From Magallana gigas (Eukaryota), in contig NC_088857.1 of the NCBI RefSeq assembly GCF_963853765.1, positions 56,544,001-56,608,000 of the forward strand: a stretch of DNA of 64,000 nucleotides, in the 5' to 3' direction. The translations under genes and the position numbers were made by a program. Below, in pieces: positions 1-64,000 of the stretch. How positions within the stretch are numbered: the first letter of the stretch is position 1; each line of letters starts with the position of its first letter. The notes under the pieces are model-generated. The model searched no databases and was not told the origin of the DNA. It saw nothing but the letters and a program-made list of their open reading frames with translations.

Positions 1-178
1 TCCTTATCTTTACGATAAGATTGTATAAGAGAAAGGAAAATAGAAATTAGGAGGAAAAAACCGCGATGTTTCTAGATTTTGGTAGAACCTGCAGAATTCT
101 TAACGTAAAGAAGTGTCTCGAAAAAGCTAGAAATTTTAGGTAAATGTTTACTGAAGCGTATACTGTGTTTATTTGAAG

Positions 179-3100
179 GTGCATACCATAGTATGCTGTT
201 TCAACCATGAATGCAGAAGAATGCAAAAGAATGCCACGGACGCGCCTATGTATCAGGGCACCCTCGGTCTCACCGGTAACTTCTATGAATAGACTATGTG
301 AAAATTACAGCTGATGCTATCTCTTGATTTTGAGTACAATATGAAGAAATAAATCTATAATACTCTTATTTTTTTTATAACATTGCGGTATTTCAGGAGA
401 AGTAACCACTTTGTTTACAACAACAACAACAACAACGGTGACGACGTTTACAACAACAATGTACAACATGGGGCAGAGTAAGGTTTAGTATGCAAGTCTT
501 ACATGTAACAACAGTCTGTCTCCTTCTGTCTGTTTGTCAGTCTGTCTGCCTGTCTCTTTCAGTCCGTCTGTCTGTCTGTCTCCTTCTGTCTGTTTTTCAA
601 TCTGTCTGCCTCTGTCTGTCGGCCTCTCTCTTTAAGCATGCAAGGTCTTTTTATTATTAGCCTGGTTTTAATGCTATTGTCTCTCATGCTTATATAGCAA
701 AAATATATTACATGACAGAATCTACTAAGTCTTATTAATCAGTTTCTTTTGCCACGCATGCTCCATAACTTCACTCGGCGTTTTACTGGTTCCTTATTCA
801 AAGTTTTAGCAGTAAAAAATAAATACATGTAGACAACTTAATGCAAATTTAAAATAAGCTTTATAAATACTAAATTTTTCACAAAATACCTAGTATCTTA
901 AATTCAAAAACCACCTCAATTAAAAATTTTTTTAATAAACATTTTATTACCTGAAGTTCAACTCTGCGAATGATAGATAACAGTCAGCTAATGATGTAGA
1001 TATATATTGTAATAAAAGCTAGCACAGCAAAAAAAAAAGCTCGTCTAAGCATACGAAATCTCCGTGCATCGAATTCAGTATGTGTACCCATTTATACAAT
1101 TTAACATGCATGCTACTCGATTGCGAAAGGGTTTTAAACTGCTTAATCCGATTTTATATCAAATTTTTATGAAACTTTAAACGATGATTATGCTAAGTAT
1201 GTGTATAATAATAAACATTGCAGTAGTTTTCCCGGTCAATTTAGCCAAATTTTAATGAAAAAACGATGTACAATTTTTTTTTTGCAAAACAAACGACATA
1301 AAAATTGTAGTGTGTTATTTCGCATCATATTAAAAACCGCACCTGATGTCGAGGCAGGAATGATTATATTATGACTTCTTCATCGTTTTTAGTAGGTCTA
1401 AATATGAGTGATGCTCTGGCAAATTAAAAATAAACCTAACAGTGTGTACTTTTTGTTCACTATGAATTTGAAGTTTGTTTTCTGTACAATCGATGCATAA
1501 AATGCGGGTTGAATGCACTCAATCATTTGGGGGACAAAACCAAACGGTGTCCTTTCCTAAACATTTCCTTTTTTTTTTAAAATTTTGTTGTTTTTTTCTT
1601 TGTATGCCAATACAAAGTAATTTTTTTATTCACTTTTGATACTTACAACTTTGAATCGAGACCAATTCTGCTGGTGTAAATGTGCAAATGTTTATAACTC
1701 TCTTAGAGAATTGGTTTGTATGGAAAGTTATTTGATAATGTAATAGACAAAAAATTCGGACTATGCGGATTTAAATGTTATAGCGTAGCACTTTGACCCA
1801 TAAGATGTATATTTATTCTTGAAAACTAAACTGTTGAAAGAAGGTTTCATGGATACACAGTGTTTCAATCCATGTTTCAGACAATATTACATTCATTATC
1901 TAGGTGTGACACAGTAGTTTGTTAGGCATTGTATATGTATGTTTCTGATGGCATTTTGTTAAACACTGTATTTGCATTTCAGACTGGCAGTTCTTACATG
2001 TACAGAGTGTGTGACATAGTATTTTGTTTAGCACTGTATTTGTATTTCAGACTGGCAGTTTTTTTACATGTACAGAGTGTGTGACATAGTATTTTGTTTA
2101 GCACTGTATTTGTATTTCAGACTGGCAGTTTTTACATGTACAGAGTGTGTGACATAGTATTTTGTTTAGCACTGTATTTGTATTTCAGACTGGCAGTTCT
2201 TACATGTACAGAGTGTGTGACATAGTATTTTGTTTAGCACTGTATTTGTATTTCAGACTGGCAGTTTTTACATTTACAGAGTGTGTGACATAGTATTTTG
2301 TTTAGCACTGTACATGTATTTGTATTTCAGACTGGCAGTTTTTACATGTACAGAGTGTGTTACATAGTATTTTGTTTTGTATGTTTCAGAATATGACGAG
2401 GGGGTGCTACATCTCGTGGCTGTCATCTCCAGTGTTGTGGTATTCGTGGGGCTAGTGCTCGCCATCAAGTCTATCGTCGGTTTCCTCAACAGACTCAACA
2501 GAAGAGAAGGGGACCTGCGTGGTATGGCATACAATTCAAGTAGTAGCCCGTATACACAAGATCCATTGTGCTGAATAAAGTAGCATACATTTACTAGTAG
2601 AAATATTCAAAGAGGTATTTTAATATTTGCTTCGGTGACAGAACAAAAATAAAGTTCGACTCAAAGGGACTGCATATAAAGGCTATTTTTAAATAATTGG
2701 ATTTTAGTTATAGTAACAAACCTTGTAATTTGTGAATAGCATACACCTAGCTTTATTAATTAGGAATAATTTATTGAATGAATTATATTGTTTTCTTTGG
2801 TATCAGATAACACCCGACCTAGCTCTTCGTTTCTCCAGTGGTTAAGAGACGAACCCCCGCCATATCCCGGTAAATATTCCCGGACTAACGTGAATTACCT
2901 CCCCTCGTATCTGTCCGCGATCGAGATGGAACAGGAACGACAACGGCAGGAAACGGCGACAATGAGTCAGCCGGCGCGTGATTTACCGGAAGTGAGCAGT
3001 GAGAGTAGCGTCATAATGTTTACTGCTCCAGAAGATGGCGTCGTCTGTCTGAAAGATTCCAGAAATTCAGATTCTCAAACATTTAGTCAGAGTAGAGTGA

Positions 3101-3255
3101 ACGAAACCAGCACAACTGTTGAAAATGTTATCAACGAGGTCTTGATAGCGAACCAAAGAGACGAGGGAGACGTACAGTTAGAGGAGAACAGGTTACGAGC
3201 ACCCACCGCCATGGATATTACTCCAGCAGTTGACAGCCGTGTGACTTTGGATTGA
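179..3255 (+). CDS. PY-motif single-pass membrane protein, paralog A (5' end probably outside the window). Exons 179-275 (tentative), 397-477, 2390-2521, 2807-3255
   Basis: All introns are GT-AG with compatible phases. Spliced reading: Thr-rich stalk (GEVTTLFTTTTTTTVTTFTTT), TM (VLHLVAVISSVVVFVGLVLAI), then a cytoplasmic tail with DEPPPYPGKYSRTNVNYLPSYLSAIEM. Homologous to paralogs B and C. The first exon is less certain. Confidence 0.8.
512..630. repeat. Imperfect (TCTG)n microsatellite
   Basis: Runs of tctgtctgtc and variants in an intron of paralog A. Confidence 0.8.
1905..2389. repeat. Minisatellite, ~68-bp unit, 6 full copies plus degenerate ends, abutting the acceptor of the paralog A TM exon
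   Basis: Unit acatgtacagagtgtgtgacatagtattttgtttagcactgtatttgtatttcagactggcagtt(t). The 'ttcag' ends at 1982, 2050, 2120, 2188, 2256 and 2330. Confidence 0.92.
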
Positions 3256-3991
3256 GACAAAAAGTAGTTGTAGGAACATTTAACACAACTGTGATACAAT
3301 TAGAAAAGAATCTTATTGGTACGATTGTTTCGGTTGCGTGCACAAAGGTAGTGATTGTCATGAATGTATGCAGGTTATAAAAACTGACGCCGAATGATGG
3401 TGTGTTGATATTGTGACGTCACATACGTACCTTACAATGTTTTTGCACCTATTTTCACACTCCAGGTGCCATACATTCGATTCCGAACACTATGTATTTA
3501 TCTGCGTATGTATTTGTGTATGTATTCATTTATCTTAGTTTTTACATATGTTTTTACATAAATTATCCAAAGTGATTAAGCCAGTGGGTAATTGTTTTTT
3601 ATGACCTTCTTTCTGACGCCACAGAATACATGCTAATGAAGAGGTTGTCCATTATGAGATAGTGTTTGTATATCATACCTCTTGTTGCTATCGAATCCTT
3701 GTTATGTTTTGTTATTGTACAATTTGTTGGTACAATTGATGATCTATATGGTGTAAATATAGCTTCTGTTTTGTGCAAGGACTCTAATATGAAGCTAATC
3801 ATTGATTACAATTTTCAATACACCATGTTTGGATTTATTTCTTATTCAAAACGTGAGAGATGTTTGTTTGGAAGACCTCGATTGGTCACTTAGTTGCAGC
3901 ATTAACCTCTTTCTAAATTCTTTTACATACACAAACAACGGAACTTTCTTTCTTGGCAGAATGTGGTTTATGGTTTGAATAGTATTTTTTT

Positions 3992-4480
3992 CTTACCTGG
4001 GCCAGAAGTTCAAGAAAGTTTTTACAAAATGTTTACGTTGTCGGTCATCGTCGTCGACAAAATCGTTGCCGTTGCAAGCTTTTCACACTTTTGACTTTCA
4101 AACCAATGGACCAATATTAATCAAACTTAGCACCTAACATCGTTAGGTGAAATAGATTCATTTTTTTTTTAAATAAAGGGTCATGCCCTCTTTTAATGTG
4201 AGATGATGAAGAATTATTAAATATTTTAAAATCATGATAGAAATAGAGAAATAAGTCTCATACCAAAGAACTGAAATTTATGTGGAAGCATCCTCAGGTA
4301 GTTTTAATTTAAGTTTGGTTAAACCATGATCTCAAGAGGAAGGGTGAAAACCAAACGGAGTGTTGATAATCTCTTCAAATAAGGACAGAAAGACTGAAAC
4401 TTGTAGTATTAGTGTAGATTCAAGTTTGTTCAAATCTTGATCCCCAGGGATATGATGAGGCCCCAATGAGGGTTGAGCGG
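3992..4480 (+). mobile_element. Degenerate Helentron-type non-autonomous element (HINE-like) fragment
   Basis: Decayed similarity to the 29621-30746 element (ttacctg...tcaag, gtc-rich microsatellite, ttttcacactttt, ccaat..taatcaaactt). Confidence 0.45.
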
Positions 4481-5463
4481 TTAGGTTTTTTTCCCCAAAC
4501 ACTAAAACAATTAAAGCGACTGTTTAACATTTATATAAAATAAGCGAAGAAAATTGAAAATAATTCTTACAAAAATATGCTCTACTTATATAATTAAATT
4601 CATATTAAATGCATGCAACATAAAATTAATTTGACCAGAATTATGGCCTTCGTTGCTTTTATGATTTTCAATTTTTCCATTTGCAATATATTCATGCTTA
4701 ATTAACTTATAATTCTATTGGTCATCCAAACGATTAACTATATTTATCAAGTCAAAAGCAAAAAATAAAGCTAAGAATTTTTGTTACGTAATCAAGAGCC
4801 GTTTTGAGGTTTTTGTTTACATCTAGGTTGGTGAATAGAAAAACGTGTATTAAACAAATTAAGTGACAGCTCTAGAAACTAAAATTATGTTCATAAAAGG
4901 CTTCCAGATATAAAAAAGAATCTGACGAAAACAAAGAGTACATGTGTGTCTACAAAAACATGACTCTAGCTTCATTACTTGACAACTGGCCTTAAATTTT
5001 TGCTGAACATATGAAATTCGTAAGGGAAGCATCGTTAACATTAACAATTTAAAAAATATATATATGTCTTGTTTTGAGGGTATAAGTACGGATTCTCTCT
5101 ATAGTTTCCGGCGACTTACAACCTCCTTTTGACCTGTTTTGGTCCGAGAGGACAGAAATCCGTACTGAATTACACTATTGTTAGAACCTCGATGGTAACC
5201 ATTCACAAAATATCGCTTGGCGGTTGTATTGATATTGTTGTTAACCTTAAAAACACGGTTGTGTCAATAATTCTGTACGATTTGCCTTTCTCAACGGAAA
5301 ATATATTTAAAAACCAGCAATGTTAAAAAGTTCACCAGGATATAAAATTAGGTTGGTACGTACGTGATCAAATAATCTGAAAAAAACATCCGGCTTATCG
5401 ATATTTGATCACGTGAATGACCAAGTTCACATCCCGATGAACTTTTGAACATGGTGGTTATTA

Positions 5464-5779
5464 TATACAATATATACCATTTTATACAAATATACAATAT
5501 ATACCATTTTATACAAATATACAATATATACCATTTTATACAAATATACCATATATACCATTTTATACAAATATACAATATATACCATTTTATACAAATA
5601 TACCATATATACCATTTTATACAAATATACAATATATACCATTTTATACAAATATACAATATATACCATTTTATACAAATATACCATATATACCATTTTA
5701 TACAAATATACAATATATACCATTTTATACAAATATACAATATATACCATTTATACAAATATACAATATATACCATTTT
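5464..5779. repeat. 27-bp minisatellite (tatacaatatataccattttatacaaa), ~11.5 copies
   Basis: Near-perfect tandem array; it accounts for the three spurious repeat ORFs (MVYIVYLYK, IYNIYHFIQ). Confidence 0.95.
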
Positions 5780-6440
5780 GTATCGTCTCCTTATACATTA
5801 ACTACACAAAATTATTCACAATGAAATTTTGATCCGTGATAGTATAGAGAGAAAAAGATTGCCTTACTAGTGGTTTTAATCGCTTGATTTAGAGAAAAAA
5901 AAACACCTTATGATCAGTTAAAACCACCATCTTACATCAAAATTTAAATTTAAAGTGCATGTATTGAAATACGGTAAAATATTTAGAAGTAGACGTATAA
6001 ATAGTGGGAATATCCCTTAAACAGCTTTGAGCTATATCATAGTTTACATAATGTATGAAAAAAAAAATATACAACGAAACACCAGAAACACACTGAGCTA
6101 CTGTCTATTCAGTGTGAACCACTTTTATTATTTAAAAAACAACTTTGTTATGTTATGTAACAAACACGGAAGTTTACTATTAAGTTCATTTTTTGGATAC
6201 AATGACCTTACACACACCATGAGCTGACAGTTAACAGAGTAAAACAAGTATATAACAAGTATGTGTTTGGGACAAACAATCGAAGTGGAACGGCCGAATT
6301 AGACAGATAACGATAACAAAGAACGCCATTACCAACGTTTCTCTGTGCAGAGATTGATTTAGAAATGGACAATTGACTGGAGAAGTGATTTACCTGAGGT
6401 TTACGCGGGAGGAATGTCAATAAACTGCACCTATAGGTGA

Positions 6441-8547
6441 ATGGTAAGTTTCTTGCTGAAAAACCAAGTGATTTTAAGTTTTATTAACTTATATTAATCG
6501 ATAGTTTCTAAGTGTATGGTGAGCATATTAAAATATAAACTTAATGTATAGTTGTCATTGTCTCTTAACAATAAGACAGGAGATTTTGGATCTGCAAGAC
6601 ATTCCATGTTCTAAGGGATCATGTTCACCAATAAACCATTCATCGATTCATGAATACGTAATGTAATTTAGGGCAAGATTCATCCATGGTTTGATGTGCA
6701 TTATGCATTGTCAGAAATATATATATTCCAAATGCACTAGAATCAACAAGGTGTTTCTGACTTATCTAATATGGACAGTTATGCACACACACATACATAT
6801 ATACGATCGTGTGTGCGACAATGAACATTGACAACATCTACTTTATTTACAGCAATGTCGACAAGTTCCCAACCATAAACAGTTTTATGTTTTTACAGGT
6901 GGTGTACCCACAGATGGCCACTAACACTACAGGTAAGGTAAATCTAGGTCAGGAAGGTAAACCTTCATACTATAATTGTGTTTTACATGTTTATGCTCTC
7001 ATTAAAAACATATGAAAATTTAATGAGAAATCTCTGTCACACATGTCATACAGAACTGATGGAGAGTTCATCAAAGTTCGTTTTATTTATGCAGATGAAG
7101 AAATCCATTTACCCTCACCTACAAGCGAAAAAGGTAAATGTTTAAAATCATTTAATTCAATTTTTGTTAAGAAAAGCAAAATATCTTAATTAATAACAAT
7201 ATCAACCGGACAAGAACGCAAAATACCTAAAGCAAACGATTAAAGAAAAGGAAGAATATGTCATCTAAACACCTTGATGTAAAACGCAATGTACATGCAT
7301 GTACAGGTATATAGATAGAGTTTTAAAAAGTTCGCACCTTTACCTACAATAGCATGATAGCTTTACAACAGTTGCAGAGTTTTGATGCATGTATGTGATA
7401 AAGATCCATTATTGTGCATACAAAACCTGTCCTCAGGCACGTAGCAACAGACGGGAGGACAGTGGCCCAGATCCTCCACTCTTTAAGAATATGCTCCATT
7501 TAGTAAGAAAGTATATTTACTATAGTTAACATATAATCTTACTGTCTTCCCAATTTTGTTGGTCCCTGCACTTTGTAAAGCGATGCTCTGGGCCTGTTTT
7601 AAAGTAAACACTTTAAGTGGACGTACAGTTGAACAGTTCACTAAGTTTGTTGAGTACTGTAGTGTACTATTGATGAGATAAGATGAGATAAGATGTCCAG
7701 GGCTGCCATCTGTATATATCAGTCTTTTAGCGAGATAACCCATTCTAAATATGGGTGTGGGTCAATTTAAACAGAACAATACGAAAATGTCCGTATTCCC
7801 CTCTGGTTATCTTTTGAGTAGCATGATGACATAGAAGAATTGTTATCCTATATTTGATTAATATGTTGAAAATAGAATTTAGACAAAGAAACTGCAACTA
7901 ACTACGATGGATGCTCTTCCACCAGCTTCTTATTTTTTTTCAGTATGAAAATCGAATAAATAGATGCCTATTTCATTTGATAAAGTTTCTATAAAAATAC
8001 CGATCGGACGACGGTTACCGAGAAAGTCACATGTAACAGTTACTTTCAAAATTTGTTCGTAAATATATGTAACACTGTTTCATCAAATACTTTTAAAAAT
8101 GAATGTTATAACATTCAAGGTTCTGATATAGTTATGGCATAAGGATTGTAAGAAGAGTATTTATTCTATATAAGAATGATACCCTTTATCATAGCAATGA
8201 AATAAGTGACTAAAGGAGATTCTTAAATAGATATAAACTTTGGACATATCTCCATTCGATTTACCGCATAAAGAGCAAAGTAATGACTGTATCGTGCACC
8301 TCTCAACCAAAGACACCTGACGTTACATATTTTCCTCATTTTAAAATAATATACCGCTTACCGTTTATTACAAGAAAAATGTTTGTGCTCTGAACCCTCG
8401 CGGAAAGGTGAACAAACTTGACAAAGTGAAAGAGAAAAATACTTATCAACTTTGGTTTTACAAGTACCGGTGTTGTAACCGTTGCCAATGGATACTGGTA
8501 ATGTACCAGTTATCGGCTAAAGTTTGACGTTTTCTTTTCGTAATTCC

Positions 8548-8583
<36 letters not shown>

Positions 8584-11500
8584 AGTGAGTGTAGTGTTTT
8601 TTCTTTCTTTCTTTCTTTCTTATTATTTTTTTTTCTCCTTTTTTGTCGGCAGAATTTCTCAGAGATGTCTTGATAGATTTTCTTCAAATTTTTAGGGATG
8701 ATTGCAAATGATAATATCTCGAGGCGTTTTTTTCATTTTTTCAAAATTCATTTCCGGTCGTCCGTTTCCTGTCCCGCGTCAAAAAACCTTGTTCCCTCGA
8801 GATCTCAGAATCGGCAAACACTTGAACATCTAAACTTTGTGGAATGATATACCTATAGTTGTAGATGTGTTTAAACTATTTTGTTTTGTTCGTCGTAACT
8901 TCCGGTCGTCACCGGAAGCACTTCAAAAATAATTATTTTTACGCATTAAATTCCTTTTCCAAATAATAAATATATAAGTATAAATCTATACATAGATTAT
9001 CCATGCGATGTTATATCAACAAAATAATTTTACTTCCAGTGAGATATCTCAATTATCTCAGGTATTTTTTTTAAAACACATTTTGTTCCCAAGAGGTCTC
9101 AGAGACTATAAGTGATATAAGCACGAAACTTTCAGGGATGATAGACATTTGATTGAAGATGTGTTTAACCGGTTTCATTTAATCTTCCGTCACTTCCGGT
9201 CCACACAGGAAGAGTTCGAACAAATCGAGCTGTTTATCAGTTTAACTTTATTCCTTTGATATTTGTAGTGTGCTCGATGAACAATAATTTACAAAAGGCA
9301 AGTATACAAGATATATTGAATACAATTTACATTGAGCACTTCCGTTTGTCCGTTTCCTGTCCCGAGACAAAAACCTTATTTCGACGAGATCTCAAAAACG
9401 GTAACGACTTGAACAACCAAACTTTGTAGAATGATACACCTATGTATGTACATGTGTTAACACTATATTGTTATGTCCGGCGTAACTTCTGGTCGTCACA
9501 GGAAGTACACTTTATTTTGATTTTTTAATAATAATTTGCTTATTTAGCATGGAAGTAACATTTAATCATTAGAATTACAAAAGGTCATCTACACAGAATC
9601 ATCTATCCGATGATTAATAAACAAAAAACTACTTCCGGTGAGATATCTCCAATATCTCAGGTAGTCTTTTTAAAACAAATATTGTAACAGCGAGATCTCA
9701 AAAACTATAAGCGATCAAAGCACGAAACTTTCATGGATGATAGACATTTAATTGAAGATGTATTTAACCAGTTTCATTTTGTTTTCCGTCACTTCCGGTC
9801 CACACAGGAAGAGTTCAAACAAATCGAGCTGTTGATCAGCTTCACTGTTTTTCTTTGATATTTGTAGTTACAGCGATGAACAATAGTGTACAAAAGGCAA
9901 CTATACAAGAAATATTGAATACAATTTACATTTAGCACTTCCGTTTGTCCGTTTCCTGTCCCGAGACAAACAACTTTAATCCAACGATATCTCAAAAACG
10001 GTAAAGATTTGAACAATCAAACTTTGTGAGATAATAGACCTATGTATGTACATGTGTTAACACTATTTTGTTTTATCCGACGTAACTTCCGGTCGTCACA
10101 GGAAGTAAACCGAATTTTCATATTTTACAAATATTTTGGTTATTTAGCATGGAAATAATTATTTAGCAATAGAAATATAAAATGTCATTTACACATGGTA
10201 AAAAAAACAAAAAAGTTTTACTTCCGGTGAGACATTTCAAATACCTTAGGTAGCCTTTTATAAAAAACAAAGTACTTGCAAGATCTCAGAAACTGTGAGA
10301 GATCAAGCCATAAAACTTATATGGATGATGGACATTTGATTGAACATGTGTTTAACGGGTTTCATATGGCCATACGTCACTTCCGTTTCTCAATCGAAGC
10401 GTTCAAGCAATAGAATTTCTTTTTTAACTTTAGATTTTTTTAAAATAACATTTTAGTCAGTGTGATGAACAGTCACGTACCGTAGGTTAATGTTAGGATA
10501 TTAAAACTAAGAAAAACGTAAACATCCAAACTTTGAGGAAAGACAAAACAATGTATGAATATATCGTTTGCTATGTTCTAAATGATTCGTCGTAACTTCC
10601 GGTCGTCAAAGAAAGTACTCAAAAATTGACATTCAGTCTTTTTTGTTTTGTTTAACTTAGAAAAAATTTATTGGGTATTCCTTTAGAGTATATATTGTAT
10701 CCATTTTCTTTTAAAAGAGAAATTGAATTTTTTGTACCGATTAAGACATGAGGAACGGAAGACCTTTTTGTTGCTATAGCAACAAGAGTCTAGTTTCTTG
10801 ATATTTTTGAATAGAACTTGACATAGTTTAAATGGTGAACTCCTTATTTATCCATCTGTTAAATTATATCATTATTTAGAACTCAAAACATCTTGTTTTT
10901 GGTTTTTTTATCACGTCCGAATTTGCCGAGTTTTTACGATCTACTTTACCAGTTTTCAGCTTCGTGACAATAACATTGTAAAATCCCCTGGATATGTCGA
11001 TTTTGTACTTTGCAAAATGTAATTTGAATTATGCAAAATATCTCAAAACACAAGAATTATAATTTTTTTAACCACCCTTATTTGTCTCCCAGTGACCACC
11101 AGACCCAGCTCGGCGCTGATGGAGGACCCAGTCTTTTTGGCCATCACAGGTGTGATTCTCTGCTTTGGGATTATCTTTCTTCTGAGAACGGTTGTTAATC
11201 AAATCAAAAACCGACGGTCTCGACACCACCGTCACAGAAGTCCAGGTAAATCAACAAATGGCCACGGTTAAGTTTTTTTATGTAGAAGAAAATAAGTAAA
11301 TTCAACACGAATACATTTACACAAATTTACATTTATGACACTTCATGTATACATACTATACTATAAGTAATAATATTATTGTGATAATAACTAATACGCA
11401 CCTTTGTCTCTGTGTTTTATAGATCCGCAAAGAATCTCCCGAAATGTCCCCTCCAGGACCTCATTTATAGACGATCCCCCACCCTACCCCGGGAAATATT

Positions 11501-11916
11501 CTAAAACCAACATCAATTACCTCCCCTCCTATGACTCGGCCATAAAAATGGCACCCGAGTTGCTCATGTGCAATATTGATGAGATGAATCAGTCTATAAA
11601 TTTTCCCGTGCTGCATGAAAACACAGAGGACAATAGTGGGAATATCAGTGACCATGAAATCAGAGGAGACGGGGAGTTGTGCAACATGGACCAGTTTGTC
11701 CCTGTGTCGTTAGACCCCGGGAATGTAAGAGGAAACAGAAGCTCGGAACACTTCGATACCTCTCTCGATGATGAGCTGGACTATTCAGCAACAAATGTTA
11801 ACGATTCTAGAGAAGAAGCAGTTACAAATGTCTGTCAGCAATTAGATGCTGAGGGAGACACGAGGGGTGATACCTTAAATGTGGCTTCTTCTGTAAATAT
11901 AGAAAACAGTGGATAA
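6441..11916 (+). CDS. PY-motif single-pass membrane protein, paralog B (~240 aa). Exons 6441-6443 (ATG only, tentative), 6899-6932, 7095-7133, 11093-11245, 11423-11916
   Basis: Phase-compatible GT-AG exons total 723 nt. Reading: M-VVYPQMATNTT-DEEIHLPSPTSEK-VTTRPSSALMEDPVFLAITGVILCFGIIFLLRTVVNQIKNRR..., with DDPPPYPGKYSKTNINYLPSYDSAIKM in the last exon. The last two exons are strongly supported by paralogy; the 5' small exons are moderately supported. Confidence 0.78.
8549..10794 (+). mobile_element. Helentron-type non-autonomous element (HINE) with ~595-bp internal tandem units, in an intron of paralog B
   Basis: 5' hairpin taaggtcttccgtt-tcc-aacggaagacctta (8552-8582), (TTCT)n just inside, three diverged ~595-bp units (ccgtttcctgtcccg near 8763, 9350 and 9950), 3' subterminal aacggaagacct (10754-10765), palindrome ttgttgctatagcaacaa (10768-10785), ctagtt end. 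This matches the established HINE layout. Confidence 0.8.
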
Positions 11917-14822
11917 TTATGTCTTAATTTATTTAATTGGTATTTTAATATTGATCTCTGGTCGATAAAAAGTCGTGATTTCATTAGAAAAAATTCTTTG
12001 TTTTGAGAATTTCATCATGTAACTACATCAGTGGAGTTTATGTTGTTCTGGTTTGAAATATTAAGATTGAATGAGGAATCAGAAAGACGATAACCAAAAG
12101 CTTTTTGTTGACAAACTGAAAATGTTTAACGTTGCTGACATTAAATAAACATCCTCAGTCATGTTGAGTATACTGTTTATATGTATCATCAAATTGTTAC
12201 AAATAAAATGCATGAACATGTATTTTAGTAACAAAATTGACATTTTTATTTTATATATGTACATTACTTATTGACAGAATACTCCGTAAACAAACAGCTT
12301 CATATCTCAAAGACACGTTAAACCTTGTTGCCACACAGATTATTGTGGGTTTTTTCTAAAACCGTAATAAATTGATGCATGGAGCCGGTTTCAGTTTCTT
12401 AAATATCAAGTTTATTTTATGCCAAACAGGTGTTAGTAACTTTAAAGTATTAAGTAAGTAGGTGATTGATGACTGTTATATTCAAAATTCTGCGATTGAA
12501 TAACTGTTTTGAATCAGATCAAAAACTTAGAATTATTCTTTAAAATATATTTTAATCGTCAATTTTGTTATTAAAATATATATCGAAAAGTTATCATTTT
12601 CAGCCGACACCTTGGAGCTATAAGTTCATTTATAAAATTGTTTTTTTTATGTATGCATGATTCAAATATATTATACTATAAGTTAATTTCTGGACATTGC
12701 TGCATTACATTTTTTATGTACAATACTTGAACACATTTACTTTTGAATACTTTTATGTGTTATCACGCTGTACTGTTCTGTTCTGTTCTGTTCTGTCGAT
12801 GTACAAGTTACTTACTCACCCCTGCGAATGTGTTCGGAAAGTTTTCTTTATCGTTGCTAAGTATGTAATAAATCCAGTGGTGATCGAATGAAAGTTCACG
12901 AGACTTCCCCGAGAATTGTCCTGTGAAATTTCGAGCGGAAGTATAAGTGTTCGAATAATATTCTTAAAATACGTAAGTACTGGTCGTTTTTCACATCCTA
13001 TCCTACTTTGATTTATGTTAAAACATGAAAATCTTTTAAGATGTATGTCTTATCTCACCATCTAGCGGTTATTTATATCAAACGATGATATTCAGAACAG
13101 AGTTATCGTTCGTGTTAAACCACGTGTATATTGGTTAAAATATAAGCATTGGGTTGCTTAATAAAATCATAGCCATGTTTGATACTTGTGGTGTGCAATA
13201 TTAGTTTTTAAAAAAATAATGGGTGTCTGTTTTGCATAAAATCTTAGTATATCAAGCCATTTTCAAGGAACATACTGCATAAAATAGTATAGTCTGTTTC
13301 ACTATTGATGATATTACTAGTTCAGACGCGGATCGAAAACTAATTCTCAGGGGGATCTCTACATAGCATGTTAATTGTTGCAACAACAGACAAAAACTAT
13401 TTTTTGTATTGTCACATTTAATTCTAGAACACATTTTATCCATCAATTAATGAAGATAAAGTTTAAAATCAAGAAACCTCTAGATTTTTAAATTTGACTA
13501 CAAGTATCTAGATTCTATGAAATAGACTATAAACACGAGGCACGATTTTTACTGCGAAACTGAAAGGGTCAATTAAAACCAAGTGGTCTTAAATTTAAAT
13601 GACAATAACATTCGCAGGGGTGTTACTATTCAGGCATATTTCACGTTATTTGAGGAGAATTAAAATATCTGCAGTTATATATTGCGTGTATTTCTACAAG
13701 GTTTGCAACCGTTAGTTATTTTATATGATTAACTACATTTGTACAATCGTGTTTAACATGATTTTGAAAAAAAAATTGTTTTATTTGCTTATTCATGCTG
13801 GCATGGTGGTAGCCAACAATGCAGAAAATACATAGTCTACATATAAAAATCCGCATGAGTGCTTCTGAATTTGTTTGATTATAGGTTTGTTTGTTTGTTT
13901 GAAAAGTACACGGTTGGCTTAACACAGAAGCGTCTGATCTGATAATGTCGCAGCACTTACAGTTATTACTTATGTAACAAATGGTCGGGTTTTGGGTTCA
14001 GATAATTTTTATATCATACGGGTGTTATCTTTGATGCTAATGGTAATATGCGAGGATCGTCCGGATGTACTAGTATATATGAGACCACACTCGAGAGAAG
14101 AGCTGATTCTGTGTTCGGCTGTCAATGGAGTAGGTACGTTAATACGACTGCACAGTGTTCGTATTGGGTTTAATCTTTAAATAAAGCGATAATATTTCAT
14201 CATATTTTATTGACTGAGTGTACCTGGCTGCAGCTTGTGTCGGCTGCAGGGATACAGCCCTGTACATATGATAAGGGCATAGAGCTTTATCAGGTCTCGA
14301 GGCTGAGACCTGTGCCTCGGATAGAGCTCCGGGTTATAACCCACTGATCATCAAGCCCCATCCTTTTTTAATAATTTGTGAATTATTTGTTTTGCATGCT
14401 TAAGGATAGGCCATCATTGCAACTATATCTGTATATATTGACTCGTAATTTTTGTGATAATTTCATGCGGTATTCATGTATGATTATTAAATAGACACTT
14501 TCCCCAGACTGGTCTTAATCACCGAACCCAAAACACGTTACACTGTGTTTAATATATGTCATCGTGAATTGTTCAGAACATTTATTCTGTGTAGTCAGGG
14601 AAAGAAAATATTTACCAATTTTTTTTGGCATTTATTTTTTTACGTCTACACTATCTCAGATAAGGCGTGAATTGCCTTATCTGTCGTGCATTTAGTAGGT
14701 TATTTGCATAGTTTTAGCTAGTTCGGTCATCGGTGCGGAACGACGTCAACAACTTCAAACAGCGAGTGAAACCAGGTGTTAAACACGGGTGATATCCTTA
14801 GAAATTATTCCTCTGTGGACCT

Positions 14823-16901
14823 ATGGACTTTTCAGGTAGCGACCATTTCGTAAAATTTTGGTTTTTTATGTTGGTGATGATTCATTTAAATCATTTGTAT
14901 ACACTGTCAGGTAAGTTAGTTTCGATTTCTATTTTGGGACATATTTATATGAAAAATTCCCAAGGAAATTCAAATGACTTCAAAGACAACAACAACGCAT
15001 TCCAACAACATTAAAAGCGGAGATAGCAACAATAATAAGGAAAACCAATAAAAGAAAACAACAACAACAGGAAAGACAACATTGGTACAATCACAAAACA
15101 CGAACGAAACATTACGAGAATTTCGACATTTTCCATAAAAGGGCAATGGCAAAGATGATTAGAGTATAATAAAAATCAAATTATAAGTTAGATACTTAAA
15201 CACATTTTTGCGACTAGTGAATTTTTAACCTATGTTAATAAAAGAAGTTGATGCAAAAAAGTATTTATGCATTTGCATAATTAACAAAAAAATGCAAATG
15301 GGGCCACTTATAATTGCAGCAGTGCGGATCCTGACAAAAGCATATTGATGATGCCTTAATTATGCGTCCGTTCGTTGAATAATACACAATGGTGAACAAC
15401 ATTTCAGACGTAGGTATGATGATTTTGATTATCAAATGACAAGTTTTAAAGCCATTGGATTATTATCGGTATAGATATTTTGGTCATCTACTCCTGGAGG
15501 CTGGAGAAGTGATGCCTGTGTCTCTGTTTATGTTTTCAGATCATCTTCTGTCACACTTTCATTCCGAGGTCATTCACGCTAATGACACTAGCCGAGAAAG
15601 AAAACAGCGACCCGTGACCAGTAAGTATGGAAGTACTCAAGTTTTATCTTAAAATTGTTTGGGATGTTTTTACAAAAAATCAAAATCATAAAAAAATATC
15701 GCAGATCTACTCAACCGCAAAAACATCGATTTCTCCGGATCTGAAGAAATGACAAGTCTATTAGGAAATCTTTTTTTTTTCATTACATCGAAAGTACTTT
15801 ATTGATGTGTATAACTATTGAATCTAAAAATTGTCAAAGGTGACGAAAACGAGAACAATGGACAGTACAGTCAGTCAGGTGTTTTGCTTATTAATAATCT
15901 TAATCTAACAAACAAATCTCAAACAGGACCCGAGTTACATTCAAATTCAGATTTTAGAATGTTATTAGGGGAAAATATTCGGAATTTTACTTTGAAAAAA
16001 CCCAACAAACTTAATGATCTTAATACAAGCATAGACTAACTAAATGTGTGTGAAACGTTTTATTTGAGCAGACTCCCATTGGTACCGAGGGTACGTGATG
16101 GAAGACCCAGTGGTTCTAGCCATCCTCGGGGTAATAGCTGTCATCATTGTGGCCACCATTTTAAGGACGATCGTCAACAAAATCCTTGCTCGCCGACAGA
16201 ATACACGTAAGTCTTGCTCATGAATGTATATCTGTTCGATTACTTTACTACGTCAAAAGTTCGGTAAGAAGCATTAATCCATGTTTCTTATTACAAAATT
16301 TAGTATATTGTTTTGTTGGGACAACAAAAACTGTCCTTTCCATATAACATGTTACCATCACTGACATAACTTCACGCACCGGTAACGAACACACACAAAA
16401 AAAAGAACAGCCGGTAAAAGCAAGCTCTCCCCAGAGGTTGACTGATGTTGATTGATATCAGGGTTTTTTCTTTATTCTCTAGCGGAGCGGTCCGTGTCGA
16501 CGTGTTCCTACCAACTCAGGGATCCGCCCCCTCCTTACCCCGGGAAAAACCCCGAGGCCGTCTCTGATTACCTCCCTTCTTACGAATCAGCTGTCGCGAT
16601 GGAACGGCGGCGACAAGAGGCCCGGGAGGGGGAGAGCATGACAGAGTGCGCCAGCCGTGTGTCCGTGGATTTCTCCATTTCTAGTGACCATTTGGATGTT
16701 TTAAGGAATGATAGCAGCGAACAAATGAGTCGCGAGTCCACTAGTGCTGATAGAAATAGACCGGTTACTGTGGTTTCAGAGTGGACAATCAGTCCGCACA
16801 GTAGTAGGACAGAGAACACGGAGTGTGCACACGTGCAGAATGAAGAGTTGACCAGCGCGTGCATGTCACAAACCAACGGGACAGAAATTAGTGGGTTATA
16901 A
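14823..16901 (+). CDS. PY-motif single-pass membrane protein, paralog C (240 aa, complete). Exons 14823-14910, 15540-15620, 16072-16206, 16483-16901
   Basis: Four exons joined by phase-1 GT-AG introns, 723 nt total. Signal-peptide-like first exon (MDFSGSDHFVKFWFFMLVMIHLNHLYTLS), short ectodomain with an NDT sequon, MEDP then TM (VVLAILGVIAVIIVATIL), tail with DPPPPYPGKNPEAVSDYLPSYESAVAM. Confidence 0.85.
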
Positions 16902-17108
16902 CATCCAATTGGTTATCGTTGCAGTTATATAATTCATGACTTATGTACCTTTAAATTGATTTGTATAATTATTATTCAAGGAGATAAGAAATGGGAATTT
17001 AATCATATCCACATACATTCTGCCATTAACCATTTATATTTTGCTTTTCTTTTCTACAGCAAATAAGTCATGATATTAGTGAAACAAACATAACATCCCT
17101 ATGTTGTA

Positions 17109-17146
<38 letters not shown>

Positions 17147-17793
17147 ACAACATGACACCTAACCAAAAACAAAAAATAAACAAAGAAACAAACCAACAAA
17201 CAAATAAAAAAAAAGGTCAAAACCCAAAAAACCAAAGAAAAAAAAACAGCAACATAATTAAAAACCAGACTCAATCTACAAGATAAAATCAAAGGGACGA
17301 AGTGGCAATTTTTATTCATATTAGTTTTGATACTGCTTACCAGTATACTTATTTATATTTTCCAGTGGTTTAACAATTCTATAACTACTTTTATGTTGAA
17401 GTCAAGAGTGTGAGAATAAAAGTATGGTAGAAACCACACGCCTCTGTATATGAAGTGTTTATTTCTATATATGGGCATACAGCTGATACCTGTGGGCAAA
17501 TCTGGCCACTGTGGGTGTCCGTCAGCTGGACGTTTGTTTACTGATGATAACAAGTCTTTGAATGGTTGTTTCTCTCCCTCAAGATGGACGAATGCAACCT
17601 GATTCTATCATACACTTATCACTTCCGGATAACGCGCACCTGCTGAAGGTTTTCGTTTGATGCCATATTAATGTGAATGGTGTGTGAGTAAGGAAAGACT
17701 AAATGAAAATAACATGGGGATGCTTCACCACTCGGTGCTTTCAGAATGAATTTTCGGGAATATAACAATCGAGAATGACAATTAAAATCGAAA

Positions 17794-20700
17794 ATGAAAT
17801 GGATTACTTTGATATGTGTTATCAATTGCCTTCAATATTCAGGTAGGTTTTACCTCAATGATAGAACGAGAAGTTATCGTGTAAACATTATTACTACGTT
17901 GATTCATTTTTTAAAAGATCTATATGCAACAAAAAATCTAATGCCGAGAATTCATCGAAACTTGCAAATTGTTTTAATTATGTGGGGTCTTAATCGTGTC
18001 TTCATTTCATTTATTTTTTTTAAAAGAATGTGTTACTATTAAGCTTATATACAGTACAATACTATAAATTTATTTAAAATTCATATTAATTACGATACGA
18101 ATGATGATCTTTTTTGTTTGTTTAATTAGAATATCAAGCCTCATAACCAATAGTGGTAATAAATTTGCCAACAAACAGATTGTAATTTTTGATATGATAA
18201 CTTATTTCTTATAGTTACTGTATTTATGTGTTTGATACCAAAAATACAAATCTTAATCGAAGAAAAAATGTTTCATGTGTAATTCAGTCGCATTATAGCA
18301 AATATTTAGTCATCTAGTAATGAAAAGTCAATCATCTGTAACACATAAGAATACACAGTCCTTATATGTTGCAGTTCTTTTATTCTTGATAGTTTATTAT
18401 TTGGTAATATTGACAGTGGTCCTAAAATAAACAATATAAATAATTGAAAATGATAGTCATACATCACCTGACATGATTTCATAAAAAATGTTTATGTCCT
18501 CTTGCTATGACTTTATCATACAACATAACATCTAAGTAAGAAATAATATGAAGTATGAATAATGTAATAATAATGTACACCGTTTTCAAACCTAAGTAAG
18601 GAATGCTGTATTAGGGCTTCCGGTCAGTGTGACTGTGACGTCAGCATATGAGGACTGTTCAATATAAAAATATCAGGTTTTACTTCTCAATTAATAAAAA
18701 CTAAACATATCTGATAAGGAACCACTATTGTAATAAAAACGTTTCGTATCAAACAATCATTTATAACATCGGGTCATCTATTATTTTAACCTATACACAT
18801 ACTTATACACAACTGACTAGATGTCAACATTACACCAATTCTCTGACTAGAAATAAACAACTTTCGTTCGGTTAATTACACGGAACTTATTATTCCACAA
18901 AATATAGTTATAAATAGAATAATCAATAACTTGTAACATAAGCATCTGATCTAATATGAATGTAAGACAAAACTATCATTACTCACATCTATTAAACAAA
19001 AACTTAAGGTCTTTCCCCGTCAACATCTACGATGAAAATGCCGCCAAAAGATGGCCTACTGCCTATACCGTAAATTGTCCAATCAATGGACAGATTCACA
19101 AGTGTAAAAAATTAATAATAAAAATTACTTACAACCGAATACTGATATTATAACAGTTATTCATTTAGGATATAAACATAAAAATACTTTTTCATTTCCA
19201 AATTTTAACTTTTATAGAAAATGTAAATGTGAATCTCGAACCCGATGTTAAATATACTTTGCCCTCTTACACATCTTTTACCAAACAATCGGGTTCGTAA
19301 TTCAGCATAATTATTACACTCCAAGATGGAAACTAGGAACATCACTGGGAACATCAGTCTGATCAGAGTTGAGAAATGACTACATGAAGTTTATGAGCAT
19401 TAGATATGAAAAAACGTCATCATTGGGTAAACATTTGGTTGCTTACAATCTGCATAAGGTATTTTTTAAGCGTTGCACGAGTACTGCACAGCAACAAAGG
19501 TCATTCTTATCTGCTGAGGTAAAGAACTGCACCTGTTAGACGCTCACCATCTATACATCATTGTGCCAAATATTCATCTCTTTTCGGGATGGATTTTTTA
19601 TACACTGATTTTAGGTGGGAAGCGCCTATGGTAATTACCAGAAAGAGCTATATAATATGTAATGAAATTATAAGTTCCTAAGAGATAGATAACAAGAAAG
19701 TCTAATTAGATGGATTAGAAATGAAGAACCAAATAATAACTATTAATTGAGGATTAGAATCTGCATTTTATAGCAAACATGCACCTACAGTATTTTGGAA
19801 AATCAACACAATACATTCTCACATGCCTTTAAAAGATTAATATCAGATGAAAACATGAAATGTTTGTACAGTTGTTGATCCAATCAATTACTATGAGACA
19901 GAGTTTAATGTTATGTGCAAATTAAGGTGAAATAACAAAAGAAAATAATTTATTATGAGAAATCATGAAAAAATATCTGTGATATATGGGAACATTTATC
20001 CTATGTGAAAAATCATGGGATATATCCCATTTTCTTTATTTTGTGGGATTTTTTGTCCTATATGGGAGAATTAATCCCATCTTTTAACAATTATGGGATT
20101 TTTTCTCCCACATGGGACAATTTATCCCACAGTACTTTTTCTCCCATGGGATTTTGGTGGGGTTTGAGATGGGATGAAAAATCCCACCAAAATCCCATGG
20201 GATTTTGATATTTGAGAGACAATTATTAGAAAACTAGAGCAATGTGTACATTCATGCTGACATGATAGGATCAAAGTAAAATGTCCCACCAAGATATATA
20301 AACAAAAGTAAGCTATGTCCAACAGAAATGGTAGCTAAAAGCCCGGACCTTGTCATGTCCGGACTTAAATGTCGCCCTGTTCACTTTATCATACAACATA
20401 ACATCTAAGTAAGAAATAATATGAAGTATAAATAATGTAATAATAATGTACACCGTTTTCAAACCTAAGTAAGGAATGCTGTATTAGGGCTTTCGGTCAG
20501 TGTGACTGTGACGTCAGCATATGAGGACTGTTCAATATAAAAATATCAGGTTTTACTTCTCAATTAATAAAAACTAAACATATTTGATAAGGAACCACTA
20601 TTGTAATAAAAACGTTTCGTATCAAACAATCATTTATAACATCGGGTCATCTATTATTTTAACCTATACACATACTTATACACAACTGACTAGATGTCAA

Positions 20701-23700
20701 CATTACATCAATTCTCTGACTAGAAATAAACAACTTTCGTTCGGTTAATTACACAGAACTTATTATTCCACAAAATATAGTTATAAATAGAATAATCAAT
20801 AACTTGTAACATAAGTATCTGATCTAATATGAATGTAAGACAAAAATATCATTACTCACATCTATTAAACAAAAACTTAAGGTCTTTCCCCGTCAACATA
20901 TACGATGAAAATGCCGCCAAAAGATGGCCTTCTGCCTATACCGTAAATTGTCCAATCAATGGACAGATTCACAAGTGTAAAAAATTAATAATAAAAATTA
21001 CTTACAACCGAATACTGATATTATAACAGTTATTCATTTAGGATATAAACATAAAAATACTTTTTCATTTCCAAATTTTAACTTTTATAGAAAATGTAAA
21101 TGTGAATCTCGAACCCGATGTTAAATATACTTTGCCCTCTTACACATCTTTTACCAAAAATAAGATATATTGTACTGAAAATTCAGTCACGTAGACACTA
21201 TTTTCGCTGACTGAGATTTAATCTTGTGTGTTACACCTTCATTATCCCTCCAACAGCGGGCTCCCCTCCATCAGCCCCTGGTGGTGTCCGCGTGGTGTAC
21301 AGGGAAGCCTCCTTCATTGTGACGTGGGACGTGCCCCGCCGGACGTACGGGACGGTAACTAATTACGTGGTTCCGGTCACCATCCTCCCCGAGGTTAACC
21401 AAACGGTGTACAGGTCACAGATACCCCTGCTCGTCCTTGGTATGTGGTTCCCCTACCATATTTTCTTTTAAATAATTTAAACATATACACTGAAATAATA
21501 TAAAATCTGCCTTTCATTTTATCTAATATCGACATATGGATCTAATTGGTATTTTTTATATTAATTTAGATGCAGGATCCGAAATAGGGAAGATGTTCTA
21601 TCTCACTGTTTCCGCTGAAAATAAAGACGGCCTCAGCAAGCCGTCACGGCCATTCTACATCCGGTCACGTAATGACAACCACCTATATGCGAAATTATTT
21701 ATACGAACAACATCGTGCGGTCATATTTCTGGTAAGAAGTAATTTTTGGAGATATTGTAAGTTTCTCTCTCTGCCTTTTTCAGCGTGTGGGGAGGCACTC
21801 ACCGTTACACCTGGATCGACGATAACGTTGACCTCGCCCGGCTACCCGGACCAAGTCGACAGAGGGGTCATCTGTCAGTGGGTTCTCAACACAACCGACA
21901 CCTATCTCATTCAGTACCGCTTTGTCCTCATTGACTTCACGGGGGACTCCCAGACAGGAGGACAGTCGTGTGACGACACCTTCCTTTCTCTGTCAGACGA
22001 TCAAAGACCGACCGTCAAAATCTGCGGGAACAGATCGGAGCAAGATATCCAACGGGGTCCTGTCGACAAGTTTTCATTCTCCAGTGGAATCCGAAGCAGA
22101 ATTAAAAAATTCAAAGTAATGATTACAGCAAAAGGTAAGATGATTTATCATAAAATTCCTGAAATAGAATTGATTAAATTAAAGTGTTTTTAATGTCGGT
22201 GTAACTTGTATTTTAAGATATATTTCATGCTGCAAAACTAAATTCTGTCCAAATCTGGTCCATTCAATGCTAAGGCGACATTTGTCTTGTTTCAGTGAAA
22301 CCTCCTGGCCCACCAACGGATATCAAAATGACGTCAACTAGAACTAGTATATCAATGACGTGGTCCCCTCCGATTGGACATTACGAACCTTTGACCTCCT
22401 ATACTCTACGTTATAGATTGTCAAACTACGAAAGGGAAATTGTGCTCTCTCCTCGCACTCCTTGGTTCAGCATTAATACTCTAAATTTCAAAGGACAGCT
22501 TCTGGTTTTTAATATTTACGGAAATATCAGTGATACAAAGGGGCAAGAGAGCAAAGAACAATACTTCAGAGCTCGTGAGTATATATCCTACTATGTTCTA
22601 TATATAGCCCATACGTAGTACAAATAACAATATTGGCAGCCGTGTTGGTTTTTCAAGTCTTTGGATATAATTGCAATTTCGTTTCTTTTTAAAGCATGTG
22701 GTGAACATTTACGTTTACCTGGGTCGAGAGAGCTACAGATAAGTTCTCCTGGATACCCACGTCCCTACACCCCCGGGATAAGCTGTACCTGGGTAGTGGA
22801 CAACCCCCAACAGGACAACCTGACAGTTACAGTGGTACACATGGATATAGAAAGCAGTTTGTCCTGTAGTAGTGACTATTTATCTATATCCATCGGAGGG
22901 AGTTCCAGAAGATGTGGGAAAATACTGAGACCCATAAGTTTAACAACTGTAGAAAAATCTGTGAAAATTTCGTTTCTCTCGGATTATAAAAATCAGGGAA
23001 ATGGATTTTTGATTGAAGTAAAAACGGCAGGTAAGTTCATGTATTAAACCAACTTTTGTTTTGTTGAATATATTTTGATGGAAACTACCATATTTTTGAA
23101 ACAAGTCCCAATCAATTCGTTCGGGCTTAACTTATTCATCGGTTGTAATAGGTGAAGAGAGAACTTCATCGCCACAGACTGATCTAACGCAGTGGACGGG
23201 CGTCACCTCAGCGGCTCCCCTTGGCGGTACAGACACAAAGAGTGTATCTTCTGGAACTGACCGACTCACGATTAAAACGACAGCCAATGAGCGACTGACG
23301 ACTGAAACCAATAAGCGACCGACGACTGACAATGTTCAATCGTTTATACATGCTTCTACGACTGAATCTCGTCCATCAGTGGCCACTACAATACAATCTA
23401 CTCAGATTCCCGGTGAACCCTTACATTCATTAGATGCTTCCGAGATGACGACCACATTTTCTCAGCAGTCACAAAATCATACCCCATTAAAAGGCAGCAG
23501 CTCAAATATTTATTCACAATCTTTGCCCTCTCAAGCTCACGTTTCAGTTTTGTCATCAACCTCAACAACATTAGAACAATTTAGGAAATCATCTGCATCA
23601 TACATTCCTAAAGCAACTGTAGCAAAATCACTGCCTTTATCATTATCACTGTCGTCCTTGTCAACAACATCAACATCATCATCATCATCACTATCACTGT

Positions 23701-24045
23701 CAAAATCAACCATTTCAGGGCAATTATCACACACATCAAGAACCCCGTCCAACACACATACACAACTTTCAACAGCGTTATCTGCTACTTTAAATTCTTC
23801 TATTGTTTTGTCATCAATATCTTCATTAACGTCCTCCTCATTGTCATCAACATCATCCTCACTGTCATCTATTTATTCTTTTGAACAAACTCAACCAGTG
23901 CCAACAACAGAGGCGCCCTGGTCACTGTCTTATCCTGAGATTATTGGAAGTAGTATAGGTAAGCTCATCCAACATCCGGAATAATTTGAATCAAAACGGC
24001 AAAAAAAATTGTTGATTGCGATTGGTTGATATTTAAAACAGAAAA

Positions 24046-24081
<36 letters not shown>

Positions 24082-27000
24082 TTTGAAATATGTAAAAGAG
24101 TAAGATTTTGCTAGAACAAAATTATTATTATGTAAATATATTGGGCATTTTTTGTTATTTCAGAAGATCTCGCCACGCTGTTTGCTACACGTGTACATCA
24201 AAAGAGCTTTACAGATTGTATATATTTTTAATGTTATTTTTTCTGTTTTTGCTTTAGAACACGCTGTGCATAATGTTTCTATTCATCTTGAGTTTATAAG
24301 AAGAAGGCGATATCGCAAGAAATCGATATCGAATAATATCAACATTCTATCAACACTACACGACAAGGTGAGGTTTGTTAAGGAACGCAACTCGTGTTCA
24401 CTTATTACAATTATCTACATTAGATCATTATCTTAACATTTAGAAATATTTTCTATTGTCTATTAGTCAAGTTTAACGTAACTATATGAAGCTTATTTAC
24501 AGAACATCATAAAGGAATTATTCCGGATCCCTGTTCAAAATGTGTTAAGCATTGTAATAAAGAAACGTCAATTCATGTTATTAAACTATTCTTGCAATGA
24601 AATCACAATAATTTACAAATAACGCAATGACAACTGAGACCATATATTTTCAGTTGTATACTGTCTTCAAACATCCCTCGGGTATACTTCAGGATTTAGC
24701 ACTACGAATCATAGAAGCGTATGTATTGTTCACTATTATACCAATAACAACTACCGGTCTATAGTTTAGTTTCTTCTAGTAGACCAGCTTACATGTACTA
24801 TTCAATATTAACAGGGACCCGCTGTTTGTGTCACTCGTTCTGATATACAGTGTACCGAAGCTGTTGATACAAATGAAAACCGACGACGATTTTCGACTCA
24901 TCAAATTTATCAACGACACCGCCATCAATGAACTGTCGAAAGACACTCTAACTTTTGGTGAATGGACACTGAATTGCAATAAATTATCCCAATTTCGAAC
25001 TATGAAAGCGTTTTGTAAGTCATTCAGAAAAACCACATTATTAGCAATACAGCAATATTGAAAATTTTATTTGGGTTGTTTTTTTACTCGAAAATCTATT
25101 TCTAACCGAAAAATGAACAAAACCTGTTTAAAAGCAGCTATGTTATAGAGCTTTGTTACTGAACAACAACGTCTTGAATTAAATCATTATTAATTTTAGA
25201 TGCTCAAGAAATTACCTCCCCTTGTACGCTAGTTGTCGGAGTTTGCGGCAAAAATTCTTCTTGTGCCACAGATACAACCACGAAATTTGGCATTACGTGT
25301 GTCAAATCAAACTCCACCGGCACAGCCTCAGTGCAGTCAACAGGAAGGTGAGTGATTTATATCACAACACAATATTTCTCCTTAAAAATTGACTTGAGTT
25401 AATCTTCGCAATCTCCTAAGAAAAGGTATTCATAAGATACAAATCAAAGTACTGAAGAACTGACGGGGGTTGATTTTGTCGATGTTTTTTTATTTTAAAA
25501 TCAATGATATGTTATTTTGCATGACAAGTACATGTATTTTCTAATTTGAATTACGCACATTTTTATAATATGAATTTTTGGACTTTTTCGACAAGAATGT
25601 CGAGAAACCACCATATAATTAATGTTAAATAATATTTAAAGATAACATTTATTCAATCAAACTATGTATCAGTGATAGAAATATTTCTCGAAAATTGTAT
25701 GGATCCAAGCAATATTGAACTCTAGTTTCGTTCAACCAAACGCTCGGCTGACACCGTAAATCTCCGACAAGGATTTACGGACACAGCCGAGCGTCAAGTT
25801 GAACGAGACTATATTGAAATGCATATGACTACAAAAAATATTTAAATTGGTCGTACCATTTAAAATCTGACTATTTTTAAGGTATTTAGAAATAAGTTTA
25901 CTTGAAAAACAATGCTTTAGCATATACATTACATCGAATTTATCAATTATTTTCAAGAACTAAGTCTTGTCAGCAGCAATGATTTGTGCTGAGGTCCAAA
26001 CACTGTTTCACTTTTGGTTTGTCTGAGTAACTGCATAGGAGAGTTGATTAAAATCAACTCCCAAAAATAAACATTCTTTGAGTATTCTAGCGAGATCAAA
26101 TACGGTCGGGGTTGATCAATTCCAATAAAGTCCCTAGGGCTTTATGATACTTTGATCAGATCCGACCGTACGTAATTTATCTCCTCGTAATAATTAATGA
26201 ATAATTCTTAAATACTAATACATATATTTATATTATTTATATAATTTTTAGCAATTGTATGGTTAAATATATAAACAACCATTGATTACATGTAACTGTA
26301 TTGAACTAAACATTACAAAATCGATGCGTAATGACATTACAAACACCCTGGATAACGTCAATATATTTATATGATTTTCCCCCAGGGCAGATGGCCTGAC
26401 CCCGGTGATAGTTGGAGGCTCTGCCTCAGCTGTTGTTCTCCTCATTCTGATCGCCGTCCTCATCATCTGTCGTGGGTGTCCCAGACGATCTCTCCCTGTT
26501 ACTGTGAGCAGATGACCTATCGATTCTATGATAGCAATCATTATCAAAGTGATCCAATGAAAAAGATTTACAGACCCTGAAACGTACTACTACACCAAAA
26601 AAACGTGCGACTTTCGTGCGAGAAACGTTTCGTGTAAACCGTTTAGCGTTTCGTGTAAACCGTTTAGCGTTTCGTGTGAATCGTGAAGCGTTTCGTGTAA
26701 ACCGTTTAGCGTTTCGGGCAAAGCGTGCAGCGTTTCGGGCAAAGCGTGTAAATCGTTTCGGGCAAAGCGTGCGAGAACCGTGTGAAACGTTCATCAGATT
26801 TCATTCGGAACTCTCTGAAAATTTAATTGTTTTAAAATAGCGCTCGTGTTAAACATTACTTTAAACTGATTGGCAAAACTCCTTTGAGATATTCTCGTGA
26901 AAAAAATCTATAAGAAATTATATACTTATCTTTTTACAAAATTGAAATAATTTCTAACAAACAAAAGATAAGTACGCGTATTTAAAGAAGACTAGTTACT

Positions 27001-29062
27001 ATTCGGCTGTGTACAACCAGTACACATAACCTCGGACATCGGGTAAGACCTGCACCTGGCTGAACCTGTCAATCAAACTTTGTGTATTCGTTTTCATTGG
27101 ATGGTCACGCGTCTCTTTTTTTGTCAATAGCCAATAGAAATTTAATGACTTCAAGATAGTCGGAATCAGTATTTGTTGATGCACACAATTTCAACGATCG
27201 ATTATTTACATGTAACATTAATTTGAACAAAATTGAATGAAAACATAGAAAGAAAATATACCGTTCATTTCTATGAAATGCGGGAAGTAAATTCTTTTGA
27301 ATCCCGATTAAAAATAGTTCTACAAGTTATTATTTTAATTATTTAAACACTGATAACGGAAAACAACAAGTAATTAACACACTGAAATTTTCCTAAAATG
27401 TACACATGCAATTAATTATTATGGGAATCTGTATGCATGGTACTTAATTCAAATAGATTATGATAGATATATTCTACGCCGTTATGCGGGGTGCCGGTTA
27501 TGTATACGAATATTAAGACAAAAATCTAAATTATTTTTTATTTTTTGTTCTTTTCGAAATCCGAAATAGAAATGACAACTTTCTTTATTGTTTAATCTAT
27601 TGATTTTTCCCTGTGATATTATTTACGGAACATTTATTTACGCGAATGTTTCGACATAAAAAAAATTAGTCGGTTGTTTTATAGCATTTTTCTAACTTAT
27701 GTGACTAATTAGATTTTACATAGCTTTCAAAATTATCAATGTAAATAATTACAGGTTTATTTACAGTAAGTATTTTTACATCGTATTCTCTGAAACCAAT
27801 AAAAATATTAATGTGAGAAGAAAAAACAAATCCCGCCGAATACTGAAAAACCAAATTATCAATGTAAATAATCACAGGTTTATTTACAGTTAGTATTTTT
27901 ACATCGTATTCTCTGAAACAAATAAAAATATTAATGTGAGAAGAAAAAACAAATCCCGTTGAATACTGAAAAAAGCGATATCAGTTTGTAATCATACGGA
28001 TTTTTTTTTTGGTATTGAATATTGTGTTACGGTAACTTTTTTCTCTGAAATATTTATTATTTACGGTACCAATACGAATCATGGATATTTCTTTTGAGCA
28101 ATAAATATATTTATAGAAGTAATATTTTTGGCTAATTCGGTGAATAAATAATTTTTTGCTTTAAATATAAGTACTAAATTAATTTAATCAATCAATTCAA
28201 TACTTATGTACATATATGTTTCTAATATCAGTATTTCTATTATTTCGTGTTTTCTTAAAATTAATTCTTACTAACAGAGTCAGGGTAAAAATCCGAGAGG
28301 ACCCGAATCGATCAGGATAAAAGCGTGTCCAAAGCGTGTGAAAAGCGAGCAAATCGTTTCGTGCGAGAATCGTTTCGTGTAAACCGTTCAGCGTTTCGTG
28401 TAAATCGTTTAGCGTTTCGGGCAAAGCGTGCAGCGTTTCGTGTAAACCGTTCAGCGTTTCGTGTGAACCGTTTAGCGAGCGTGTAACGAGCGTGCAGCGA
28501 GCGTGTGGTGTAGTAGTACGTTTCAGGGTCTGTAGATGATTTATTTCAATAAAAAGTTCACATATAAAGAAACCGTCCACAATAAGTGTCTGTTGCTTGT
28601 CGTTCAGATTAAAGCTGACTATAAAATAATTATTTACAATGAAAGGAAAATAGAGTTGACTTATTAATGATAGATGAAAGAAGAGTTCACTGTTTTGTCA
28701 CTGCAGCAACATCGGCCGTTCAATGACATTCTGCTACAGAGTCGGTACATCGGCGACAAGAACGTACAGTTCACGGCTTTCTCGTCCAGAGATCTGAAAA
28801 CCAACAGGAAGCGGAAAAAGGCCATAAGCGTGTCACTTCCGACGAAATCAATCAAGTCCCCGTATATGGTAAGATGATTGATAAAATCTACAGAATTATA
28901 GATATCATAAATGAAACTGAGATGTGATTTTTTACCTAAATCATGTTGTAGAATGGATTACTGGTAGAAAAATTGCAGCAGTTGGATTTCATTGAAGACA
29001 AGAAAACATTAAAACAGAGACTCCGGATCAAGTACCGTTCACGACGTAGTAACTCTCTGTGA
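17794..29062 (+). CDS. Type I transmembrane mucin-like receptor, ~997 aa: signal peptide-FN3-CUB-FN3-CUB-Ser/Thr mucin-SEA-like-4-Cys EGF-like-TM-cytoplasmic tail. Exons 17794-17842, 21257-21439, 21570-21668, 21784-22134, 22296-22574, 22695-23030, 23152-23958, 24258-24367, 24654-24718, 24815-24957, 25200-25347, 26386-26503, 28674-28868, 28952-29062
   Basis: 14 exons splice into one open frame (2994 nt) with GT-AG junctions and matching phases. CUB signatures: CG..L..SPGYP..C.W..C..D.L..CG. FN3 signatures: PP..P..V..W..P..Y, Y.LTVSAEN..G.S. A 269-codon Ser/Thr-rich exon follows. TM is VIVGGSASAVVLLILIAVLIIC. FN3, CUB, mucin and TM are well supported; the SEA and EGF labels and the last two exons are more tentative. 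Confidence 0.8.
18510..19285. repeat. 776-bp direct repeat, copy 1 (intron 1 of the FN3-CUB gene)
   Basis: Near-identical to 20383-21158 at a constant offset of 1873 bp. Confidence 0.93.
20383..21158. repeat. 776-bp direct repeat, copy 2
   Basis: Near-identical to 18510-19285; produces the duplicated ORFs at 18956 and 20829. Confidence 0.93.
26571..28532. mobile_element. Non-autonomous TIR DNA transposon (TA target site, Tc1/mariner-like), 1962 bp
   Basis: Perfect 27-bp TIRs cagaccctgaaacgtactactacacca (26571-26597 and 28506-28532), flanked by TA on both sides. ~21-bp subterminal tandem arrays (cgtttcgtgtaaaccgtttag) at both ends, an internal 123-bp tandem duplication (27730-27974), and no transposase ORF. 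Confidence 0.88.
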
Positions 29063-29620
29063 ACGTAGAGACATGGAGACATTTCAACAGTTTGTCGGCA
29101 ACTGGACGGAACAACCAACATAAGCATAGAGACGGGGCAAAACCCTGCTAGCATGGAGACAGTACATGTAGCAACAAGGTATCATCTCGTGGAAACAACA
29201 GCCATCAAACATTGACAGAAACTGTCGAATACATCTCTCTGAAATGAATATCTTACCGGGATTAAGAGCCTCTGAACATCTTGCCAGGGCAACAACTCAT
29301 AAACATATCATTTATTAAGTTAAAACATTCCAGAGCAACATGCAACCTCTGGAATCTCGCCCGCATTACAGCTTGTGAACACACCGGAGCAACCGCGTTT
29401 GAATAACGATACAGACAAATTGCACGTGAACATCTTACAAAAGCAACAGTCCGTCACTTTGAACAGTGAGAAAAATTAACAGTTTGTTAACATTAAGGCA
29501 GAACTACGTTATCTCTACCTCTTTTGAGTCAATATGGTATTTTTACAACATTGGTTATTAATTAAATACACAAAATAAAAGACATATGGAAAATATTGCT
29601 AAAGATGTGTCGTTATTATG

Positions 29621-30746
29621 TTATCTCACCTGAATCTAAGGTACAAGTAAGCTTTTCTGATCACTTGTTGTCAGTCTGTATGTCCGTCCGTCTGTCTGTA
29701 AACTTTTCATTTTTTTAGACTTCTTACCTAGAACTACAAAGCCAAAATTAATCAAACTTGGAACAAAGTATTCTTATAGAAAGGGGATTCTAAATTGTTA
29801 AAATAAAGGACGAAACTTTTTTTAAAATAAGGGGATATCTGCTAAACTGTAAAAATAGGGCGTGTTTCTTAAAAATCATCTTCTCAAAAACCACTGCACC
29901 ATAAATGCCAATAATTTCACGAAAATTTGTCCACATAGTGAACGTTATAAAATGTTAAAACCGTGACCCCCAGACTAATACCGTGACCCCTAGAGTAATA
30001 CTGTGCCCCCAGACTAATACTGGGGCCCCAGGAGAGTTCGAAATTTTACATAAAATAAATAGGAAAAAGTTTTTAAACTTGCTCCTCAAGAACTACAAAG
30101 CTACACTTTCTTAGATAACTATGCAAGCATCCGCAGATAGTGCAGATTCTAAATTGCTAAAAGCGTGACCCCCGGACTTATATTGAGAACCCAAGAGGGG
30201 TTCAAAGTTAAAGATAGAAATTATTGGGGGAAATGTTTTAAAATTTTCTTGAGAAATACAATGCTACAATTTGTGATATTGACAGTGTCAATTCTAAATT
30301 GTTAAAGCCGTGACCCGCGGACCAATACTGGGTCAGAAAATAAGGTGTAGAGTTCAACATAAAGGTATATATTAGGAAATATATTTAAAAATATTCTTCT
30401 CATGAAATGTTTAGTTATTTTACTATGTTATAGAATCTCTTTATCTTCATCTCCTCACATCATGGTCTCTTTTTACAATTATAAATAGTTCATTTTACAT
30501 TTTTTGTTATCTTTAATACGTCGAGGCCTAGGATATCAAGACTGGTCAGTTACTGTATCTTAGATCTTAGTATCGGATGTTTAAAAAAAGTAGGCTTCTT
30601 TTTATGTATTGTTTATTGTATTGTCAAATTTTGGAATATATGAGAGTTTTACAATACTTTTTAAGAGATCATATTTAAAAATTTCGAAATAGAATGATAT
30701 GAGAACTGTTGTTTAGGTGAGCGGCGCAGCCCATTAGCCAATTGTT
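29621..30746 (+). mobile_element. Helentron-type non-autonomous element (HINE) with satellite-like internal repeats
   Basis: 5' tatctcacctgaa...aagtaagcttttctgatcac, (GTCC/GTCT) microsatellite, internal repeats sharing ccgtgacccc, 3' aggtgagc plus a degenerate hairpin and ttgtt. Confidence 0.75.
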
Positions 30747-30912
30747 AGAACTGTTTAATCCTTCAAGTCAGACAAAAAACTAATTTATGAAAAGAATTTA
30801 TCAAACAACAAAGAAGATACGATTCGTTTATCTGTTATGTAATGACCACGAGATCATAATTTATAAGAATGAAGTAATCCAAATAGTTCAAATGATGTTC
30901 TTATAGTTTAAA

Positions 30913-31508
30913 GAAAGATACCACTGAGTCTGTGTCAGGTGTTTCATATTTGGATATTTTACTGGAAATGGACATTGATGGTAACCTAACAACAAAACTT
31001 TATGATAAACGCGATGACTTCAATTTTTCTATAATAAACTTTCCTTACTTATGTAGCAATATACCTTCATCACCTGGATATGGTGTGTTTGTCTCTCAGT
31101 TAATTCGATACACAAGGGCATGCTCTTCGTATGAACAGTTTCTAAGGCGAGACAAGCTACTGTCAAACAAGTTGATAAAACAGGACTATCAACAGTCTCG
31201 TTTGAAGTCATCTTTCATAAGTTCCATGGTCTATACAACGACCTTGTCAGCAATACAATCTTCCACTGGGTCGCATGCTGACTGACGTTTTTCATTCTAA
31301 TTTGTAGACCATAATTAATCACCTAATTGTCTACGGAGTTTTCCGTTTTTATGCCGATTACGAAAAGAGCACACGGCCGGTGTGACCGGTCAGCAGAGGA
31401 TGCTCACTCCTCTATCTTTTTATAGGTCCGTATTGCTCTGCTTTGAATTTGTATTTCGTTTTATGGATTTTTGAGATGGTTGACAGTTTGTTTTTGTCAT
31501 TTTTTCAT
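30913..31508 (+). mobile_element. Penelope-like (Naiad-type) retroelement, 3' fragment: RT C-terminus plus pseudo-LTR
   Basis: Encodes DTTES..SYLDILLEMDIDGNLTTKLYDKRDDFNFSIINFPYLCSNIPSSPGYGVFVSQLIRY, with no endonuclease after the RT. Followed by the tail motif cacggccggtgtgaccggtcagcagaggatgctcactcctc. Clade assignment is from memory of Naiad RTs. Confidence 0.78.
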
Positions 31509-32613
31509 AAGCATCATCGTTCTTTCATTCAAATTCACAAGTCATTTTAATATTCTATTAACAGGACCTGGTATATCTTTTAAATTAATCCATATTTACT
31601 AAAATCTAACAATCTGAATAGAAGCCTAAAGCTAGTTGTTAAATTTAAAAAACAAAATAAATTGGAAAATTTGAGTTCCCAAGAATAAACATAGTACAAC
31701 TTAAGTGAAATATAAGAAGGAATTTGAAGCAAAAATTATATAATTTTTTTGTACCTGCTGTCCTAAATGTTCGCAAATATTGAAATTTCTTTAAAAATTA
31801 ACTGCAAGATTTTGCGCGAAAGCGTTGTACAAATATCATAAAAATTATGACAATATTATGCACTACGTAAAGGATTATTTGACATTTTAAGATACAAAAT
31901 TGATAAAAAAGTTTTTCTGTCGTTTCTATTGAATCAAAATTCAAAGCATACTTTACTGTAAGGGAGGAGACCTCTACCTGTTAAACAAACAATTGGTAAA
32001 CGCCAGTTAAACACTGAATCTCAGTGAAAATAGGAACAGTTGTGGCGATCCAAAAATGTGCGTCTTCTAACTCGAATAGGACATTATCTCTCCAAGGAGT
32101 TCTATGACAATCCTAATCAACAGAAGGGGACTTAAACAATGTAAGAGTGTAAACACTGATTGTTTTATGATTAAAATCTGTACCCGTCAAATCTAGAAGA
32201 GGATATCCTATTGATATCATTGTTAAATCGAGGCTCACGCTCTGGACGTATATAGGGGTTATAGGTCATAAGTAAGCAGGCCGAAATTCCCCTCTAATCA
32301 CCTAAAGGTATCAATTATCCCATTCTAATTGATCGGACAAAGGGAGCTGATTTTAGAGAAATCCCTCTTTTATCATTAAACTTTGTTCAAGATGTCGCCC
32401 ACTTACCACCAGCAATAAACTGATAACGGAATTCGGAAGTGGGTGTGTGCGCCCCGGTAACCTCCACTCTCTAGCGTACACGGGGGGTTTTACGTGTGCA
32501 ATTTACGTCACCCGATTTTTGGGTGTGATAAAAAGCGCATGTTGCTGGAATATTGAAGAGTTTTGTGACAAGAATTACACCTCAAATAATCAAAAATACA
32601 AAATTGATAAAAC

Positions 32614-35600
32614 ATGGAAAGATCTCTCATCATCTGTGTCGTTTTGTTCATTGGATTTTCTTACGCTGCTGTTCTACCCAACCAGAAAGGTAAAGACAGA
32701 ACAAGCTTGTTAATTCATCAAGTGATTTTAGAAAAAAAAACACCAAATATATTGTGTAATGACTTGTTTTAAGACACCCCTCTGTTTTAATTTTGATCCA
32801 TTCTGGATATTTACGATGTGGTCATTTTCTCACTTCAGATGACAGTGACCTTGATACAAAGGTAAATACAAAGCTAAAATATACACCACGATTACATACA
32901 TGTACTAGTAGGAGTTATTACAGACATAAAATATAATAAAATGTTTGTAAATAATGTGAAATACCTTACTATTGCTACTTAAAACAAATTCAAAGCGTAT
33001 TTCTGCTCAGGTTTTCTGACAGATGATGTTAATATTTGGATGTAAATCAAACAAGCAACTGTATAAGACTATTTGTTCTCTTTTGCATGCAGATTAAGAA
33101 CCTTGATTCAAAGGTACATGTAGATATTCTACTTTGGTATAGTTAAACTCAACTTGAATGATTATTTAGACAAAAATTCTAAAAACTATATCTAGATCTT
33201 ATTACAACATACTAGTACTTGTTAAGTATATAAACTTTTGTATTTGAATTGTATTTGCAGATATCTCAGCTCCGGGATCTTGTAAGTATATATATAAGTA
33301 TATATATCTATATATTGTGACTAAATCAACACGGAAAGCCTATTTCGGTAAAAGTTCGCTACTCGAACGATGGTGAATTTTTAAGTTGTTCACTAGGTGA
33401 ATGAAATCAAGAACGCAACTGAAAAGGGATCCTCCCAACATGCCTCGAGTGGTTCTAGCGCCAAGGAAAGCGACATGGCAGCCACTAGTTCGTCTGTGAA
33501 AGCACACACACGTGGAGACTCGGCGTTATCACCCGAGGAAATAACCCTCCTAAAGGTATCTGACTCAGTCCCATAAAGGTGGTCCACAAACAGGTTAAAT
33601 ATCGGGTTTCCTCCCATAAACCGACCTTTGCTATAAATAAAACAAAATTACGCAATAATCTCCTGTTTGTTTGCAGCTTAGAGGTGCAGATTTATGGGTA
33701 AAAATCTAGGTTATTTATCCCTGAAATTACGTCAGTAAAAAGCTACGAAACCAATGTAAAATTCTTAAATTAAGATTATAAAAAGGTTTTTATGACTTGC
33801 TCACCTTCCAAAAGAAAAACAATTATTTACCAAATCATGCATTCCTATTAGCAAATCACAAATATTTTGAATACATTTTAATCAAAAGAACTAAAGTTGT
33901 GTCACTTAACAGTTTTATTCAAATCTATTACATCCTTTAAATGAGAAAAGGGATAGCGCTGAATCTTCAAGAAATATCTTTACTTATCTATAGAAACTGA
34001 AGGACACGCTGGAGGAGGAAACCGCCGAGGAAAAGGACGGTCTGAAGATCTTCCAGGAGTCGGTCAAACACGAGAGAAGTAAAAAGAGTTTATAGAAATA
34101 ATGTAAACAATTCATTTGTTTTCTATGTGCCAACCTTAACACCCAGATTTAGGTTAATGTTTACTATAGTGCCCCCAGTCTCCCTGCCTTTGAAAATAAT
34201 CCCTCATGTGTAATGTTTTTAAAATATCTACATGATCTTTAGCTTGTTAGCTTCAATTTACTTAACAAAATTTTAAATGCTATTTTTTCATTATTATAAA
34301 GGACCGGAGCATGTCGGGACATTCCTTGACCGACCAATTCCGGAACAGGAAGTACCAGACACGAGCCGCGTGAAGCAGCTGGCGGCCCTTATGTCCCAGA
34401 GGTCTCAGTCCACACCGGAAGGTATCAACTTAAACACAAAACCAAATAGTTCTCTTACCGTCTTCAATTTGTAACATTTCCTAGTAGAAATTCTAGTTCA
34501 GTAAATGACATGTACATACTGCATAGCTTCTGAACGATGTTTCAGGTATGCAATAATGTTCTGTTACCTTTTTTTAAGAAATCGAGGGTAATGGATTTGG
34601 AAAATTCCATGAAACAGGTAATTTTTTTTTCTCTCTTTACACGTGTCATTTATAATGCTTATGATCACAAGAAATTATTTGTAAACTGTGTAGAACTAAT
34701 TTGATGTCCAACAACATACATGCACAACAGTCAAACTACATGTACTACGACCAATTACAGCTGGCGCGGATTGTCTAACCTTTCTCTTGTTGGGGCGGGG
34801 AGCTGTAGCAGTGTCTTATTTTTCTTAACTATGAAATATATTATAATCAATCAATCCGGCATTTCAAAAGGGGTCCAACCACAACCCCCTAACCCCCCCC
34901 CCCCCCACCCCACCCCGTAACATTTAAATCGGCACATATGTTGTGAAAGCAGAATACGTGCTCAATAATAAATTCCACTGTTCAAATGCTCCGTTGGACG
35001 AACTCAGAATAAGTAATCAATCACTTTTAGCGTACAATTAGCAACATATTTTAGTACTTTACTAATTTGAAGGTATCAATTTCAACAAAAGGCAATTCAG
35101 ACAAGGGGTTAAGAATACTTACATTGTATGTTAAAACACCTAATGAAAGTATTTTAAAAAAGTTATGCGCTTGATCCTCAGTAATTTTTTTTTATTGGAA
35201 TGAGCTACGCCGCTAGCATACCTATTTCTACTTTAAAACATTAAAAAACAATGTGTAATATGTCGTATTGCCCGCATACACAGCTAATTTACTTTTACTT
35301 GCTAGATAATCCTGCTGCTGGTCATAAGAATACATTTAGGGAGAACCGTACGTATTTTTGTAATTTTCCAATTTTCCCTAATCTATCATCTAAATGTTTC
35401 CAGTCTCGATTTTGGTGTTATTTGTTTCTTTTTAATCAACCATTCCATGGCAAGACTGCGTAGAGATTACACCGTTGATCTATATGTGGAACTATGTTTG
35501 GTATACTATATCCAAAACACATAACTAATGGTCATATATTCAACAATGAAATGAGAATGTCTGCACATAATAATACGCTCGTATTGAATTTGCATGCACA

Positions 35601-36056
35601 TTCTAAAATATTAAGGATAGAAAGTCTAACTAAATCTTCTAGGGATTGAGTCCTTTGAATTCTTTTTTCTCCAGTTCTTAATGTTCTAGTGGACAGGCTT
35701 TTGGAGGACACAGATCTTTTGCTGCGGAAAGGATTTTCATTGGATGATGTGCTGAAAAACTTATCAGGAAAAGGTAAGAGAAATAGAACCAAAACTTCGG
35801 ATGGAATGAACTTCATGAAAAATGTATTTAATGGTTGAATGATTTTAAAATGTGTAATTATATTTATTGGCCAGGGTTATTATAAAAACGTTTGCATACA
35901 TCGTATCAAAATTTCAATCAAATAGTACTACGTTCCGACTTTATTTACTTAGACACTAAACATATTGGTTTCTTTTTTATTGCAGCTCAAATGGAGAGAG
36001 AAAGAACTTCATTAGAACAAGCGTTAGAAAAACTACTGGATCAAAAGCACATATAA
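32614..36056 (+). CDS. Secreted acidic helical/coiled-coil protein, 184 aa, unknown function. Exons 32614-32689, 32839-32861, 33093-33113, 33261-33281, 33994-34078, 34302-34421, 34579-34617, 35675-35773, 35986-36056
   Basis: Nine GT-AG exons join in frame (555 nt): MERSLIICVVLFIGFSYA-AVLPNQKDDSDLDTKIKNLDSKISQLRDLKLKDTLEEETAEEKDGLKIFQESVKHERRPEHVGTFLDRPIPEQEVPDTSRVKQLAALMSQRSQSTPEEIEGNGFGKFHETVLNVLVDRLLEDTDLLLRKGFSLDDVLKNLSGKAQMERERTSLEQALEKLLDQKHI*. Clear signal peptide; no Cys in the mature part. Confidence 0.8.
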
Positions 36057-36117
36057 ATTAAAAGAGAGGCATTGAAGGGACATTTATTTTCATACGCATT
36101 CCTTTTGAATTCGAACT

Positions 36118-36249
36118 NNNNNNNNNNNNNNNNNNNNNNNNNNNNNNNNNNNNNNNNNNNNNNNNNNNNNNNNNNNNNNNNNNNNNNNNNNNNNNNNNNN
36201 NNNNNNNNNNNNNNNNNNNNNNNNNNNNNNNNNNNNNNNNNNNNNNNNN
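36118..36249. other. Assembly gap (132 N)
   Basis: Run of N about 60 bp downstream of the stop codon of the secreted coiled-coil gene. Confidence 1.
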
Positions 36250-37049
36250 CAAATATTATTTTCATCTACTTTTTGTACAATGTTCAATTTTTTAACAACG
36301 ACAACTCTGTTTAATATTAAACTCAATATATTTTGAAATAAACGGTAGACAGATCTAAATTGTTTGTCGTTGTTTTTCTGCTTAAGCAGTTTTTTATCAA
36401 CACTTACTGAGAGAAAGTATGAGAGGAAAAAGCTCAAATTTACGAGTCTTGTCACAACTGCTCTTTTCCCGATTGATATTGAGAGAAAATCGTTGTTTAC
36501 TAGATTTTATTTGGTTATTTGAAGCAAAAAAATTAGGAAAACGTATGTGAAACAATTATATTATTATTTACGCCTAAAATTTAGACTTGATTTGTCTTGA
36601 TAAAGAAGATAAAAGTGAAAATTTTAAAGCGGTCTTTTATTATTGTTTTACTAAAACATCATAAAAGAAATGTGTGTATGTAGAAAATTTCATATTACCA
36701 GCGTTTCTATGTTAAAATGGGATACTCAAAAATTCAGTTCAATATCCTATCCCACACAATCACTGGTTAAAAATCAATCAATTAGTCAGTCAATATACAA
36801 ATTCAAGTTACGAGGTTTAAATAAAAAAAAAAAAAAAAAAAAGTTACGATGTTGTCAAACATGCTTAGGTTATGTTAAGTCTGGCACTTTTACTTTTTTT
36901 AGGTTTAAGGACAGAAAGAAATAATTAATTATTTTCATTTATCTATAATTTGAGTTAAATACGTTGCCGGGGATTTCTTTCGCACTTACTCTAATCGAAA
37001 AATTCAATGGAGTTATACCCCCTCCCTCCCCAAAAGAATTGAGCTATTG

Positions 37050-38500
37050 CAAGCAACGAGAGGTCCTTCGTTTAATACACCATTAACAAGGCTATCGGGA
37101 TAATTGTTCTTTTCTATAATTTCTTAACACTTTATCAAATTTTGTTTTAACCTTTGTACAGAATTCAATAGGCATATCATTAAACTAATCAATTTAAAAA
37201 GGCGCTATTATAGTGATTTTTGATTAAAAAAAAAAAAAAATTCTGAAATTAGTAAAATCTATCATTTTAAAAATAAAATCATTCATCGTAACACTGATAG
37301 TTTTTTTCTAAAAGTCGGCCCTCATGGATGGAACCCGGGTCGCCTGCGCATGTCCACAACTATAATGGCTGAGGTACATGTACGCAGACTCTTGCTTCAG
37401 TAGTACTACTTTAAAGCCCAAAATCTCAAGACTATGTGGATCAATTTTAAAACAAATTTATGTTCATATTATGTATTTTGAGGAGCGTATCTTTCGAAAA
37501 ATTTCAATTATTCAAATATCTCAAATAAAAAAAGTGAAAAATAAAGGTATTTCGGTTCCTTAAGGTGACGACTGGAAGTGACGGCGGACGTTGGGACATG
37601 CAAAGGGCATTGTGGCTGAAGACTATCTACCATCACTGAAAATGTGAAAGTTTAATATTTGATACTTTTGGAGAAAAAAATGTGAACAAGCAAAACCAAA
37701 ATCTTAAATATCTCAGAACCAGAAGTGGCAAAAAACGATCAACTGATTTTTGACAAATGTTGTCATGAGTTAGATGTGAAAGTTTCAATACAATAAGTCG
37801 AAGCGTTTTGAGAGAACGCGACTGAAAAAATAGCTATATAGACGCGTTCTCGTTGGGAGCAACAAGAGATCTTCTGTCGAAATGCACCATAATATACGCT
37901 ATCGGGATAGTTGTTCTTTTATATCTTTTTTAAATTTTCAATCAAATTCAATTTAACCCTCTATATGGATTTCAACAGTCATTTAATTAAACTAAACGCA
38001 CTATTATTGTAATTTTATAAAAGATATCGGAAATTAGAAAAATCTATTATTTCACAGATAAAGGATAAACCGAAACACAATCAAAGAAGAACAATGTCCA
38101 ACACTCGAGGATTGACCCTGGGTCGCCTGACAGAAGACTACGACTCTAACAAATGAGCTATGAGGGCCTTCGATTCAAAACTTTTTGAAGCCAAAAATCA
38201 AGAAAAAGGGTGAATTGTTTATAAAACAAAAAGGTATTCAGCATACATTAAAGCATTTTGTCAACCTTGAAAAACTAACAAATAATGTGGAAAAACAAAA
38301 AAGAAGATGAAAAAAATAAGTTTTTGTTTCAATCCAATGACGACCGGTAGTGACGGCGGACGTACGGATATGCGTAGGGCACTGCGGATATGGACTCTCT
38401 TTATAATCGCTGAAAACTTTTAAGTTTTACCTTTGATACTTTTTAAAAGAAAAATCGTAAACAAGCAAAAATATAAAATCTTCAGTATTTCGTGTTAAGT
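37050..38500 (-). mobile_element. Two diverged tandem copies (~790 bp apart) of a repeat carrying a tRNA-like (Pol III A/B box) segment
   Basis: Shared blocks gctatcgggata.ttgttctttt (37091/37898) and tgacgac.gg.agtgacggcggacg (37565/38338). On the - strand, 38107-38160 reads tagctcatttgttagag...gggtcaatcc (A and B box); 37326-37378 is a more decayed copy. Confidence 0.55.
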
Positions 38501-38647
38501 TATGATAAATAATGATCATATATTTTTTTTATAAATTATATTTAGTGTAAGTCAATTGGCATTGAACTGAAAGAGTTGACGTTCGTTTGAAACTATAATG
38601 AATCACTGCGTATGAGATGCCTACACAAATGATGTGTTAAAGTTTAA

Positions 38648-39139
38648 AGGGGCATGGTCACGATTTTGGTCAAAATTTATTTTTTCGATTTTAATGTTAA
38701 CAATGCTTCAGTAAGGCATTTTTAATAGGTAACCAAAATTTGAGCTTCATTTGATGAGTCATAAGCGAGTTACAGAGTTTACAAAGCTTCGCTATGTAAA
38801 CAAAACGTTTGTTTACATTTTGAATGTTGAAGTGAAAACTCCAGTTTTTAGACCTAAAATGACTTGTTTAATCGTTAGGAACTGTTTAATTATGCTTAAA
38901 ATGAATAATAAGATGGACAAACCAGCTTTAAAAGATTTTTAACTGGTATATTGAACCTATGTAAATAAAAACAGGGCACGAGCCTTGTTTACATGACGAA
39001 GAATTGTGAGCCCTGTATCTTGCTTAAAACTCAACGACTGACACCCAAATTTCCTTTGATCATTAGAAATGCATTCCTAAAGCATTGCAAATAATAAAAA
39101 CAGAAAAATAAAATTGACCCAATTCGTGACCATGCCCCT
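38648..39139. mobile_element. Kolobok-like MITE (TTAA target duplication), complete copy
   Basis: TTAA|aggggcatggtcacga...tcgtgaccatgcccct|TTAA. RR..YY termini with a TTAA TSD are the established Kolobok signature. Confidence 0.85.
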
Positions 39140-39207
39140 TTAAGATCATATTTATTAATTTAGCTATTTCATAATGTGAGCCGATGTTTGAACACAAATG
39201 ATTCCAA

Positions 39208-41363
39208 CATAAAAAGTATGGCAACACTCTTTCAAAAATAAAAAAAAAAGAAGCAAAAAAGGGATTTCAAATTCTAAACCATTGACGCATTTAACATATT
39301 GATATGCATTGTTTATAATATTTAAATATAACACGTCTTGTCAATAAAAAGGTATGGAAAACCTTTTCTGAAAATACACTTCATTATAAGGTTAATTGCA
39401 AGCAAGTCACACACAATTCCGCTTTATCTATAATAGAATTTACATAATAATTTATCATAATGTGGTGGATGAACTAAATTAAGTATTTTATTTTGAAAAC
39501 TTAAGTCATTGAGGCTTCCGTCGAAGATGAATTAATGAGATGATTTTATGAATAAATCATTAAATTTTCGATCAAATATGATTGTTTATATGCACTTACT
39601 GGATAAACCCAGAGATGCATTTAAATCTATTTCGTGTTGTGAATTTCAATGTTGATTTCCAAACCTATTATTGAGAATAGATCTGAATAAATTTTGTGGA
39701 AATTCCATATAATTTAGATACATGTATACTGTAGACGTACTTTTGTCCGCGTTGTATTAATTTACGCTATGAACGCGGGCACAAGTTTTCCGCGGAATTT
39801 TTTTCCCCATTGTACTTAAAGGGGCATGGTCACGATTTTGGTCAAAAATTATTTTTCCGATTTTAATATTTACAATGCTGCAGAAAGGCATTTTTAATAG
39901 GCAACAGAAATTTGAGTATCATTTGTTGACCTATAAGCGAGTTACAGGACTTGAAATTCTTCGCTGTGTAAACAAAGCGTTTGTTTTCATTTTGAACGTG
40001 GAGTAAAAATTTCAGTTTTAAACCTAAAACGAATGTTTTAAAGGAACTGTTTATTTATGCTTAAAATAAATAAAAAGATAGACAAATAAGCGGCAAAAGA
40101 TATTTTACTGCTATATTGAACATGTGTAATCAAAAACAGGGCACGAGCCTTGTTTACACGACAAAGACTTGTGAGCCCTGTATTTTGCATTTTACTCTAC
40201 AAATGACTCTCAAATTTTATTTGATCATTAAAAATGCATTTATAAAGCATTGTAAATAATAAAAACATAACAATATAATTTGACCAGACCATAAAAAGTA
40301 TGGCAACACTCTTTCAAAAATAAAAAAAAAAGAAGCAAAAAAGGGATTTCAAATTCTAAACCATTGACGCATTTAACATATTGATATGCATTGTTTATAA
40401 TATTTAAATATAACACGTCTTGTCAATAAAAAGGTATGGAAAACCTTTTCTGAAAATACACTTCATTATAAGGTTAATTGCAAGCAAGTCACACACAATT
40501 CCGCTTTATCTATAATAGAATTTACATAATAATTTATCATAATGTGGTGGATGAACTAAATTAAGTATTTTATTTTGAAAACTTAAGTCATTGAGGCTTC
40601 CGTCGAAGATGAATTAATGAGATGATTTTATGAATAAATCATTAAATTTTCGATCAAATATGATTGTTTATATGCACTTACTGGATAAACCCAGAGATGC
40701 ATTTAAATCTATTTCGTGTTGTGAATTTCAATGTTGATTTCCAAACCTATTATTGAGAATAGATCTGAATAAATTTTGTGGAAATTCCATATAATTTAGA
40801 TATACTGTAGACGTACTTTTGTCCGCGTTGTATTAATTTACGCTATGAACGCGGGCACAAGTTTTCCGCGGAATTTTTTTCCCCATTGTACTTAAAGGGG
40901 CATGGTCACGATTTTGGTCAAAAATTATTTTTCCGATTTTAATATTTACAATGCTGCAGAAAGGCATTTTTAATAGGCAACAGAAATTTGAGTATCATTT
41001 GTTGACCTATAAGCGAGTTACAGGACTTGAAATTCTTCGCTGTGTAAACAAAGCGTTTGTTTTCATTTTGAACGTGGAGTAAAAATTTCAGTTTTAAACC
41101 TAAAACGAATGTTTTTAGGAACTGTTTATTTATGCTTAAAATAAATAAAAAGATAGACAAATAAGCGGCAAAAGATATTTTACTGCTATATTGAACATGT
41201 GTAATCAAAAACAGGGCACGAGCCTTGTTTACACGACAAAGACTTGTGAGCCCTGTATTTTGCATTTTACTCTACAAATGACTCTCAAATTTTATTTGAT
41301 CATTAAAAATGCATTTATAAAGCATTGTAAATAATAAAAACATAACAATATAATTTGACCAGA
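39208..41363. repeat. Near-identical ~1.08-kb tandem duplication (39208-40288 / 40290-41363)
   Basis: Both copies start cataaaaagtatggcaacactc and end aatttgaccaga; only a few small indels differ. Confidence 0.93.
39820..40287. mobile_element. Kolobok-like MITE, copy truncated in its right TIR
   Basis: Left end TTAA|aggggcatggtcacga; breaks off at ...tttgaccag, the junction of the 1.08-kb tandem duplication. Confidence 0.82.
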
Positions 41364-41380
41364 ATCGTGACCATGCCCCT
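40896..41380. mobile_element. Kolobok-like MITE, complete copy ~220 bp upstream of the P1 start codon
   Basis: TTAA|aggggcatggtcacga...tcgtgaccatgcccct|TTAA; near-identical to 39820-40287. Confidence 0.88.
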
Positions 41381-41473
41381 TTAAAGTGCATTTTGGAATG
41401 AAATTTTGAATTTCAATGTTGATTTCCAAACCTATTATTGACGATAGATCTGAATAAATTTTGTGGATATTCC

Positions 41474-41557
41474 ATATAATTTAGATATATATAATTTAGA
41501 TTTATATAATTTAGATTTATATAATTTAGATTTATATAATTTAGATTTATATAATTT
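41474..41557. repeat. 15-bp tandem repeat (atataatttagattt) x ~5.5, ending ~40 bp upstream of the P1 ATG
   Basis: Read directly; each unit junction contains TATATAA. Confidence 0.92.
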
Positions 41558-41598
41558 TCAAATTCTGATCGACAAGAATACAGACAATAGTTTTCAAC

Positions 41599-42785
41599 AT
41601 GAGGGCTTTGGTCTTCCTGACAATCACGGTTGCCGCGCAAAGTATGTCAGTGTATGAAAAATAATAAACTTAACATAAAATAATGAATGTTGTAATATAC
41701 AATTGTGATAAAAACGCCATTACTATGTTTTGACATTTATAGAGTGAATATTTTTATTACAGTGTATGCACTCTGAGGAGATATCGGCCATTATTACTCT
41801 ATTATTTTGCTTTGTAGAATGTCCGTATGGCGTAACAAGGGTGGCCTGTTTAATAAACCCGTGTCATCTTCACGATCAACTACAGAATTGCGCTAATATC
41901 CCGTCTGCTCGCTGCGTGTAAGTGTCAGAGATAAGAAATAACACAGAAGCTTTGTAGAATACTATGTGCATTATTATATATTCTTCTTAGAGAAACTTCT
42001 TATCGTGTAACTTTTTTCTTTTCTATTTCATCCAACCTTGAAAATGATGGATCAATTATCTGTATGGAAATTATATCTTAAATCTTATTAGCCTGTTTAT
42101 TTTTCTACACACTATTTTTTTTACCCAACTGCACACCATTACATCGTGAAATTGATTTTTAAAGAATACTTGCATATGCAATATCTTATCATTGAATTTT
42201 AAAAAGAAATATTTAATCTTTTCATTGACACTACGTCGGGTCATATTTTTTCACAACTTCCGGAAGTTTCAGTACGAAAATTAAACATCAACATCCACCG
42301 TTTTGTTTTTCGAATAAACAAATTAGCACACTCTTGTTTGACAACTCATTCCCGTTAAAGTTACGATTTACCAGTTTATTGATTGTAAGTTTAGGGTCGC
42401 ACACGAACCATTTAACACGTCGATCGATTGTGAATATTAATTACAGAAATATTTGTACATACATGACTGATTCATTTTAACATTAAATGTCCGTGCTTTG
42501 GTGTACAATACTTTTAATTAAGTCTTGAATAATTTTATACGTTCCTTATCATAATAAAATGTTTAAAATAAGATAAAGCTAAAATGATCTATGTGTCTTA
42601 AAATATTTTTCTCTATACATGTATACTAATAGTGGGAATTTGTCATGTAACTGCAGCCTAAGATCATGAGTTGTCTTTCTTTTCTTTGCAGTTCTGATTA
42701 TTGCGGTGGGTGCTACAGACGCTGGTACGTTGGGTGGCATGACGTCACACGTCCGTGTTGGCCTGGTGAAAAACAGAGATATTAA
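41599..42785 (+). CDS. Secreted 8-Cys peptide, paralog P1 (78 aa). Exons 41599-41641, 41818-41917, 42692-42785
   Basis: Phase 1 and phase 2 GT-AG introns. MRALVFLTITVAAQ-KCPYGVTRVACLINPCHLHDQLQNCANIPSARCVSDYCGGCYRRWYVGWHDVTRPCWPGEKQRY*. Exon phases and Cys framework are shared with P2 and P3. Confidence 0.85.
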
Positions 42786-43204
42786 GAATGTCATGTTATA
42801 ATTGTTTTAAAAATAAATGATTGAACATTTCTTATTGAGTATATTTATGAAGAAACGGGATAATGAACAAAGTCTATTAAAAAGTGATGATATGATTAGG
42901 GGCTTGTCTGCTATCTTGGAAGAAATCGCTGATATTATTAACGCCACGGTAATTTGTTTAAAGAATAAATCAGTGATTTCTTGTGTTGATTATACGAATA
43001 AGTAGAAAGGTAAATAGGTAAAATGAAATATATATATTTTATTCGATGAATAACAAATTTTTTTAAGATGAAATTGAAAATGCTTTCGAATCAAAGTTTA
43101 GAAAGAAACCATCATTATTATCGAAGAATAAAGAATGATGATAACATTTTTAATAAAATGGTTCACGTAAATTGACTAACCTTGCCATCGGTCATTTTCA
43201 AAAC

Positions 43205-43790
43205 TATTTTGTTAAAAACAATACGGAACACACCCACTCCGAAGAGTGGATATTAAAAAGATGCTTGAGTTTTTGATAGACAACATCTATGTAGTTTTTG
43301 GAAATCAAGTCTTCCAAGAATCTGTTGGAATTCCCATGGGTACCAATTTTGCCCCATTGTTAGCAGCCATTTTTTTGTATTCATACGAAACAGATAATGA
43401 AAAAAACTCGTCGTGGCCTTTACCTCAACATTCAGGCATATCGACGACGTATTATCAATTAACAATTGTTACTCCATACTTACGTCGACTTATCATAATC
43501 AAGTGAACAGTCTCGACTGAAGTCATCTTTTCGTAAGTTTTATGGTCGATACTACGACCTTGTCAGCAAATACAAAATTCCATAGACCATATTAAATAAT
43601 TACCTAATTCTCTACGTTTTTTCCTGAAAACAAAGAGATCTGGTTTGAGCGGTCAGCAGAGGATGCTCACTCCTCCATGGCACCTGATCTAATCTCTATG
43701 TTTAAGAGGTCCATGTTTGATCTGCTCCTGTGTCGTATTTTACCTTTGGATGTTTAATTTTAACTATTCGTTATCACTACGTGTCATTTT
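43205..43790 (+). mobile_element. Penelope-like (Naiad-type) retroelement fragment, internally deleted
   Basis: Encodes DIKKMLEFLIDNIYVVFGNQVFQESVGIPMGTNFAPLLAAIFLYSYE, a frameshifted YIDD-region remnant and SSFRKFYGRYYDLVSKY, then the tail motif ggtcagcagaggatgctcactcctccatggcacctgatc. Confidence 0.75.
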
Positions 43791-45175
43791 TTGTGAAAAT
43801 TTTTGAAAGTCGACAACGACAACTCGTTTCTTTTAATGTCCCTATATTTTGAAATAAATAGTGAGCAAATTGTGTGCCATTGTTTTTCGTTTTTGTTTTG
43901 TGTTTATCAATCTACGTTTACTGAGGGAATTCACAAGAATAAAAAGTAAAAGTTACGCGTCTTGTCACATCTGCTTTTGTCCTGACGCGGTTCTTACCGA
44001 ATAGAATGGGACCTTGATGTCCACACATTCATGTTGAGGGAAGGCTTTTTTTTACTGGATATTTTGTTCTTTATTGGAAGCCAACACTTTAGGAAAACTT
44101 ATGTGAAACAATTAATGCATAATTTACTCCTTGGATTTTTTAATCAATTTGTCTTTGTAAGAAGATATAGGTACTCATAAGCAGGACTCATAGTTTTGTT
44201 CACTTAAACATGATTAATGGAAATTTCAGATATTCTGATCAAGATCCTTTCCTGAAAAAATCAAATAGATTAAAGTCATTGAACATATCAACAATATTGC
44301 CAAACAGACTAACTTAAATATTTGTGGGTTAATCTGTGTCTTTCAAAATTACTTAGATTTTGAGTTTCAGGCAAGAAATATAAAATTAATGTTAGTACCA
44401 TTTATCTATTGTTTGAAATAAATTCGTTGCTGAAGTGAATCACTTGCGCACTTGCACTATTACAGAATCCAGTGCAGTAATACCCCCTTCCATTTTCTTC
44501 CCCACTAAAACTGTCTTAAGGGTTGAAGCTAAATCATTAACTGTCCGATATTTTAACAACAGAGATTTCAACATAAAAGGGTGGCAGCAGTCTTCCAGAA
44601 ATCAAAGAAGCTGATACGAAATTTTGAATTCTAAACCATTGACGCATTTGACATATTGAAATGCACTATATATCATTTAAAAAAACACTGCTCTTTTCAA
44701 TAAAACCCCATGGAAAACCTCAATTTAAGGTCAATTGCAATCAAGTCATGTACATTTCTTCTTTGTTTTATTAAATAAAAACATCTACATAATCTGTTAA
44801 CCCAATTCCAAAAGTTTCTACCGGATATCGATTGACACAATGAACATTTTTATTTTGGAAAATTTAATCCAAGAGACGTCGTTCAAAAATGAATCGGTAG
44901 GATGATTTTTATAAATGATTCAATAAACTGTTGATCAAATTTGATTAAATACAAAGACGGTCGTGCCGTGACATGCATGTCTATATGTTTGTGAACTTTT
45001 CGGATAAACCCATAGATGATTTTAAATTTTTTTCGTGTTTTGAATTTTGATTCCGATCATCCGAACTTATTTATGATGATAAATCTGACTACATGTTGGT
45101 GGAAAACCCATATCAAGAGGATATATATAGTTGGCTTATTTCTATAAACATGAACATTGACTATCGTTTTTCAAC

Positions 45176-46361
45176 ATGAGGACTTTTGTTTTCTCACTAG
45201 CTTTGCTATTCCTGACTTTCATGGTTACCGCGCAAGGTATGTTGTATGAAAAACTGAAAACTTAAATAAAATTATAATACTCGTTTAATACCATTGCGAT
45301 ACATTTGCAAACATTTTGCTTAAACTTTATAGAGTAAACGTTTTAGTAATAGTGCTTGTTCGCTGAAAAGTGTTATATCAACATTTTTTTCTTTAGCCTA
45401 TTCAGAATGTCCATACGGAAAACCAAGGGTGCATTGTTATGTTAACCCGTGTGAGGATTGGAGGGAACAGTGGAATTGCGCTAACATCCCGAATGCTCGC
45501 TGCGTGTAAGTGATTAGAAATAAAACAGAAATTTTGTAGAACACTATGCGCGTTCTTCTATGTTCTTTTAAGAAAAACTTCTTATCTTGTAACTAACCCT
45601 TTTTCGGGTCTATTTTATATCATCTTAAAATTGAGATCAATCATTTGCATGGAAATTATATATCCATGTTTAAATCTTGTTATAACATTTAATTTACTGT
45701 TTATTATTCTACACCGTATTCTTTTACTCGAATGTACTCCTTTAATTATTGTACAGATCATGAAATTGATTTACATGTATATGCGATATCCTATTATTAA
45801 ACTACAAGATAGATATGGATAATTTATGTTCACAATTACTGAAGTTTCAGAACAAAAATAAAAAATCAATTGTTTTGTTTTTCAAATAAGCGAATTTATT
45901 AACCACATTTTTTGTTTGACAAATCAATTTTGCGTTAAAATATACCGATTAATTGTCAGTATAGGTCGCACGTGAACTATTTAAAAAGTCGATCGATTTT
46001 TAATATTATTTACAGAAATATTTGTGCACACATGACTGATTCCTATTAACAATAAATTTCCGCGCTTTAGTTTACAATACTTTAAATTAAGTCTTGGTAA
46101 ATTTAGACGTACCTTATCATAATAAAACGCTTCAGAATAAGATAAAGCTAAAATGATATATGTGTTTTCCAATAATTGTTTTATTTCCCTATAAATTTAA
46201 TAATAGATTGGAACATTGTCATGTAACTGCAGCTTAAGATCAAGAGTTGTCTTTCTTTTCTTTACAGTCCTGATTATTGCGGTGGATGTTACAGACGCTG
46301 GTACGTTGGGTGGCATGACGTCACACGTGATTGTAGGCCTGGTGAAAGACGCAGATATTAA
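45176..46361 (+). CDS. Secreted 8-Cys peptide, paralog P2 (84 aa). Exons 45176-45236, 45406-45505, 46268-46361
   Basis: MRTFVFSLALLFLTFMVTA-QECPYGKPRVHCYVNPCEDWREQWNCANIPNARCVPDYCGGCYRRWYVGWHDVTRDCRPGERRRY*. Introns and flanks are visibly homologous to P1, indicating a segmental duplication. Confidence 0.88.
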
Positions 46362-47516
46362 GAATATCATGTCATAATTGTTCAAAGAATAAATAATTGA
46401 ACTTTTTTATTGAGTATTTTAATGACGAAACGAGGTAATGAAATATCAATGAAACAGTGCTGATTTTATTGATGCCACGGTGAATTGTTTTAAGAATAAT
46501 TAAGTGAATTCTTTTGCTTATTATCTGAACAAGTACACAGGTGAATGATTAAAATCAAATAGAAGATTTTATTTTCATGCATCTATTTTCATACATTAAA
46601 AATGTATTGATGTATTTACAAAAGTTTGCCAGACTACGTAGTGAAGGGAACTATCCTTATTGTCGTAGAAGTTTAAAATAATTACATTCACTCCCTTAAA
46701 TTTGAAAAAGTTGTTCTCTTTGACAATACATTGATAAATTACTTTTATACATAACTATAAAATATAAAAGGTAAAAAAAGCTTTTCCCATCCTCTCCTTC
46801 GACACCCTAACACCCTTTTAAAGGGCTATATGTACCTTAATGCATAACTAAGAAATAACAGGAAACAAACGGTAACCGATATCAATTTATCATACAATTT
46901 CTAATCGAGTTTTAAAGTTAGTATAAATAAAACAAATATACCATTGGTATTGAATAAATCAAACCGGATCATATCAGCTGGAAGGTTGATGACATGTTTC
47001 AAAAATGGCAGAAAACAAACATTAATCAACATCACTTAATCAGAAAATATTAACGAGTCTTAAAAGTACAAGCGAATCGATCAAACAATACTATAATTGA
47101 CTTTTGGAAAGGTCTTAACTCAATCATTTTCATAGGGAAAACGCGTCCAATTATGCAAGTTAGCTTGTAATATACATTTATGACAAATGACGGTCTCTTC
47201 AAGATAACATACCGGTATTTAAATATAAGATGATCGCGCGTCTTACGAGAATATTCATTATCAATCAATTAAATTGTATTTAGTTTCATGTTCAGAGTAC
47301 ATTTCATTTGCTGGTTTTTAATATCCATTCATTAGTATGCTGGAACAAAAATGTCATACAATAACTCAGCTGTTTTTATTTTTTGTAATTTGATTTTCTT
47401 TACAAAAGACAAAAACCAGATTTTACTTTTTTCTTTTTTAACTATTTTTATTAGTTTCATTTTAGTGTTTCACATAAAAAAAAAAAACTAGCGACACTTT
47501 GAATTTTAGTACAATA

Positions 47517-47648
47517 CACAGGATGAAGCTCTGCCATTCAGTCAACTGAAAGGTGACTGAAAGGTAACTGAAAGCTATGCCATTCAGTCACCTTTCCAGA
47601 CCATTCAGTTAACATTCAGTTGACTGAATGGCAGAGCTTCATCCTGTG
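47517..47648. mobile_element. 132-bp MITE with CAC termini, perfect 34-bp TIRs and a 3-bp TSD (ATA); CACTA/CMC-like
   Basis: ATA|cacaggatgaagctctgccattcagtcaactgaa...ttcagttgactgaatggcagagcttcatcctgtg|ATA. Confidence 0.85.
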
Positions 47649-48584
47649 ATAGAAATTGAATTAAACATGATATTTACAGTACTAAAAACCTCCCCACTAT
47701 CATGACAAATAATATGTCTTATTTGACAAAACATTTATCATATACCAATTTATTAGAAAATCTAAAATAATCTTTACCTGAAAATAGAACAAAAATGTAG
47801 ATTACAAGACGTGACATTGGCAAACAAAAAACAAACAAAAAACTAAAACAAAACACAAAACTCGTAAGTCTATAAAACATATGAGTGTTTAAATAGTGTA
47901 AAAATAAAACAAAGTGTACATACAGATATTCTGAGTGTAGATTTCGTTGTTTCGTCGTAAGTTATTAAGTAAAAGTAAAATAATATCTTGTTGATAATTA
48001 TTTCACTAAAACTTTTTTAAACAATAGATATAAAGAAAAAACAAACGAAACTTAACACAATTTTTCTCTAGGACAACAAATGAAGACCTTATCAACAATT
48101 CTACATAAGATTGTTGGTACGATAATTTAAGCTTTTATCGCAGTGTTTTGCACATAAATATATAAAAATTATAAGAATTATACTTTTTCTATTATATGCA
48201 AGTAAAAAAAACAAATTAAAACTTTCCGCGCATAAATAAATGTTTAATTACTTATCTTTTCAAAAAGATTTGCATATGATGTGGTCACATGCATTTTACA
48301 TTATATGCCAAAAATTACATTACACTGGATAAGTGTGTTTTATTACGCTTATATGAAGTCAATTTAAACATCTCATCAAAGAATTACTTTTTTTTTAAAG
48401 CATGCATGTATTTGGGGGAATGGGGCCAGGGGCATTAATTTTTTTCATCATATATGTATCATGACAAAAAGATACGATTTTATCAAAAACATATAAATGA
48501 AATATAACATTCTAAAAATGTGTAATTTACTTCGTCATTTCCGCACACTTGGGAAAAAAGAATCAGACATACATTTATGATAGT

Positions 48585-49345
48585 ACCATAAACATAGAAC
48601 CTATAGAACCATAAGCATAGAACATATAAACCATAAGCATAGAACCATAAACATAGAACCTATAGAACCATAAGCATAGAACCAATAAACCATAAGCATT
48701 AGAACCTATAAAACATAAGCATAGAACCATAAACATAAAACCTATCGAACCATAAGCATAGAACCTATAAACCATAAGCATAGAACCATAAACATAGAAC
48801 CTATAGAACCATAAGCATAGAACCAATAAACCATAAGCATTAGAACCTATAAAACATAAGCATAGAACCATAAACATAAAACCTATCGAACCATAAGCAT
48901 AGAACCTATAAACCATAAGCATAGAACCATAAACATAGAACCTATAGAACCATAAGCATAAAACCAATAAACCATAAGCATTAGAACCTATAAAACATAA
49001 GCATAGAACCATAAGCATAGAACCTATAGAACCATAAGCATGGAACCAATAGAACTATAAGCATAGAACCAATAGAACTATAAGCGTATGACCTATACAA
49101 CCATAACATAAAATCAATAGAACCACAAGCTTAGAACCTATAGAACCATAAGCCTAAAACCAATGGAATCATAAGCATAGAACGCATAGAACCATAAGCA
49201 TAGAACCTATAAAACCATAAGCATAAAATCAATAGAACCACAAGCGTGGAACCAATAAACCATAAACATAGAACAGATAGAACCATTACCATAGAACCTA
49301 TAGAACTATAAGCATAGAACCAATAGAACCACAAGCATAGAAGCG
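48585..49345. repeat. Complex satellite of catagaac/cataag-type monomers with a 141-bp higher-order repeat
   Basis: The rare variant 'cattag' recurs at 48697, 48838 and 48979 (141-bp period). It accounts for the spurious ORFs at 48575 and 49131. Confidence 0.9.
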
Positions 49346-50077
49346 AATTATCTTTCGATATAGCGCACACTCACGACCGGTTACCCGTAGACGTTTTAGA
49401 ACTATATTTAAGCTAAACATGGCTCGTAAATAGGCACTGTCCGCCATATTTTCTCTCATAACCGTTATCCCTACAACCCCTATATAGGCTGGAGACCTCT
49501 TAGCAATTTAAAGTATTTTGCTGTAAAAGTCTCGCCTGTGTGGACGTGTGCCTCGGCGTGTTTCTCGGTCGCGATGACATTATCAAATTTTACAAACTTT
49601 TTTCAAGCCAGAAGAATACTAACAACAATTAAACTGGTCAATATATAATTTACAAACAGAATTTGCTCATAAAATAAGTATAAAATGCACAAATTCCGAA
49701 GACCACGAAAGGAATACTACACGTCGGCCACGAGTTTCAGGTGTGCAATCGGGTGTAAGGAAATCAAAGGGTTTATATAACAGGTACCTGTGTGACGTTG
49801 CCTATTTACTAGTGGTGTTCAGCTTATGTTTATGGTTCTATGTTGACTTTAGGACCAGAATAAAAAAAAATGTGTTTTCGGACGAATGTTTGAAAAATAG
49901 TAGAAATACAAAATAACCCCGAAACTTAGAAAGACGTGTGGTCTACGTATTTTAGACGATTGTGTAACCCACAAAAGGTTCATCATTTGAAGAGGACATT
50001 GAAACTCGAGACTCAAATCATAAAGATCGCTTAGAACGCCGTATGGTAGACCCATCGTGCAAATCAAAAGCTGATCT

Positions 50078-50806
50078 GGCTCCGATTTCACAAAAAACTT
50101 CAGTTTTTACCTAAGTTTAATCTCAATTTACTCAGCTGAGATTTTTTTCTCAAATTGCATTTCACAAATCAAACTTAGTAATTTCTCAGCTAAGTCGAAT
50201 TTTCAACAGAGGAAAATTGGATTTAATTAACAAGAGTCATAAAATGTTAATCAGTCATGAAATGTATACTTTGTTATGCTATATATAGATTACATATCTA
50301 CATGATCTTATATATCAAATAGCAAACAAAATCATGTTTGATTATCTTAAATTCATTTGAAAGTAGAATCACTGCACAGTTCTTCCATTTAACACAAACA
50401 AATGAATTAGTTCCCTTTGTTTACATTTTTGTCAAGGGAGATAACGTTAACTCCGCCAAAATTATTATTTTTAAATGAAAAAAATATTGATCAACCGTGC
50501 ATTAAATATTGCATTTACGCTGATTATTGAGTGGAATAGATCTAAGAAATGAACATAACAGATGATATAATACTGATGTAAATGACATATTCGTATTTGA
50601 GATTTGACTTAAGTCTGCCATGGTGGTAACTTAAGTTTTTTCTCAAATTGAGTAAAAAGCACAACTAAGATTTTTTTGTGAAATGCAGATTTGAGTTTTC
50701 TCAAATTTCAGAAAAAAACTTAGATATTTGAGGAAAAACTCAGACTTTAGTCTGAGATTTGTTGTAAGTTGTTTTTGTATGTGTGTGTGTGTGTGAAATC
50801 GGAGCC
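50078..50806. mobile_element. Non-autonomous TIR element (ggctccgatttcac...gtgaaatcggagcc), superfamily uncertain
   Basis: 14-bp perfect terminal inverted repeat, extended imperfectly inward, with a (GT)n expansion inside the right TIR. No clear TSD. Confidence 0.55.
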
Positions 50807-52330
50807 TGAACAGATAAATAGATATGAGTAAAGTATGTTGTGTCGTAAACAAATTCAAGGCCGGAAAATTCACAGGAATTGACTAACTGCCTTTGAAGTC
50901 TTTAAATCAGCAAATGTTATACAAATGCTAATTATTTTCTACTTCACTTCTTTCATCCGCAAATAAAATATTTCTTTTCTAATCCATAATAAAACACAAA
51001 GACAAAACCTATAATCGATTGTTTATTATTAGATATGAGTTGTGTACTCAGCTTTAATTTACATAATTATTAATAATTCCGGACCATTTGTGATCCTTCA
51101 TCTGTTGAACGTATACAATTGCTTGGTAACTTTTCCTGTAATTTATTAATTAAAATAAATTTGATATACAAAGTGTGATACTGTAAAACTACCTATAATA
51201 TACAGAATATTTCGATATTAAATCAACCTTCACGAACTTTGAACTATATATGCTGGACATCAATATAAACTACAAAAGAAAACAAACAACTATAATTATA
51301 AAACGTTTCAAACAAACAACACCTCATTATCCAAACTTGTCATACTTGCTATTTATAGCTGAGTACTAACTCGAATGACTTTAAAAACCCCGAGATAGAA
51401 CTTAAATACCCTTAACCGAAGCACACAGAAATAATTACGCAATATCTCTACTCCTGATACTAGTACTACATATTTCTTATGAAAACGAAAAGAAATTTTA
51501 ATATATGGTGTCGTGCAGTCATCTTCCCAATCTAAAACGACAAATCCTCCGACCTTAGAATTCACTTAATTACAGAGAAATATGTCTGCACGTGTAGTGG
51601 CTATAAGGTTTACAGTTCCGTCCTAAACAATAGACTCACTGCGTTCTTAGATGACAACGAGCTTTTTAGAAGATAACAAAACGGATTTCAAATGCATAGA
51701 TCGATCGTGTCTGGGTTACATTTTTTCTTGAACAATATCATTCAGAATATTGCCTACATAAAGCGTTTGACCCTTTAGATAGAGAATTGTCCTCTAACCA
51801 ATGGGATTGACGAAAATATTTACAACAATACGATATCGCTTTATTCAAAGTATGTTCTGACAAATATCTAAAAGTGATATTTGATATTTGATATGTGAGG
51901 GACAACTGCTGAGTGCCAGCGAATATTTAAGCTTACCACTAGAGCTTACAAGTTGAAATTTGTTTATATTATATGTTTATTAAGTATTAATGGATAAGGA
52001 ATAATTTTTACGGGTGAGCAGCTGGTTCCAGGGTTCATCTTGGTTTCTGTATTCTCTTTACTATCAAACAGCTGTGGCAATTACCGCCAATAAATTTATA
52101 AATTTCTCACTTACAGTTTTTCTTAATTTTCTATATACATCTCTGTAAACAATATTTTGTCCTTGATAAATATTTCTTAGAAATTTCTGATTCATACTAT
52201 CAATCAAATTAAACAATTTTAATGCGTTGTTAGATATTATGGTTATCAGACCAAGGAAAATAAATTACATTTAGTAGATCAAAGACACTATAAATATGAA
52301 AAAAAAATCGAAAGCCATTTAATTAATAAC

Positions 52331-55300
52331 ATGGCGATGACATTATATGCCTTATTGCTTGTCTTTGGATGCTATCTGGTTTTTACCTCTGGGCAGACAG
52401 GTATGTTCTAACGCAATGCTACCATAGAGTTGTAGAAAAAGTTTAACCTATATACGATAATTGTGATAAAAAATCCAGAAATGTAAACTTGCAAATCCGA
52501 ATATGCAGTCGTGTTGGTGTGTGCGTCTGAGTATTAATGTGTGTTATAGTCGTAAAGAAAACAAGTATTCCTTTTAAAAGAATGCATGATCGGCATGTTT
52601 TATCATTGGCTGTTAATGTAATTCAAAAGCATTAAGGTACATACAATAAACACGATAAATAAGATACGTCTCACTCTTTCGTTTATTTCCGAAACAGGAA
52701 GGGATAAATAAACTTTATTTTTATTAGGCGAATTGTATTTCCGATTAATATTGTAAGAAGTCCGTCTTCTTAATCACTTTGCAGTGCAAACGTAGGAACC
52801 ACTTTTTATATTCACAAGCAATTATTAAAAAGCGTGAACGCATAGGTTTGTCAAAGTCATAACATTAATTGAAAACAGCCAAAATTAAAGATCTGCCATA
52901 ATATCATCTTACAGAGGACTATGTAACATTTACCGGACAGTTCCGACTACTTTGGCCCATTTATGATGATTATGACTGAACATTTACTGTTAAAATTCAT
53001 GAGTTATATTTTATTTCTAAATAAAGAAACAAACCTGTCAGAACTGTCAATCAAGGAGTATGGGATGCAGGTGTCCCGAGTCTCTGAGTCTCCCACATAA
53101 CTATCAAGGTCATAGCATGGCTATCTGGTTAAATATTCTTACGCATTGACAAAGAAAAGCGTGATTTAAATTATTATGTATGTAACAGTATAAGATTTTA
53201 CTCTCAAGGGAGACGCATTCGAATAACGTTTTTAGTACTTTACATGTACGGCTGTCATTGCGTAGAAAATAAAACAGTACAAGGCACAATGCATGCACAA
53301 TTAGTAAAATTTGCCAGATGCCTAATATGGAGCCAGAAAAAGGCATGCCGTAATCGCCAGAATGGGGATAGAATAAACAGCATATTATAGGGTATAATCA
53401 TGTTATCTCTTGATAACAGCAAATTTTAGAATGTAATGAAGTATTATTTTTCAAAAATAAATAAATTTTGAGCTTGCTATACACTTTAACCGTATTAAGC
53501 GTAGAAAATAAAACAGTACACGGCACAATGCATGCATAATTAGTAAAATTTGCCAGATGCCTAATATGGAGCCAGGAAAAGGCATGCCGTAATCGCCAGA
53601 ATGGGGATAGAATAAACAGCACATTATAGGGTATAATCATGTTATCTCTTGATAACAGCAAATTTTAAAATGTGATGAAGTATTATTTTTCAAAAAAAAA
53701 TAAATTTTGAGCTTGCTGTACACTTTAACCGTATTAAGCGAGATAGCAACACCCCCATTTTTTTAAATAAAAAATTCCAGTATTCGAGTATATGACGTGC
53801 CAAAAGCTACACGATCTTCGCCCGACTACCGTCATAATGGAGTACGAGGTTAAAGGGACTCTCTAAACGGAACACATTTATCACTTTCTCGACAAATTGT
53901 AAATGGTTTACTTTCCAGTCGGTTTTTACAAGTATTTGCAACACTAGGAAGGACACATTTATATATCATTATACTTTTATGTTAAATACTGAAATCTGAT
54001 TGGTTTATTCGCAGTTGATAATCCGTTCTATTACTCTCAGCGTACGAAACACATTTGGCATTGGGTAACACAACGAATTATTACATGTGCCTAAATTATG
54101 CGCGTACGGTTCACCGTAGAATTCACGTCATTTCTATATAAAAGCAGTAATAATTTCTCTAAAATTAAGACATTCAGTATAAATATTTAATGGTGCCTAT
54201 TTAGGAGGGTAAAAGTTGAAATTGATATCCCTCGAAAACCATTGTCAACCTTCGCTTTGCGTCGGTTGACAATGGTTTTCTCAGGTAGTCAATTTCAATA
54301 GTTACCCTCCCAAACAGGCACCATAGAAGGACCTTAGAAGGGAAACACCTTAATTGAGCAATTTCTATCAACAAACCTGTCCATGAGAATCTTCGCGAGC
54401 CCTGCATGTGTGTCGTACAGCCCCCGTTTCTTCGTCATTCAGCGAACAAATTGGTCTCCAAAATAAATTTACGAGTTGCCTCGGTCGGGGCCTCTATTAA
54501 GTATTTTTAAAACCTTTTTTTGGCTAACTCAGTGAAGAAAGCAGGCCTTCCCTGTATCGTGCTTGCCTTTCTGTTTTGTTTACAGTAAATACGCATCGTA
54601 ATAGTATAGAAGCCGGAGCGTCGTAACACGTTGCAATGTATTTATTTATGGCCCGCAGATAATTATTTATTTTGGCAAAGTAATTGAATTGAAATAGTGG
54701 AGAAGTTTCTAATTTTATGAAAGTTTATACAATTATAAGCTGTACAAAAATACTGAACCCGATCGTAAAATCTTTCAAGCGTTAAAGGCAGGGTTTTAAA
54801 AATATTTTGATCGTCTTATTTCTAGAAAATAGTACGATAGTACTTATATATTTAAGTTTACTAAAACAGTAATACCTGAATTTTATGATCACCATACTCC
54901 ATTTCGTCGACTACAGCATGTCTATCCCGCAGCAAGCAGTTGTCTTTAAAGGTCATGTAAAATTCGAAAAACTTGTAGACGTTACAAATGTCAATTTATA
55001 TCATGTCAAATGTGCTATATCCGAGCATGAAGAAACAAATTAAGGAACTACGGATTAAAAAAGTGCAAAGTTAAAGGTTATATTTATTAACAAAAACAAT
55101 AAAGCTGCAAAATGTGCGCCCTGCGAAAAAAACCTGAATCAAATCCAAATGCGTTTATGCCCGAGTTTTATATTGTACACAATCAGAATACCACTCATTC
55201 ATACTCAGACTCACACACCAACACGATTGCATATCAAGATGTTCAAGTTTACATGTCTGGATTTTTTAAAAGGACTACCCTCCATGATATACAGGAAGGG

Positions 55301-56031
55301 TAGATTCATAATACAATGAGGCTTTAACAGAAACACGTACTTGCTTGATGATTTAAATATAAATCAATTTGGGTTAGTGAAATCGCGGCTCCATTTGTTG
55401 TTTTTTTCAGTGTGTCCTGATGGTTCAAACCCGGTGAACTGTTTTATCAATCCTTGTCAGGAACCTAATACTGGTTGTTACAATATACCTGGAGCCACCT
55501 GCCGGTAAGATAAGGAATATTTACAATACGATAAACCATTAAAGCTTGGAGCGTCTACACTCTTCAACAAAATTGAAGTGTTATTTACAATATGGTCTTT
55601 CCTTTTATTACCCTCTACTTAATTTTTTTTTTTACAAAATGAGTGGGTTTTTTCATTTTCAATATAAATTTTTCATTATATATAATAAATATATATTTAT
55701 AAATTTCTTCATTTCATTATTGTATAGAATAGAAATGAACTATCAATTTCTAAAGGAAAAAAATCAAAGTTTAAAAAACTTTTGTCATTTATATAAAGAA
55801 TATCTGTGATACTAAAAAAATAAATGATTACATACAATGTAAAACTTTAGATTCATCCACCATATACCTGTTAATTGAACGTATTTTACATAACGAATGG
55901 ATTTACGAAGGACTAGCCTACTAACGAACAAATGTTGTTTGTGTCGTTACAGGGCATACTACTGTGGCGGGTGTTTCCGGCGCTGGTATTTAGGGTTCTT
56001 TGAAGTGACCAGCTTCTGTTATCCAGGCTGA
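52331..56031 (+). CDS. Secreted 8-Cys peptide, paralog P3 (80 aa). Exons 52331-52400, 55411-55504, 55953-56031
   Basis: MAMTLYALLLVFGCYLVFTSG-QTVCPDGSNPVNCFINPCQEPNTGCYNIPGATCRAYYCGGCFRRWYLGFFEVTSFCYPG*. Same intron phases (1, 2) and the same 8-Cys framework as P1 and P2. Confidence 0.85.
53260..53740. repeat. 239-bp tandem duplication in intron 1 of P3
   Basis: gcgtagaaaataaaacagtac at 53260 and 53499; the copies are nearly identical. Confidence 0.92.
54190..54324. mobile_element. 135-bp palindromic (fold-back) element
   Basis: atggtgcct...gagggtaa..gttgaaattga...gaaaaccattgtcaacc-loop-ggttgacaatggttttc...tcaatttcaa..ttaccctc...aggcaccat. Confidence 0.65.
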
Positions 56032-57200
56032 ACTGACCATCTTTCTTTGTGCTGAATATAAGAATAATAAAAATTATGAGCCTATTCAGTTAGTTTATGT
56101 TTGAATTTCCATGATGCTGTAGAGAGATTTCAACATGAGTTCAACATGCTTATGATATACAGAATTTTAAAAATTTTCTCTGGTGGAAATATGGATTTAA
56201 TAAAGAATTTTTACTTTCAACAAAAATATAGAATGCAAAAAAATCGCTCACAGTTTTACTTATACATGAATTTACGCATTAGTTAAAATAATATATCAAA
56301 AATTTTGAATGGCCTTGTAATGTTATGTGTACTAAAATAAAAATGTCAGACATTTCAGACTTTTCACTGCATAGTTAACACACGTTCCTGTTGTAATGGA
56401 TAAGCCATGGATATATTCCAGACAGGATTATGGGGTTTATTCTACTTTGGTCGTGTTTTACATTAATGTTTTAAGAGAAAAAAAAATACAACAAGCTAAC
56501 AAGAAAAAACGATATGCACGATGTTTTCTTCTCATTTTCTGCAAATTATTTATAGTATCTAACATTCTTGAAAAAAAATATGCAATGTTCGATTTGGTTA
56601 TATATCATGAAACTTTTACAAAAGTATGGCACAAAAACTAATTAAAGCATCACCTCAAAAACAAAACACATATGCTACAACTGCAACGTTAATATTTTCA
56701 TTTAGGTTTCTCTTTCTTATCAGTCTTTAAAGACATGCATTGTTTAAGACTGTAAAAGAAGATTTATTAGATAGAAATATCTTTTTTGAAGATTGTATTT
56801 GATGACAAGGTCGTTGCATCGACCACAGAACTTACGAAAAGAAGACTTCAAACGAGACACTGTTGATAGTCCTGTTTTATCAACTTGCTTGTCAGTAGCT
56901 TGCCTCGCTTTAGAAACTGTTCATATGAAGAGCATGCCCTTGTGTATCGAATTAACTGAGGGACAAAAACACCATATGCAGATGATGAAGGTATATAACT
57001 ACATAAGAAAGGAAAGTTGACCATGGAAAAATTGAAGTAATTGCGTTTATCATGAAGTTTTGTTTTTAGGTTACCATCAATGTCCATTTCCAGTAGAATA
57101 TCCAAATAAGAAACAAATGACGCAGACTCTGTGGTATCTTTTATTTCAAGTTCACTGGGATATATCGAGTCGACGTAAGTATGGAAATAACAATTGTTAA

Positions 57201-57529
57201 AGTGGAATAACACACCTGGAAAAAGTCACTCAAATAAACTGTAAAATATTTGATTATGAAAGATATAATGATAAATAAACTATACATATGTCAAAAAAGC
57301 GAAAATTTGCATATTGGGGATAAAAATTGAAAATTAAAAAATCAATTCAGTAAGTAACAACAAAAGCCCCTGTGGGATTCGAACTTGGTATGTACGGATC
57401 ACAAGCCCGACACTTTAACCATTCGGCTATGCGGAAAGCTATATGTTGCCGTCGATAAAATCCTCTTAATAAAACAGAATGTCGTTTCGATCAGAGGTCA
57501 GCCATTTTATGACGATGCGTTATTCCACC
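57201..57529. mobile_element. Kolobok-like MITE (TTAA TSD) inserted into the Naiad RT; carries a tRNA-like segment
   Basis: TTAA (57197-57200)|agtggaataac...gttattccacc|TTAA (57530-57533). Removing it restores LSINNCYF just after the YIDD motif. Confidence 0.8.
57366..57432 (-). pseudogene. tRNA-like sequence (Thr-TGT-like anticodon loop), SINE head or pseudogene, inside the MITE
   Basis: The - strand reads tagccgaatggttaaag (A box), tcggg-cttgtga-tccg (anticodon arm) and agttcgaatc (B box). The acceptor stem is degenerate, so it is not called a functional tRNA. Confidence 0.6.
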
Positions 57530-58329
57530 TTAATTGATAATACGTCGTCGATATACCTGAATGCTGAGTTGAAGGTCACAGCAAGTGATTTTTTTTTTCA
57601 CGAACAGGTTTTTGAATAAATTCTGCTTCATAAGAATAAAAAAAAGGGCTTCTAACAATTGGGAACAATTGGTACCCATGGAAATTTCAACAGATTGTTG
57701 GATTTGATTTCCCAAAACTACATAGATAGTGTGTATTAGAAACTCAAGTATCTTTTTAATGTCAACTTCAGAGTACTTGTGAGTGCAATCAGAATGGTTT
57801 TTAACAAAATAATTTTTAAGATTTCCAATGACAAGTTAAGCATTTTTACAACTTACATTCTATCAAAGAAACAAGTGTCGATGATACCAAAAAGACTCGA
57901 TTTTAAATTGTCCTAGGAAATGATTGTATAAAGTGCTGAAAAATAGTACGTTTTGATGTTATTGATTTTAGTAAGATTTTGAGACGTCAAAGTTTCTAAT
58001 AAATCTTTAGAGTTTTTAGTATCCACGTCTGATTCAAATTGCTTCTAGAGTATATTGTTTTTTCTTCACTACTGTAAGAATTTTAGTAAGGAGCAAAGAG
58101 AGAGGTTTGGTAGAACATTTACTGGAGCCTGCTATATATCTGTGTTTGTAAGGATTTTGTGAAACATTGGAATCCAGTACAAATAAGATAAATCAAATTC
58201 ATTTTGTTTGTTGGGGATATTAAAGATATCAAAAACCGATTTATGATTTTGAAGTATTTCCTGCTCGGAAAGACTGCTAAACATTAGGCGCACGGCGGGT
58301 GTGACCGGTCAGCAGAAGATGCTTACTCC

Positions 58330-58948
58330 TGTCACGGGGTCGTTATTCCTCGTACAAAATAAATAAATAAATAAAAGGATGGTCCAGTTTCCAACATTAC
58401 TTTATTATGGCAGTGGTGAATAATAATGATGATAAGAAGGTGACCTGAAATGAAAACACTCATACAATTGACGCATACATTTTTATAATATTTAGATATT
58501 TTAATTTTAAGATAAAAACAATTAAAGAAAGTATTTCTCACCAAATTCGCCTTCAGTAAAACTTAATAGTAATAGTTTGAAACTAGTGACAATCTCAAAC
58601 TATTAAGTCAGACCAGTTGTAAAACTGTCGCTGTCTGCTGGCAAACGAGTTATGTTCTAAAATCATGGTGCAAAGCATTATAAATTAAGTGTTATCACTC
58701 ACACTTGCGCACTGACCATACACACCCATGAAAACCTGTTTTTTCCACTACCAAATATAGACATACAGTAGCTATTACCGTATTTGGTAAATCACAACCC
58801 AAAATAACACAATCACGTGACAGAACACGAATACCAGTCAAACACGAGTAAACTATGAATGAGTTAATAATGAAATGTATGGATGAATGAATGAGTAAAT
58901 AAATGAATTACTAAATACTAAATTATATTCAATTGTATCCCTGTGACA
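58330..58948 (-). repeat. 3' LTR (619 bp)
   Basis: TG...CA termini with inverted ends tgtcac(g/a)ggg, directly preceded on the - strand by the polypurine tract. Confidence 0.9.
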
Positions 58949-58961
58949 TTCTCCCCCACTT
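58949..58961 (-). other. Polypurine tract (aagtgggggagaa)
   Basis: Abuts the LTR TGTCAC start; preceded by a small hairpin aaatgtc-tcct-gacattt (58968-58985). Confidence 0.88.
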
Positions 58962-59343
58962 AAATAAAATGTCTCCTGACATTTCTTAAGGGAGAATACT
59001 GAAAAGAATAATAACCTCTCCAAATCATATAACTTAATACTGTTACTAAATATTTAAAATATATATTATTCATATTAGAATAATATCATGTTCTACCGTC
59101 TATGACATATTCTATCGACAAAATCTAACAAAATCATCTTATCAACACTAAAATAATCATACCACATTCTACTTATATTACAAAATTAAAAACAAATATT
59201 CAGGAAAATATGTAATTAAAATACAACACAATATGCGATTCTGTCTGCAGAATTTCACTATTCTGTCTGCAGAATTCCACTAATCTACCTGTGACATTCT
59301 CTCCTTGTCATACATACCAGACCTGGGTTTGTTGGGGAGATAC

Positions 59344-62100
59344 CTAGGTACCATACCTTTCTGGGGGTTTTCTAACCCTTTCAGACCTCCTTGGTTCCGT
59401 TATTTCCGGTGTTGGCGATTCAAACGTTGTTGTTGAATTCCTTGTGATAGATGACCGACCAGTTGAATGAGATGATCCCATTGTGGAGTACTGCCGAGAA
59501 CTATCATATGAATCTGCCGTTGATTTTCTTTCTGAAATACTCAAATTTCGTTTAGTTTTACCTTTCCTTTTTCTAATGATAGTTCCTTCATCACTGGATT
59601 CTGATTCTGAAATATCTGATTTCTCTGTTGATTCTTTTTGCTCTGGTCTTGGCATCTTCTCAGTTGACTCTATATTTGAACTAGAAGATTCAGTAATGCA
59701 CATAAAAGGCAATAAAAGATTTCTATGTAACGTTCTTATTTTCCCCGACACCTCATTTTTGACGCTATAAACTGGAATGTTTGAAACAGGCTGTTCTACT
59801 ACAACATACGGGTCTCTCTCCCACTTATCTGAGAGTTTGGCTTTGCCTGAAAACACTAACATTTTTACTAACACTCGATCACCAATATCTAGTTTCTCAA
59901 ACCTAACACCGTGATCATAATTCTCTTTATACCTGTTCGAGTTCCTTCCGATGTTACCCCTTGCCATCTTGTAAGCGCAGTGTAATCGTTTCTTTAACTT
60001 CTGGGCATAGTTTTCTCTACTTCTTACCTTTTCTTGTGAATCCTCTAATCCCAGATAGGCATCGATGGCTAATCGTGGATTCCAACCAAACATAAGGTAG
60101 TGCGGGGAAAAGCCTGTAGTCTCGTGCTTTGTCGCGTTATAAGCGTGAACTAATGGTAAAACGTAAGTTTTCCAATCTTTCTTCTGCTCATCGTCGAGTG
60201 TCCCCATCATTTTGAGAAGCGTCTGATTAAATCTTTCTACCTGACCGTTACCCATTGGGTGATACGGCGTCGTTCTACTCTTCTTTACTCCGGCAATCTT
60301 GCAGAGCTCCCTAATAACACTACTCTCAAAGTTTCTCCCTTGGTCGGAATGTATACGCTCTGGGAAACTATAGTGGCAGATAAATTGCTCATACAGTACC
60401 TTTGCTGTTGTTGATGCAAGTTGATTCCTGGTCGGAACAGCCATTGCGTATCTCGTAAAGTGGTCTGTTATTACAAGTATATTTTCATACCCACCTTTTG
60501 ACTTCTCCAGAGTAAGAAAATCAATACAAACAAGTTCCAGAGGTCTTGTTGTATGAATGGACACTAATCCAGTTTTTGGTATATCTCTTGTCTTGCTTCT
60601 TACACACCTCTCACACTTTTCTACCTTGTCAACCACATCTGCATACATATTGGGCCAGAAGAATCGCTGTTGAACTAACCAGTAGGTTCGATCTCGCCCT
60701 TGATGACCCATGTCATCATGCAGTCCTATGAGTACACTACTCCTATACTTACCAGGAAGAACTAGCTGACGAACTTCCTCTCCTGCAATCACCGCCTTTC
60801 TTACCAAGATTCCTCTCTCAACCACCAGTTGTCTCCATTCCCTTAAAAGTAACCTGACTGGTTCTGATTCCTGTTGCAGATTATTACCAGATGGTTTGAC
60901 CCCGCCGTTTAACAGATCCTTGACTTTACTAATAACTTTATCCTTACCTTGTTCCTCTCGCCAATCGATGTTGCTAAGCTTCTGCGGTGTTTCATCGACT
61001 TCTTCTGACTTCAGCTTCATTGACTTTCCAATTACACAACTCTCCGCTAGAGGGTTAACCTTTACCAATGCAGCTAGAGAAATAGCTTTAACCACATCTG
61101 AAAACAGTTCTTGTTGTGGTGGATTTCTTGATAACCCATCTGCATCTCTATTGAGCTTACCTGATCTATATGTAATATTAAAATCGTAAGCTGACAATGA
61201 TGCCAACCAACGATGAGAAGTAGCATCCAGCTTGGCTGTTGTAGTAACATAGGTTAGAGGATTATTATCAGTCCTTACCTCAAAGTGATTACCATACAAA
61301 TAATCGTGGAATTTGTCTACTACAGCCCATTTCAAACATAAAAACTCCAGTTTATGAGCTGGGTAATGTTTCTCTGGTTGTCTTAAACCCCTACTTGCAT
61401 AAGCAATAACTCGCTCAATACCATCATGTACTTGATATAGAACAGCCCCCAAACCATCTGAACTCGCATCTACGTTCAAGACAAATGGTTGGGTAAAATT
61501 GGCATAAGCAAGAATAGGAGGATTTGTAAGCTTCTGTATGATCAAATCAAAAGAATCCTGTTCTAACTCACCCCATTTCCACTCTGTCTTCTTTCTCTTC
61601 CTTGCGTTTTTCTTTGCTGCTTTGTGTGTTGGTTGTCCAATCAGTAGGTCATTCAAGGGCTTGACTATTCTGGCATAGTCCTTGATGAATCTGCGATAAT
61701 ATCCTGTGAAACCTAAGAAAGATCTTAATGACTTCACATTACACGGAATCGGGCAATTCTTTAAAGCAGATGTTTTATCAGGATCAGTCATAATCCCCCT
61801 TTCAGACACTACATGACCTAAGTACCGAACTTGACTTTTAAAAAATTCGCATTTCTTTGGATTTAATTTCAACTTATAGTCATGCAATCTCTGAAAAACA
61901 GACTGTAACCTATCGAAATGTTCCGTGAATGTACTGGAAAAAATAAGGATATCATCAAGAAAAAGTAAACACTCTTTGAGATTCATGTCCCCCATGCAAG
62001 TTTCCATAAGTCTTTGGAATGTTGCAGGAGCGTTGGTCAGACCAAACGGCATCCTGTTACATTCAAAGAACCCTAGTGGACCTACCGTGAACGCCGTCTT
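59344..62100 (-). CDS. pol: Gypsy pol, C-terminal part (RT, RNase H, integrase)
   Basis: 902-aa ORF from MPFGLTNAPATFQRLM; the same frame is open upstream through KTAFTVGPLGFFECNR to about 62100. Confidence 0.95.
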   Translation of the reverse strand, partial: KTAFTVGPLGFFECNRMPFGLTNAPATFQRLMETCMGDMNLKECLLFLDDILIFSSTFTEHFDRLQSVFQRLHDYKLKLNPKKCEFFKSQVRYLGHVVSERGIMTDPDKTSALKNCPIPCNVKSLRSFLGFTGYYRRFIKDYARIVKPLNDLLIGQPTHKAAKKNARKRKKTEWKWGELEQDSFDLIIQKLTNPPILAYANFTQPFVLNVDASSDGLGAVLYQVHDGIERVIAYASRGLRQPEKHYPAHKLEFLCLKWAVVDKFHDYLYGNHFEVRTDNNPLTYVTTTAKLDATSHRWLASLSAYDFNITYRSGKLNRDADGLSRNPPQQELFSDVVKAISLAALVKVNPLAESCVIGKSMKLKSEEVDETPQKLSNIDWREEQGKDKVISKVKDLLNGGVKPSGNNLQQESEPVRLLLREWRQLVVERGILVRKAVIAGEEVRQLVLPGKYRSSVLIGLHDDMGHQGRDRTYWLVQQRFFWPNMYADVVDKVEKCERCVRSKTRDIPKTGLVSIHTTRPLELVCIDFLTLEKSKGGYENILVITDHFTRYAMAVPTRNQLASTTAKVLYEQFICHYSFPERIHSDQGRNFESSVIRELCKIAGVKKSRTTPYHPMGNGQVERFNQTLLKMMGTLDDEQKKDWKTYVLPLVHAYNATKHETTGFSPHYLMFGWNPRLAIDAYLGLEDSQEKVRSRENYAQKLKKRLHCAYKMARGNIGRNSNRYKENYDHGVRFEKLDIGDRVLVKMLVFSGKAKLSDKWERDPYVVVEQPVSNIPVYSVKNEVSGKIRTLHRNLLLPFMCITESSSSNIESTEKMPRPEQKESTEKSDISESESSDEGTIIRKRKGKTKRNLSISERKSTADSYDSSRQYSTMGSSHSTGRSSITRNSTTTFESPTPEITEPRRSERVRKPPERYGT

Positions 62101-63359
62101 TTCTTGTCCTCCTCTCGGATCTCCACCTGCCAGTAGCCTGACTTTAAGTCTAACTTACTGAAATAAGTAGCCCCGTCTAACCTGTCTAGCGTGTCCTCAA
62201 TCCTAGGTAAAGTGTAGGCGTCCTTGATTGTCCTGTTATTTAACTTACGCAAATCGATACAAAACCTTAAGGACCCATCCGCCTTACGGCACAAAACAAC
62301 ATTGGAGCAATATGGACTACTGGACTTTCTAATAGCGCCAGCCTCTAACATCTCACGTAAATTTTGTCTTACCTCTTCAATCATTCCCGGGGGAATTCGC
62401 CTGTATGGTTCTCTGAAGGGTACAACTGTCGTTAAGTGTATCTCGTGTTTCACCACATCCGTCCGCCCGAGATCGGTCGGGGATGTAGAAAACAACCCAC
62501 GCCATTTCTCTAAAACACCATATACCTCCTTACACTGCTCTGTAGAAAGATTATCTGTATTTACCTTCACTCCTAAATCTGTTAAGGGTTTGTGATCTTT
62601 CGTCTTGTCAGTAGTCGGTGTTTCCGGATTCCAAGTATCCATTACTCTAACCTGACTTACCTGACACAAATTTGTTTTCGGCAGAATCTTTATAGCACTT
62701 GCCGATATATTACATACCTTAACGTTGACCCTTTTGTTTCTACCTGCATTCTTCATGGATAATAGCCCTGGACAAACTATCACTCCTTGTTGCCCATTTT
62801 CAGACTGTTCTGTTAACACTGACTCTACAGAGGAATCTACATTACGAACAATACCTCTAATGTACTTAACTTCATTAGGTTCTAACTTAATAGGAAATCT
62901 GTTCGTAGTTTTTACAGGTAAACAACAGTTCAAATTCAAATTTTCAATTGCACTTTTCCAAGCACTGTCGGACATATCTGAAAATTCTTTACAATATCGA
63001 ATTACATTGGTACCCACAATGACAGGGATCTTAGAACTGTAGTCTGAAGTCTTTGTCACTAGAACTGGGACAAAAAGTGGTTCTTGGAGAAATGGTAGCT
63101 TAACAGAAGCCTCAATATAACCAAGAAATGGTAACTCACTGCCATTTGCGCCGTATACATTCAGCTGAAATTCTGAAATGTTATGTAATTCAGGCTTGTT
63201 AGTCAGAGAATTATAAAACTCTTCTGATACCGTAGTAACCATAGATCCACTATCTATGAGACCAATAACCTCTTTTTCACAAAAATTAACAGTACTTGTA
63301 TTTGATGGACCAACCATTCTCTGTTCTAAAGTTGTAGGGCACTTACTTTTCTCTTCCAT
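62082..63359 (-). CDS. pol: Gypsy pol, N-terminal part (aspartic protease and RT start); separated from the rest of pol by a 1-nt frameshift near 62100
   Basis: LIDSGSMVTT, PYCSNVVLCRKADGSLRFCIDLRKLN, FSKLDLKSGYWQV; similarity continues in a different frame after EEDK. Confidence 0.93.
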   Translation of the reverse strand: MEEKSKCPTTLEQRMVGPSNTSTVNFCEKEVIGLIDSGSMVTTVSEEFYNSLTNKPELHNISEFQLNVYGANGSELPFLGYIEASVKLPFLQEPLFVPVLVTKTSDYSSKIPVIVGTNVIRYCKEFSDMSDSAWKSAIENLNLNCCLPVKTTNRFPIKLEPNEVKYIRGIVRNVDSSVESVLTEQSENGQQGVIVCPGLLSMKNAGRNKRVNVKVCNISASAIKILPKTNLCQVSQVRVMDTWNPETPTTDKTKDHKPLTDLGVKVNTDNLSTEQCKEVYGVLEKWRGLFSTSPTDLGRTDVVKHEIHLTTVVPFREPYRRIPPGMIEEVRQNLREMLEAGAIRKSSSPYCSNVVLCRKADGSLRFCIDLRKLNNRTIKDAYTLPRIEDTLDRLDGATYFSKLDLKSGYWQVEIREEDKKRRRSR

Positions 63360-63379
63360 TTGCCCTGCAGTGGAAGAGA

Positions 63380-64000
63380 CTACTCTTTTGGGTCACTCCT
63401 GATTTTGTCTTCAAATGGTTTCTTGAAATACCTACCTCTGTTGTTTCCTCTGTTGTACGAATGCCCCCTCCGAAATGCTCGTCCTCTGCCATAAAACTGA
63501 GTGTTTGGAGGAGATAATTCATTACTTTGATTATGCATTAGTTCTACTTTCTCTAACCTTTTTTCAATACTTTGTAGTGTCTTGAGTAACTCCTCGTTAG
63601 TTGTAGACTCTTTCTCTACTCTTGCTGTACCAAGGTTCTGATGAGCTGTCGACTTTTCGCTGGCCTTACTGCTGCATAGTTCCTCCTGTTCAATCTTTCT
63701 GATTTCTTTAAGTAAACTCTGAAAATCTTTCACAGAATCAAAAAGATACCTAGTTGCACTTCTCAAAGGTTTGCTTTTAAGACCTGTCCAAAATTTACTA
63801 CACAAGATAGATTCTTTTGCAGCATCACTGATATGACCTTGTTTGATAGCTTTACACAACGTTGACTCTAATCTTGAACCATATTGAACAATAGACGCTG
63901 TGTCCTTTTGACAATCATTATAAAAGCCCTGCATTAAAGTTTCACTGCTACTGACTAAGCCGTAAAAACCTTCAAGTTTAGCTAAGACCTTATCTACCGT
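63380..64000 (-). CDS. gag: Gypsy gag, C-terminal part (5' truncated by the window; PNMA-like, no CCHC knuckle)
   Basis: The frame is open from the window edge (TVDKVLAKLEGFYGLVSSSETLMQGFY...) to TAG at 63380, and ends in an RGR/RG-rich basic tail. Confidence 0.88.
   Translation of the reverse strand, partial: TVDKVLAKLEGFYGLVSSSETLMQGFYNDCQKDTASIVQYGSRLESTLCKAIKQGHISDAAKESILCSKFWTGLKSKPLRSATRYLFDSVKDFQSLLKEIRKIEQEELCSSKASEKSTAHQNLGTARVEKESTTNEELLKTLQSIEKRLEKVELMHNQSNELSPPNTQFYGRGRAFRRGHSYNRGNNRGRYFKKPFEDKIRSDPKE

What the first reader, a model, noticed from the sequence alone, without database searches (positions are those of the whole stretch)
179..16901. Three tandem membrane proteins with a fixed double PY motif (PPPYPGK-x8-LPSY): candidate Nedd4-family adaptors
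Seen: the three cytoplasmic tails are unalignable except for PPPYPGK, exactly 8 residues ending in Tyr, then LPSYxSA(I/V)xM. Established: PPxY and LPxY motifs bind the WW domains of Nedd4-type HECT ligases. From memory, vertebrate PRRG4 and Drosophila Commissureless use an LPSY plus a PPxY motif to down-regulate surface receptors, and PRRG4 has them in the opposite order (LPSYEQA...PPPPYPG). Inference: a lineage-specific expanded family of Commissureless/PRRG-like sorting adaptors, with motif spacing tuned to tandem WW domains and differing ectodomains that may select different cargo.
Basis: partly seen in the sequence, partly recalled or inferred. Interest (0 to 1): 0.76.

Follow-up and report, generated by a model that had tools for sequence, protein, structure and literature searches.

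The report
Oyster-only double PY-motif membrane proteins
Three neighbouring Pacific oyster genes encode small single-pass membrane proteins in which nearly everything evolves fast except a 25-residue tail block carrying two ubiquitin-ligase docking motifs, so they most likely recruit Nedd4-type ligases as fly Commissureless does, but this is untested and kinship to any named family is unproven.

Summary
Three expressed, spliced, same-strand genes in Magallana gigas encode proteins of 238, 234 and 219 aa. Each has a start Met-x-x-Asn-x-Ser/Thr, no signal peptide, a short Cys-free ectodomain, one TM helix and a disordered tail. The tail carries PPPYPGK-x7-Y-LPSY-x-SA. RefSeq calls all three "uncharacterized".

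The trio, plus the FN3/CUB gene downstream, keeps its order in Saccostrea echinata. A fourth, dispersed subfamily exists. An exhaustive profile search of 1.84 billion proteins found 24 clusters. Every named one is an oyster (Ostreidae).

The cassette is 64-100% identical with no indels, while all other regions are 12-59% identical with many indels. Synonymous sites inside it have diverged. The spacing is 11 residues in 105 of 106 sequences. One gene 3 variant has a 3-residue deletion.

The cassette pairs a Pro(+1) PY motif with a Comm/PRRG4-style LPSY[DE]xA-hydrophobic motif that starts a predicted helix.

Best reading (0.6): membrane-tethered adaptors or activators of Nedd4-family HECT ligases.

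No membership holds. Pfam Comm is sub-threshold and seen only in the fourth subfamily. There is no Gla domain, no Cys-rich domain and no Ndfip topology.

The scan had not noted this family before.

The parts
179..275 (+). Gene 1, first exon in the window. It runs from the acceptor at 177-178 through 5'UTR to the ATG at 221. It encodes MQKNATDAPMYQGTLGLT, with an N-glycosylation sequon at residue 4.
   Evidence: The model is identical over 238/238 residues to P0112 (XP_019918878.3).
397..477 (+). Gene 1 exon 2. It encodes a Thr-rich, mucin-like stalk of the ectodomain.
2390..2521 (+). Gene 1 transmembrane exon (YDEG-VLHLVAVISSVVVFVGLVLAI-KSIVGFLNRLNRRE), flanked by phase-1 introns.
   Evidence: AlphaFold2 predicts a helix over residues 49-86 with pLDDT about 90.
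2807..3255 (+). Gene 1 last exon: juxtamembrane linker, PY cassette and disordered tail, with the stop codon at 3253-3255.
2848..2928 (+). Gene 1 double-PY cassette, DEPPPYPGKYSRTNVNYLPSYLSAIEM.
   Evidence: A predicted helix starts at the LPSY tyrosine, residues 124-140.
6914..6932 (+). Gene 2 start exon, encoding MATNTT with a sequon at residue 4.
   Evidence: Matches transcript-derived P0016 and P0129.
7095..7133 (+). Gene 2 exon 2, encoding DEEIHLPSPTSEK.
   Evidence: The loose end of RNA contigs at 11091 matches 7102-7131. Also.
11093..11245 (+). Gene 2 transmembrane exon, encoding ...MEDPVFLAITGVILCFGIIFLL-RTVVNQIKNRRSRHHRHRSP.
   Evidence: An RNA joint from 11243/11245 to 11421/11423 appears in 4 runs. 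Also.
11423..11916 (+). Gene 2 last exon. The cassette lies at 11470-11550 (DDPPPYPGKYSKTNINYLPSYDSAIKM). The 3'UTR runs on to about 12.6-12.9 kb.
14619..14835 (+). Gene 3 5'UTR exon. Its 5' end is not defined.
   Evidence: RNA contigs, and a joint from 14835 to 15320 in 3 runs.
15320..15413 (+). Gene 3 exon holding the ATG at 15389 (MVNNISDV, sequon at residue 4). An alternative donor at 15409 shifts the frame.
15540..15620 (+). Gene 3 ectodomain exon.
   Evidence: RNA joints from 15413 to 15540 and from 15620 to 16072.
16072..16206 (+). Gene 3 transmembrane exon, encoding ...YVMEDPVVLAILGVIAVIIVATIL-RTIVNKILARRQNT.
16483..16901 (+). Gene 3 last exon. The cassette lies at 16521-16601 (DPPPPYPGKNPEAVSDYLPSYESAVAM). 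The stop codon is at 16899-16901.
   Evidence: The full model is identical to P0126.

Best explanation
The three genes encode small single-pass membrane proteins with the N-terminus outside and no signal peptide (type III). Their cytoplasmic tails display a rigid two-motif docking cassette for WW domains. The first motif is PPPY-P, a PY motif with Pro at +1. Fifteen residues separate its Tyr from the Tyr of the second motif, Y-LPSY-[DE]-S-A-[IVLM]. The second motif continues into a helix, the form that Nedd4 WW3-type domains bind with high affinity.

Because it is held at the membrane, the cassette most likely engages two WW domains of one Nedd4-family HECT ligase. That would release the ligase's auto-inhibition. 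The protein itself, and membrane proteins associated with it through the TM or juxtamembrane region, would then be ubiquitinated and sent to late endosomes or lysosomes. This is the Commissureless/Ndfip/PRRG4 way of working.

Shown here: gene structure, expression and splicing, predicted topology features, strong purifying selection confined to the cassette, restriction to oysters, and conserved tandem arrangement.

Inferred: WW binding, the identity of the partner, ligase activation, any cargo, and the endosomal destination.
For: Motifs and topology:
- Exactly two PY-type motifs occur per protein, both on the cytoplasmic side. Two to five K/R residues lie in the 12 residues after the predicted 21-residue TM window, acidic residues precede it, and an N-x-S/T sequon sits at residue 4.

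Selection:
- The cassette is 64-100% identical with zero indels between orthologs and paralogs. Ectodomain, TM, juxtamembrane region and tail are 12-59% identical with many indels.
- Genes 1 and 2 differ at 10 synonymous codons within the 27-codon cassette, so conservation reflects selection and not recent gene conversion.
- Spacing is 11 residues in 18 of 18 full-length proteins and in 105 of 106 sequences gathered.
- In the gene 3 clade the linker sequence changed (YSKTNVNY in Saccostrea; NPEAVSDY, HHETSFNY and THETTSNY elsewhere) while its length and final Tyr were kept.

Structure prediction:
- AlphaFold2 predicts only a TM helix and a helix starting at the LPSY tyrosine.

Literature:
- A helical turn after Tyr, with nonpolar residues at +3/+4, is the NEDD4 WW3 'type 1' binding mode. 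Pro at +1 defines 'type 2' (PMC11565833).
- Comm's PPCY and LPSY recruit Nedd4 to Robo1 (PMC12101832).
- PRRG4's LPSY is its main NEDD4/NEDD4L site (PMC3764795).
- Multiple PY motifs and membrane tethering are needed to activate these ligases (PMC5892558 and PMC12720080).

Other leads:
- Nearest protein-language-model neighbours are all small PY-motif membrane proteins: Comm, BEAN1, TMEM52B, MLANA, WBP1L and LDLRAD4.
Against: - There is no binding, localisation or ubiquitination data for any member.
- PY motifs also bind non-ligase WW proteins. PRRG4 binds YAP, TAZ and MAGI-1/3.
- No cargo is known, and the ectodomains are too short and variable to suggest one.
- One gene 3 variant (P0008, Logan contig, 2 member sequences) has a 3-residue deletion in the linker, so the spacing is not absolute. 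Alternatively that variant is an assembly error or a defective allele.
- Comm spaces the motifs by 5 residues and PRRG4 by 14 in the opposite order. Function therefore does not obviously demand 11.
- Atlas feature hits are leads only. The recognition score for P0006 was below the tool's reliability mark.
Confidence: 0.6

Rival explanations
1. The cassette docks WW proteins that are not ligases, such as Yorkie/YAP, TAZ-like, MAGI, Kibra or WWOX. The proteins would then act as membrane scaffolds or sinks in Hippo or junctional signalling, and not as degradation adaptors.
For: PRRG4's LPSY and PPPY bind YAP1/2, TAZ, MAGI-1 and MAGI-3 (PMC3764795). Pro at +1, as in PPPY-P, was the residue most favoured by YAP WW1 in type 2 peptides (PMC11565833). 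Two motifs at a fixed distance would suit a tandem-WW partner.
Against: The LPSY[DE]xA-hydrophobic form is the one characterised for Nedd4 WW3-type binding (Comm, PRRG4), and aliphatic +3/+4 residues fit NEDD4 WW3 preferences. Most known small PY-motif membrane proteins work with Nedd4-family ligases. The two readings do not exclude each other.
Confidence: 0.15
2. The proteins are merely substrates. On this reading they are short-lived glycosylated surface proteins, and the PY motifs only set their own turnover. Their real function would lie in the rapidly evolving ectodomain or tail, with no adaptor role for other proteins.
For: Ectodomains carry a conserved N-terminal sequon, and in gene 1 a Thr-rich mucin-like stalk. 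Comm and Ndfip1 are themselves degraded in a PY-dependent way. No cargo-binding element has been identified.
Against: Nothing outside the cassette is well conserved, and TM identity is only 14-67%. It is therefore hard to place a function in the ectodomain or tail. A membrane-tethered double-PY array is what activates these ligases, so bystander ubiquitination of neighbours is expected.
Confidence: 0.15
3. The tyrosine-rich block (three or four Tyr in 20 residues) is a phosphotyrosine docking site for SH2 or PTB proteins, and the PY resemblance is incidental.
For: Three Tyr are invariant (PPPY, the Tyr before LPSY, and LPSY; a fourth, GKY, is lost in the gene 3 lineage). N-x-N-Y in genes 1 and 2 loosely recalls NxxY.
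Against: No ITAM, ITIM, YxxPhi or pYxN pattern fits, by direct reading of the cassette. NxxY is lost in gene 3. The invariant prolines, the Leu and the +2/+3 Ser-Ala are explained by WW binding and not by SH2 binding.
Confidence: 0.05

Closest known systems
Commissureless (Comm, Pfam PF15957), Drosophila and other insects
   Same: Both are single-pass, lack a signal peptide, have a Cys-free luminal N-terminus and a disordered cytoplasmic tail. Both have a PPxY motif upstream of LPSY. The extended second motif is LPSY-acidic-x-Ala-aliphatic: Comm GLPSYDEAL, oyster YLPSYDSAI. In both, the functional core is about 25 residues with very low conservation elsewhere (PMC5578492, PMC3655966, PMC12101832). 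The Comm model gives a sub-threshold colinear match from TM to PY in the fourth oyster subfamily.
   Different: Spacing is 5 residues in Comm (PPCY 220-223, LPSY 229-232) against 11 here. Comm is 370 aa according to my memory, and its TM lies mid-protein. The conserved N-terminal ITFEIP motif is absent. The Pfam score is 15-16 bits against a cut-off of 27, and there is no hit at all for the three window genes. The literature states that Comm is confined to insects (PMC8045725). No link to Robo is known here.
PRRG4 / PRRG2 (vertebrate proline-rich Gla proteins)
   Same: Both are single-pass with a cytoplasmic LPSY plus PPPY. PRRG4's GLPSYEQAV matches gene 3's YLPSYESAV closely. PRRG4's LPSY is the main NEDD4/NEDD4L/YAP site (PMC3764795).
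   Different: The order is reversed: LPSY 186-189 comes before PPPY 204-207, with 14 residues between. PRRG proteins have an N-terminal Gla domain. The oyster proteins have none: there is no Pfam Gla hit and no Cys in the ectodomain.
Ndfip1 / Ndfip2 (Nedd4-family interacting proteins)
   Same: They are membrane-tethered multi-PY adaptors that both recruit and activate Nedd4-family ligases. Their PY region is reported to be 60% similar to Comm's 25-residue core (PMC6913780).
   Different: By my own knowledge, Ndfips have three TM helices and an N-terminal cytoplasmic PY region with three motifs. Here there is one TM helix, the PY region lies C-terminal to it, and there are two motifs.
Small vertebrate PY-motif single-pass proteins: BEAN1, TMEM52B, MLANA, PRR7/WBP1L
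   Same: They share the overall plan of a short N-out segment, one TM helix, a basic juxtamembrane stretch and PY motifs. They are the nearest neighbours by protein-language-model features.
   Different: No sequence-level match was found. Their Pfam models (BEAN1_helical, TMEM52, MLANA, WBP-1) give no hit. They are found mostly in chordates.
Shisa-like 'STMC6' adaptors (Shisa, WBP1/VOPP1, CYYR1, TMEM92) and PMEPA1/LDLRAD4
   Same: They have a TM helix plus a PY-rich cytoplasmic tail, and several down-regulate receptors.
   Different: They are defined by a Cys-rich ectodomain (PMC5578492, citing Pei and Grishin), or for PMEPA1 by a PPNR Smad-interaction motif. The oyster ectodomains hold zero Cys and no PPNR. 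The only hit is CYYR1 at E = 0.1 in one ortholog.
Yeast Rcr1 / Rcr2 (Pfam PF12273)
   Same: They are small single-pass proteins with two PY-type motifs that bind Rsp5 (PMC5578492).
   Different: Only one ortholog gives a chance-level hit, at E = 0.21. The motifs differ: PPSY and VPEY.

Membership tests
Commissureless (PF15957) | Match to the Pfam Comm model above its gathering score of 27 bits. | tested here: not met
   Genes 1-3 and their orthologs give no hit at E <= 10. The fourth subfamily scores 15.9 and 15.3 bits (E = 0.015 and 0.025), colinear over TM to PY.
Commissureless (PF15957) | Single TM helix, no signal peptide, Cys-free luminal N-terminus. | tested here: met
   There is one hydrophobic segment. 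The second-best 19-residue window scores <= 0.91 on the Kyte-Doolittle scale. The ectodomains hold zero Cys. AlphaFold2 predicts a single TM helix.
Commissureless (PF15957) | A PPxY motif followed by the extended LPSY-acidic-x-Ala-aliphatic motif in a sorting core of about 25 residues. | tested here: met
   The order and the extended motif are present in all members. The spacing differs: 11 residues here against 5 in Comm.
Commissureless (PF15957) | Conserved N-terminal ITFEIP motif (PMC5578492). | tested here: not met
   A regex search finds none in any member.
Commissureless (PF15957) | Binds and down-regulates Robo receptors. | not testable with these tools
   This needs cell or in vivo assays.
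PRRG (Gla, PF00594) | N-terminal gamma-carboxyglutamate (Gla) domain. | tested here: not met
   No Gla hit appears in Pfam scans of 15 members at E <= 10. Ectodomains are 16-57 aa with no Cys and 1-4 Glu.
PRRG (Gla, PF00594) | LPxY precedes PPxY in the tail. | tested here: not met
   The order is reversed in all oyster members.
Ndfip1/2 | Three TM helices with an N-terminal cytoplasmic PY region. | tested here: not met
   There is a single TM helix and the PY cassette lies C-terminal to it.
Shisa-like STMC6 (Shisa, WBP1/VOPP1, CYYR1, TMEM92) | Cys-rich ectodomain with a C*C*CC*CC-type pattern. | tested here: not met
   The ectodomains hold zero Cys. There is no WBP-1 or Shisa Pfam hit. CYYR1 gives E = 0.1 in one ortholog only.
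PMEPA1 / LDLRAD4 | Match to PMEPA1_helical (PF27646), and a PPNR Smad-interaction motif. | tested here: not met
   There is no Pfam hit and no PPNR.
Functional class: PY-motif adaptors of Nedd4-family ligases | Cytoplasmic [LP]PxY motifs that bind WW domains. | tested here: inconclusive
   The motifs are present, cytoplasmic by predicted topology, and under strong constraint. Binding itself cannot be tested with these tools.

The most novel reading that the evidence does not exclude
The oyster family may be a true, highly diverged homolog of Commissureless. In that case Comm-type sorting adaptors (no signal peptide, one TM helix, PPxY followed by LPSY-acidic-x-Ala-aliphatic) would predate the split of insects and molluscs and would not be an insect invention. 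The oyster genes would then give a non-insect handle on Comm-like receptor sorting. The conserved FN3/CUB receptor gene next door would be a first cargo candidate.
Probability: 0.15. Interest if true: 0.65.

Novelty: new variant of a known kind. Interest (0 to 1): 0.45.

Why it matters
Membrane-tethered PY-motif adaptors decide which surface receptors Nedd4-family ligases remove. Examples are Comm and Ndfip for Robo, and Ndfip for DMT1 and Jak1. Comm is repeatedly described as confined to insects.

This oyster-only family has no Pfam model and no name in RefSeq. It shows the same logic reduced to a frozen 25-residue cassette in an otherwise fast-evolving protein.

The cassette combines two mechanistically different PY motif types at a fixed distance. 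It is therefore a natural test case for how motif type, order and spacing control WW-HECT ligase recruitment and activation.

It also adds four uncharacterised genes to the candidate regulators of receptor turnover in a commercially important bivalve.

Whether the resemblance to Comm comes from descent or from convergence is open, and either answer would be informative.

Tried and rejected
1. My first gene models were wrong in two places. I took MSYRTDGEF at 7043 as the gene 2 start, and I gave gene 1 three coding exons. Transcript-derived proteins corrected both: the start is MATNTT at 6914, and there is an extra Thr-rich exon at 397-477.

2. I considered the CCFNHEC stretch at 179-220 as a degenerate Gla-like or Cys motif. 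I rejected it because it lies upstream of the ATG at 221, in the 5'UTR of the RefSeq-identical model.

3. Pfam scans of 15 members at E <= 10 gave nothing above threshold. PDB sequence searches with one protein and with the profile returned only TM-helix noise.

4. Three word-index protein searches returned only oyster sequences.

5. I looked for other sorting or signalling motifs: ITAM/ITIM, YxxPhi, dileucine, PPNR and ITFEIP. None fits or is conserved (PPNR and ITFEIP by regex; the others by direct reading of the sequences).

6. A look-up of Saccostrea isoform P0027 found no record. P0032 and P0052 worked instead.

7. The cluster column is not reliable for naming. XP_011421108 ('WSC4-like') turned out to be a TSP1/mucin neighbour and not the PY protein. 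It is fused to the fourth paralog only in UniProt model A0A8W8NLY9. K1PV11 (898 aa, 'CUB domain-containing protein') starts with gene 1 and carries its cassette, and I read it as an old fused model.

8. I could not obtain Comm or PRRG sequences through the tools, so no profile-profile comparison was run. Only the motif positions could be checked.

9. Literature searches for the gene identifiers found nothing. A search combining Commissureless with mollusc, annelid and oyster terms listed no paper holding 'commissureless' among its top 15 rows.

Full report
**What is in the sequence**

A six-frame scan finds three occurrences of PPPYPGK + 8 residues ending in Tyr + LPSY-x-SA-(I/V)-x-M. All are on the + strand, with PPPY at 2854, 11476 and 16527. 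The window has 33% G+C and one N run at 36118-36249, which I did not touch. Sequencing runs holding the stretch include one labelled 'oyster metagenome'; most others carry coded organism names. My final models for genes 1 and 3 are identical to RefSeq proteins of Magallana (Crassostrea) gigas that are named 'uncharacterized protein'.

**Gene models**

- Each motif lies in a last exon, preceded about 180-290 bp upstream by an exon encoding a transmembrane segment.
- I laid RNA contigs and reads of four runs on 10950-16949. They gave GT..AG joints 11245>11423 (gene 2), and 14835>15320, 15413>15540, 15620>16072 and 16206>16483 (gene 3).
- Transcript-derived proteins from the protein searches fixed the remaining exons.
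- Gene 1 CDS: 221-275 | 397-477 | 2390-2521 | 2807-3255, 238 aa, 238/238 identical to XP_019918878.3.
- Gene 2 CDS: 6914-6932 | 7095-7133 | 11093-11245 | 11423-11916, 234 aa, 230/234 identical to XP_011413720.1.
- Gene 3 CDS: 15389-15413 | 15540-15620 | 16072-16206 | 16483-16901, 219 aa, identical to P0126, which one search lists as XP_065939839.1.
- All three genes have four coding exons joined by phase-1 introns, so they are paralogs from tandem duplication.

**Protein anatomy**

- All three proteins begin Met-x-x-Asn-x-Ser/Thr (MQKNAT, MATNTT, MVNNIS).
- None has an N-terminal hydrophobic signal.
- The N-terminal segment is about 31-50 residues with no Cys. In gene 1 it holds a Thr-rich stalk.
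- An invariant Asp lies just before the single TM helix, and two to five basic residues lie in the 12 residues that follow the predicted 21-residue TM window.
- This predicts an N-out, C-in (type III) topology with a glycosylated N-terminus.
- AlphaFold2, run on the family alignment, predicts only two ordered elements in gene 1. One is the TM helix at 49-86 (pLDDT about 90). The other is a helix at 124-140 that begins at the tyrosine of LPSY (pLDDT about 72). The rest is disordered.

**Family and distribution**

- Word-index searches with the three last exons returned only oyster proteins. These were many transcript-derived Logan sequences plus 'uncharacterized' RefSeq proteins of Saccostrea echinata, Crassostrea virginica, Ostrea edulis and M. 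angulata.
- I built a 99-position profile covering TM, juxtamembrane region and cassette (A1). I scored it against all 1.84 billion representative proteins.
- That search gave 24 hits at E <= 0.001. All named ones are Ostreidae. The unnamed ones come from Logan, ENA or JGI and resemble the oyster sequences.
- The hits include a fourth, more divergent subfamily (P0054-P0056, P0058, P0060) with PPPYPGK[ML]SRTNINYLPSY[ND]SA. It is present in Ostrea and Saccostrea. In M. gigas it appears inside UniProt fusion model A0A8W8NLY9.
- The cassette alone scores up to 57 bits, so a similar cassette in another mollusc in the library would have been seen. More diverged relatives could be missed.

**Age and arrangement**

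- In Saccostrea echinata the called genes run in this order on one strand: the 253-aa gene 1 ortholog, the 218-aa gene 2 ortholog, the 215-aa gene, then a 961-aa fn3/CUB protein.
- A maximum-likelihood tree puts a Saccostrea sequence in each of the gene 1, gene 2 and gene 3 clades. It puts Ostrea in the gene 3 clade (98/94), joins genes 2 and 3 (98/98), and places the fourth subfamily outside.
- The tree has long branches and is rooted at the midpoint only.
- The duplications therefore predate the Magallana-Saccostrea split. This is an old small family and not a recent expansion.

**Constraint**

- I compared each region separately between orthologs and between paralogs. The 25-residue cassette is 64-100% identical with no gap column.
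- Ectodomain, TM, juxtamembrane region and tail are 12-59% identical (67% for the TM of one ortholog pair) with many gaps.
- Across 15 full-length proteins the invariant positions are the start Met, the Asp before the TM, PPPYPGK, one Thr, and Y-LPSY-x-SA. The window's own gene 3 has Ala at the Thr position.
- Within the 27 codons of the cassette, genes 1 and 2 share 12 identical codons, differ synonymously at 10 and non-synonymously at 5. Conservation is therefore due to selection on the protein and not to gene conversion.
- The distance from PPPY to LPSY is 11 residues in 18 of 18 full-length proteins and in 105 of 106 cassette-bearing sequences gathered.
- Gene 3's positional ortholog in Saccostrea has the linker YSKTNVNY. 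Magallana has NPEAVSDY, and other gene 3-clade sequences have TPETVSDY, THETTSNY and HHETSFNY. Each is 8 residues ending in Tyr.
- The single exception is P0008, a Logan contig product 96% identical to gene 3 with two member sequences. It has a 3-residue deletion, giving PGKNPSDYLPSY. It may be a real allele or an assembly error.

**How it most likely works**

- [LP]PxY motifs are the ligands of WW domains, above all those of Nedd4-family HECT ligases. This is established and is restated in PMC12101832, PMC3764795 and PMC12720080.
- A deep-mutational study distinguishes two kinds of PY peptide (PMC11565833). In 'type 1', a helical turn after the Tyr places nonpolar residues at +3/+4 into a pocket of NEDD4 WW3, with Ser/Thr favoured at -1. 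In 'type 2', Pro at +1 blocks the turn.
- The oyster cassette holds one of each in a fixed order. PPPY-P is type 2. L-P-S-Y-[DE]-S-A-[IVLM] is type 1, and the predicted helix from its Tyr fits this.
- Comm's critical motif is GLPSYDEAL and PRRG4's is GLPSYEQAV (PMC5578492). The oyster motifs YLPSYDSAI, YLPSYESAV and YLPSYLSAI have the same form.
- In Comm both motifs act additively to recruit Nedd4 to Robo1 and to send both proteins to lysosomes.
- Ligases of this family are auto-inhibited. They are activated by several PY-WW contacts and by membrane tethering or clustering.
- I therefore read the oyster proteins as membrane-tethered adaptors or activators of Nedd4-family ligases, with confidence 0.6. 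All steps after 'the motifs are there and are under selection' are inference.

**Rivals**

- The same motifs could dock Yorkie/YAP, MAGI or Kibra-type WW proteins, as PRRG4 does. Confidence 0.15.
- The proteins could be substrates only, with the cassette setting their own half-life. Confidence 0.15.
- The Tyr-rich block could be a phosphotyrosine docking site. No known pattern fits, and the invariant Pro, Leu, Ser and Ala are left unexplained. Confidence 0.05.

**Comparison with known families**

- Comm: the architecture, the motif order and the extended LPSY motif are the same. The spacing (5 against 11), the N-terminal ITFEIP motif and the Pfam score are not. PF15957 reaches only 15.9 and 15.3 bits against a cut-off of 27, and only in the fourth subfamily, although the match is colinear from TM to PY.
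- With 15 proteins scanned, E-values of 0.015-0.025 are weak. The two hits are related proteins and so are not independent.
- PRRG: there is no Gla domain and the motif order is reversed.
- Ndfip: the topology is wrong.
- Shisa-like, WBP1/VOPP1, CYYR1 and TMEM92: there is no Cys-rich ectodomain.
- PMEPA1/LDLRAD4: there is no model match and no PPNR.
- Protein-language-model neighbours are consistently small PY-motif membrane proteins: an unnamed arthropod cluster, Comm, BEAN1, TMEM52B, MLANA, WBP1L and LDLRAD4. This agrees on the kind but does not show kinship.
- The literature states that Comm orthologs are unknown outside insects (PMC8045725; PMC5578492).

That core is a lineage-specific family of Comm/PRRG-like candidate Nedd4 adaptors that is not a WBP1, PMEPA1 or TMEM92 ortholog.
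- Three points are not supported: cargo choice by the ectodomains, 'unalignable' tails, and the word 'expanded'.

**Novelty and score**

- This is an unnamed family without a Pfam model, and as far as can be seen it is restricted to oysters.
- It belongs functionally to a well-known kind but has its own rigid two-type PY cassette. I class it as a new variant of a known kind.
- Interest is 0.45. The case is solid and tidy, with a testable link to the question of whether Comm exists outside insects. The function rests on short linear motifs only.

**Limits**

- Only 10950-16949 could be laid on reads. Gene 1's splicing rests on RefSeq and Logan proteins.
- No Comm or PRRG sequences could be fetched, so no profile-profile test was run.
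- Statements about Ndfip topology and Comm length come from my own knowledge.
- No sequence was taken for human, and no N run was filled.

Noticed in passing
window 2995-3039 (gene 1), 11587-11631 (gene 2), 16656-16691 (gene 3): A second, weaker shared tail motif lies 20-30 residues after LPSY in these three genes. It is a short hydrophobic run with Phe or Met, flanked by Ser/acidic clusters: SSESSVIMFTAPEDG, NQSINFPVLHENTED, RVSVDFSISSDH. In orthologs it reads STVFSISSDSESS. It resembles a phospho-regulated SUMO-interaction or beta-strand motif. Its function is unknown.
   Followed up: partly
window 15409-15415: Gene 3 has two 5' splice donors 4 nt apart, at 15409 and 15413, both seen in RNA contigs. 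The minor one shifts the frame. Translation would then start at MEDP just before the TM helix, giving a 175-aa protein without the ectodomain.
   Followed up: partly
window 17794-29062 and L001:12435-19147: The FN3/CUB receptor-like gene directly downstream of the trio lies in the same position and on the same strand in Saccostrea echinata (961 aa, fn3 + CUB). UniProt model K1PV11 (898 aa, 'CUB domain-containing protein') starts with gene 1 and carries its cassette, which I read as an old fused model. Linkage is conserved, and a functional link such as cargo is pure speculation.
   Followed up: partly
window 1953-2377: A 68-bp tandem repeat (6.1 copies, 94% matches) fills the end of gene 1's intron and runs to within 13 bp of the TM-exon acceptor. 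Each unit carries a TTTCAG acceptor-like site.
   Followed up: no
window 8677-10410: About three copies of a roughly 600-bp unit lie inside the long intron of gene 2. They were seen as repeated open frames at offsets of about 570-600 bp. The period is too long for the tandem-repeat finder's limit.
   Followed up: no
window 12750-13750: This stretch between genes 2 and 3 has 10-100 times higher contig depth in all RNA runs. Reads lie on both strands and many have loose ends at 12816-12817 and 13622-13625. It is probably a dispersed, transcribed repeat or transposable element.
   Followed up: no
window 18477-19307 and 20335-21207: Two segments of about 0.85 kb are 92-100% identical at the translated level, lie 1873 bp apart, and sit inside the neighbouring gene. 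The two stray LPSY hits of the motif scan fall in them.
   Followed up: no
window 5463-5779: A 27-bp AT-rich tandem repeat (11.8 copies, 97% matches) lies in the intergenic region between genes 1 and 2.
   Followed up: no
P0008 (Logan contig product, allele of gene 3, equivalent to window 16545-16568): This is a variant of gene 3 with a 3-residue in-frame deletion in the PY linker (PGKNPSDY instead of PGKNPEAVSDY). It is the only one of 106 cassettes with a different spacing.
   Followed up: partly
P0066 (UniProt A0A8W8NLY9, M. gigas, elsewhere in the genome): The fourth subfamily's M. gigas copy is annotated only as the C-terminal part of a fusion model. The fused partner is a neighbouring TSP1-like/mucin gene, XP_011421108, auto-named 'cell wall integrity and stress response component 4-like'. 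One Logan isoform (P0054) has an N-terminal signal-peptide-like extension.
   Followed up: partly

Follow-up and report, generated by a model that had tools for sequence, protein, structure and literature searches.

Transmembrane mucins (MUC1; MUC3/12/13/17) are type I proteins in which a long Ser/Thr-rich stalk leads into a conserved module of ~125 aa, a small Cys module, a membrane span, a juxtamembrane Cys and a short tail, and in MUC3/12/13/17 SEA and EGF domains adjoin the membrane. This layout is shared by the product of LOC105322449, a gene of the Pacific oyster that lies in the window analysed here (a stretch of 64,000 nucleotides). However, the oyster protein has at its N-terminus an FN3-CUB-FN3-CUB head that transmembrane mucins lack; it is low in proline, without tandem repeats, a SEA or EGF profile match or the G/SVVV sequence, and the CQC-like and YxN features that recall MUC1 are not kept across oysters. 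Matriptase (ST14) and enteropeptidase (TMPRSS15) are likewise single-pass proteins in which CUB domains occur together with a juxtamembrane module, but they are type II and contain SEA and CUB domains, a serine protease domain and LDLa repeats, whereas the oyster protein is type I, carries FN3 domains and no catalytic domain, and has only a putative SEA module.

A CUB head of the ligand-binding type, a single span and a short conserved tail are also found in neuropilins, CDCP1, NETO and the C. elegans proteins SOL-1/LEV-10. None of these CUB type I (co-)receptors alternates FN3 with CUB or has a 269-aa Ser/Thr stalk, and their sequence relationship to the oyster protein is limited to the CUB domains. 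The heterodimerisation domain of Notch is a SEA-like fold with a furin S1 loop, and the oyster protein has in common with it a juxtamembrane module with a conserved polybasic loop that could give a non-covalently held two-chain receptor; there is no sequence similarity, however, and cleavage of the oyster protein is putative, its convertase site matching the strict furin consensus in some species only. TASK-1 and TASK-3 (PMC4760375) belong to an unrelated protein class, but share an extreme C-terminus of basic residues followed by S-x-COOH, which is kept from oysters to Dreissena and for which phosphorylation, 14-3-3 binding and COPI binding are putative in the oyster protein.

LOC105322449 encodes a bivalve-restricted type I membrane glycoprotein of 1005 aa, which we propose probably acts as a stalked receptor or adhesion protein and not as a MUC1-type mucin.

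Gene structure and the FN3-CUB head

LOC105322449 is a real, expressed, single-copy gene of the Pacific oyster. Its 14 GT-AG exons on the + strand of 17794-29062 are all joined by one natural transcript contig (L011, Logan SRR8856671, 3931 nt), which contains exactly these exons, and the translation of each is an exact substring of the NCBI 'uncharacterized protein LOC105322449' of Magallana (Crassostrea) gigas (P0029, 1005 aa). The protein is already in databases, as uncharacterised. RNA runs contain 0.31-0.36 of the sampled words from 21200-29100, which is approximately the exon share, and for the module, Cys and tail exons, searches of the oyster genome revealed no paralogues.

The exons of the first-pass annotation, which was made from the DNA letters alone, are all present on the + strand with AG/GT borders and match both P0029 and L011, and the single contig spanning all 14 places them in one gene. 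The spliced product had been read from the right exons but at the wrong length (997 instead of 1005 aa), since the splice donor assigned to 24957 lies in the cDNA after 25014, followed by GT. This adds 19 residues that are kept in orthologues, and the segment described between stalk and Cys module is present but comprises 125 aa rather than ~105. An exon-like ORF at 24503-24619 ('E9') was rejected because it is absent from the cDNA, and the exon numbering skips it, passing from E8 to E10. Positions in the window are as follows.

17378..17842, + strand: exon 1, 5'UTR (reaching at least to 17378 in L011) and start of the coding sequence; L011 positions 1-468 align here
17794-17842, + strand: coding part of exon 1, ATG at 17794, signal peptide MKWITLICVINCLQYS; ends in phase 1; equals P0029 residues 1-16
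21257..21439, + strand: exon 2, first part of FN3-1, phase 1-1 (L011, P0029, Pfam fn3)
21570..21668, + strand: exon 3, second part of FN3-1, phase 1-1 (L011, P0029, Pfam fn3)
21784..22134, + strand: exon 4, CUB1, phase 1-1 (Pfam CUB, E 2.6e-5 on the exon)
22296..22574, + strand: exon 5, FN3-2, phase 1-1 (Pfam fn3, E 9e-6)
22695..23030, + strand: exon 6, CUB2, phase 1-1 (Pfam CUB, E 1.1e-15)
23152..23958, + strand: exon 7, Ser/Thr-rich stalk of 269 codons, phase 1-1 (P0029)
24258..24367, + strand: exon 8, start of the oyster-only 125-aa juxtamembrane module (L011, P0029)
24654..24718, + strand: exon 10, middle of the 125-aa module (L011, P0029)
24815..25014, + strand: exon 11, end of the 125-aa module (L011, P0029)
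25200..25347, + strand: exon 12, module with four invariant Cys (P0029, orthologue alignment)
26386..26503, + strand: exon 13, membrane span and CRGCPRR (P0029)
28707..28868, + strand: exon 14, conserved tail blocks, ending in PYM (P0029)
28952..29558, + strand: exon 15, coding at 28952-29062 (starting with NG; stop at 29060-29062), then 3'UTR extending to at least 29558 (L011, P0029)

Domain searches were run with single exons and then with P0029, which equals the exon translations. Pfam returned the order fn3-CUB-fn3-CUB with E2-E7 all in phase 1-1, in agreement with the alternation of FN3 and CUB domains on phase-1 exons described earlier. Two stretches of P0029 match CUB, a jelly roll of about 110 aa with four Cys (PF00431; 75.5 bits against a cut-off of 21.4, E 5e-21) and two match fn3 (PF00041; 40 bits against a cut-off of 25, E 4.7e-10); fn3 in P0096 reaches 45.3 bits (Pfam, cut-off 25). 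Among solved chains, the best matches of CUB2 include cubilin (3kq4, E 1.5e-26), PCPE-1, MASPs and neuropilins. Residues E373, D381 and D417 of CUB2 are invariant and share alignment columns with the E/D/D of the cubilin and PCPE-1 CUB domains, template residues that coordinate Ca2+. The alignment suggests that the acidic triad of Ca2+-binding CUB domains (Glu, Asp and Asp, placed in the odd-numbered loops) is retained in CUB2. CUB1, read by eye, lacks the full acidic triad and is the least conserved globular domain, with 35-40% identity between genera. Ca2+-binding CUB domains often bind their ligand through the acidic site (PMC8051872). The head comes directly after the signal peptide and is built of modules on symmetric phase-1 exons; we hypothesise that it would bind an extracellular protein ligand, chiefly via CUB2.

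The stalk and the juxtamembrane modules

An alternative that we regard as unlikely is a signalling transmembrane mucin of the MUC1/MUC3 type, whose SEA domain would not cleave and which would carry an EGF-like module, a CQC-like motif and a pYxN site for Grb2 docking. The succession of an O-glycosylated region, a conserved ~125-aa module, a Cys module and a span is that of transmembrane mucins. The 269-aa Ser/Thr stalk reported earlier corresponds exactly to exon 7, with S+T at 42%; the term mucin does not apply to it in the strict sense, as Pro accounts for only 5.6% and tandem repeats are absent, Tandem Repeats Finder giving only two tiny arrays of 2-2.6 copies in this exon. The stalk evolves neutrally (dN/dS 1.15) and shows 22-30% identity between genera. 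In the receptor or adhesion protein that we favour, an O-glycosylated stalk would keep the head distant from the membrane.

Exons E8, E10 and E11 add up to 375 nt and form a phase 1-1 cassette, in which exon 8 contributes a conserved N-V/I-S sequon and the polybasic loop R-[KR]-R. SEA identity was not supported by any profile-based search: neither the exons nor the whole protein matched Pfam SEA at E<=5-10, the profile of the module did not match solved SEA chains at E<=10, and a PF01390 scan of the oyster genome did not include the LOC105322449 locus among its matches. Comparison by hhalign with the oyster SEA exon-1 profile A6, which was built from genuine oyster SEA exons and validated by its retrieval of TMPRSS11, ADGRF1, MUC1 and MUC16 SEA chains, gave a probability of 0.1%. 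With a language model, residues 700-830 and the Ostrea orthologue both have SEA clusters as their look-alikes, which speaks for the mucin, but the scores of 0.85-0.87 fall below the tool's 0.9 line and count as leads only according to the tool. SEA domains adopt a beta-alpha-beta-beta-alpha-beta fold of about 120 aa. AlphaFold2 is uninformative in this respect, with mean pLDDT values of 38.6 (5 orthologues) and 43.6 (8 orthologues) that are too low for a fold reading. The alpha/beta patterning perceived in the segment is visible by eye and confirmed by no tool. The absence of the GSVV autocleavage motif was correctly noted: where G/SVVV would be expected, the family has ADPLFV (formed across the E10/E11 junction), TDSLYV, FNSIHV, HRSVNV and YNSMIV. 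The label 'SEA-like' is not established.

The four-Cys module of exon 12 is real, and C835, C842, C848 and C860 are invariant across orthologues (C-x6-C-x5-C-x11-C), preceded by a fifth, non-conserved Cys (C814). EGF-like domains have six Cys, paired C1-C3, C2-C4 and C5-C6. The spacing in exon 12 fits the first two EGF disulfides and the module is possibly half an EGF, but no C5 or C6 lies between the four invariant Cys and the membrane and Pfam returned no EGF match for the exon; the 'EGF-like' label is likewise not established. As part of a stalked receptor or adhesion protein, the cassette would serve as a folded spacer, which a proprotein convertase may cut at the conserved R-[KR]-R loop.

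The cytosolic tail and C-terminus

A membrane span followed by CRGCPRR (exon 13) and a YMNG motif formed across the last splice junction, with Y-M and N-G split by the intron between 28868 and 28952, were both found as first described, but their likeness to the MUC1 tail did not hold across the family. YxN is confined to Crassostrea, where YMNG or YVNG occurs in three sequences; it is absent in Saccostrea and Ostrea, and the corresponding position in other genera reads SNDKNG, GYDRNG or SYDKNG. The CRGC position varies (CRGC, CRRC, YRKC, RQKC, YRRC), with the second Cys alone kept (C907).

The conserved features of the tail are this one juxtamembrane Cys, a candidate palmitoylation site, together with three blocks and the C-terminal RxRR[ST]NS[LV]. 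Exon 14 contains the conserved blocks PFNDILLxSRYIGDKNVxFTAF and PTKSIK, and exon 15 the conserved C-terminus KLxQLxFIED...RSRRSNSL. With a tail retained between oysters and Dreissena, a conserved cytosolic partner should exist, and we propose that the tail recruits such partners. Canonical dileucine, YxxPhi and class I PDZ motifs were considered in the tail and rejected by eye.

The pattern R-x-x-S-x-COOH fits five of the six family sequences, including that of Dreissena (RRSNSL, RRTNSV, RRTNSL); in S. cucullata the Arg is shifted by one place (RSRSTNSV), and Ostrea has CSRR instead of RSRR. A mode III 14-3-3 motif, R-x-x-pS/pT-x-COOH, which lies at the extreme C-terminus beside two or three basic residues and overlaps a COPI signal, has been described for TASK channels (PMC4760375). 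The C-terminal sequence of the oyster family resembles this trafficking signal as a short linear motif only. By analogy, R-x-R-R-[ST]-N-S-[LV]-COOH may act like the trafficking control region of TASK-1/3, where phosphorylation and 14-3-3 binding override a basic COPI retrieval signal and thereby gate surface delivery.

Family, selection and remaining readings

Orthologues of the same layout are present in Saccostrea echinata, S. cucullata, Ostrea edulis and other Crassostrea. Beyond Ostreidae, word-index protein searches with the C-terminal region, a full-length profile and a C-terminal profile recovered Dreissena only. In Dreissena polymorpha, the relative shares the head, the stalk, the membrane span and a C-terminus reading ...FIED...RLRRTNSL; judged from annotated proteins only, it lacks the juxtamembrane cassette, and the 125-aa and four-Cys modules were found only in oysters. 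The absence of the module from this relative counts against the mucin as well. The family is bivalve-restricted and probably one of mosaic receptors, and we found no characterised family with the domain order FN3-CUB-FN3-CUB, Ser/Thr stalk, juxtamembrane module, span and tail, in agreement with the first-pass annotation; literature searches for the locus, protein, run identifiers or domain combination in molluscs returned nothing relevant. Of the exon-shuffled, signalling-capable mucin receptor envisaged there, with microbes, mucus or gametes as putative ligands, the type I glycoprotein assembled from phase-1 modules in one gene stands, whereas the MUC1-like signalling features are not conserved. 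The exon phases show how modules were added, as the exons of the oyster cassette together make a phase 1-1 unit that the Dreissena relative lacks.

Bivalve genomes are rich in lineage-specific mosaic surface proteins, with putative roles in immunity, settlement and fertilisation, and LOC105322449 is a clean case that offers handles in the acidic triad of CUB2, the polybasic loop and the motif at the C-terminus. The gene opens no long-standing question; its analysis corrects both the MUC1 analogy and the automatic name 'Cubilin'.

Selection is strongest on the FN3 domains and tail (dN/dS 0.12-0.15) and weaker on the CUB domains and two modules (0.32-0.41), with values above 1 only in the low-complexity stalk. 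This distribution bears on a second alternative, which we consider about as improbable as the mucin, namely a shed or processed recognition protein for gametes, larval settlement or microbes, whose convertase-cut head is released or held non-covalently and whose stub does not signal. Shedding is compatible with the R-[KR]-R loop, which is conserved in the module's first part, with the fast divergence of CUB1 and stalk and with the restriction of the gene to bivalves. The 100-aa tail (dN/dS 0.15), however, matches the FN3 domains in conservation, and this argues for a cytosolic function.

It is less probable still that the juxtamembrane module is a lineage-specific insertion, perhaps de novo or exonised, with no known fold and a role as spacer only. 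Word-index protein searches found no relatives of the module outside Ostreidae, the oyster genome gave no paralogue at E<=10, AlphaFold gave no confident fold, and the Dreissena relative lacks the module. The poor models are, however, explained by the shallow alignment (5-8 sequences), and the module has a dN/dS of 0.37, 47-60% identity between genera, hydrophobic positions that do not vary and two N-glycosylation sequons that are likewise invariant, all of which is typical of folded domains.

Equally doubtful is a cassette that is a very diverged, non-autocleaving SEA-type module cut by a convertase at R-[KR]-R, giving a two-chain receptor like Notch after S1 cleavage, whose surface delivery is gated by the C-terminus through phosphorylation and 14-3-3; if true, force could pull off the FN3-CUB head on its stalk, and the family would represent a class of receptors, new and specific to bivalves, with a mechanical or proteolytic trigger.

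One gene for a mosaic surface protein

We propose that the product of LOC105322449 (+ strand) is most likely a stalked type I receptor or adhesion protein. The first-pass annotation had read it as an exon-shuffled mosaic receptor on a stalk, and this part of the reading holds; its SEA, EGF, mucin proper and MUC1-like assignments were either not borne out or contradicted. Public databases already contain a prediction of the gene but leave it uncharacterised. Its domain combination is a new variation on the mosaic surface proteins familiar from invertebrates, and the interest is modest.

The window has the AT-rich composition of animal-type DNA. Exons were identified by reading the three forward frames from 17.7 to 29.3 kb and inspecting every border sequence, and those read there have AG/GT borders. 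The database protein P0029, an NCBI entry for Magallana gigas, contains the whole-codon translations of all 14 exons as exact substrings in the same order, with a coding length of 3018 nt (1005 codons plus stop). This 1005-residue product in the protein collection sits on a 3931-nt Logan contig (run SRR8856671), which is far shorter than the genomic span and is therefore not genomic. Aligned to the window, the contig breaks precisely at the 14 exons and extends the 5′UTR from at least 17378 and the 3′UTR to at least 29558. Since a single cDNA joins them all, the exons do not derive from separate genes and the gene stands. The gene is expressed: in RNA runs, 0.31–0.36 of sampled words from 21200–29100 were present, near the exon share of that stretch.

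The exon observations in the first-pass annotation were borne out, apart from one splice site. The juxtamembrane module's final exon has its donor after 25014 rather than 24957, which adds 19 residues (EWTLNCNKLSQFRTMKAF-Y) that are conserved in other genera. As claimed, all of exons 2 to 7 prove from their borders to be symmetric (phase 1-1), encoding FN3-1 (two exons), CUB1, FN3-2, CUB2 and the stalk. Exons 8, 10 and 11 total 375 nt and, taken together, both begin and end in phase 1; the juxtamembrane module is therefore itself a shuffle-ready cassette. An exon-like ORF between exons 8 and 10 (24503–24619), which has a good acceptor (CAG at 24502), is absent from the cDNA contig and the annotated protein. 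Older oyster models of the locus, P0162 (UniProt K1RQJ2) and P0151 (A0A8W8NNZ5), are truncated or mis-joined; one joins CUB1 straight to the stalk and the membrane exon, then continues past the exon 13 donor (…PVAVSR), and the other, a fragment, carries the automatic name 'Cubilin', a misnomer.

The head, the stalk and their relatives

Searches were run exon by exon and later with P0029. In the whole protein Pfam detected two copies each of CUB (75.5 bits) and fn3 (40 bits) and nothing else at E≤1, and single-exon scans agreed. The solved chains closest to CUB2 (exon 6) are cubilin, PCPE-1, MASPs, neuropilins and C1r/C1s, and its invariant E373, D381 and D417 align with the acidic residues of those Ca2+-binding domains. 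Such Ca2+ sites often make up the ligand-binding surface (PMC8051872). No acidic triad is visible by eye in CUB1, which is less conserved than any other globular part. We infer that the head, chiefly the putatively Ca2+-type CUB2, binds a protein ligand.

A glycosylated stalk would project this head. Exon 7 (23152–23958) encodes 269 residues with 26% Ser and 16% Thr, and it gives no support to the mucin proper proposed earlier, having no real tandem repeats and a Pro content of 5.6%. The stalk varies in length and is 22–30% identical between genera, with a dN/dS of 1.15 versus 0.12–0.41 everywhere else (3931-nt contig against a second Crassostrea cDNA). On this sequence evidence, it is not a mucin domain built of repeats but a mucin-like spacer maintained by composition.

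A HMMER search of 1.84 billion representatives with the CUB2 exon yielded multi-CUB proteins by the thousand, P0029 and a 959-residue orthologue from Saccostrea being two of them. Word-index searches with the C-terminal third, a full-length profile and a C-terminal profile returned oysters (Magallana/Crassostrea, Saccostrea echinata, S. cucullata and Ostrea edulis), all named 'uncharacterized protein', and two Dreissena polymorpha isoforms, and no other relative. The Dreissena protein has the same FN3-CUB-FN3-CUB head, stalk, membrane span and C-terminal ...FIED...RLRRTNSL, and the family therefore dates back at least to the divergence of the oyster and Dreissena lineages. The annotated Dreissena protein lacks the juxtamembrane module, which would mean either a gain of the cassette in the oyster lineage or its loss in Dreissena. 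Dreissena isoform X2 (P0158, versus P0157) lacks the entire stalk, which suggests alternative splicing of a symmetric stalk exon there.

The juxtamembrane and Cys modules

Residues 702–826, taken earlier for a SEA-like segment, did not behave as one at the sequence level: they matched nothing in Pfam at permissive thresholds or, as a 5-sequence profile, among solved chains (E≤10). We built a 35-column reference profile from genuine oyster SEA domains (PF01390 genome scan), taking the first exon of each; this is a valid partial SEA profile, since it retrieves the solved SEA domains of TMPRSS11, ADGRF1, MUC1 and MUC16. Against it, hhalign gave the oyster module a probability of 0.1%. AlphaFold2 mean pLDDT was too low for a fold search (38.6 for 185 residues and 5 sequences; 43.6 for 125 residues and 8 sequences). 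The sole positive pointer to SEA, a possible fold for the module, is a set of language-model look-alikes of the gigas and Ostrea modules, SEA clusters at 0.85–0.87 that the tool itself rates as leads only.

The module is nevertheless clearly a constrained unit, with 47–60% identity between genera, a dN/dS of 0.37, two invariant N-glycosylation sequons and an invariant R-[KR]-R loop; no paralogue was found in the oyster genome. It could form a folded joint beside the membrane, possibly cut by a convertase. The adjoining Cys module (exon 12) has four invariant Cys spaced like the first two EGF disulfides, lacks the fifth and sixth and has no Pfam match, so that an EGF-like identity is not supported.

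Oyster SEA domains are recurrently intron-split near SEA model position 37 (loci L012 and L020–L038 of genome G000). Several cluster on contig C8 (e.g. 13.82–13.86, 18.58–18.62 and 24.56–24.59 Mb), and are probably tandem SEA-bearing (mucin-like) genes.

The tail and other features of the window

The MUC1-like CRGC motif reduces in orthologues to a single conserved Cys, C907, a candidate palmitoylation site; in Dreissena, too, a Cys borders the membrane. YMNG/YVNG is restricted to Crassostrea, with SNDKNG or SYDKNG in Saccostrea and GYDRNG in Ostrea, and the suggested Grb2-type pYxN site is thus not a conserved property. The tail itself is well conserved (dN/dS 0.15; 65–66% identity between genera), in three blocks: PFNDILLxSRYIGDKNVxFTAF; a basic cluster followed by PTKSIK; and KLxQLxFIEDxxxLKxRLxxKYxSRR[ST]NS[LV]-COOH. 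In five of six sequences the tail ends in five residues that match the mode III 14-3-3 motif R-x-x-pS/pT-x-COOH; in the sixth, from S. cucullata, the Arg is shifted one position. The motif lies beside paired arginines, as in the trafficking control region of TASK-1/3, a likeness of short motifs only. In those channels, COPI retrieval is overridden by phosphorylation and 14-3-3 (PMC4760375). The tail may couple to cytosolic partners and probably controls surface delivery, putatively through 14-3-3.

Remaining features of the window
18510–18809 and 20383–20682, intron 1: direct repeat copies, 99% identical, each at least 300 nt, 1873 nt apart
26591–26774 and 28315–28498, intron 13: two arrays of a 21-nt minisatellite, same orientation, ~1.7 kb apart
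36118–36249: run of 132 N, assembly gap or masked

Duplicated ORFs at 18950–19150 and 20823–21023 are part of the same recent tandem duplication in intron 1. The intron 13 arrays, possibly the termini of a mobile element, give rise to spurious long ORFs (RVNRLAF... repeats) on both strands.

Follow-up and report, generated by a model that had tools for sequence, protein, structure and literature searches.

Single-heptad micro-exons near the N-terminus of an uncharacterized protein of true oysters

Can splicing set the length of a coiled coil one heptad at a time? The question is raised by the start of LOC105318355, a gene of Magallana (Crassostrea) gigas that lies on the forward strand of the window, the whole 64,000-nt stretch of DNA that was analysed and to which all positions below refer. 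A sequence-only reading of this DNA had described three consecutive micro-exons of 23, 21 and 21 nt encoding DDSDLDTK, IKNLDSK and ISQLRDL, and had proposed that the skipping or duplication of a 21-nt exon would remove or add exactly one heptad of a coiled coil in a secreted protein, with neither reading frame nor heptad register being broken. We examined the gene model, the transcripts, the orthologous loci of other oysters, and the predicted properties of the protein.

Gene structure and transcript evidence for the micro-exons

LOC105318355 contains 11 coding exons of 76, 23, 21, 21, 159, 85, 120, 39, 42, 99 and 71 nt. The coding part of exon 1 (32614–32689; 76 nt) begins with the ATG at 32614, encodes the signal-peptide-like sequence MERSLIICVVLFIGFSYA/AVLPNQK, and ends in phase 1; upstream of it, comparison with the RNA contigs showed a 5' UTR that stays colinear with the genome as far as position 32221 or beyond. 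Exon 2 (32839–32861) is a constitutive micro-exon of 23 nt that encodes (D)DSDLDTK, completes the codon split at the end of exon 1, thereby restoring phase 0, and has its last residue at heptad position g. Exon 3 (33093–33113) is a cassette micro-exon of 21 nt that encodes IKNLDSK, and exon 4 (33261–33281) is a constitutive micro-exon of the same length that encodes ISQLRDL. Both of these are phase 0-0 and each encodes one heptad running from position a to position g. An AG acceptor and a GT donor flank each of exons 2, 3 and 4 according to a scripted frame check. The sizes, peptides and phases given for the micro-exons by the sequence-only reading proved exact, and the orthologous exons and RefSeq peptides agree with them; its statement that the two 21-nt exons are phase 0-0 and each open on an Ile was confirmed, each exon being an exact a-to-g heptad.

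The remaining exons are of more conventional size, apart from two short cassettes. Exon 5 (33397–33555; 159 nt, phase 0-0; VNEIKNATEK...SPEEITLLK), which lies outside the stretch flagged in the earlier reading, extends the heptad seam through VNEIKNA, passes into a Ser-rich acidic stretch predicted to be disordered, and then encodes an invariant SPEEI. Exon 6 (33994–34078; 85 nt; KLKDTLEEE...KHER) is located in the second predicted helix. Exon 7 (34302–34421; 120 nt; PEHVGTFLDRPIPEQ...) supplied the query that retrieved the orthologues. Exon 8 (34579–34617; EIEGNGFGKFHET) and exon 9 (35306–35347; DNPAAGHKNTFREN; also outside the flagged stretch) are cassettes of 39 and 42 nt, respectively, both phase 1-1. 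Exon 10 (35675–35773; 99 nt; LNVLVDRLLEDTDLLLRKGFSLDDVLKNLSGK) is the most conserved part of the gene, and the coding part of exon 11 (35986–36056; 71 nt) ends with a TAA stop at 36054–36056, the 3' UTR extending into a run of N at 36118–36250. When each exon was searched separately, exons 5, 7 and 10 were found to be single copy in the M. gigas genome.

The exons of the window map in order and without mismatch onto the RefSeq protein XP_011413714.3 (P0035; 244 aa), with exon 3 left out. Three cassettes distinguish the isoforms of LOC105318355: exon 3 contributes 7 aa, exon 8 13 aa and exon 9 14 aa. Isoform X3 and a second Crassostrea transcript are without exon 8, as is the C. virginica gene, and exon 9 is missing from the 230-aa and 237-aa isoforms; these two symmetric cassettes vary the linker ahead of the conserved C-terminal helices.

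We compared the 5' UTR and CDS with ten Logan contigs (L007–L016) originating from ten different RNA-seq runs. All ten contain an uninterrupted 735-nt CDS in which exons 1, 2, 4, 5 and so on through exon 11 abut exactly, with exon 2 represented at 23 of 23 nt and exon 4 likewise present in every contig. This gap-free joining of exons 1, 2, 4 and 5 proves that exons 2 and 4 are part of the cDNA. Index entries for this 244-aa product occur in 47 blocks, and for allelic variants of it in dozens more. The predominant assembled C. gigas mRNA is without exon 3, which is skipped in all of the assembled C. gigas RNA contigs examined and in the Logan transcript proteins listed. Thus, the expectation that the micro-exons would be found in cDNA was borne out by these contigs for exons 2 and 4, and not for exon 3.

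A potential concern with exons of this size is the frequency with which they arise by chance. Each strand of the 64 kb contains about six 21-nt AG..GT frames that are open and have good splice sites (approximately one per 10 kb), a frequency at which 21-nt exons cannot be proven from the genomic letters by themselves. A candidate fourth 21-nt exon inside the gene (33677–33697; LRGADLW) is found in no isoform or cDNA and was rejected as a decoy.

Exon 3 in the orthologous loci of other oysters

A search of a representative library with the 39-residue peptide of exon 7 retrieved genomic ORF fragments and one full-length protein, XP_022335286 of C. virginica (P0004; 248 aa). A word search with this protein then returned the LOC105318355 isoforms together with proteins of C. 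angulata, of two Saccostrea species and of Ostrea edulis, as well as Logan transcript-derived proteins. The loci of C. virginica, S. cucullata, O. edulis and S. echinata all adjoin the same FN3-CUB gene, indicating that they are syntenic. Two additional matches (P0054 and P0055) are intron read-through ORFs of the same gene. No relatives beyond the Ostreidae were found by profile searches or by word searches with the C-terminal region, and by these sequence comparisons the product of LOC105318355 is an orphan restricted to the true oysters (Ostreidae).

The genes of C. virginica and O. edulis have exons of 23, 21 and 21 nt at the corresponding positions. The position of exon 2 is conserved in four other oyster genes, and exon 4 is present in the genes of all five species, its LRDL being invariant. 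Across the genes of the five species we found neither exon duplication nor more than three micro-exons, and in Saccostrea exon 3 is disabled. Other blocks conserved in the protein, besides the N-terminal seam, are KESDM, SPEEI (an S-x-E motif), PEHVGTFLDRPIPE, KQLAALMSQRS, and the C-terminal LNVLVDRLLEDTDLLLRKGFSLDDVL...MERER...LEQ. A conserved dibasic processing site was considered and rejected, the RR of C. gigas being KK, KV or KA elsewhere.

The occurrence of exon 3 differs among the genera. In C. gigas, IKNLDSK is present in RefSeq isoforms X3 (P0020; 238 aa) and X4 (P0023; 237 aa) and in isoform X1 of the old-assembly LOC105322473 (P0037), and exactly these seven residues are absent from the 244-aa and 230-aa RefSeq proteins and from the Logan proteins listed. 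In the newest M. gigas annotation, exon 3 is missing from every protein among the matches listed, and its inclusion in C. gigas rests on the RefSeq models. Isoforms X1 (248 aa) and X2 (241 aa) of C. virginica differ by exactly VKSLDSK, and the updated annotation of that species retains both. In O. edulis, both models that reach the N-terminus include the exon, as VQGLDAK. Exon 3 is absent from C. angulata X2 (P0028; 230 aa), the sole isoform of that species among the matches listed, from the Crassostrea transcript P0048, and from all Saccostrea models. With exon 3 in or out, both the reading frame and the heptad register are kept in two Crassostrea species. The proposal that the 21-nt exons can be skipped or duplicated therefore stands in part: annotated isoforms of these two species show in-frame, in-register skipping of exon 3, but exon 4 is constant in every transcript-based model and, as described above, duplication is not seen in five species.

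Exon 3 stands out as an island of conservation. Its identity across genera is 62–76%, on par with exon 4, and that of the 60-nt flanks is only 33–50%. Between species the residues at positions a (I/V), d (L), e (D) and g (K) are kept while those at b, c and f vary, and the Leu and Lys codons have undergone synonymous changes. Two relics are found in Saccostrea. The one in S. cucullata encodes VDNIDS and then has a TAG stop as its last codon, and the one in S. echinata keeps the frame (VENLNSK) but has AT in place of the GT donor; no spliceable candidate for a 21-nt exon of the exon 3 type is left in the Saccostrea intron. The stop and the lost donor indicate that Saccostrea can do without exon 3. 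We conclude that the exon has long been part of the coding sequence in the oyster family and that it is alternative in Crassostrea, apparently fixed in the Ostrea models, and disabled twice in Saccostrea. Taking the transcripts and the orthologous loci together, we are confident that the micro-exons are genuine coding exons and that exon 3 is a cassette.

Heptad register and predicted nature of the protein

The heptad register was anchored on the invariant LRDL. It comprises D27–K33, I34–K40 (exon 3), I41–L47 (exon 4) and V48–A54 (the start of exon 5). All exon borders in the stretch from exon 2 to exon 5 fall between positions g and a, with the result that each 21-nt exon provides exactly one a residue (Ile, Val or Leu) and one d residue (Leu). 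When exon 3 is included, the a and d positions are occupied by L30, I34, L37, I41, L44, V48 and I51, and these positions are hydrophobic in every species. The 4-3-4-3 spacing of L, I, L, I and L that had been read from the micro-exons is correct, and it is prolonged by V48 at a and I51 at d, so that the seam runs on into exon 5. The a position that follows I51 is Asn or Thr, and the Ser-rich acidic linker comes next.

We used a shuffle test to gauge the seam, counting how many of 5000 composition shuffles of the mature protein reached the same heptad run. The seam with exon 3, which has seven core a/d positions (L30–I51) over 22 residues, or three heptads plus one residue, was matched by 59 of the 5000 shuffles. 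The seam without exon 3, which has five core positions (L30–I44) over 15 residues, or two heptads plus one residue, was matched by 1013 of 5000; the five-position run of the main isoform is no better than chance. No longer heptad run is found elsewhere in the protein. Two heptads are too short, and three are near the limit, for a stable autonomous coiled coil, for which approximately three to four or more are needed.

Harbury et al. in 1993 reportedly found that Ile at a with Leu at d favours dimeric coiled coils, a rule that the sequence-only reading had applied to this seam. C. gigas has Ile or Val at a and Leu or Ile at d, in keeping with the rule, but the fit is loose, since Val or Leu occupies position a in orthologues and Ile is found there in C. 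gigas and O. edulis alone. Judging from the sequence by eye, the favourable g-e' pair of a parallel homodimer, K33–D38, would depend on the inclusion of exon 3, and a repulsive g-e' pair would be present in either case (K40–R45 with exon 3, K33–R45 without).

AlphaFold models based on the family alignment show one continuous helix, spanning residues 27–59 with exon 3 and 27–50 without it, at a pLDDT of approximately 55–70 for the segment. These monomer models are of low confidence and non-globular (mean pLDDT of 54 and 52, pTM of 0.17–0.18). Exons 2, 3 and 4 and the start of exon 5 are thus predicted to encode the first helix of the mature protein.

The mature product of LOC105318355 is approximately 25 kDa, acidic (pI 5.2) and cysteine-free, and has several long predicted helices linked by disordered stretches. 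Because there are no cysteines, any pairing would be non-covalent. The N-terminus is hydrophobic and carries a conserved G-x-SYA/A motif, and the protein has no other hydrophobic segment. This signal-peptide-like N-terminus suggests that the protein is secreted, in agreement with the earlier claim. Pfam searches with single exons and full-length proteins gave only matches below the gathering scores, a profile search of the PDB gave no match at E<=1, and the best score among ESM Atlas features (0.81) was at the level of chance.

Possible roles of exon 3 and comparison with known systems

We lean, if only slightly, toward the view that LOC105318355 encodes a secreted, non-covalently associating helical protein that interacts through its short N-terminal seam, to which exon 3 adds length. 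The seam would serve as a short surface for self-association or for binding of a partner, and would grow from some two heptads to some three when exon 3 is included. Inclusion would also add the sole favourable g-to-e' charge pair, K33–D38, and the interaction would become firmer; the short form would associate weakly or not at all. That exon 3 in fact tunes association is doubtful. A stronger version, which we consider unlikely, is a one-heptad splice switch. According to this version the default two-heptad form is monomeric, and regulated inclusion of exon 3 (by tissue, stage or condition) gives three heptads and the K33–D38 pair, carrying the seam past a stability threshold to form a parallel dimer. 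The result would be a monomer/oligomer switch of a secreted protein, ancestral to the Ostreidae and abandoned in Saccostrea.

An alternative that we take to be possible, but not probable, is that exon 3 is decaying. Its inclusion in Crassostrea would then be low and non-adaptive, the exon would be dead in Saccostrea, the helix would work alike either way, and the heptad size would be a historical by-product without a regulatory role. The skipping of exon 3 in all Logan RNA contigs and in the listed proteins of the newest M. gigas annotation is consistent with decay, as are the two independent disabling lesions carried by Saccostrea and the exon 3 donor, GTACAT, which is weaker than the donors of exons 2 and 4. 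However, C. gigas, C. virginica and O. edulis have retained an open frame, the two splice sites and the residues at a, d, e and g in the presence of synonymous changes, every O. edulis model with an N-terminus has the exon, and both isoforms persist in the updated C. virginica annotation, all of which argue against it.

It is improbable, in our judgment, that exon 3 is a tissue-switched micro-exon, included mainly in a minority cell type under a neural Srrm234/eMIC or an Rbfox-type programme. Inclusion limited to a minority cell type would account for bulk assemblies that show the skipped form. Like the neural micro-exons that depend on eMIC (SRRM4/Srrm234), exon 3 is no longer than 27 nt, is a multiple of three (21 nt) and so preserves the frame, is alternatively included, and alters a helix or surface segment rather than a domain fold. 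UGC is enriched close to the 3' splice site of eMIC-dependent exons (PMC8797185), and it occurs at −9 and −5 of the C. gigas exon 3 acceptor and at −10 in C. virginica; in addition, a UGCAUG overlaps the 3' splice site in C. gigas. These motifs are not conserved in O. edulis, where UGC is absent, and motifs this short often arise by chance. The host, moreover, is a putatively secreted orphan, unlike the typical neuronal interaction proteins. Finally, it is very improbable that exon 3 is unreal and that the RefSeq isoforms containing it stem from spurious alignments, since, despite the abundance of chance 21-nt frames noted above, a homologous exon with conserved peptide and splice sites lies at the same intron position in three genera and was modelled independently in the annotations of three species.

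The correspondence between exon and structural repeat has a precedent in the fibrillar collagens, whose 54-bp Gly-X-Y exons encode a whole number of structural repeats. As with those exons, the length of the oyster micro-exons represents integral repeats, and an exon can be gained or lost with neither the frame nor the structural register being disturbed. In contrast to collagen, the oyster unit is one alpha-helical heptad (21 nt), and there are two such exons together with one of 23 nt. Leucine zippers of the GCN4 type provide the structural comparison: the C. gigas seam resembles them in having Ile or Val at a, Leu or Ile at d, a 4-3 spacing, and an uninterrupted hydrophobic a/d series. GCN4 has more than four heptads, whereas the oyster seam has two to three, has Val or Leu at a in other oysters, and is known here from sequence and monomer models.

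The nearest gene architecture is that of the schistosome micro-exon genes (MEGs). In the part of the published description that we draw on, the bulk of a MEG's coding region consists of very small symmetrical exons, and the MEGs are restricted to platyhelminths (PMC4350168). Like the MEGs as described there, LOC105318355 is a lineage-restricted orphan with a putatively secreted product, its signal-peptide-like exon precedes a set of very small symmetrical exons, and alternative splicing of its symmetric exons gives proteins that are a few residues apart (PMC4350168). The oyster gene differs in that exons of at most 23 nt account for only 65 of its 756 coding nt (9%; 19% if the 39- and 42-nt cassettes are included), in its mollusc host, and in the clear one-heptad structural period of its micro-exons. 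There is also no sequence similarity, and the relatives found are all Ostreidae proteins. With a CDS that is 9% micro-exonic and with no kinship, LOC105318355 is not a MEG.

We found no described case of single-heptad exons in the literature, and nothing relevant in searches on the locus names or on micro-exons in connection with coiled coils or oysters. The new points are the exon-equals-heptad cassette and its loss in Saccostrea; these are modest, as is their present value, the gene and its isoforms being already public in RefSeq as 'uncharacterized'. If the one-heptad cassette does alter self-association, nature would have provided a very clean example of a coiled-coil length set by splicing in single-heptad steps, for which the Saccostrea loss and the apparently fixed Ostrea inclusion would offer built-in comparisons. 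N-termini built from micro-exons exist in lineage-restricted, putatively secreted proteins outside the flatworms. Such micro-exons readily escape annotation: K1R2X1, an oyster gene model from 2012, omits exons 3 and 4 and differs at its C-terminus, and we judged it to be an old ab initio mis-model rather than an instance of exon 4 skipping.

Possible origin of exon 3 and its loss in Saccostrea

The 3' portions of two neighboring micro-exons of LOC105318355 are nearly the same in sequence. The end of exon 2 (CTTGATACAAAG, positions 32850–32861) and the end of exon 3 (CTTGATTCAAAG, positions 33102–33113) are identical at 11 of 12 nucleotides, with identity across the whole exon being 14/21. This likeness hints that exon 3 may have arisen as a duplicate of exon 2, an origin that is unproven because the likeness is less strong in C. 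virginica and O. edulis.

Relics of exon 3 were found in two species of Saccostrea, at about columns 355–385 of alignment A3. These lie at positions 2560–2600 of the S. cucullata locus (L004) and within the intron at 2235–2675 of the S. echinata locus (L006). One relic carries a TAG in its last codon, and in the other the donor dinucleotide is AT rather than GT, such that exon 3 has been disabled by two distinct changes within a single genus.

In C. gigas, the exon 3 acceptor is overlapped by UGCAUG, an Rbfox-type hexamer, and UGC occurs at −9 and −5 relative to this 3' splice site (motif region 33084–33092). In C. virginica, UGC occurs at −10 and the hexamer is located 66 nt downstream; neither motif is present at these places in O. 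edulis.

Micro-exon look-alikes and additional cassette exons

The intron 3' of exon 5 contains a 21-nt open frame bounded by AG and GT (positions 33677–33697, encoding LRGADLW), with a good pyrimidine tract and the donor GTAAAA. This was rejected as a further micro-exon, being used by no isoform or cDNA contig, and serves as a caution that micro-exon look-alikes arise easily. UniProt K1R2X1 (P0033), a 2012 oyster gene model, lacks both 21-nt exons and differs at its C-terminus, providing a case in which ab initio prediction missed micro-exons.

Two larger cassette exons, both symmetric (phase 1-1), are included in the main mRNA. The first, the 39-nt GFG exon (positions 34579–34617), is absent from isoform X3 and has no homologue in the equivalent C. 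virginica intron. The second, of 42 nt (positions 35306–35347), is absent from the 230- and 237-aa isoforms. The intron preceding it contains a long C-rich run (positions 34880–34916), and a poly-C run is present in the corresponding intron of C. virginica (about 5275–5300 of locus L003). The two runs may be remnants of a common repeat.

Upstream open frame and allelic differences

An open frame of 117 codons (containing YDKRDDFNFSIINFPYLCSNIPSSP) is found on the forward strand upstream of LOC105318355, at positions 30932–31285. It has no match in Pfam and looks like a piece of a repeated element.

Several allelic differences set the older RefSeq proteins apart from the present assembly, including F11L as well as T/A and E/K in exon 6. 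Furthermore, the allele examined here encodes N-A-T at positions 33415–33423, an N-glycosylation sequon, where the other C. gigas alleles and transcripts encode N-A-N.

What the first reader, a model, noticed from the sequence alone, without database searches (positions are those of the whole stretch)
41599..56031. Tandem cluster of three secreted 8-cysteine YCGGC peptides missed by the ORF track
Seen: three 3-exon genes with identical intron phases encode a signal peptide plus a ~60-aa mature peptide with framework C-P-x-G-x5-C-x2-NP-C-x6/8-C-x-NIP-x-A-x-C-x3-YCGGC-[YF]-RRWY-x-G-x3-VT-x2-C-x-PG. Established: C-x4-C-x-G fits the gamma-core signature of cysteine-stabilised antimicrobial peptides, and the Arg/Trp-rich RRWY segment suits membrane or polyanion binding. 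The framework does not match the bivalve defensin, big defensin, macin, myticin or mytilin patterns as I know them. I recall similar NPC...YCGGC modules only inside larger uncharacterised invertebrate proteins. Inference: a stand-alone, possibly undescribed family of defence, toxin-like or matrix peptides. P3 ends in Gly (possible Pro-amide), while P1 and P2 have a basic extension after the same PG.
Basis: partly seen in the sequence, partly recalled or inferred. Interest (0 to 1): 0.88.

Follow-up and report, generated by a model that had tools for sequence, protein, structure and literature searches.

The report
Three tandem secreted eight-cysteine peptide genes

Summary
Three intact three-exon genes lie on the + strand: P1 41599-42785, P2 45176-46361, P3 52331-56031. 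All use GT-AG introns in phases 1 and 2. Each encodes a signal peptide plus a 57-65-residue peptide with eight cysteines (spacing 8-4-8/6-7-4-2-14).

They are not an isolated novelty. An exon-3 profile found 24 true relatives among 1.84 billion proteins. The peptide is one copy of an uncurated ~52-residue module with no Pfam, NCBIfam or PDB-sequence match.
- The module occurs singly in Magallana gigas, Biomphalaria and Bradybaena (there also as a tandem cluster).
- It occurs in 2-14 copies in proteins of bivalves, gastropods, a sea cucumber, a tardigrade and an amoeba, some of them combined with Kunitz or WAP protease-inhibitor domains.
- A phase-2 intron that splits the codon after the fifth cysteine is shared with a snail gene and a scallop gene.

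The predicted fold is a disulfide-bound coil plus one beta-hairpin with Y-C-G-G-C at the turn. The top PDB match for both models is the snail carboxypeptidase inhibitor NvCI, but it is not significant. Most modules are acidic, so the antimicrobial reading is weak.

Best reading: secreted single-module, protease-inhibitor-like peptides. Function is inferred and expression is untested.

The parts
41599..41641 (+). P1 exon 1: start codon and short signal peptide; donor GTATGT, phase 1
   Evidence: tblastn self-match
41818..41917 (+). P1 exon 2: first half of the module, cysteines 1-5; ends with a split Val codon (phase 2, donor GTAAGT)
   Evidence: aligned with family
42692..42785 (+). P1 exon 3: second half of the module (Y-C-G-G-C hairpin turn, cysteines 6-8), basic tail, stop; AATAAA 27 nt after the stop
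45176..45236 (+). P2 exon 1: start codon and 19-20-residue signal peptide; phase 1
45406..45505 (+). P2 exon 2: cysteines 1-5; phase-2 donor GTAAGT
46268..46361 (+). P2 exon 3: cysteines 6-8, basic tail, stop; AATAAA 27 nt after the stop
52331..52400 (+). P3 exon 1: start codon and signal peptide; the only phase-1 signal-peptide candidate in the 5.4 kb upstream of exon 2
55411..55504 (+). P3 exon 2: cysteines 1-5 (C3-C4 loop of 6 residues); phase-2 donor GTAAGA
55953..56031 (+). P3 exon 3: cysteines 6-8, three-residue tail ending in Gly, stop; 90.9% nt identity to a contig (L005) that carries exon 2 of the M. gigas relative P0009
41605..43043 (+). P1 copy of the duplicated unit. It aligns with 45200-46573 (the P2 copy) at 70.6% over 1497 columns, introns included. 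Upstream, 40294-40792 also aligns with 44575-45113.

Best explanation
P1, P2 and P3 are paralogous genes from tandem duplication. Each encodes a pre-peptide whose mature part is a single copy of an uncurated, widely distributed eight-cysteine extracellular module of about 52 residues. The module's hallmarks are C-P near the start, x-P-C, C-P-x-x-P-x-A-x-C, then Y-C-G-G-C, A/R-R-aromatic, and V-T-x-x-C.

Shown:
- The gene structure and the intactness of all three genes.
- End-to-end membership in this module family.
- The shared intron positions.
- The occurrence of the same module in multi-copy proteins, some of which also carry Kunitz or WAP protease-inhibitor domains.

Inferred:
- The signal peptide is removed, probably before an N-terminal Gln.
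- The domain folds into a small four-disulfide body with one beta-hairpin whose turn is Y-C-G-G-C. The conserved aromatic residue of strand 2 packs in the core.
- The peptide is secreted and acts as a tight-binding inhibitor of extracellular proteases, of the host or of microbes.

Two binding modes are conceivable:
- Contact through the variable loops. The C3-C4 loop is 4 residues in the canonical module, 6 in P3 and 8 in P1 and P2, and it is the most diverged stretch between P1 and P2.
- For stand-alone forms only, insertion of the free C-terminal tail into a metallocarboxypeptidase, as in the snail inhibitor NvCI.
For: Gene models: canonical splice sites, phases 1 and 2, no stops, and a poly(A) signal 27-35 nt after each stop.

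Family:
- A profile of the three exon-3 peptides found 25 proteins at E <= 1e-3 among 1.84e9. Of these, 24 are true and 7 reach E <= 1e-10.
- A module HMM built from 22 database proteins, without the window rows, matches the joined P1, P2 and P3 over positions 1-53 of 54 at 66-69 bits.

Gene-structure homology:
- The Bradybaena similaris gene for P0025 has three exons with intron phases 1 and 2 at the same positions. It sits in a tandem cluster of three genes for 81-82-aa products.
- In the Pecten maximus three-module gene, the same phase-2 intron splits the Val codon after cysteine 5 in every module.

Domain company:
- Apostichopus 'papilin' P0002 has 8 modules and 7 Kunitz domains (Pfam E = 3e-122). 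The one Kunitz stretch whose position was listed lies between two modules.
- P0031 carries 8 Kunitz stretches.
- P0004 has a WAP domain (E = 1.2e-11) followed by 5 modules.
- In the Mizuhopecten cluster, P0019 (2 modules) groups with a member that UniProt names 'WAP domain-containing'.
- A transcript-like contig carries a module ORF next to a Kunitz ORF.

Fold:
- Two AlphaFold models were made, P0009 (pLDDT 77.5 overall, 81-92 in the mature part) and P0029 (pLDDT 72.4). Both give one beta-hairpin.
- For both models the top PDB match out of 350,542 chains is NvCI, chains 4a94_C and 5mrv_C, with 24-35% identity over 52-55 columns.
- NvCI has a two-stranded sheet, a Trp three residues after a Cys in strand 2, and a C-x7-C spacing (PMC5511257). 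The module has the same three features.

P1 versus P2: exon 2 is less conserved (69% nt identity) than intron 2 (83%), while all cysteines are kept. Fast-evolving contact loops would look like this.
Against: - Function rests on guilt by association and on a structural match that is not significant: Foldseek E = 1.2-2.7, probability 0.11-0.18, TM 0.32-0.47, rmsd about 7 A.
- HMMER never links the module to NvCI or to any PDB chain.
- Modules embedded in multi-domain proteins have no free C-terminus, so an NvCI-type tail mechanism cannot be the general one.
- Kunitz- and WAP-bearing proteins can also be matrix components.
- No expression evidence was obtained. The searches for P1 found no protein of comparable length in the 5.8e9-cluster library. 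The M. gigas relative is represented only by a gene model and by genomic read-through ORFs.
- P1's leader is unusually short.
- dN/dS between P1 and P2 is about 0.7, which is also what relaxed constraint would give.
Confidence: 0.45

Rival explanations
1. The peptides are cysteine-stabilised antimicrobial or toxin-like defence peptides that act directly on microbial membranes or polyanions through a gamma-core and the Arg/Trp-rich stretch.
For: - They are small, secreted, cysteine-rich and encoded by a tandem cluster. The exon for the variable half diverges fast: exon 2 is 69% identical against 83% for intron 2.
- P1 and P2 carry net charges of +3.9 and +2.9.
- C-x4-C-x-G is present.
- The Y-C-G-G-C lies at a hairpin turn, as a gamma-core would.
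Against: - P3 is neutral at -0.3.
- The 69 family modules have a median charge of -2.3, and only 13% reach +2.
- The second Arg and the aromatic residue of 'RRWY' are conserved in acidic modules too, and they lie in strand 2 of the hairpin.
- No helix long enough for a CS-alpha-beta fold is predicted.
- Neither the exon pieces nor full-length relatives gave any Pfam hit of any family.
- The gamma-core formula is permissive.
Confidence: 0.15
2. The module is a structural or adhesive building block of extracellular matrix, mucus, shell or byssus proteins, or a binding module or ligand for a receptor. The single-module peptides would then be soluble competitors or signalling peptides rather than inhibitors.
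For: - Arrays reach 14 modules (Solemya velum P0001) or 8 (Apostichopus).
- Sources name the relatives papilin, kielin/chordin-like and prestalk-like, which are matrix or morphogen-binding names given automatically.
- The modules are rich in aromatic residues.
- Arrays are built by duplicating one 180-nt exon, as in many matrix proteins.
Against: - Those names are automatic and mutually inconsistent.
- The only partners confirmed by Pfam are the inhibitor domains Kunitz and WAP.
- A single 6-8 kDa module cannot cross-link anything.
- The best structural match, weak as it is, is an inhibitor.
Confidence: 0.15
3. The three genes are silent or decaying copies. They would be duplicated single-module fragments of a multi-module ancestor in a transposon-rich region, with no present function.
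For: - The searches found no protein matching P1 exon 2 among entries of 31-99 aa, nor exon 3 among entries of 24-77 aa.
- P1 exon 1 is 18 nt shorter than P2 exon 1.
- dN/dS is about 0.7.
- Transposon fragments and a minisatellite lie between the genes.
Against: - All three reading frames are intact and all 12 splice sites are canonical.
- All eight cysteines are kept. So are 14 columns of exon 2 and 15 columns of exon 3 that are invariant among the three copies, despite dS of 0.2-0.5.
- The HMM match runs end to end.
- Poly(A) signals sit right after the stops.
- The same three-exon stand-alone form is kept in a gastropod and in M. gigas.
Confidence: 0.1

Closest known systems
Stand-alone predicted proteins of the same module: Magallana gigas UniRef A0A8W8NWI7 (P0009, 77 aa), Biomphalaria glabrata KAI8752082 (P0011), Bradybaena similaris BFZ05248 (P0025)
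   Same: - Signal peptide plus one eight-cysteine module. P3 is 76.6% identical to P0009.
- Bradybaena has the same three exons with intron phases 1 and 2, and it also has a tandem cluster.
   Different: - P1 and P2 have a longer C3-C4 loop (8 residues against 4-5) and a basic eight-residue C-terminal tail.
- None of these relatives has been characterised. UniProt's name 'ShKT domain-containing' is not backed by Pfam.
Multi-module secreted proteins: Pecten maximus XP_033728451, Mizuhopecten yessoensis XP_021351240, Solemya velum KAL5020019, Apostichopus japonicus PIK43392 ('papilin'), Littorina saxatilis KAK7090651, Paramacrobiotus XP_055346561, Balamuthia KAL6066238
   Same: - The same module, scoring 35-90 bits per copy against the local HMM.
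- The same phase-2 intron after cysteine 5 in Pecten.
   Different: - They carry 2-14 copies in one chain, in several cases together with Kunitz or WAP domains.
- Their modules are mostly acidic.
- The Solemya modules have moved one cysteine (spacing 8-4-4-12-2-1-12).
NvCI / NpCI, metallocarboxypeptidase inhibitors of Nerita snails (PDB 4A94 chain C, 5MRV chain C; UniProt P86912)
   Same: - A small molluscan secreted peptide of about 53 residues with a two-stranded antiparallel sheet and three loops.
- A Trp three residues after a Cys in strand 2, a C-x7-C spacing, and a short tail after the last Cys (PMC5511257, PMC6780499).
- It is the top Foldseek hit for both models, at 24-35% identity.
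   Different: - NvCI has six cysteines, the module eight.
- The hairpin loop between the two strand-linking cysteines is 10 residues in NvCI and 2 here.
- The match is not statistically significant, and HMMER does not see it.
- P1 and P2 have eight-residue tails. Embedded modules have no free tail.
MEROPS family I84 inhibitors of bivalves (cvSI, scSI)
   Same: They are molluscan, about 7-9 kDa and secreted. Their genes have three exons and form tandem clusters, and the cysteines are shared between exons 2 and 3 (PMC9198434).
   Different: - I84 has 12 cysteines, with C-X5-C-X4-C-H-C and C-X7-C-X4-C-T-C motifs, and a different intron-phase arrangement from the 1 and 2 found here (PMC9198434).
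- The peptides here have 8 cysteines with another spacing. The resemblance is an analogy of organisation, not membership.
Bivalve cysteine-stabilised antimicrobial peptides (defensins, mytilins, myticins, big defensins, macins)
   Same: They are small secreted cysteine-rich peptides from multigene clusters. P1 and P2 are cationic.
   Different: - No sequence match was found.
- No helix packed on a sheet is predicted.
- The family as a whole is acidic.

Membership tests
Unnamed eight-cysteine 'Y-C-G-G-C' module family (as in M. gigas A0A8W8NWI7, P. maximus XP_033728451, A. japonicus PIK43392) | Eight cysteines with spacing 8-4-(4 to 8)-7-4-2-14 | tested here: met
   P1 and P2 have 8-4-8-7-4-2-14 and P3 has 8-4-6-7-4-2-14. 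The commonest family pattern is 8-4-4-7-4-2-14.
Unnamed eight-cysteine 'Y-C-G-G-C' module family | End-to-end match to a profile built from other members | tested here: met
   The local HMM was built from 22 database proteins without the window rows. P1, P2 and P3 match positions 1-53 of 54 at 66-69 bits. The exon-level profile search returned 24 true relatives.
Unnamed eight-cysteine 'Y-C-G-G-C' module family | Phase-2 intron splitting the codon right after cysteine 5 | tested here: met
   The same position and phase occur in the three window genes, in Bradybaena similaris and in all three modules of the Pecten maximus gene.
NvCI-type metallocarboxypeptidase inhibitors | Significant sequence or structure similarity to NvCI | tested here: not met
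   NvCI is the top Foldseek hit for both models, but with E = 1.2-2.7 and probability 0.11-0.18. There is no HMMER hit at E <= 10.
NvCI-type metallocarboxypeptidase inhibitors | Six cysteines paired 9-23, 15-51 and 27-38, holding a two-stranded sheet (PMC5511257) | tested here: inconclusive
   A hairpin is predicted. The spacings of cysteines 3-8 resemble NvCI's except for the hairpin loop.
NvCI-type metallocarboxypeptidase inhibitors | Short free C-terminal tail after the last cysteine (2 residues in NvCI, 2-5 in other carboxypeptidase inhibitors; PMC9966942) | tested here: inconclusive
   P3 and M. gigas P0009 have 3 residues. P1 and P2 have 8.
NvCI-type metallocarboxypeptidase inhibitors | Inhibition of M14A carboxypeptidases | not testable with these tools
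   -
ShKT domain (the name UniProt gives the closest relative) | Match to the ShK/ShKT profile, with six cysteines in the ShK pattern | tested here: not met
   P0009 has no Pfam family at E <= 1, and the exon pieces have none. The peptide has eight cysteines in a different arrangement.
Gamma-core / CS-alpha-beta antimicrobial peptides (defensin, mytilin, myticin) | Helix packed on a sheet by disulfides, a cationic surface, and a match to a defensin-type profile | tested here: not met
   No helix was predicted in one model and only a 4-residue helix in the other. P3 is neutral and the family median charge is -2.3. No Pfam hit was found. Only the permissive formula C-x4-C-x-G is met.
MEROPS I84 (cvSI/scSI) | Twelve conserved cysteines, six in each of exons 2 and 3 | tested here: not met
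   There are eight cysteines, split 5 + 3 between the exons. The I84 features come from PMC9198434.
Kunitz, WAP, Kazal and other curated inhibitor domains | Pfam profile match within the module itself | tested here: not met
   The Kunitz and WAP hits lie in the partner domains and not in the module.

The most novel reading that the evidence does not exclude
NvCI is the picomolar carboxypeptidase inhibitor described so far only from Nerita snails. It may be a six-cysteine offshoot of this much wider eight-cysteine module family, which reaches from amoebae to echinoderms. The module would then be a new, unnamed class of protease-inhibitor domain. The stand-alone peptides with a short free tail (P3 and its M. 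gigas relative) would be metallocarboxypeptidase inhibitors, and the arrays with Kunitz or WAP domains would be compound inhibitors.
Probability: 0.25. Interest if true: 0.65.

Novelty: new member of a known kind. Interest (0 to 1): 0.45.

Why it matters
The three genes themselves are new members of a protein family that already sits in the databases, but only as uncharacterised and inconsistently named predictions.

What is worth noting is the family.
- It is a compact eight-cysteine module with no Pfam entry, no solved structure and no literature found here.
- It is spread over molluscs, an echinoderm, a tardigrade and an amoeba.
- It is repeatedly joined to Kunitz and WAP domains.

Defining it would improve the annotation of many 'hypothetical' invertebrate proteins. 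If the weak link to NvCI holds, it would also give that inhibitor an evolutionary home. For mollusc immunity it would add a candidate inhibitor family organised like I84.

Tried and rejected
Searches that found nothing:
- Pfam and NCBIfam on the six exon peptides: nothing, apart from one chance NCBIfam match at E = 0.11.
- PDB sequences with exon peptides, exon profiles, family profiles and P0029: only chance hits at E >= 0.6. One, at E = 5, is to a cone-snail 'Superfamily Pmag-02' chain sharing C-P-D...P-x-N-C. It was not seen by Foldseek and I did not pursue it.
- The search for homologous proteins with the stop-free frames around P1 exon 2 (57 aa) and exon 3 (44 aa): no candidate. The length limit means that exon 3 could only see proteins up to 77 aa.
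- The search for homologous proteins with P0009: only itself and genomic read-through ORFs.
- Literature searches for the motif strings, for 'prestalk D11' and for NvCI homologues: nothing relevant.

Ideas rejected:
- MEROPS I84, because it has 12 cysteines.
- ShKT, because there is no profile match.
- P0021, a false positive (a bacterial repeat protein).
- The bacterial promoter/terminator scan, which is irrelevant to a eukaryotic locus.

Full report
**1. What is in the sequence**

Reading the DNA gives three models on the + strand.
- P1: exons 41599-41641, 41818-41917, 42692-42785; 78 aa.
- P2: exons 45176-45236, 45406-45505, 46268-46361; 84 aa.
- P3: exons 52331-52400, 55411-55504, 55953-56031; 80 aa.

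All six introns are GT-AG. The donors are GTATGT for intron 1 and GTAAGT or GTAAGA for intron 2. Intron 1 is phase 1 and lies one residue before the first cysteine. Intron 2 is phase 2 and splits the codon right after the fifth cysteine.

AATAAA follows each stop by 27-35 nt. In the 5.4 kb before P3 exon 2, the only signal-peptide-like exon with a phase-1 donor is the one at 52331.

A local tblastn of the three models against the whole window finds exactly these three copies. The cross-paralogue E-values are 3e-5 to 1e-10 for the divergent P3, and nothing else scores below E = 0.1.

**2. The peptides**

- The cysteine spacing is 8-4-8-7-4-2-14 in P1 and P2, and 8-4-6-7-4-2-14 in P3.
- Counted from the residue before the first cysteine, the mature parts are 64, 64 and 57 residues. 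Their net charges are +3.9, +2.9 and -0.3.
- By the -3/-1 rule, cleavage would fall before a Gln in all three genes and in the oyster relative. This is inference.
- P1's leader is short, because its exon 1 is 43 nt against 61 nt in P2.

**3. The duplication**

The P1 and P2 loci align over about 1.4 kb, introns included, at 70.6% identity.

Segment by segment, exon 2 is less conserved (69%) than intron 2 (83%), and exon 3 is 89% identical. Nei-Gojobori estimates are dN/dS = 0.76 for exon 2 (dS 0.52) and 0.56 for exon 3 (dS 0.19).

The 5' half is therefore older, or the 3' half has been homogenised. Constraint on non-cysteine positions is weak, yet all cysteines are kept, together with the 14 (exon 2) and 15 (exon 3) columns that are invariant among the three copies.

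**4. How the searches were run**

The joined precursors were not sent to any search or folding tool. The exons were joined as they stand only in local scripts, to test the splice model.

- The exon peptides hit nothing in Pfam, NCBIfam or the PDB sequences.
- The word-indexed library gave no candidate for the frames around P1 exon 2 or exon 3.

**5. Relatives**

A profile of the three exon-3 peptides (A1) was searched against 1.84 billion representatives. It returned 25 proteins at E <= 1e-3, seven of them at E <= 1e-10. One, P0021, is a false positive.

The rest carry the same module of about 52 residues, with 1 to 14 copies per chain.
- Magallana gigas: 77 aa, stand-alone, auto-named 'ShKT domain-containing'.
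- Biomphalaria glabrata and Bradybaena similaris: stand-alone.
- Pecten maximus ('prestalk D11 protein-like').
- Mizuhopecten yessoensis ('kielin/chordin-like'). UniProt names a cluster mate 'WAP domain-containing'.
- Solemya velum: 14 modules.
- Candidula and Littorina.
- Apostichopus japonicus ('papilin').
- The tardigrade Paramacrobiotus.
- The amoeba Balamuthia ('SMB domain-containing', 'Bowman-Birk type...').

The names contradict each other, and Pfam has no model for the module. The family is real but uncurated.

A local HMM built from 22 of these proteins, without the window rows, matches the joined P1, P2 and P3 from end to end at 66-69 bits. That result confirms both membership and the exon 2-exon 3 junction.

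P3 is 76.6% identical to the M. gigas protein, while P1 and P2 are 45-48% identical to it. A contig that carries exon 2 of that oyster protein aligns with the window only over P3's exon 3 (90.9%) and not over the introns. The window therefore comes from another species or from a diverged paralogue, and I did not identify the organism.

**6. Gene structure elsewhere**

- In Bradybaena similaris, the gene for P0025 has three exons with intron phases 1 and 2 at the homologous positions. It lies in a row of three genes for 81-82-aa products.
- In Pecten maximus, every module is split by the same phase-2 intron in the Val codon after cysteine 5. There is no intron between modules. The two internal module exons are exactly 180 nt and carry the second half of one module plus the first half of the next.

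The stand-alone genes are thus a signal exon plus the two half-module exons. The arrays grew by duplicating the 180-nt exon.

**7. What the module does**

Nothing is known directly. There are three lines of indirect evidence.

(a) Domain company.
- In the sea cucumber protein, eight modules occur with seven Kunitz domains (Pfam E = 3e-122). The Kunitz stretch whose position was listed lies between two modules.
- P0004 has a Pfam WAP domain followed by five modules.
- A transcript-like contig has a module ORF next to a Kunitz ORF.

(b) Fold.
- AlphaFold models of P0009 (pLDDT 81-92 over the mature part) and P0029 (mean 72) show a coil-rich body and one beta-hairpin.
- The invariant Y-C-G-G-C forms the turn, and the R-R-W-Y (elsewhere A-R-W/F-Y/F) stretch forms strand 2.
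- For both models the best PDB match is NvCI, the carboxypeptidase inhibitor of the snail Nerita versicolor, at 24-35% identity over 52-55 columns.
- The scores are not significant: E = 1.2-2.7, probability 0.11-0.18, TM 0.32-0.47. HMMER never finds NvCI.
- Per PMC5511257, NvCI has cysteines at 9, 15, 23, 27, 38 and 51, a Trp at 42 in strand 2, and a two-residue tail.
- The spacings C15-x7-C23 and C38-x3-W42 recur in the module, as C4-x7-C5 and C7-x3-aromatic. The hairpin loop, however, is 10 residues there and 2 here.
- This is a lead, not a demonstration.

(c) Charge. Of 69 near-complete modules, the median net charge is -2.3, and only 13% reach +2. Cationicity is a local trait of P1 and P2, not a family trait.

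**8. Verdict on the interpretations**

The best-supported reading is that these are secreted single-module members of this family, most likely protease-inhibitor-like. Identity is near certain, and I put function at about 0.45.

- The antimicrobial reading (0.15) is weakened by the charge data, by the structural role implied for the 'RRWY' strand, and by the lack of any defensin-like profile or fold.
- A matrix or ligand role (0.15) and silent copies (0.1) are not excluded. No expression evidence could be obtained here, and the protein libraries held no transcript-derived copy of the oyster stand-alone forms.
- The Pro-amide idea for P3 is not supported by the M. gigas relative, which ends in Arg.

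- The N run at 36118-36249 was left alone.
- The retroelement at the right end of the window was only annotated with Pfam. It was not fetched, compared or repaired.

Noticed in passing
window 59344-63934, - strand: A Ty3/gypsy-type LTR retroelement coding region. It has a gag-like ORF followed by pol with reverse transcriptase, RNase H, integrase zinc-binding and integrase core domains. Pol is in two reading frames, which is one frame change inside the reverse-transcriptase part. LTRs were not looked for. Nothing was fetched, compared or repaired.
   Followed up: partly
window 2788-3255, 11404-11916, 16452-16901, + strand: Three paralogous long open frames of 149-170 aa. They share a P-P-P-Y-P-G-K...Y-L-P-S-Y motif near their start and continue into acidic, Ser-rich tails. 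Pfam finds no family. They look like the last exons of a second tandem gene family.
   Followed up: partly
window 21672-23984, + strand: Exons for CUB, fibronectin type III and CUB domains (Pfam E = 2.6e-5, 9e-6 and 1.1e-15). A 201-aa Ser/Thr-rich, mucin-like open frame follows. This is probably one multi-exon gene for a secreted or membrane protein.
   Followed up: partly
window 48580-49342: A minisatellite between P2 and P3, with periods of 8, 23, 82 and 141 nt and 71-85% matches. It accounts for the strong AT and GC skew in the 48-50 kb bin and for the repetitive 147-aa ORF on the - strand.
   Followed up: no
window 53260-53740 (inside P3 intron 1); 40000-40288 versus 41076-41363: A 239-nt unit is duplicated in tandem at 96% identity inside the 3-kb first intron of P3. 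A 289-nt segment is repeated at 99.3% identity just upstream of P1.
   Followed up: no
window 43181-43506 (+), 57530-57835 (-), 30932-31285 (+), 56848-57213 (-): Fragments of interspersed repeats with open frames and no Pfam family. One fragment lies between P1 and P2 and has a 74%-identical inverted copy after P3. Two others share a ...L-D-I-L-L-E-M-D-I-D-G-N-L... frame.
   Followed up: no
window 41474-41557: A 15-nt AT-rich microsatellite of 5.6 copies, directly upstream of the P1 start codon. It supplies the run of TATATA matches there. P2 and P3 instead have a single TATAAA at -33 and -42 from the ATG.
   Followed up: no
P0008, P0014 and P0004 (relatives, not in the window): In some multi-module relatives, the module alternates with a second unnamed cysteine unit of about 40 residues, containing ...C-G-R-G-S-S-G-x-C-P-G-x-S-Y-C-D... 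and ending in C-C-C. This unit also has no Pfam family.
   Followed up: no
Solemya velum P0001 (relative): In 11 of 69 near-complete modules counted, the spacing is 8-4-4-12-2-1-12 (3 more have the same spacing plus one extra cysteine), as read in the Solemya modules. Cysteine 5 is replaced and a new cysteine appears two residues after cysteine 7. This 'moved' cysteine could help to deduce the disulfide pairing.
   Followed up: no
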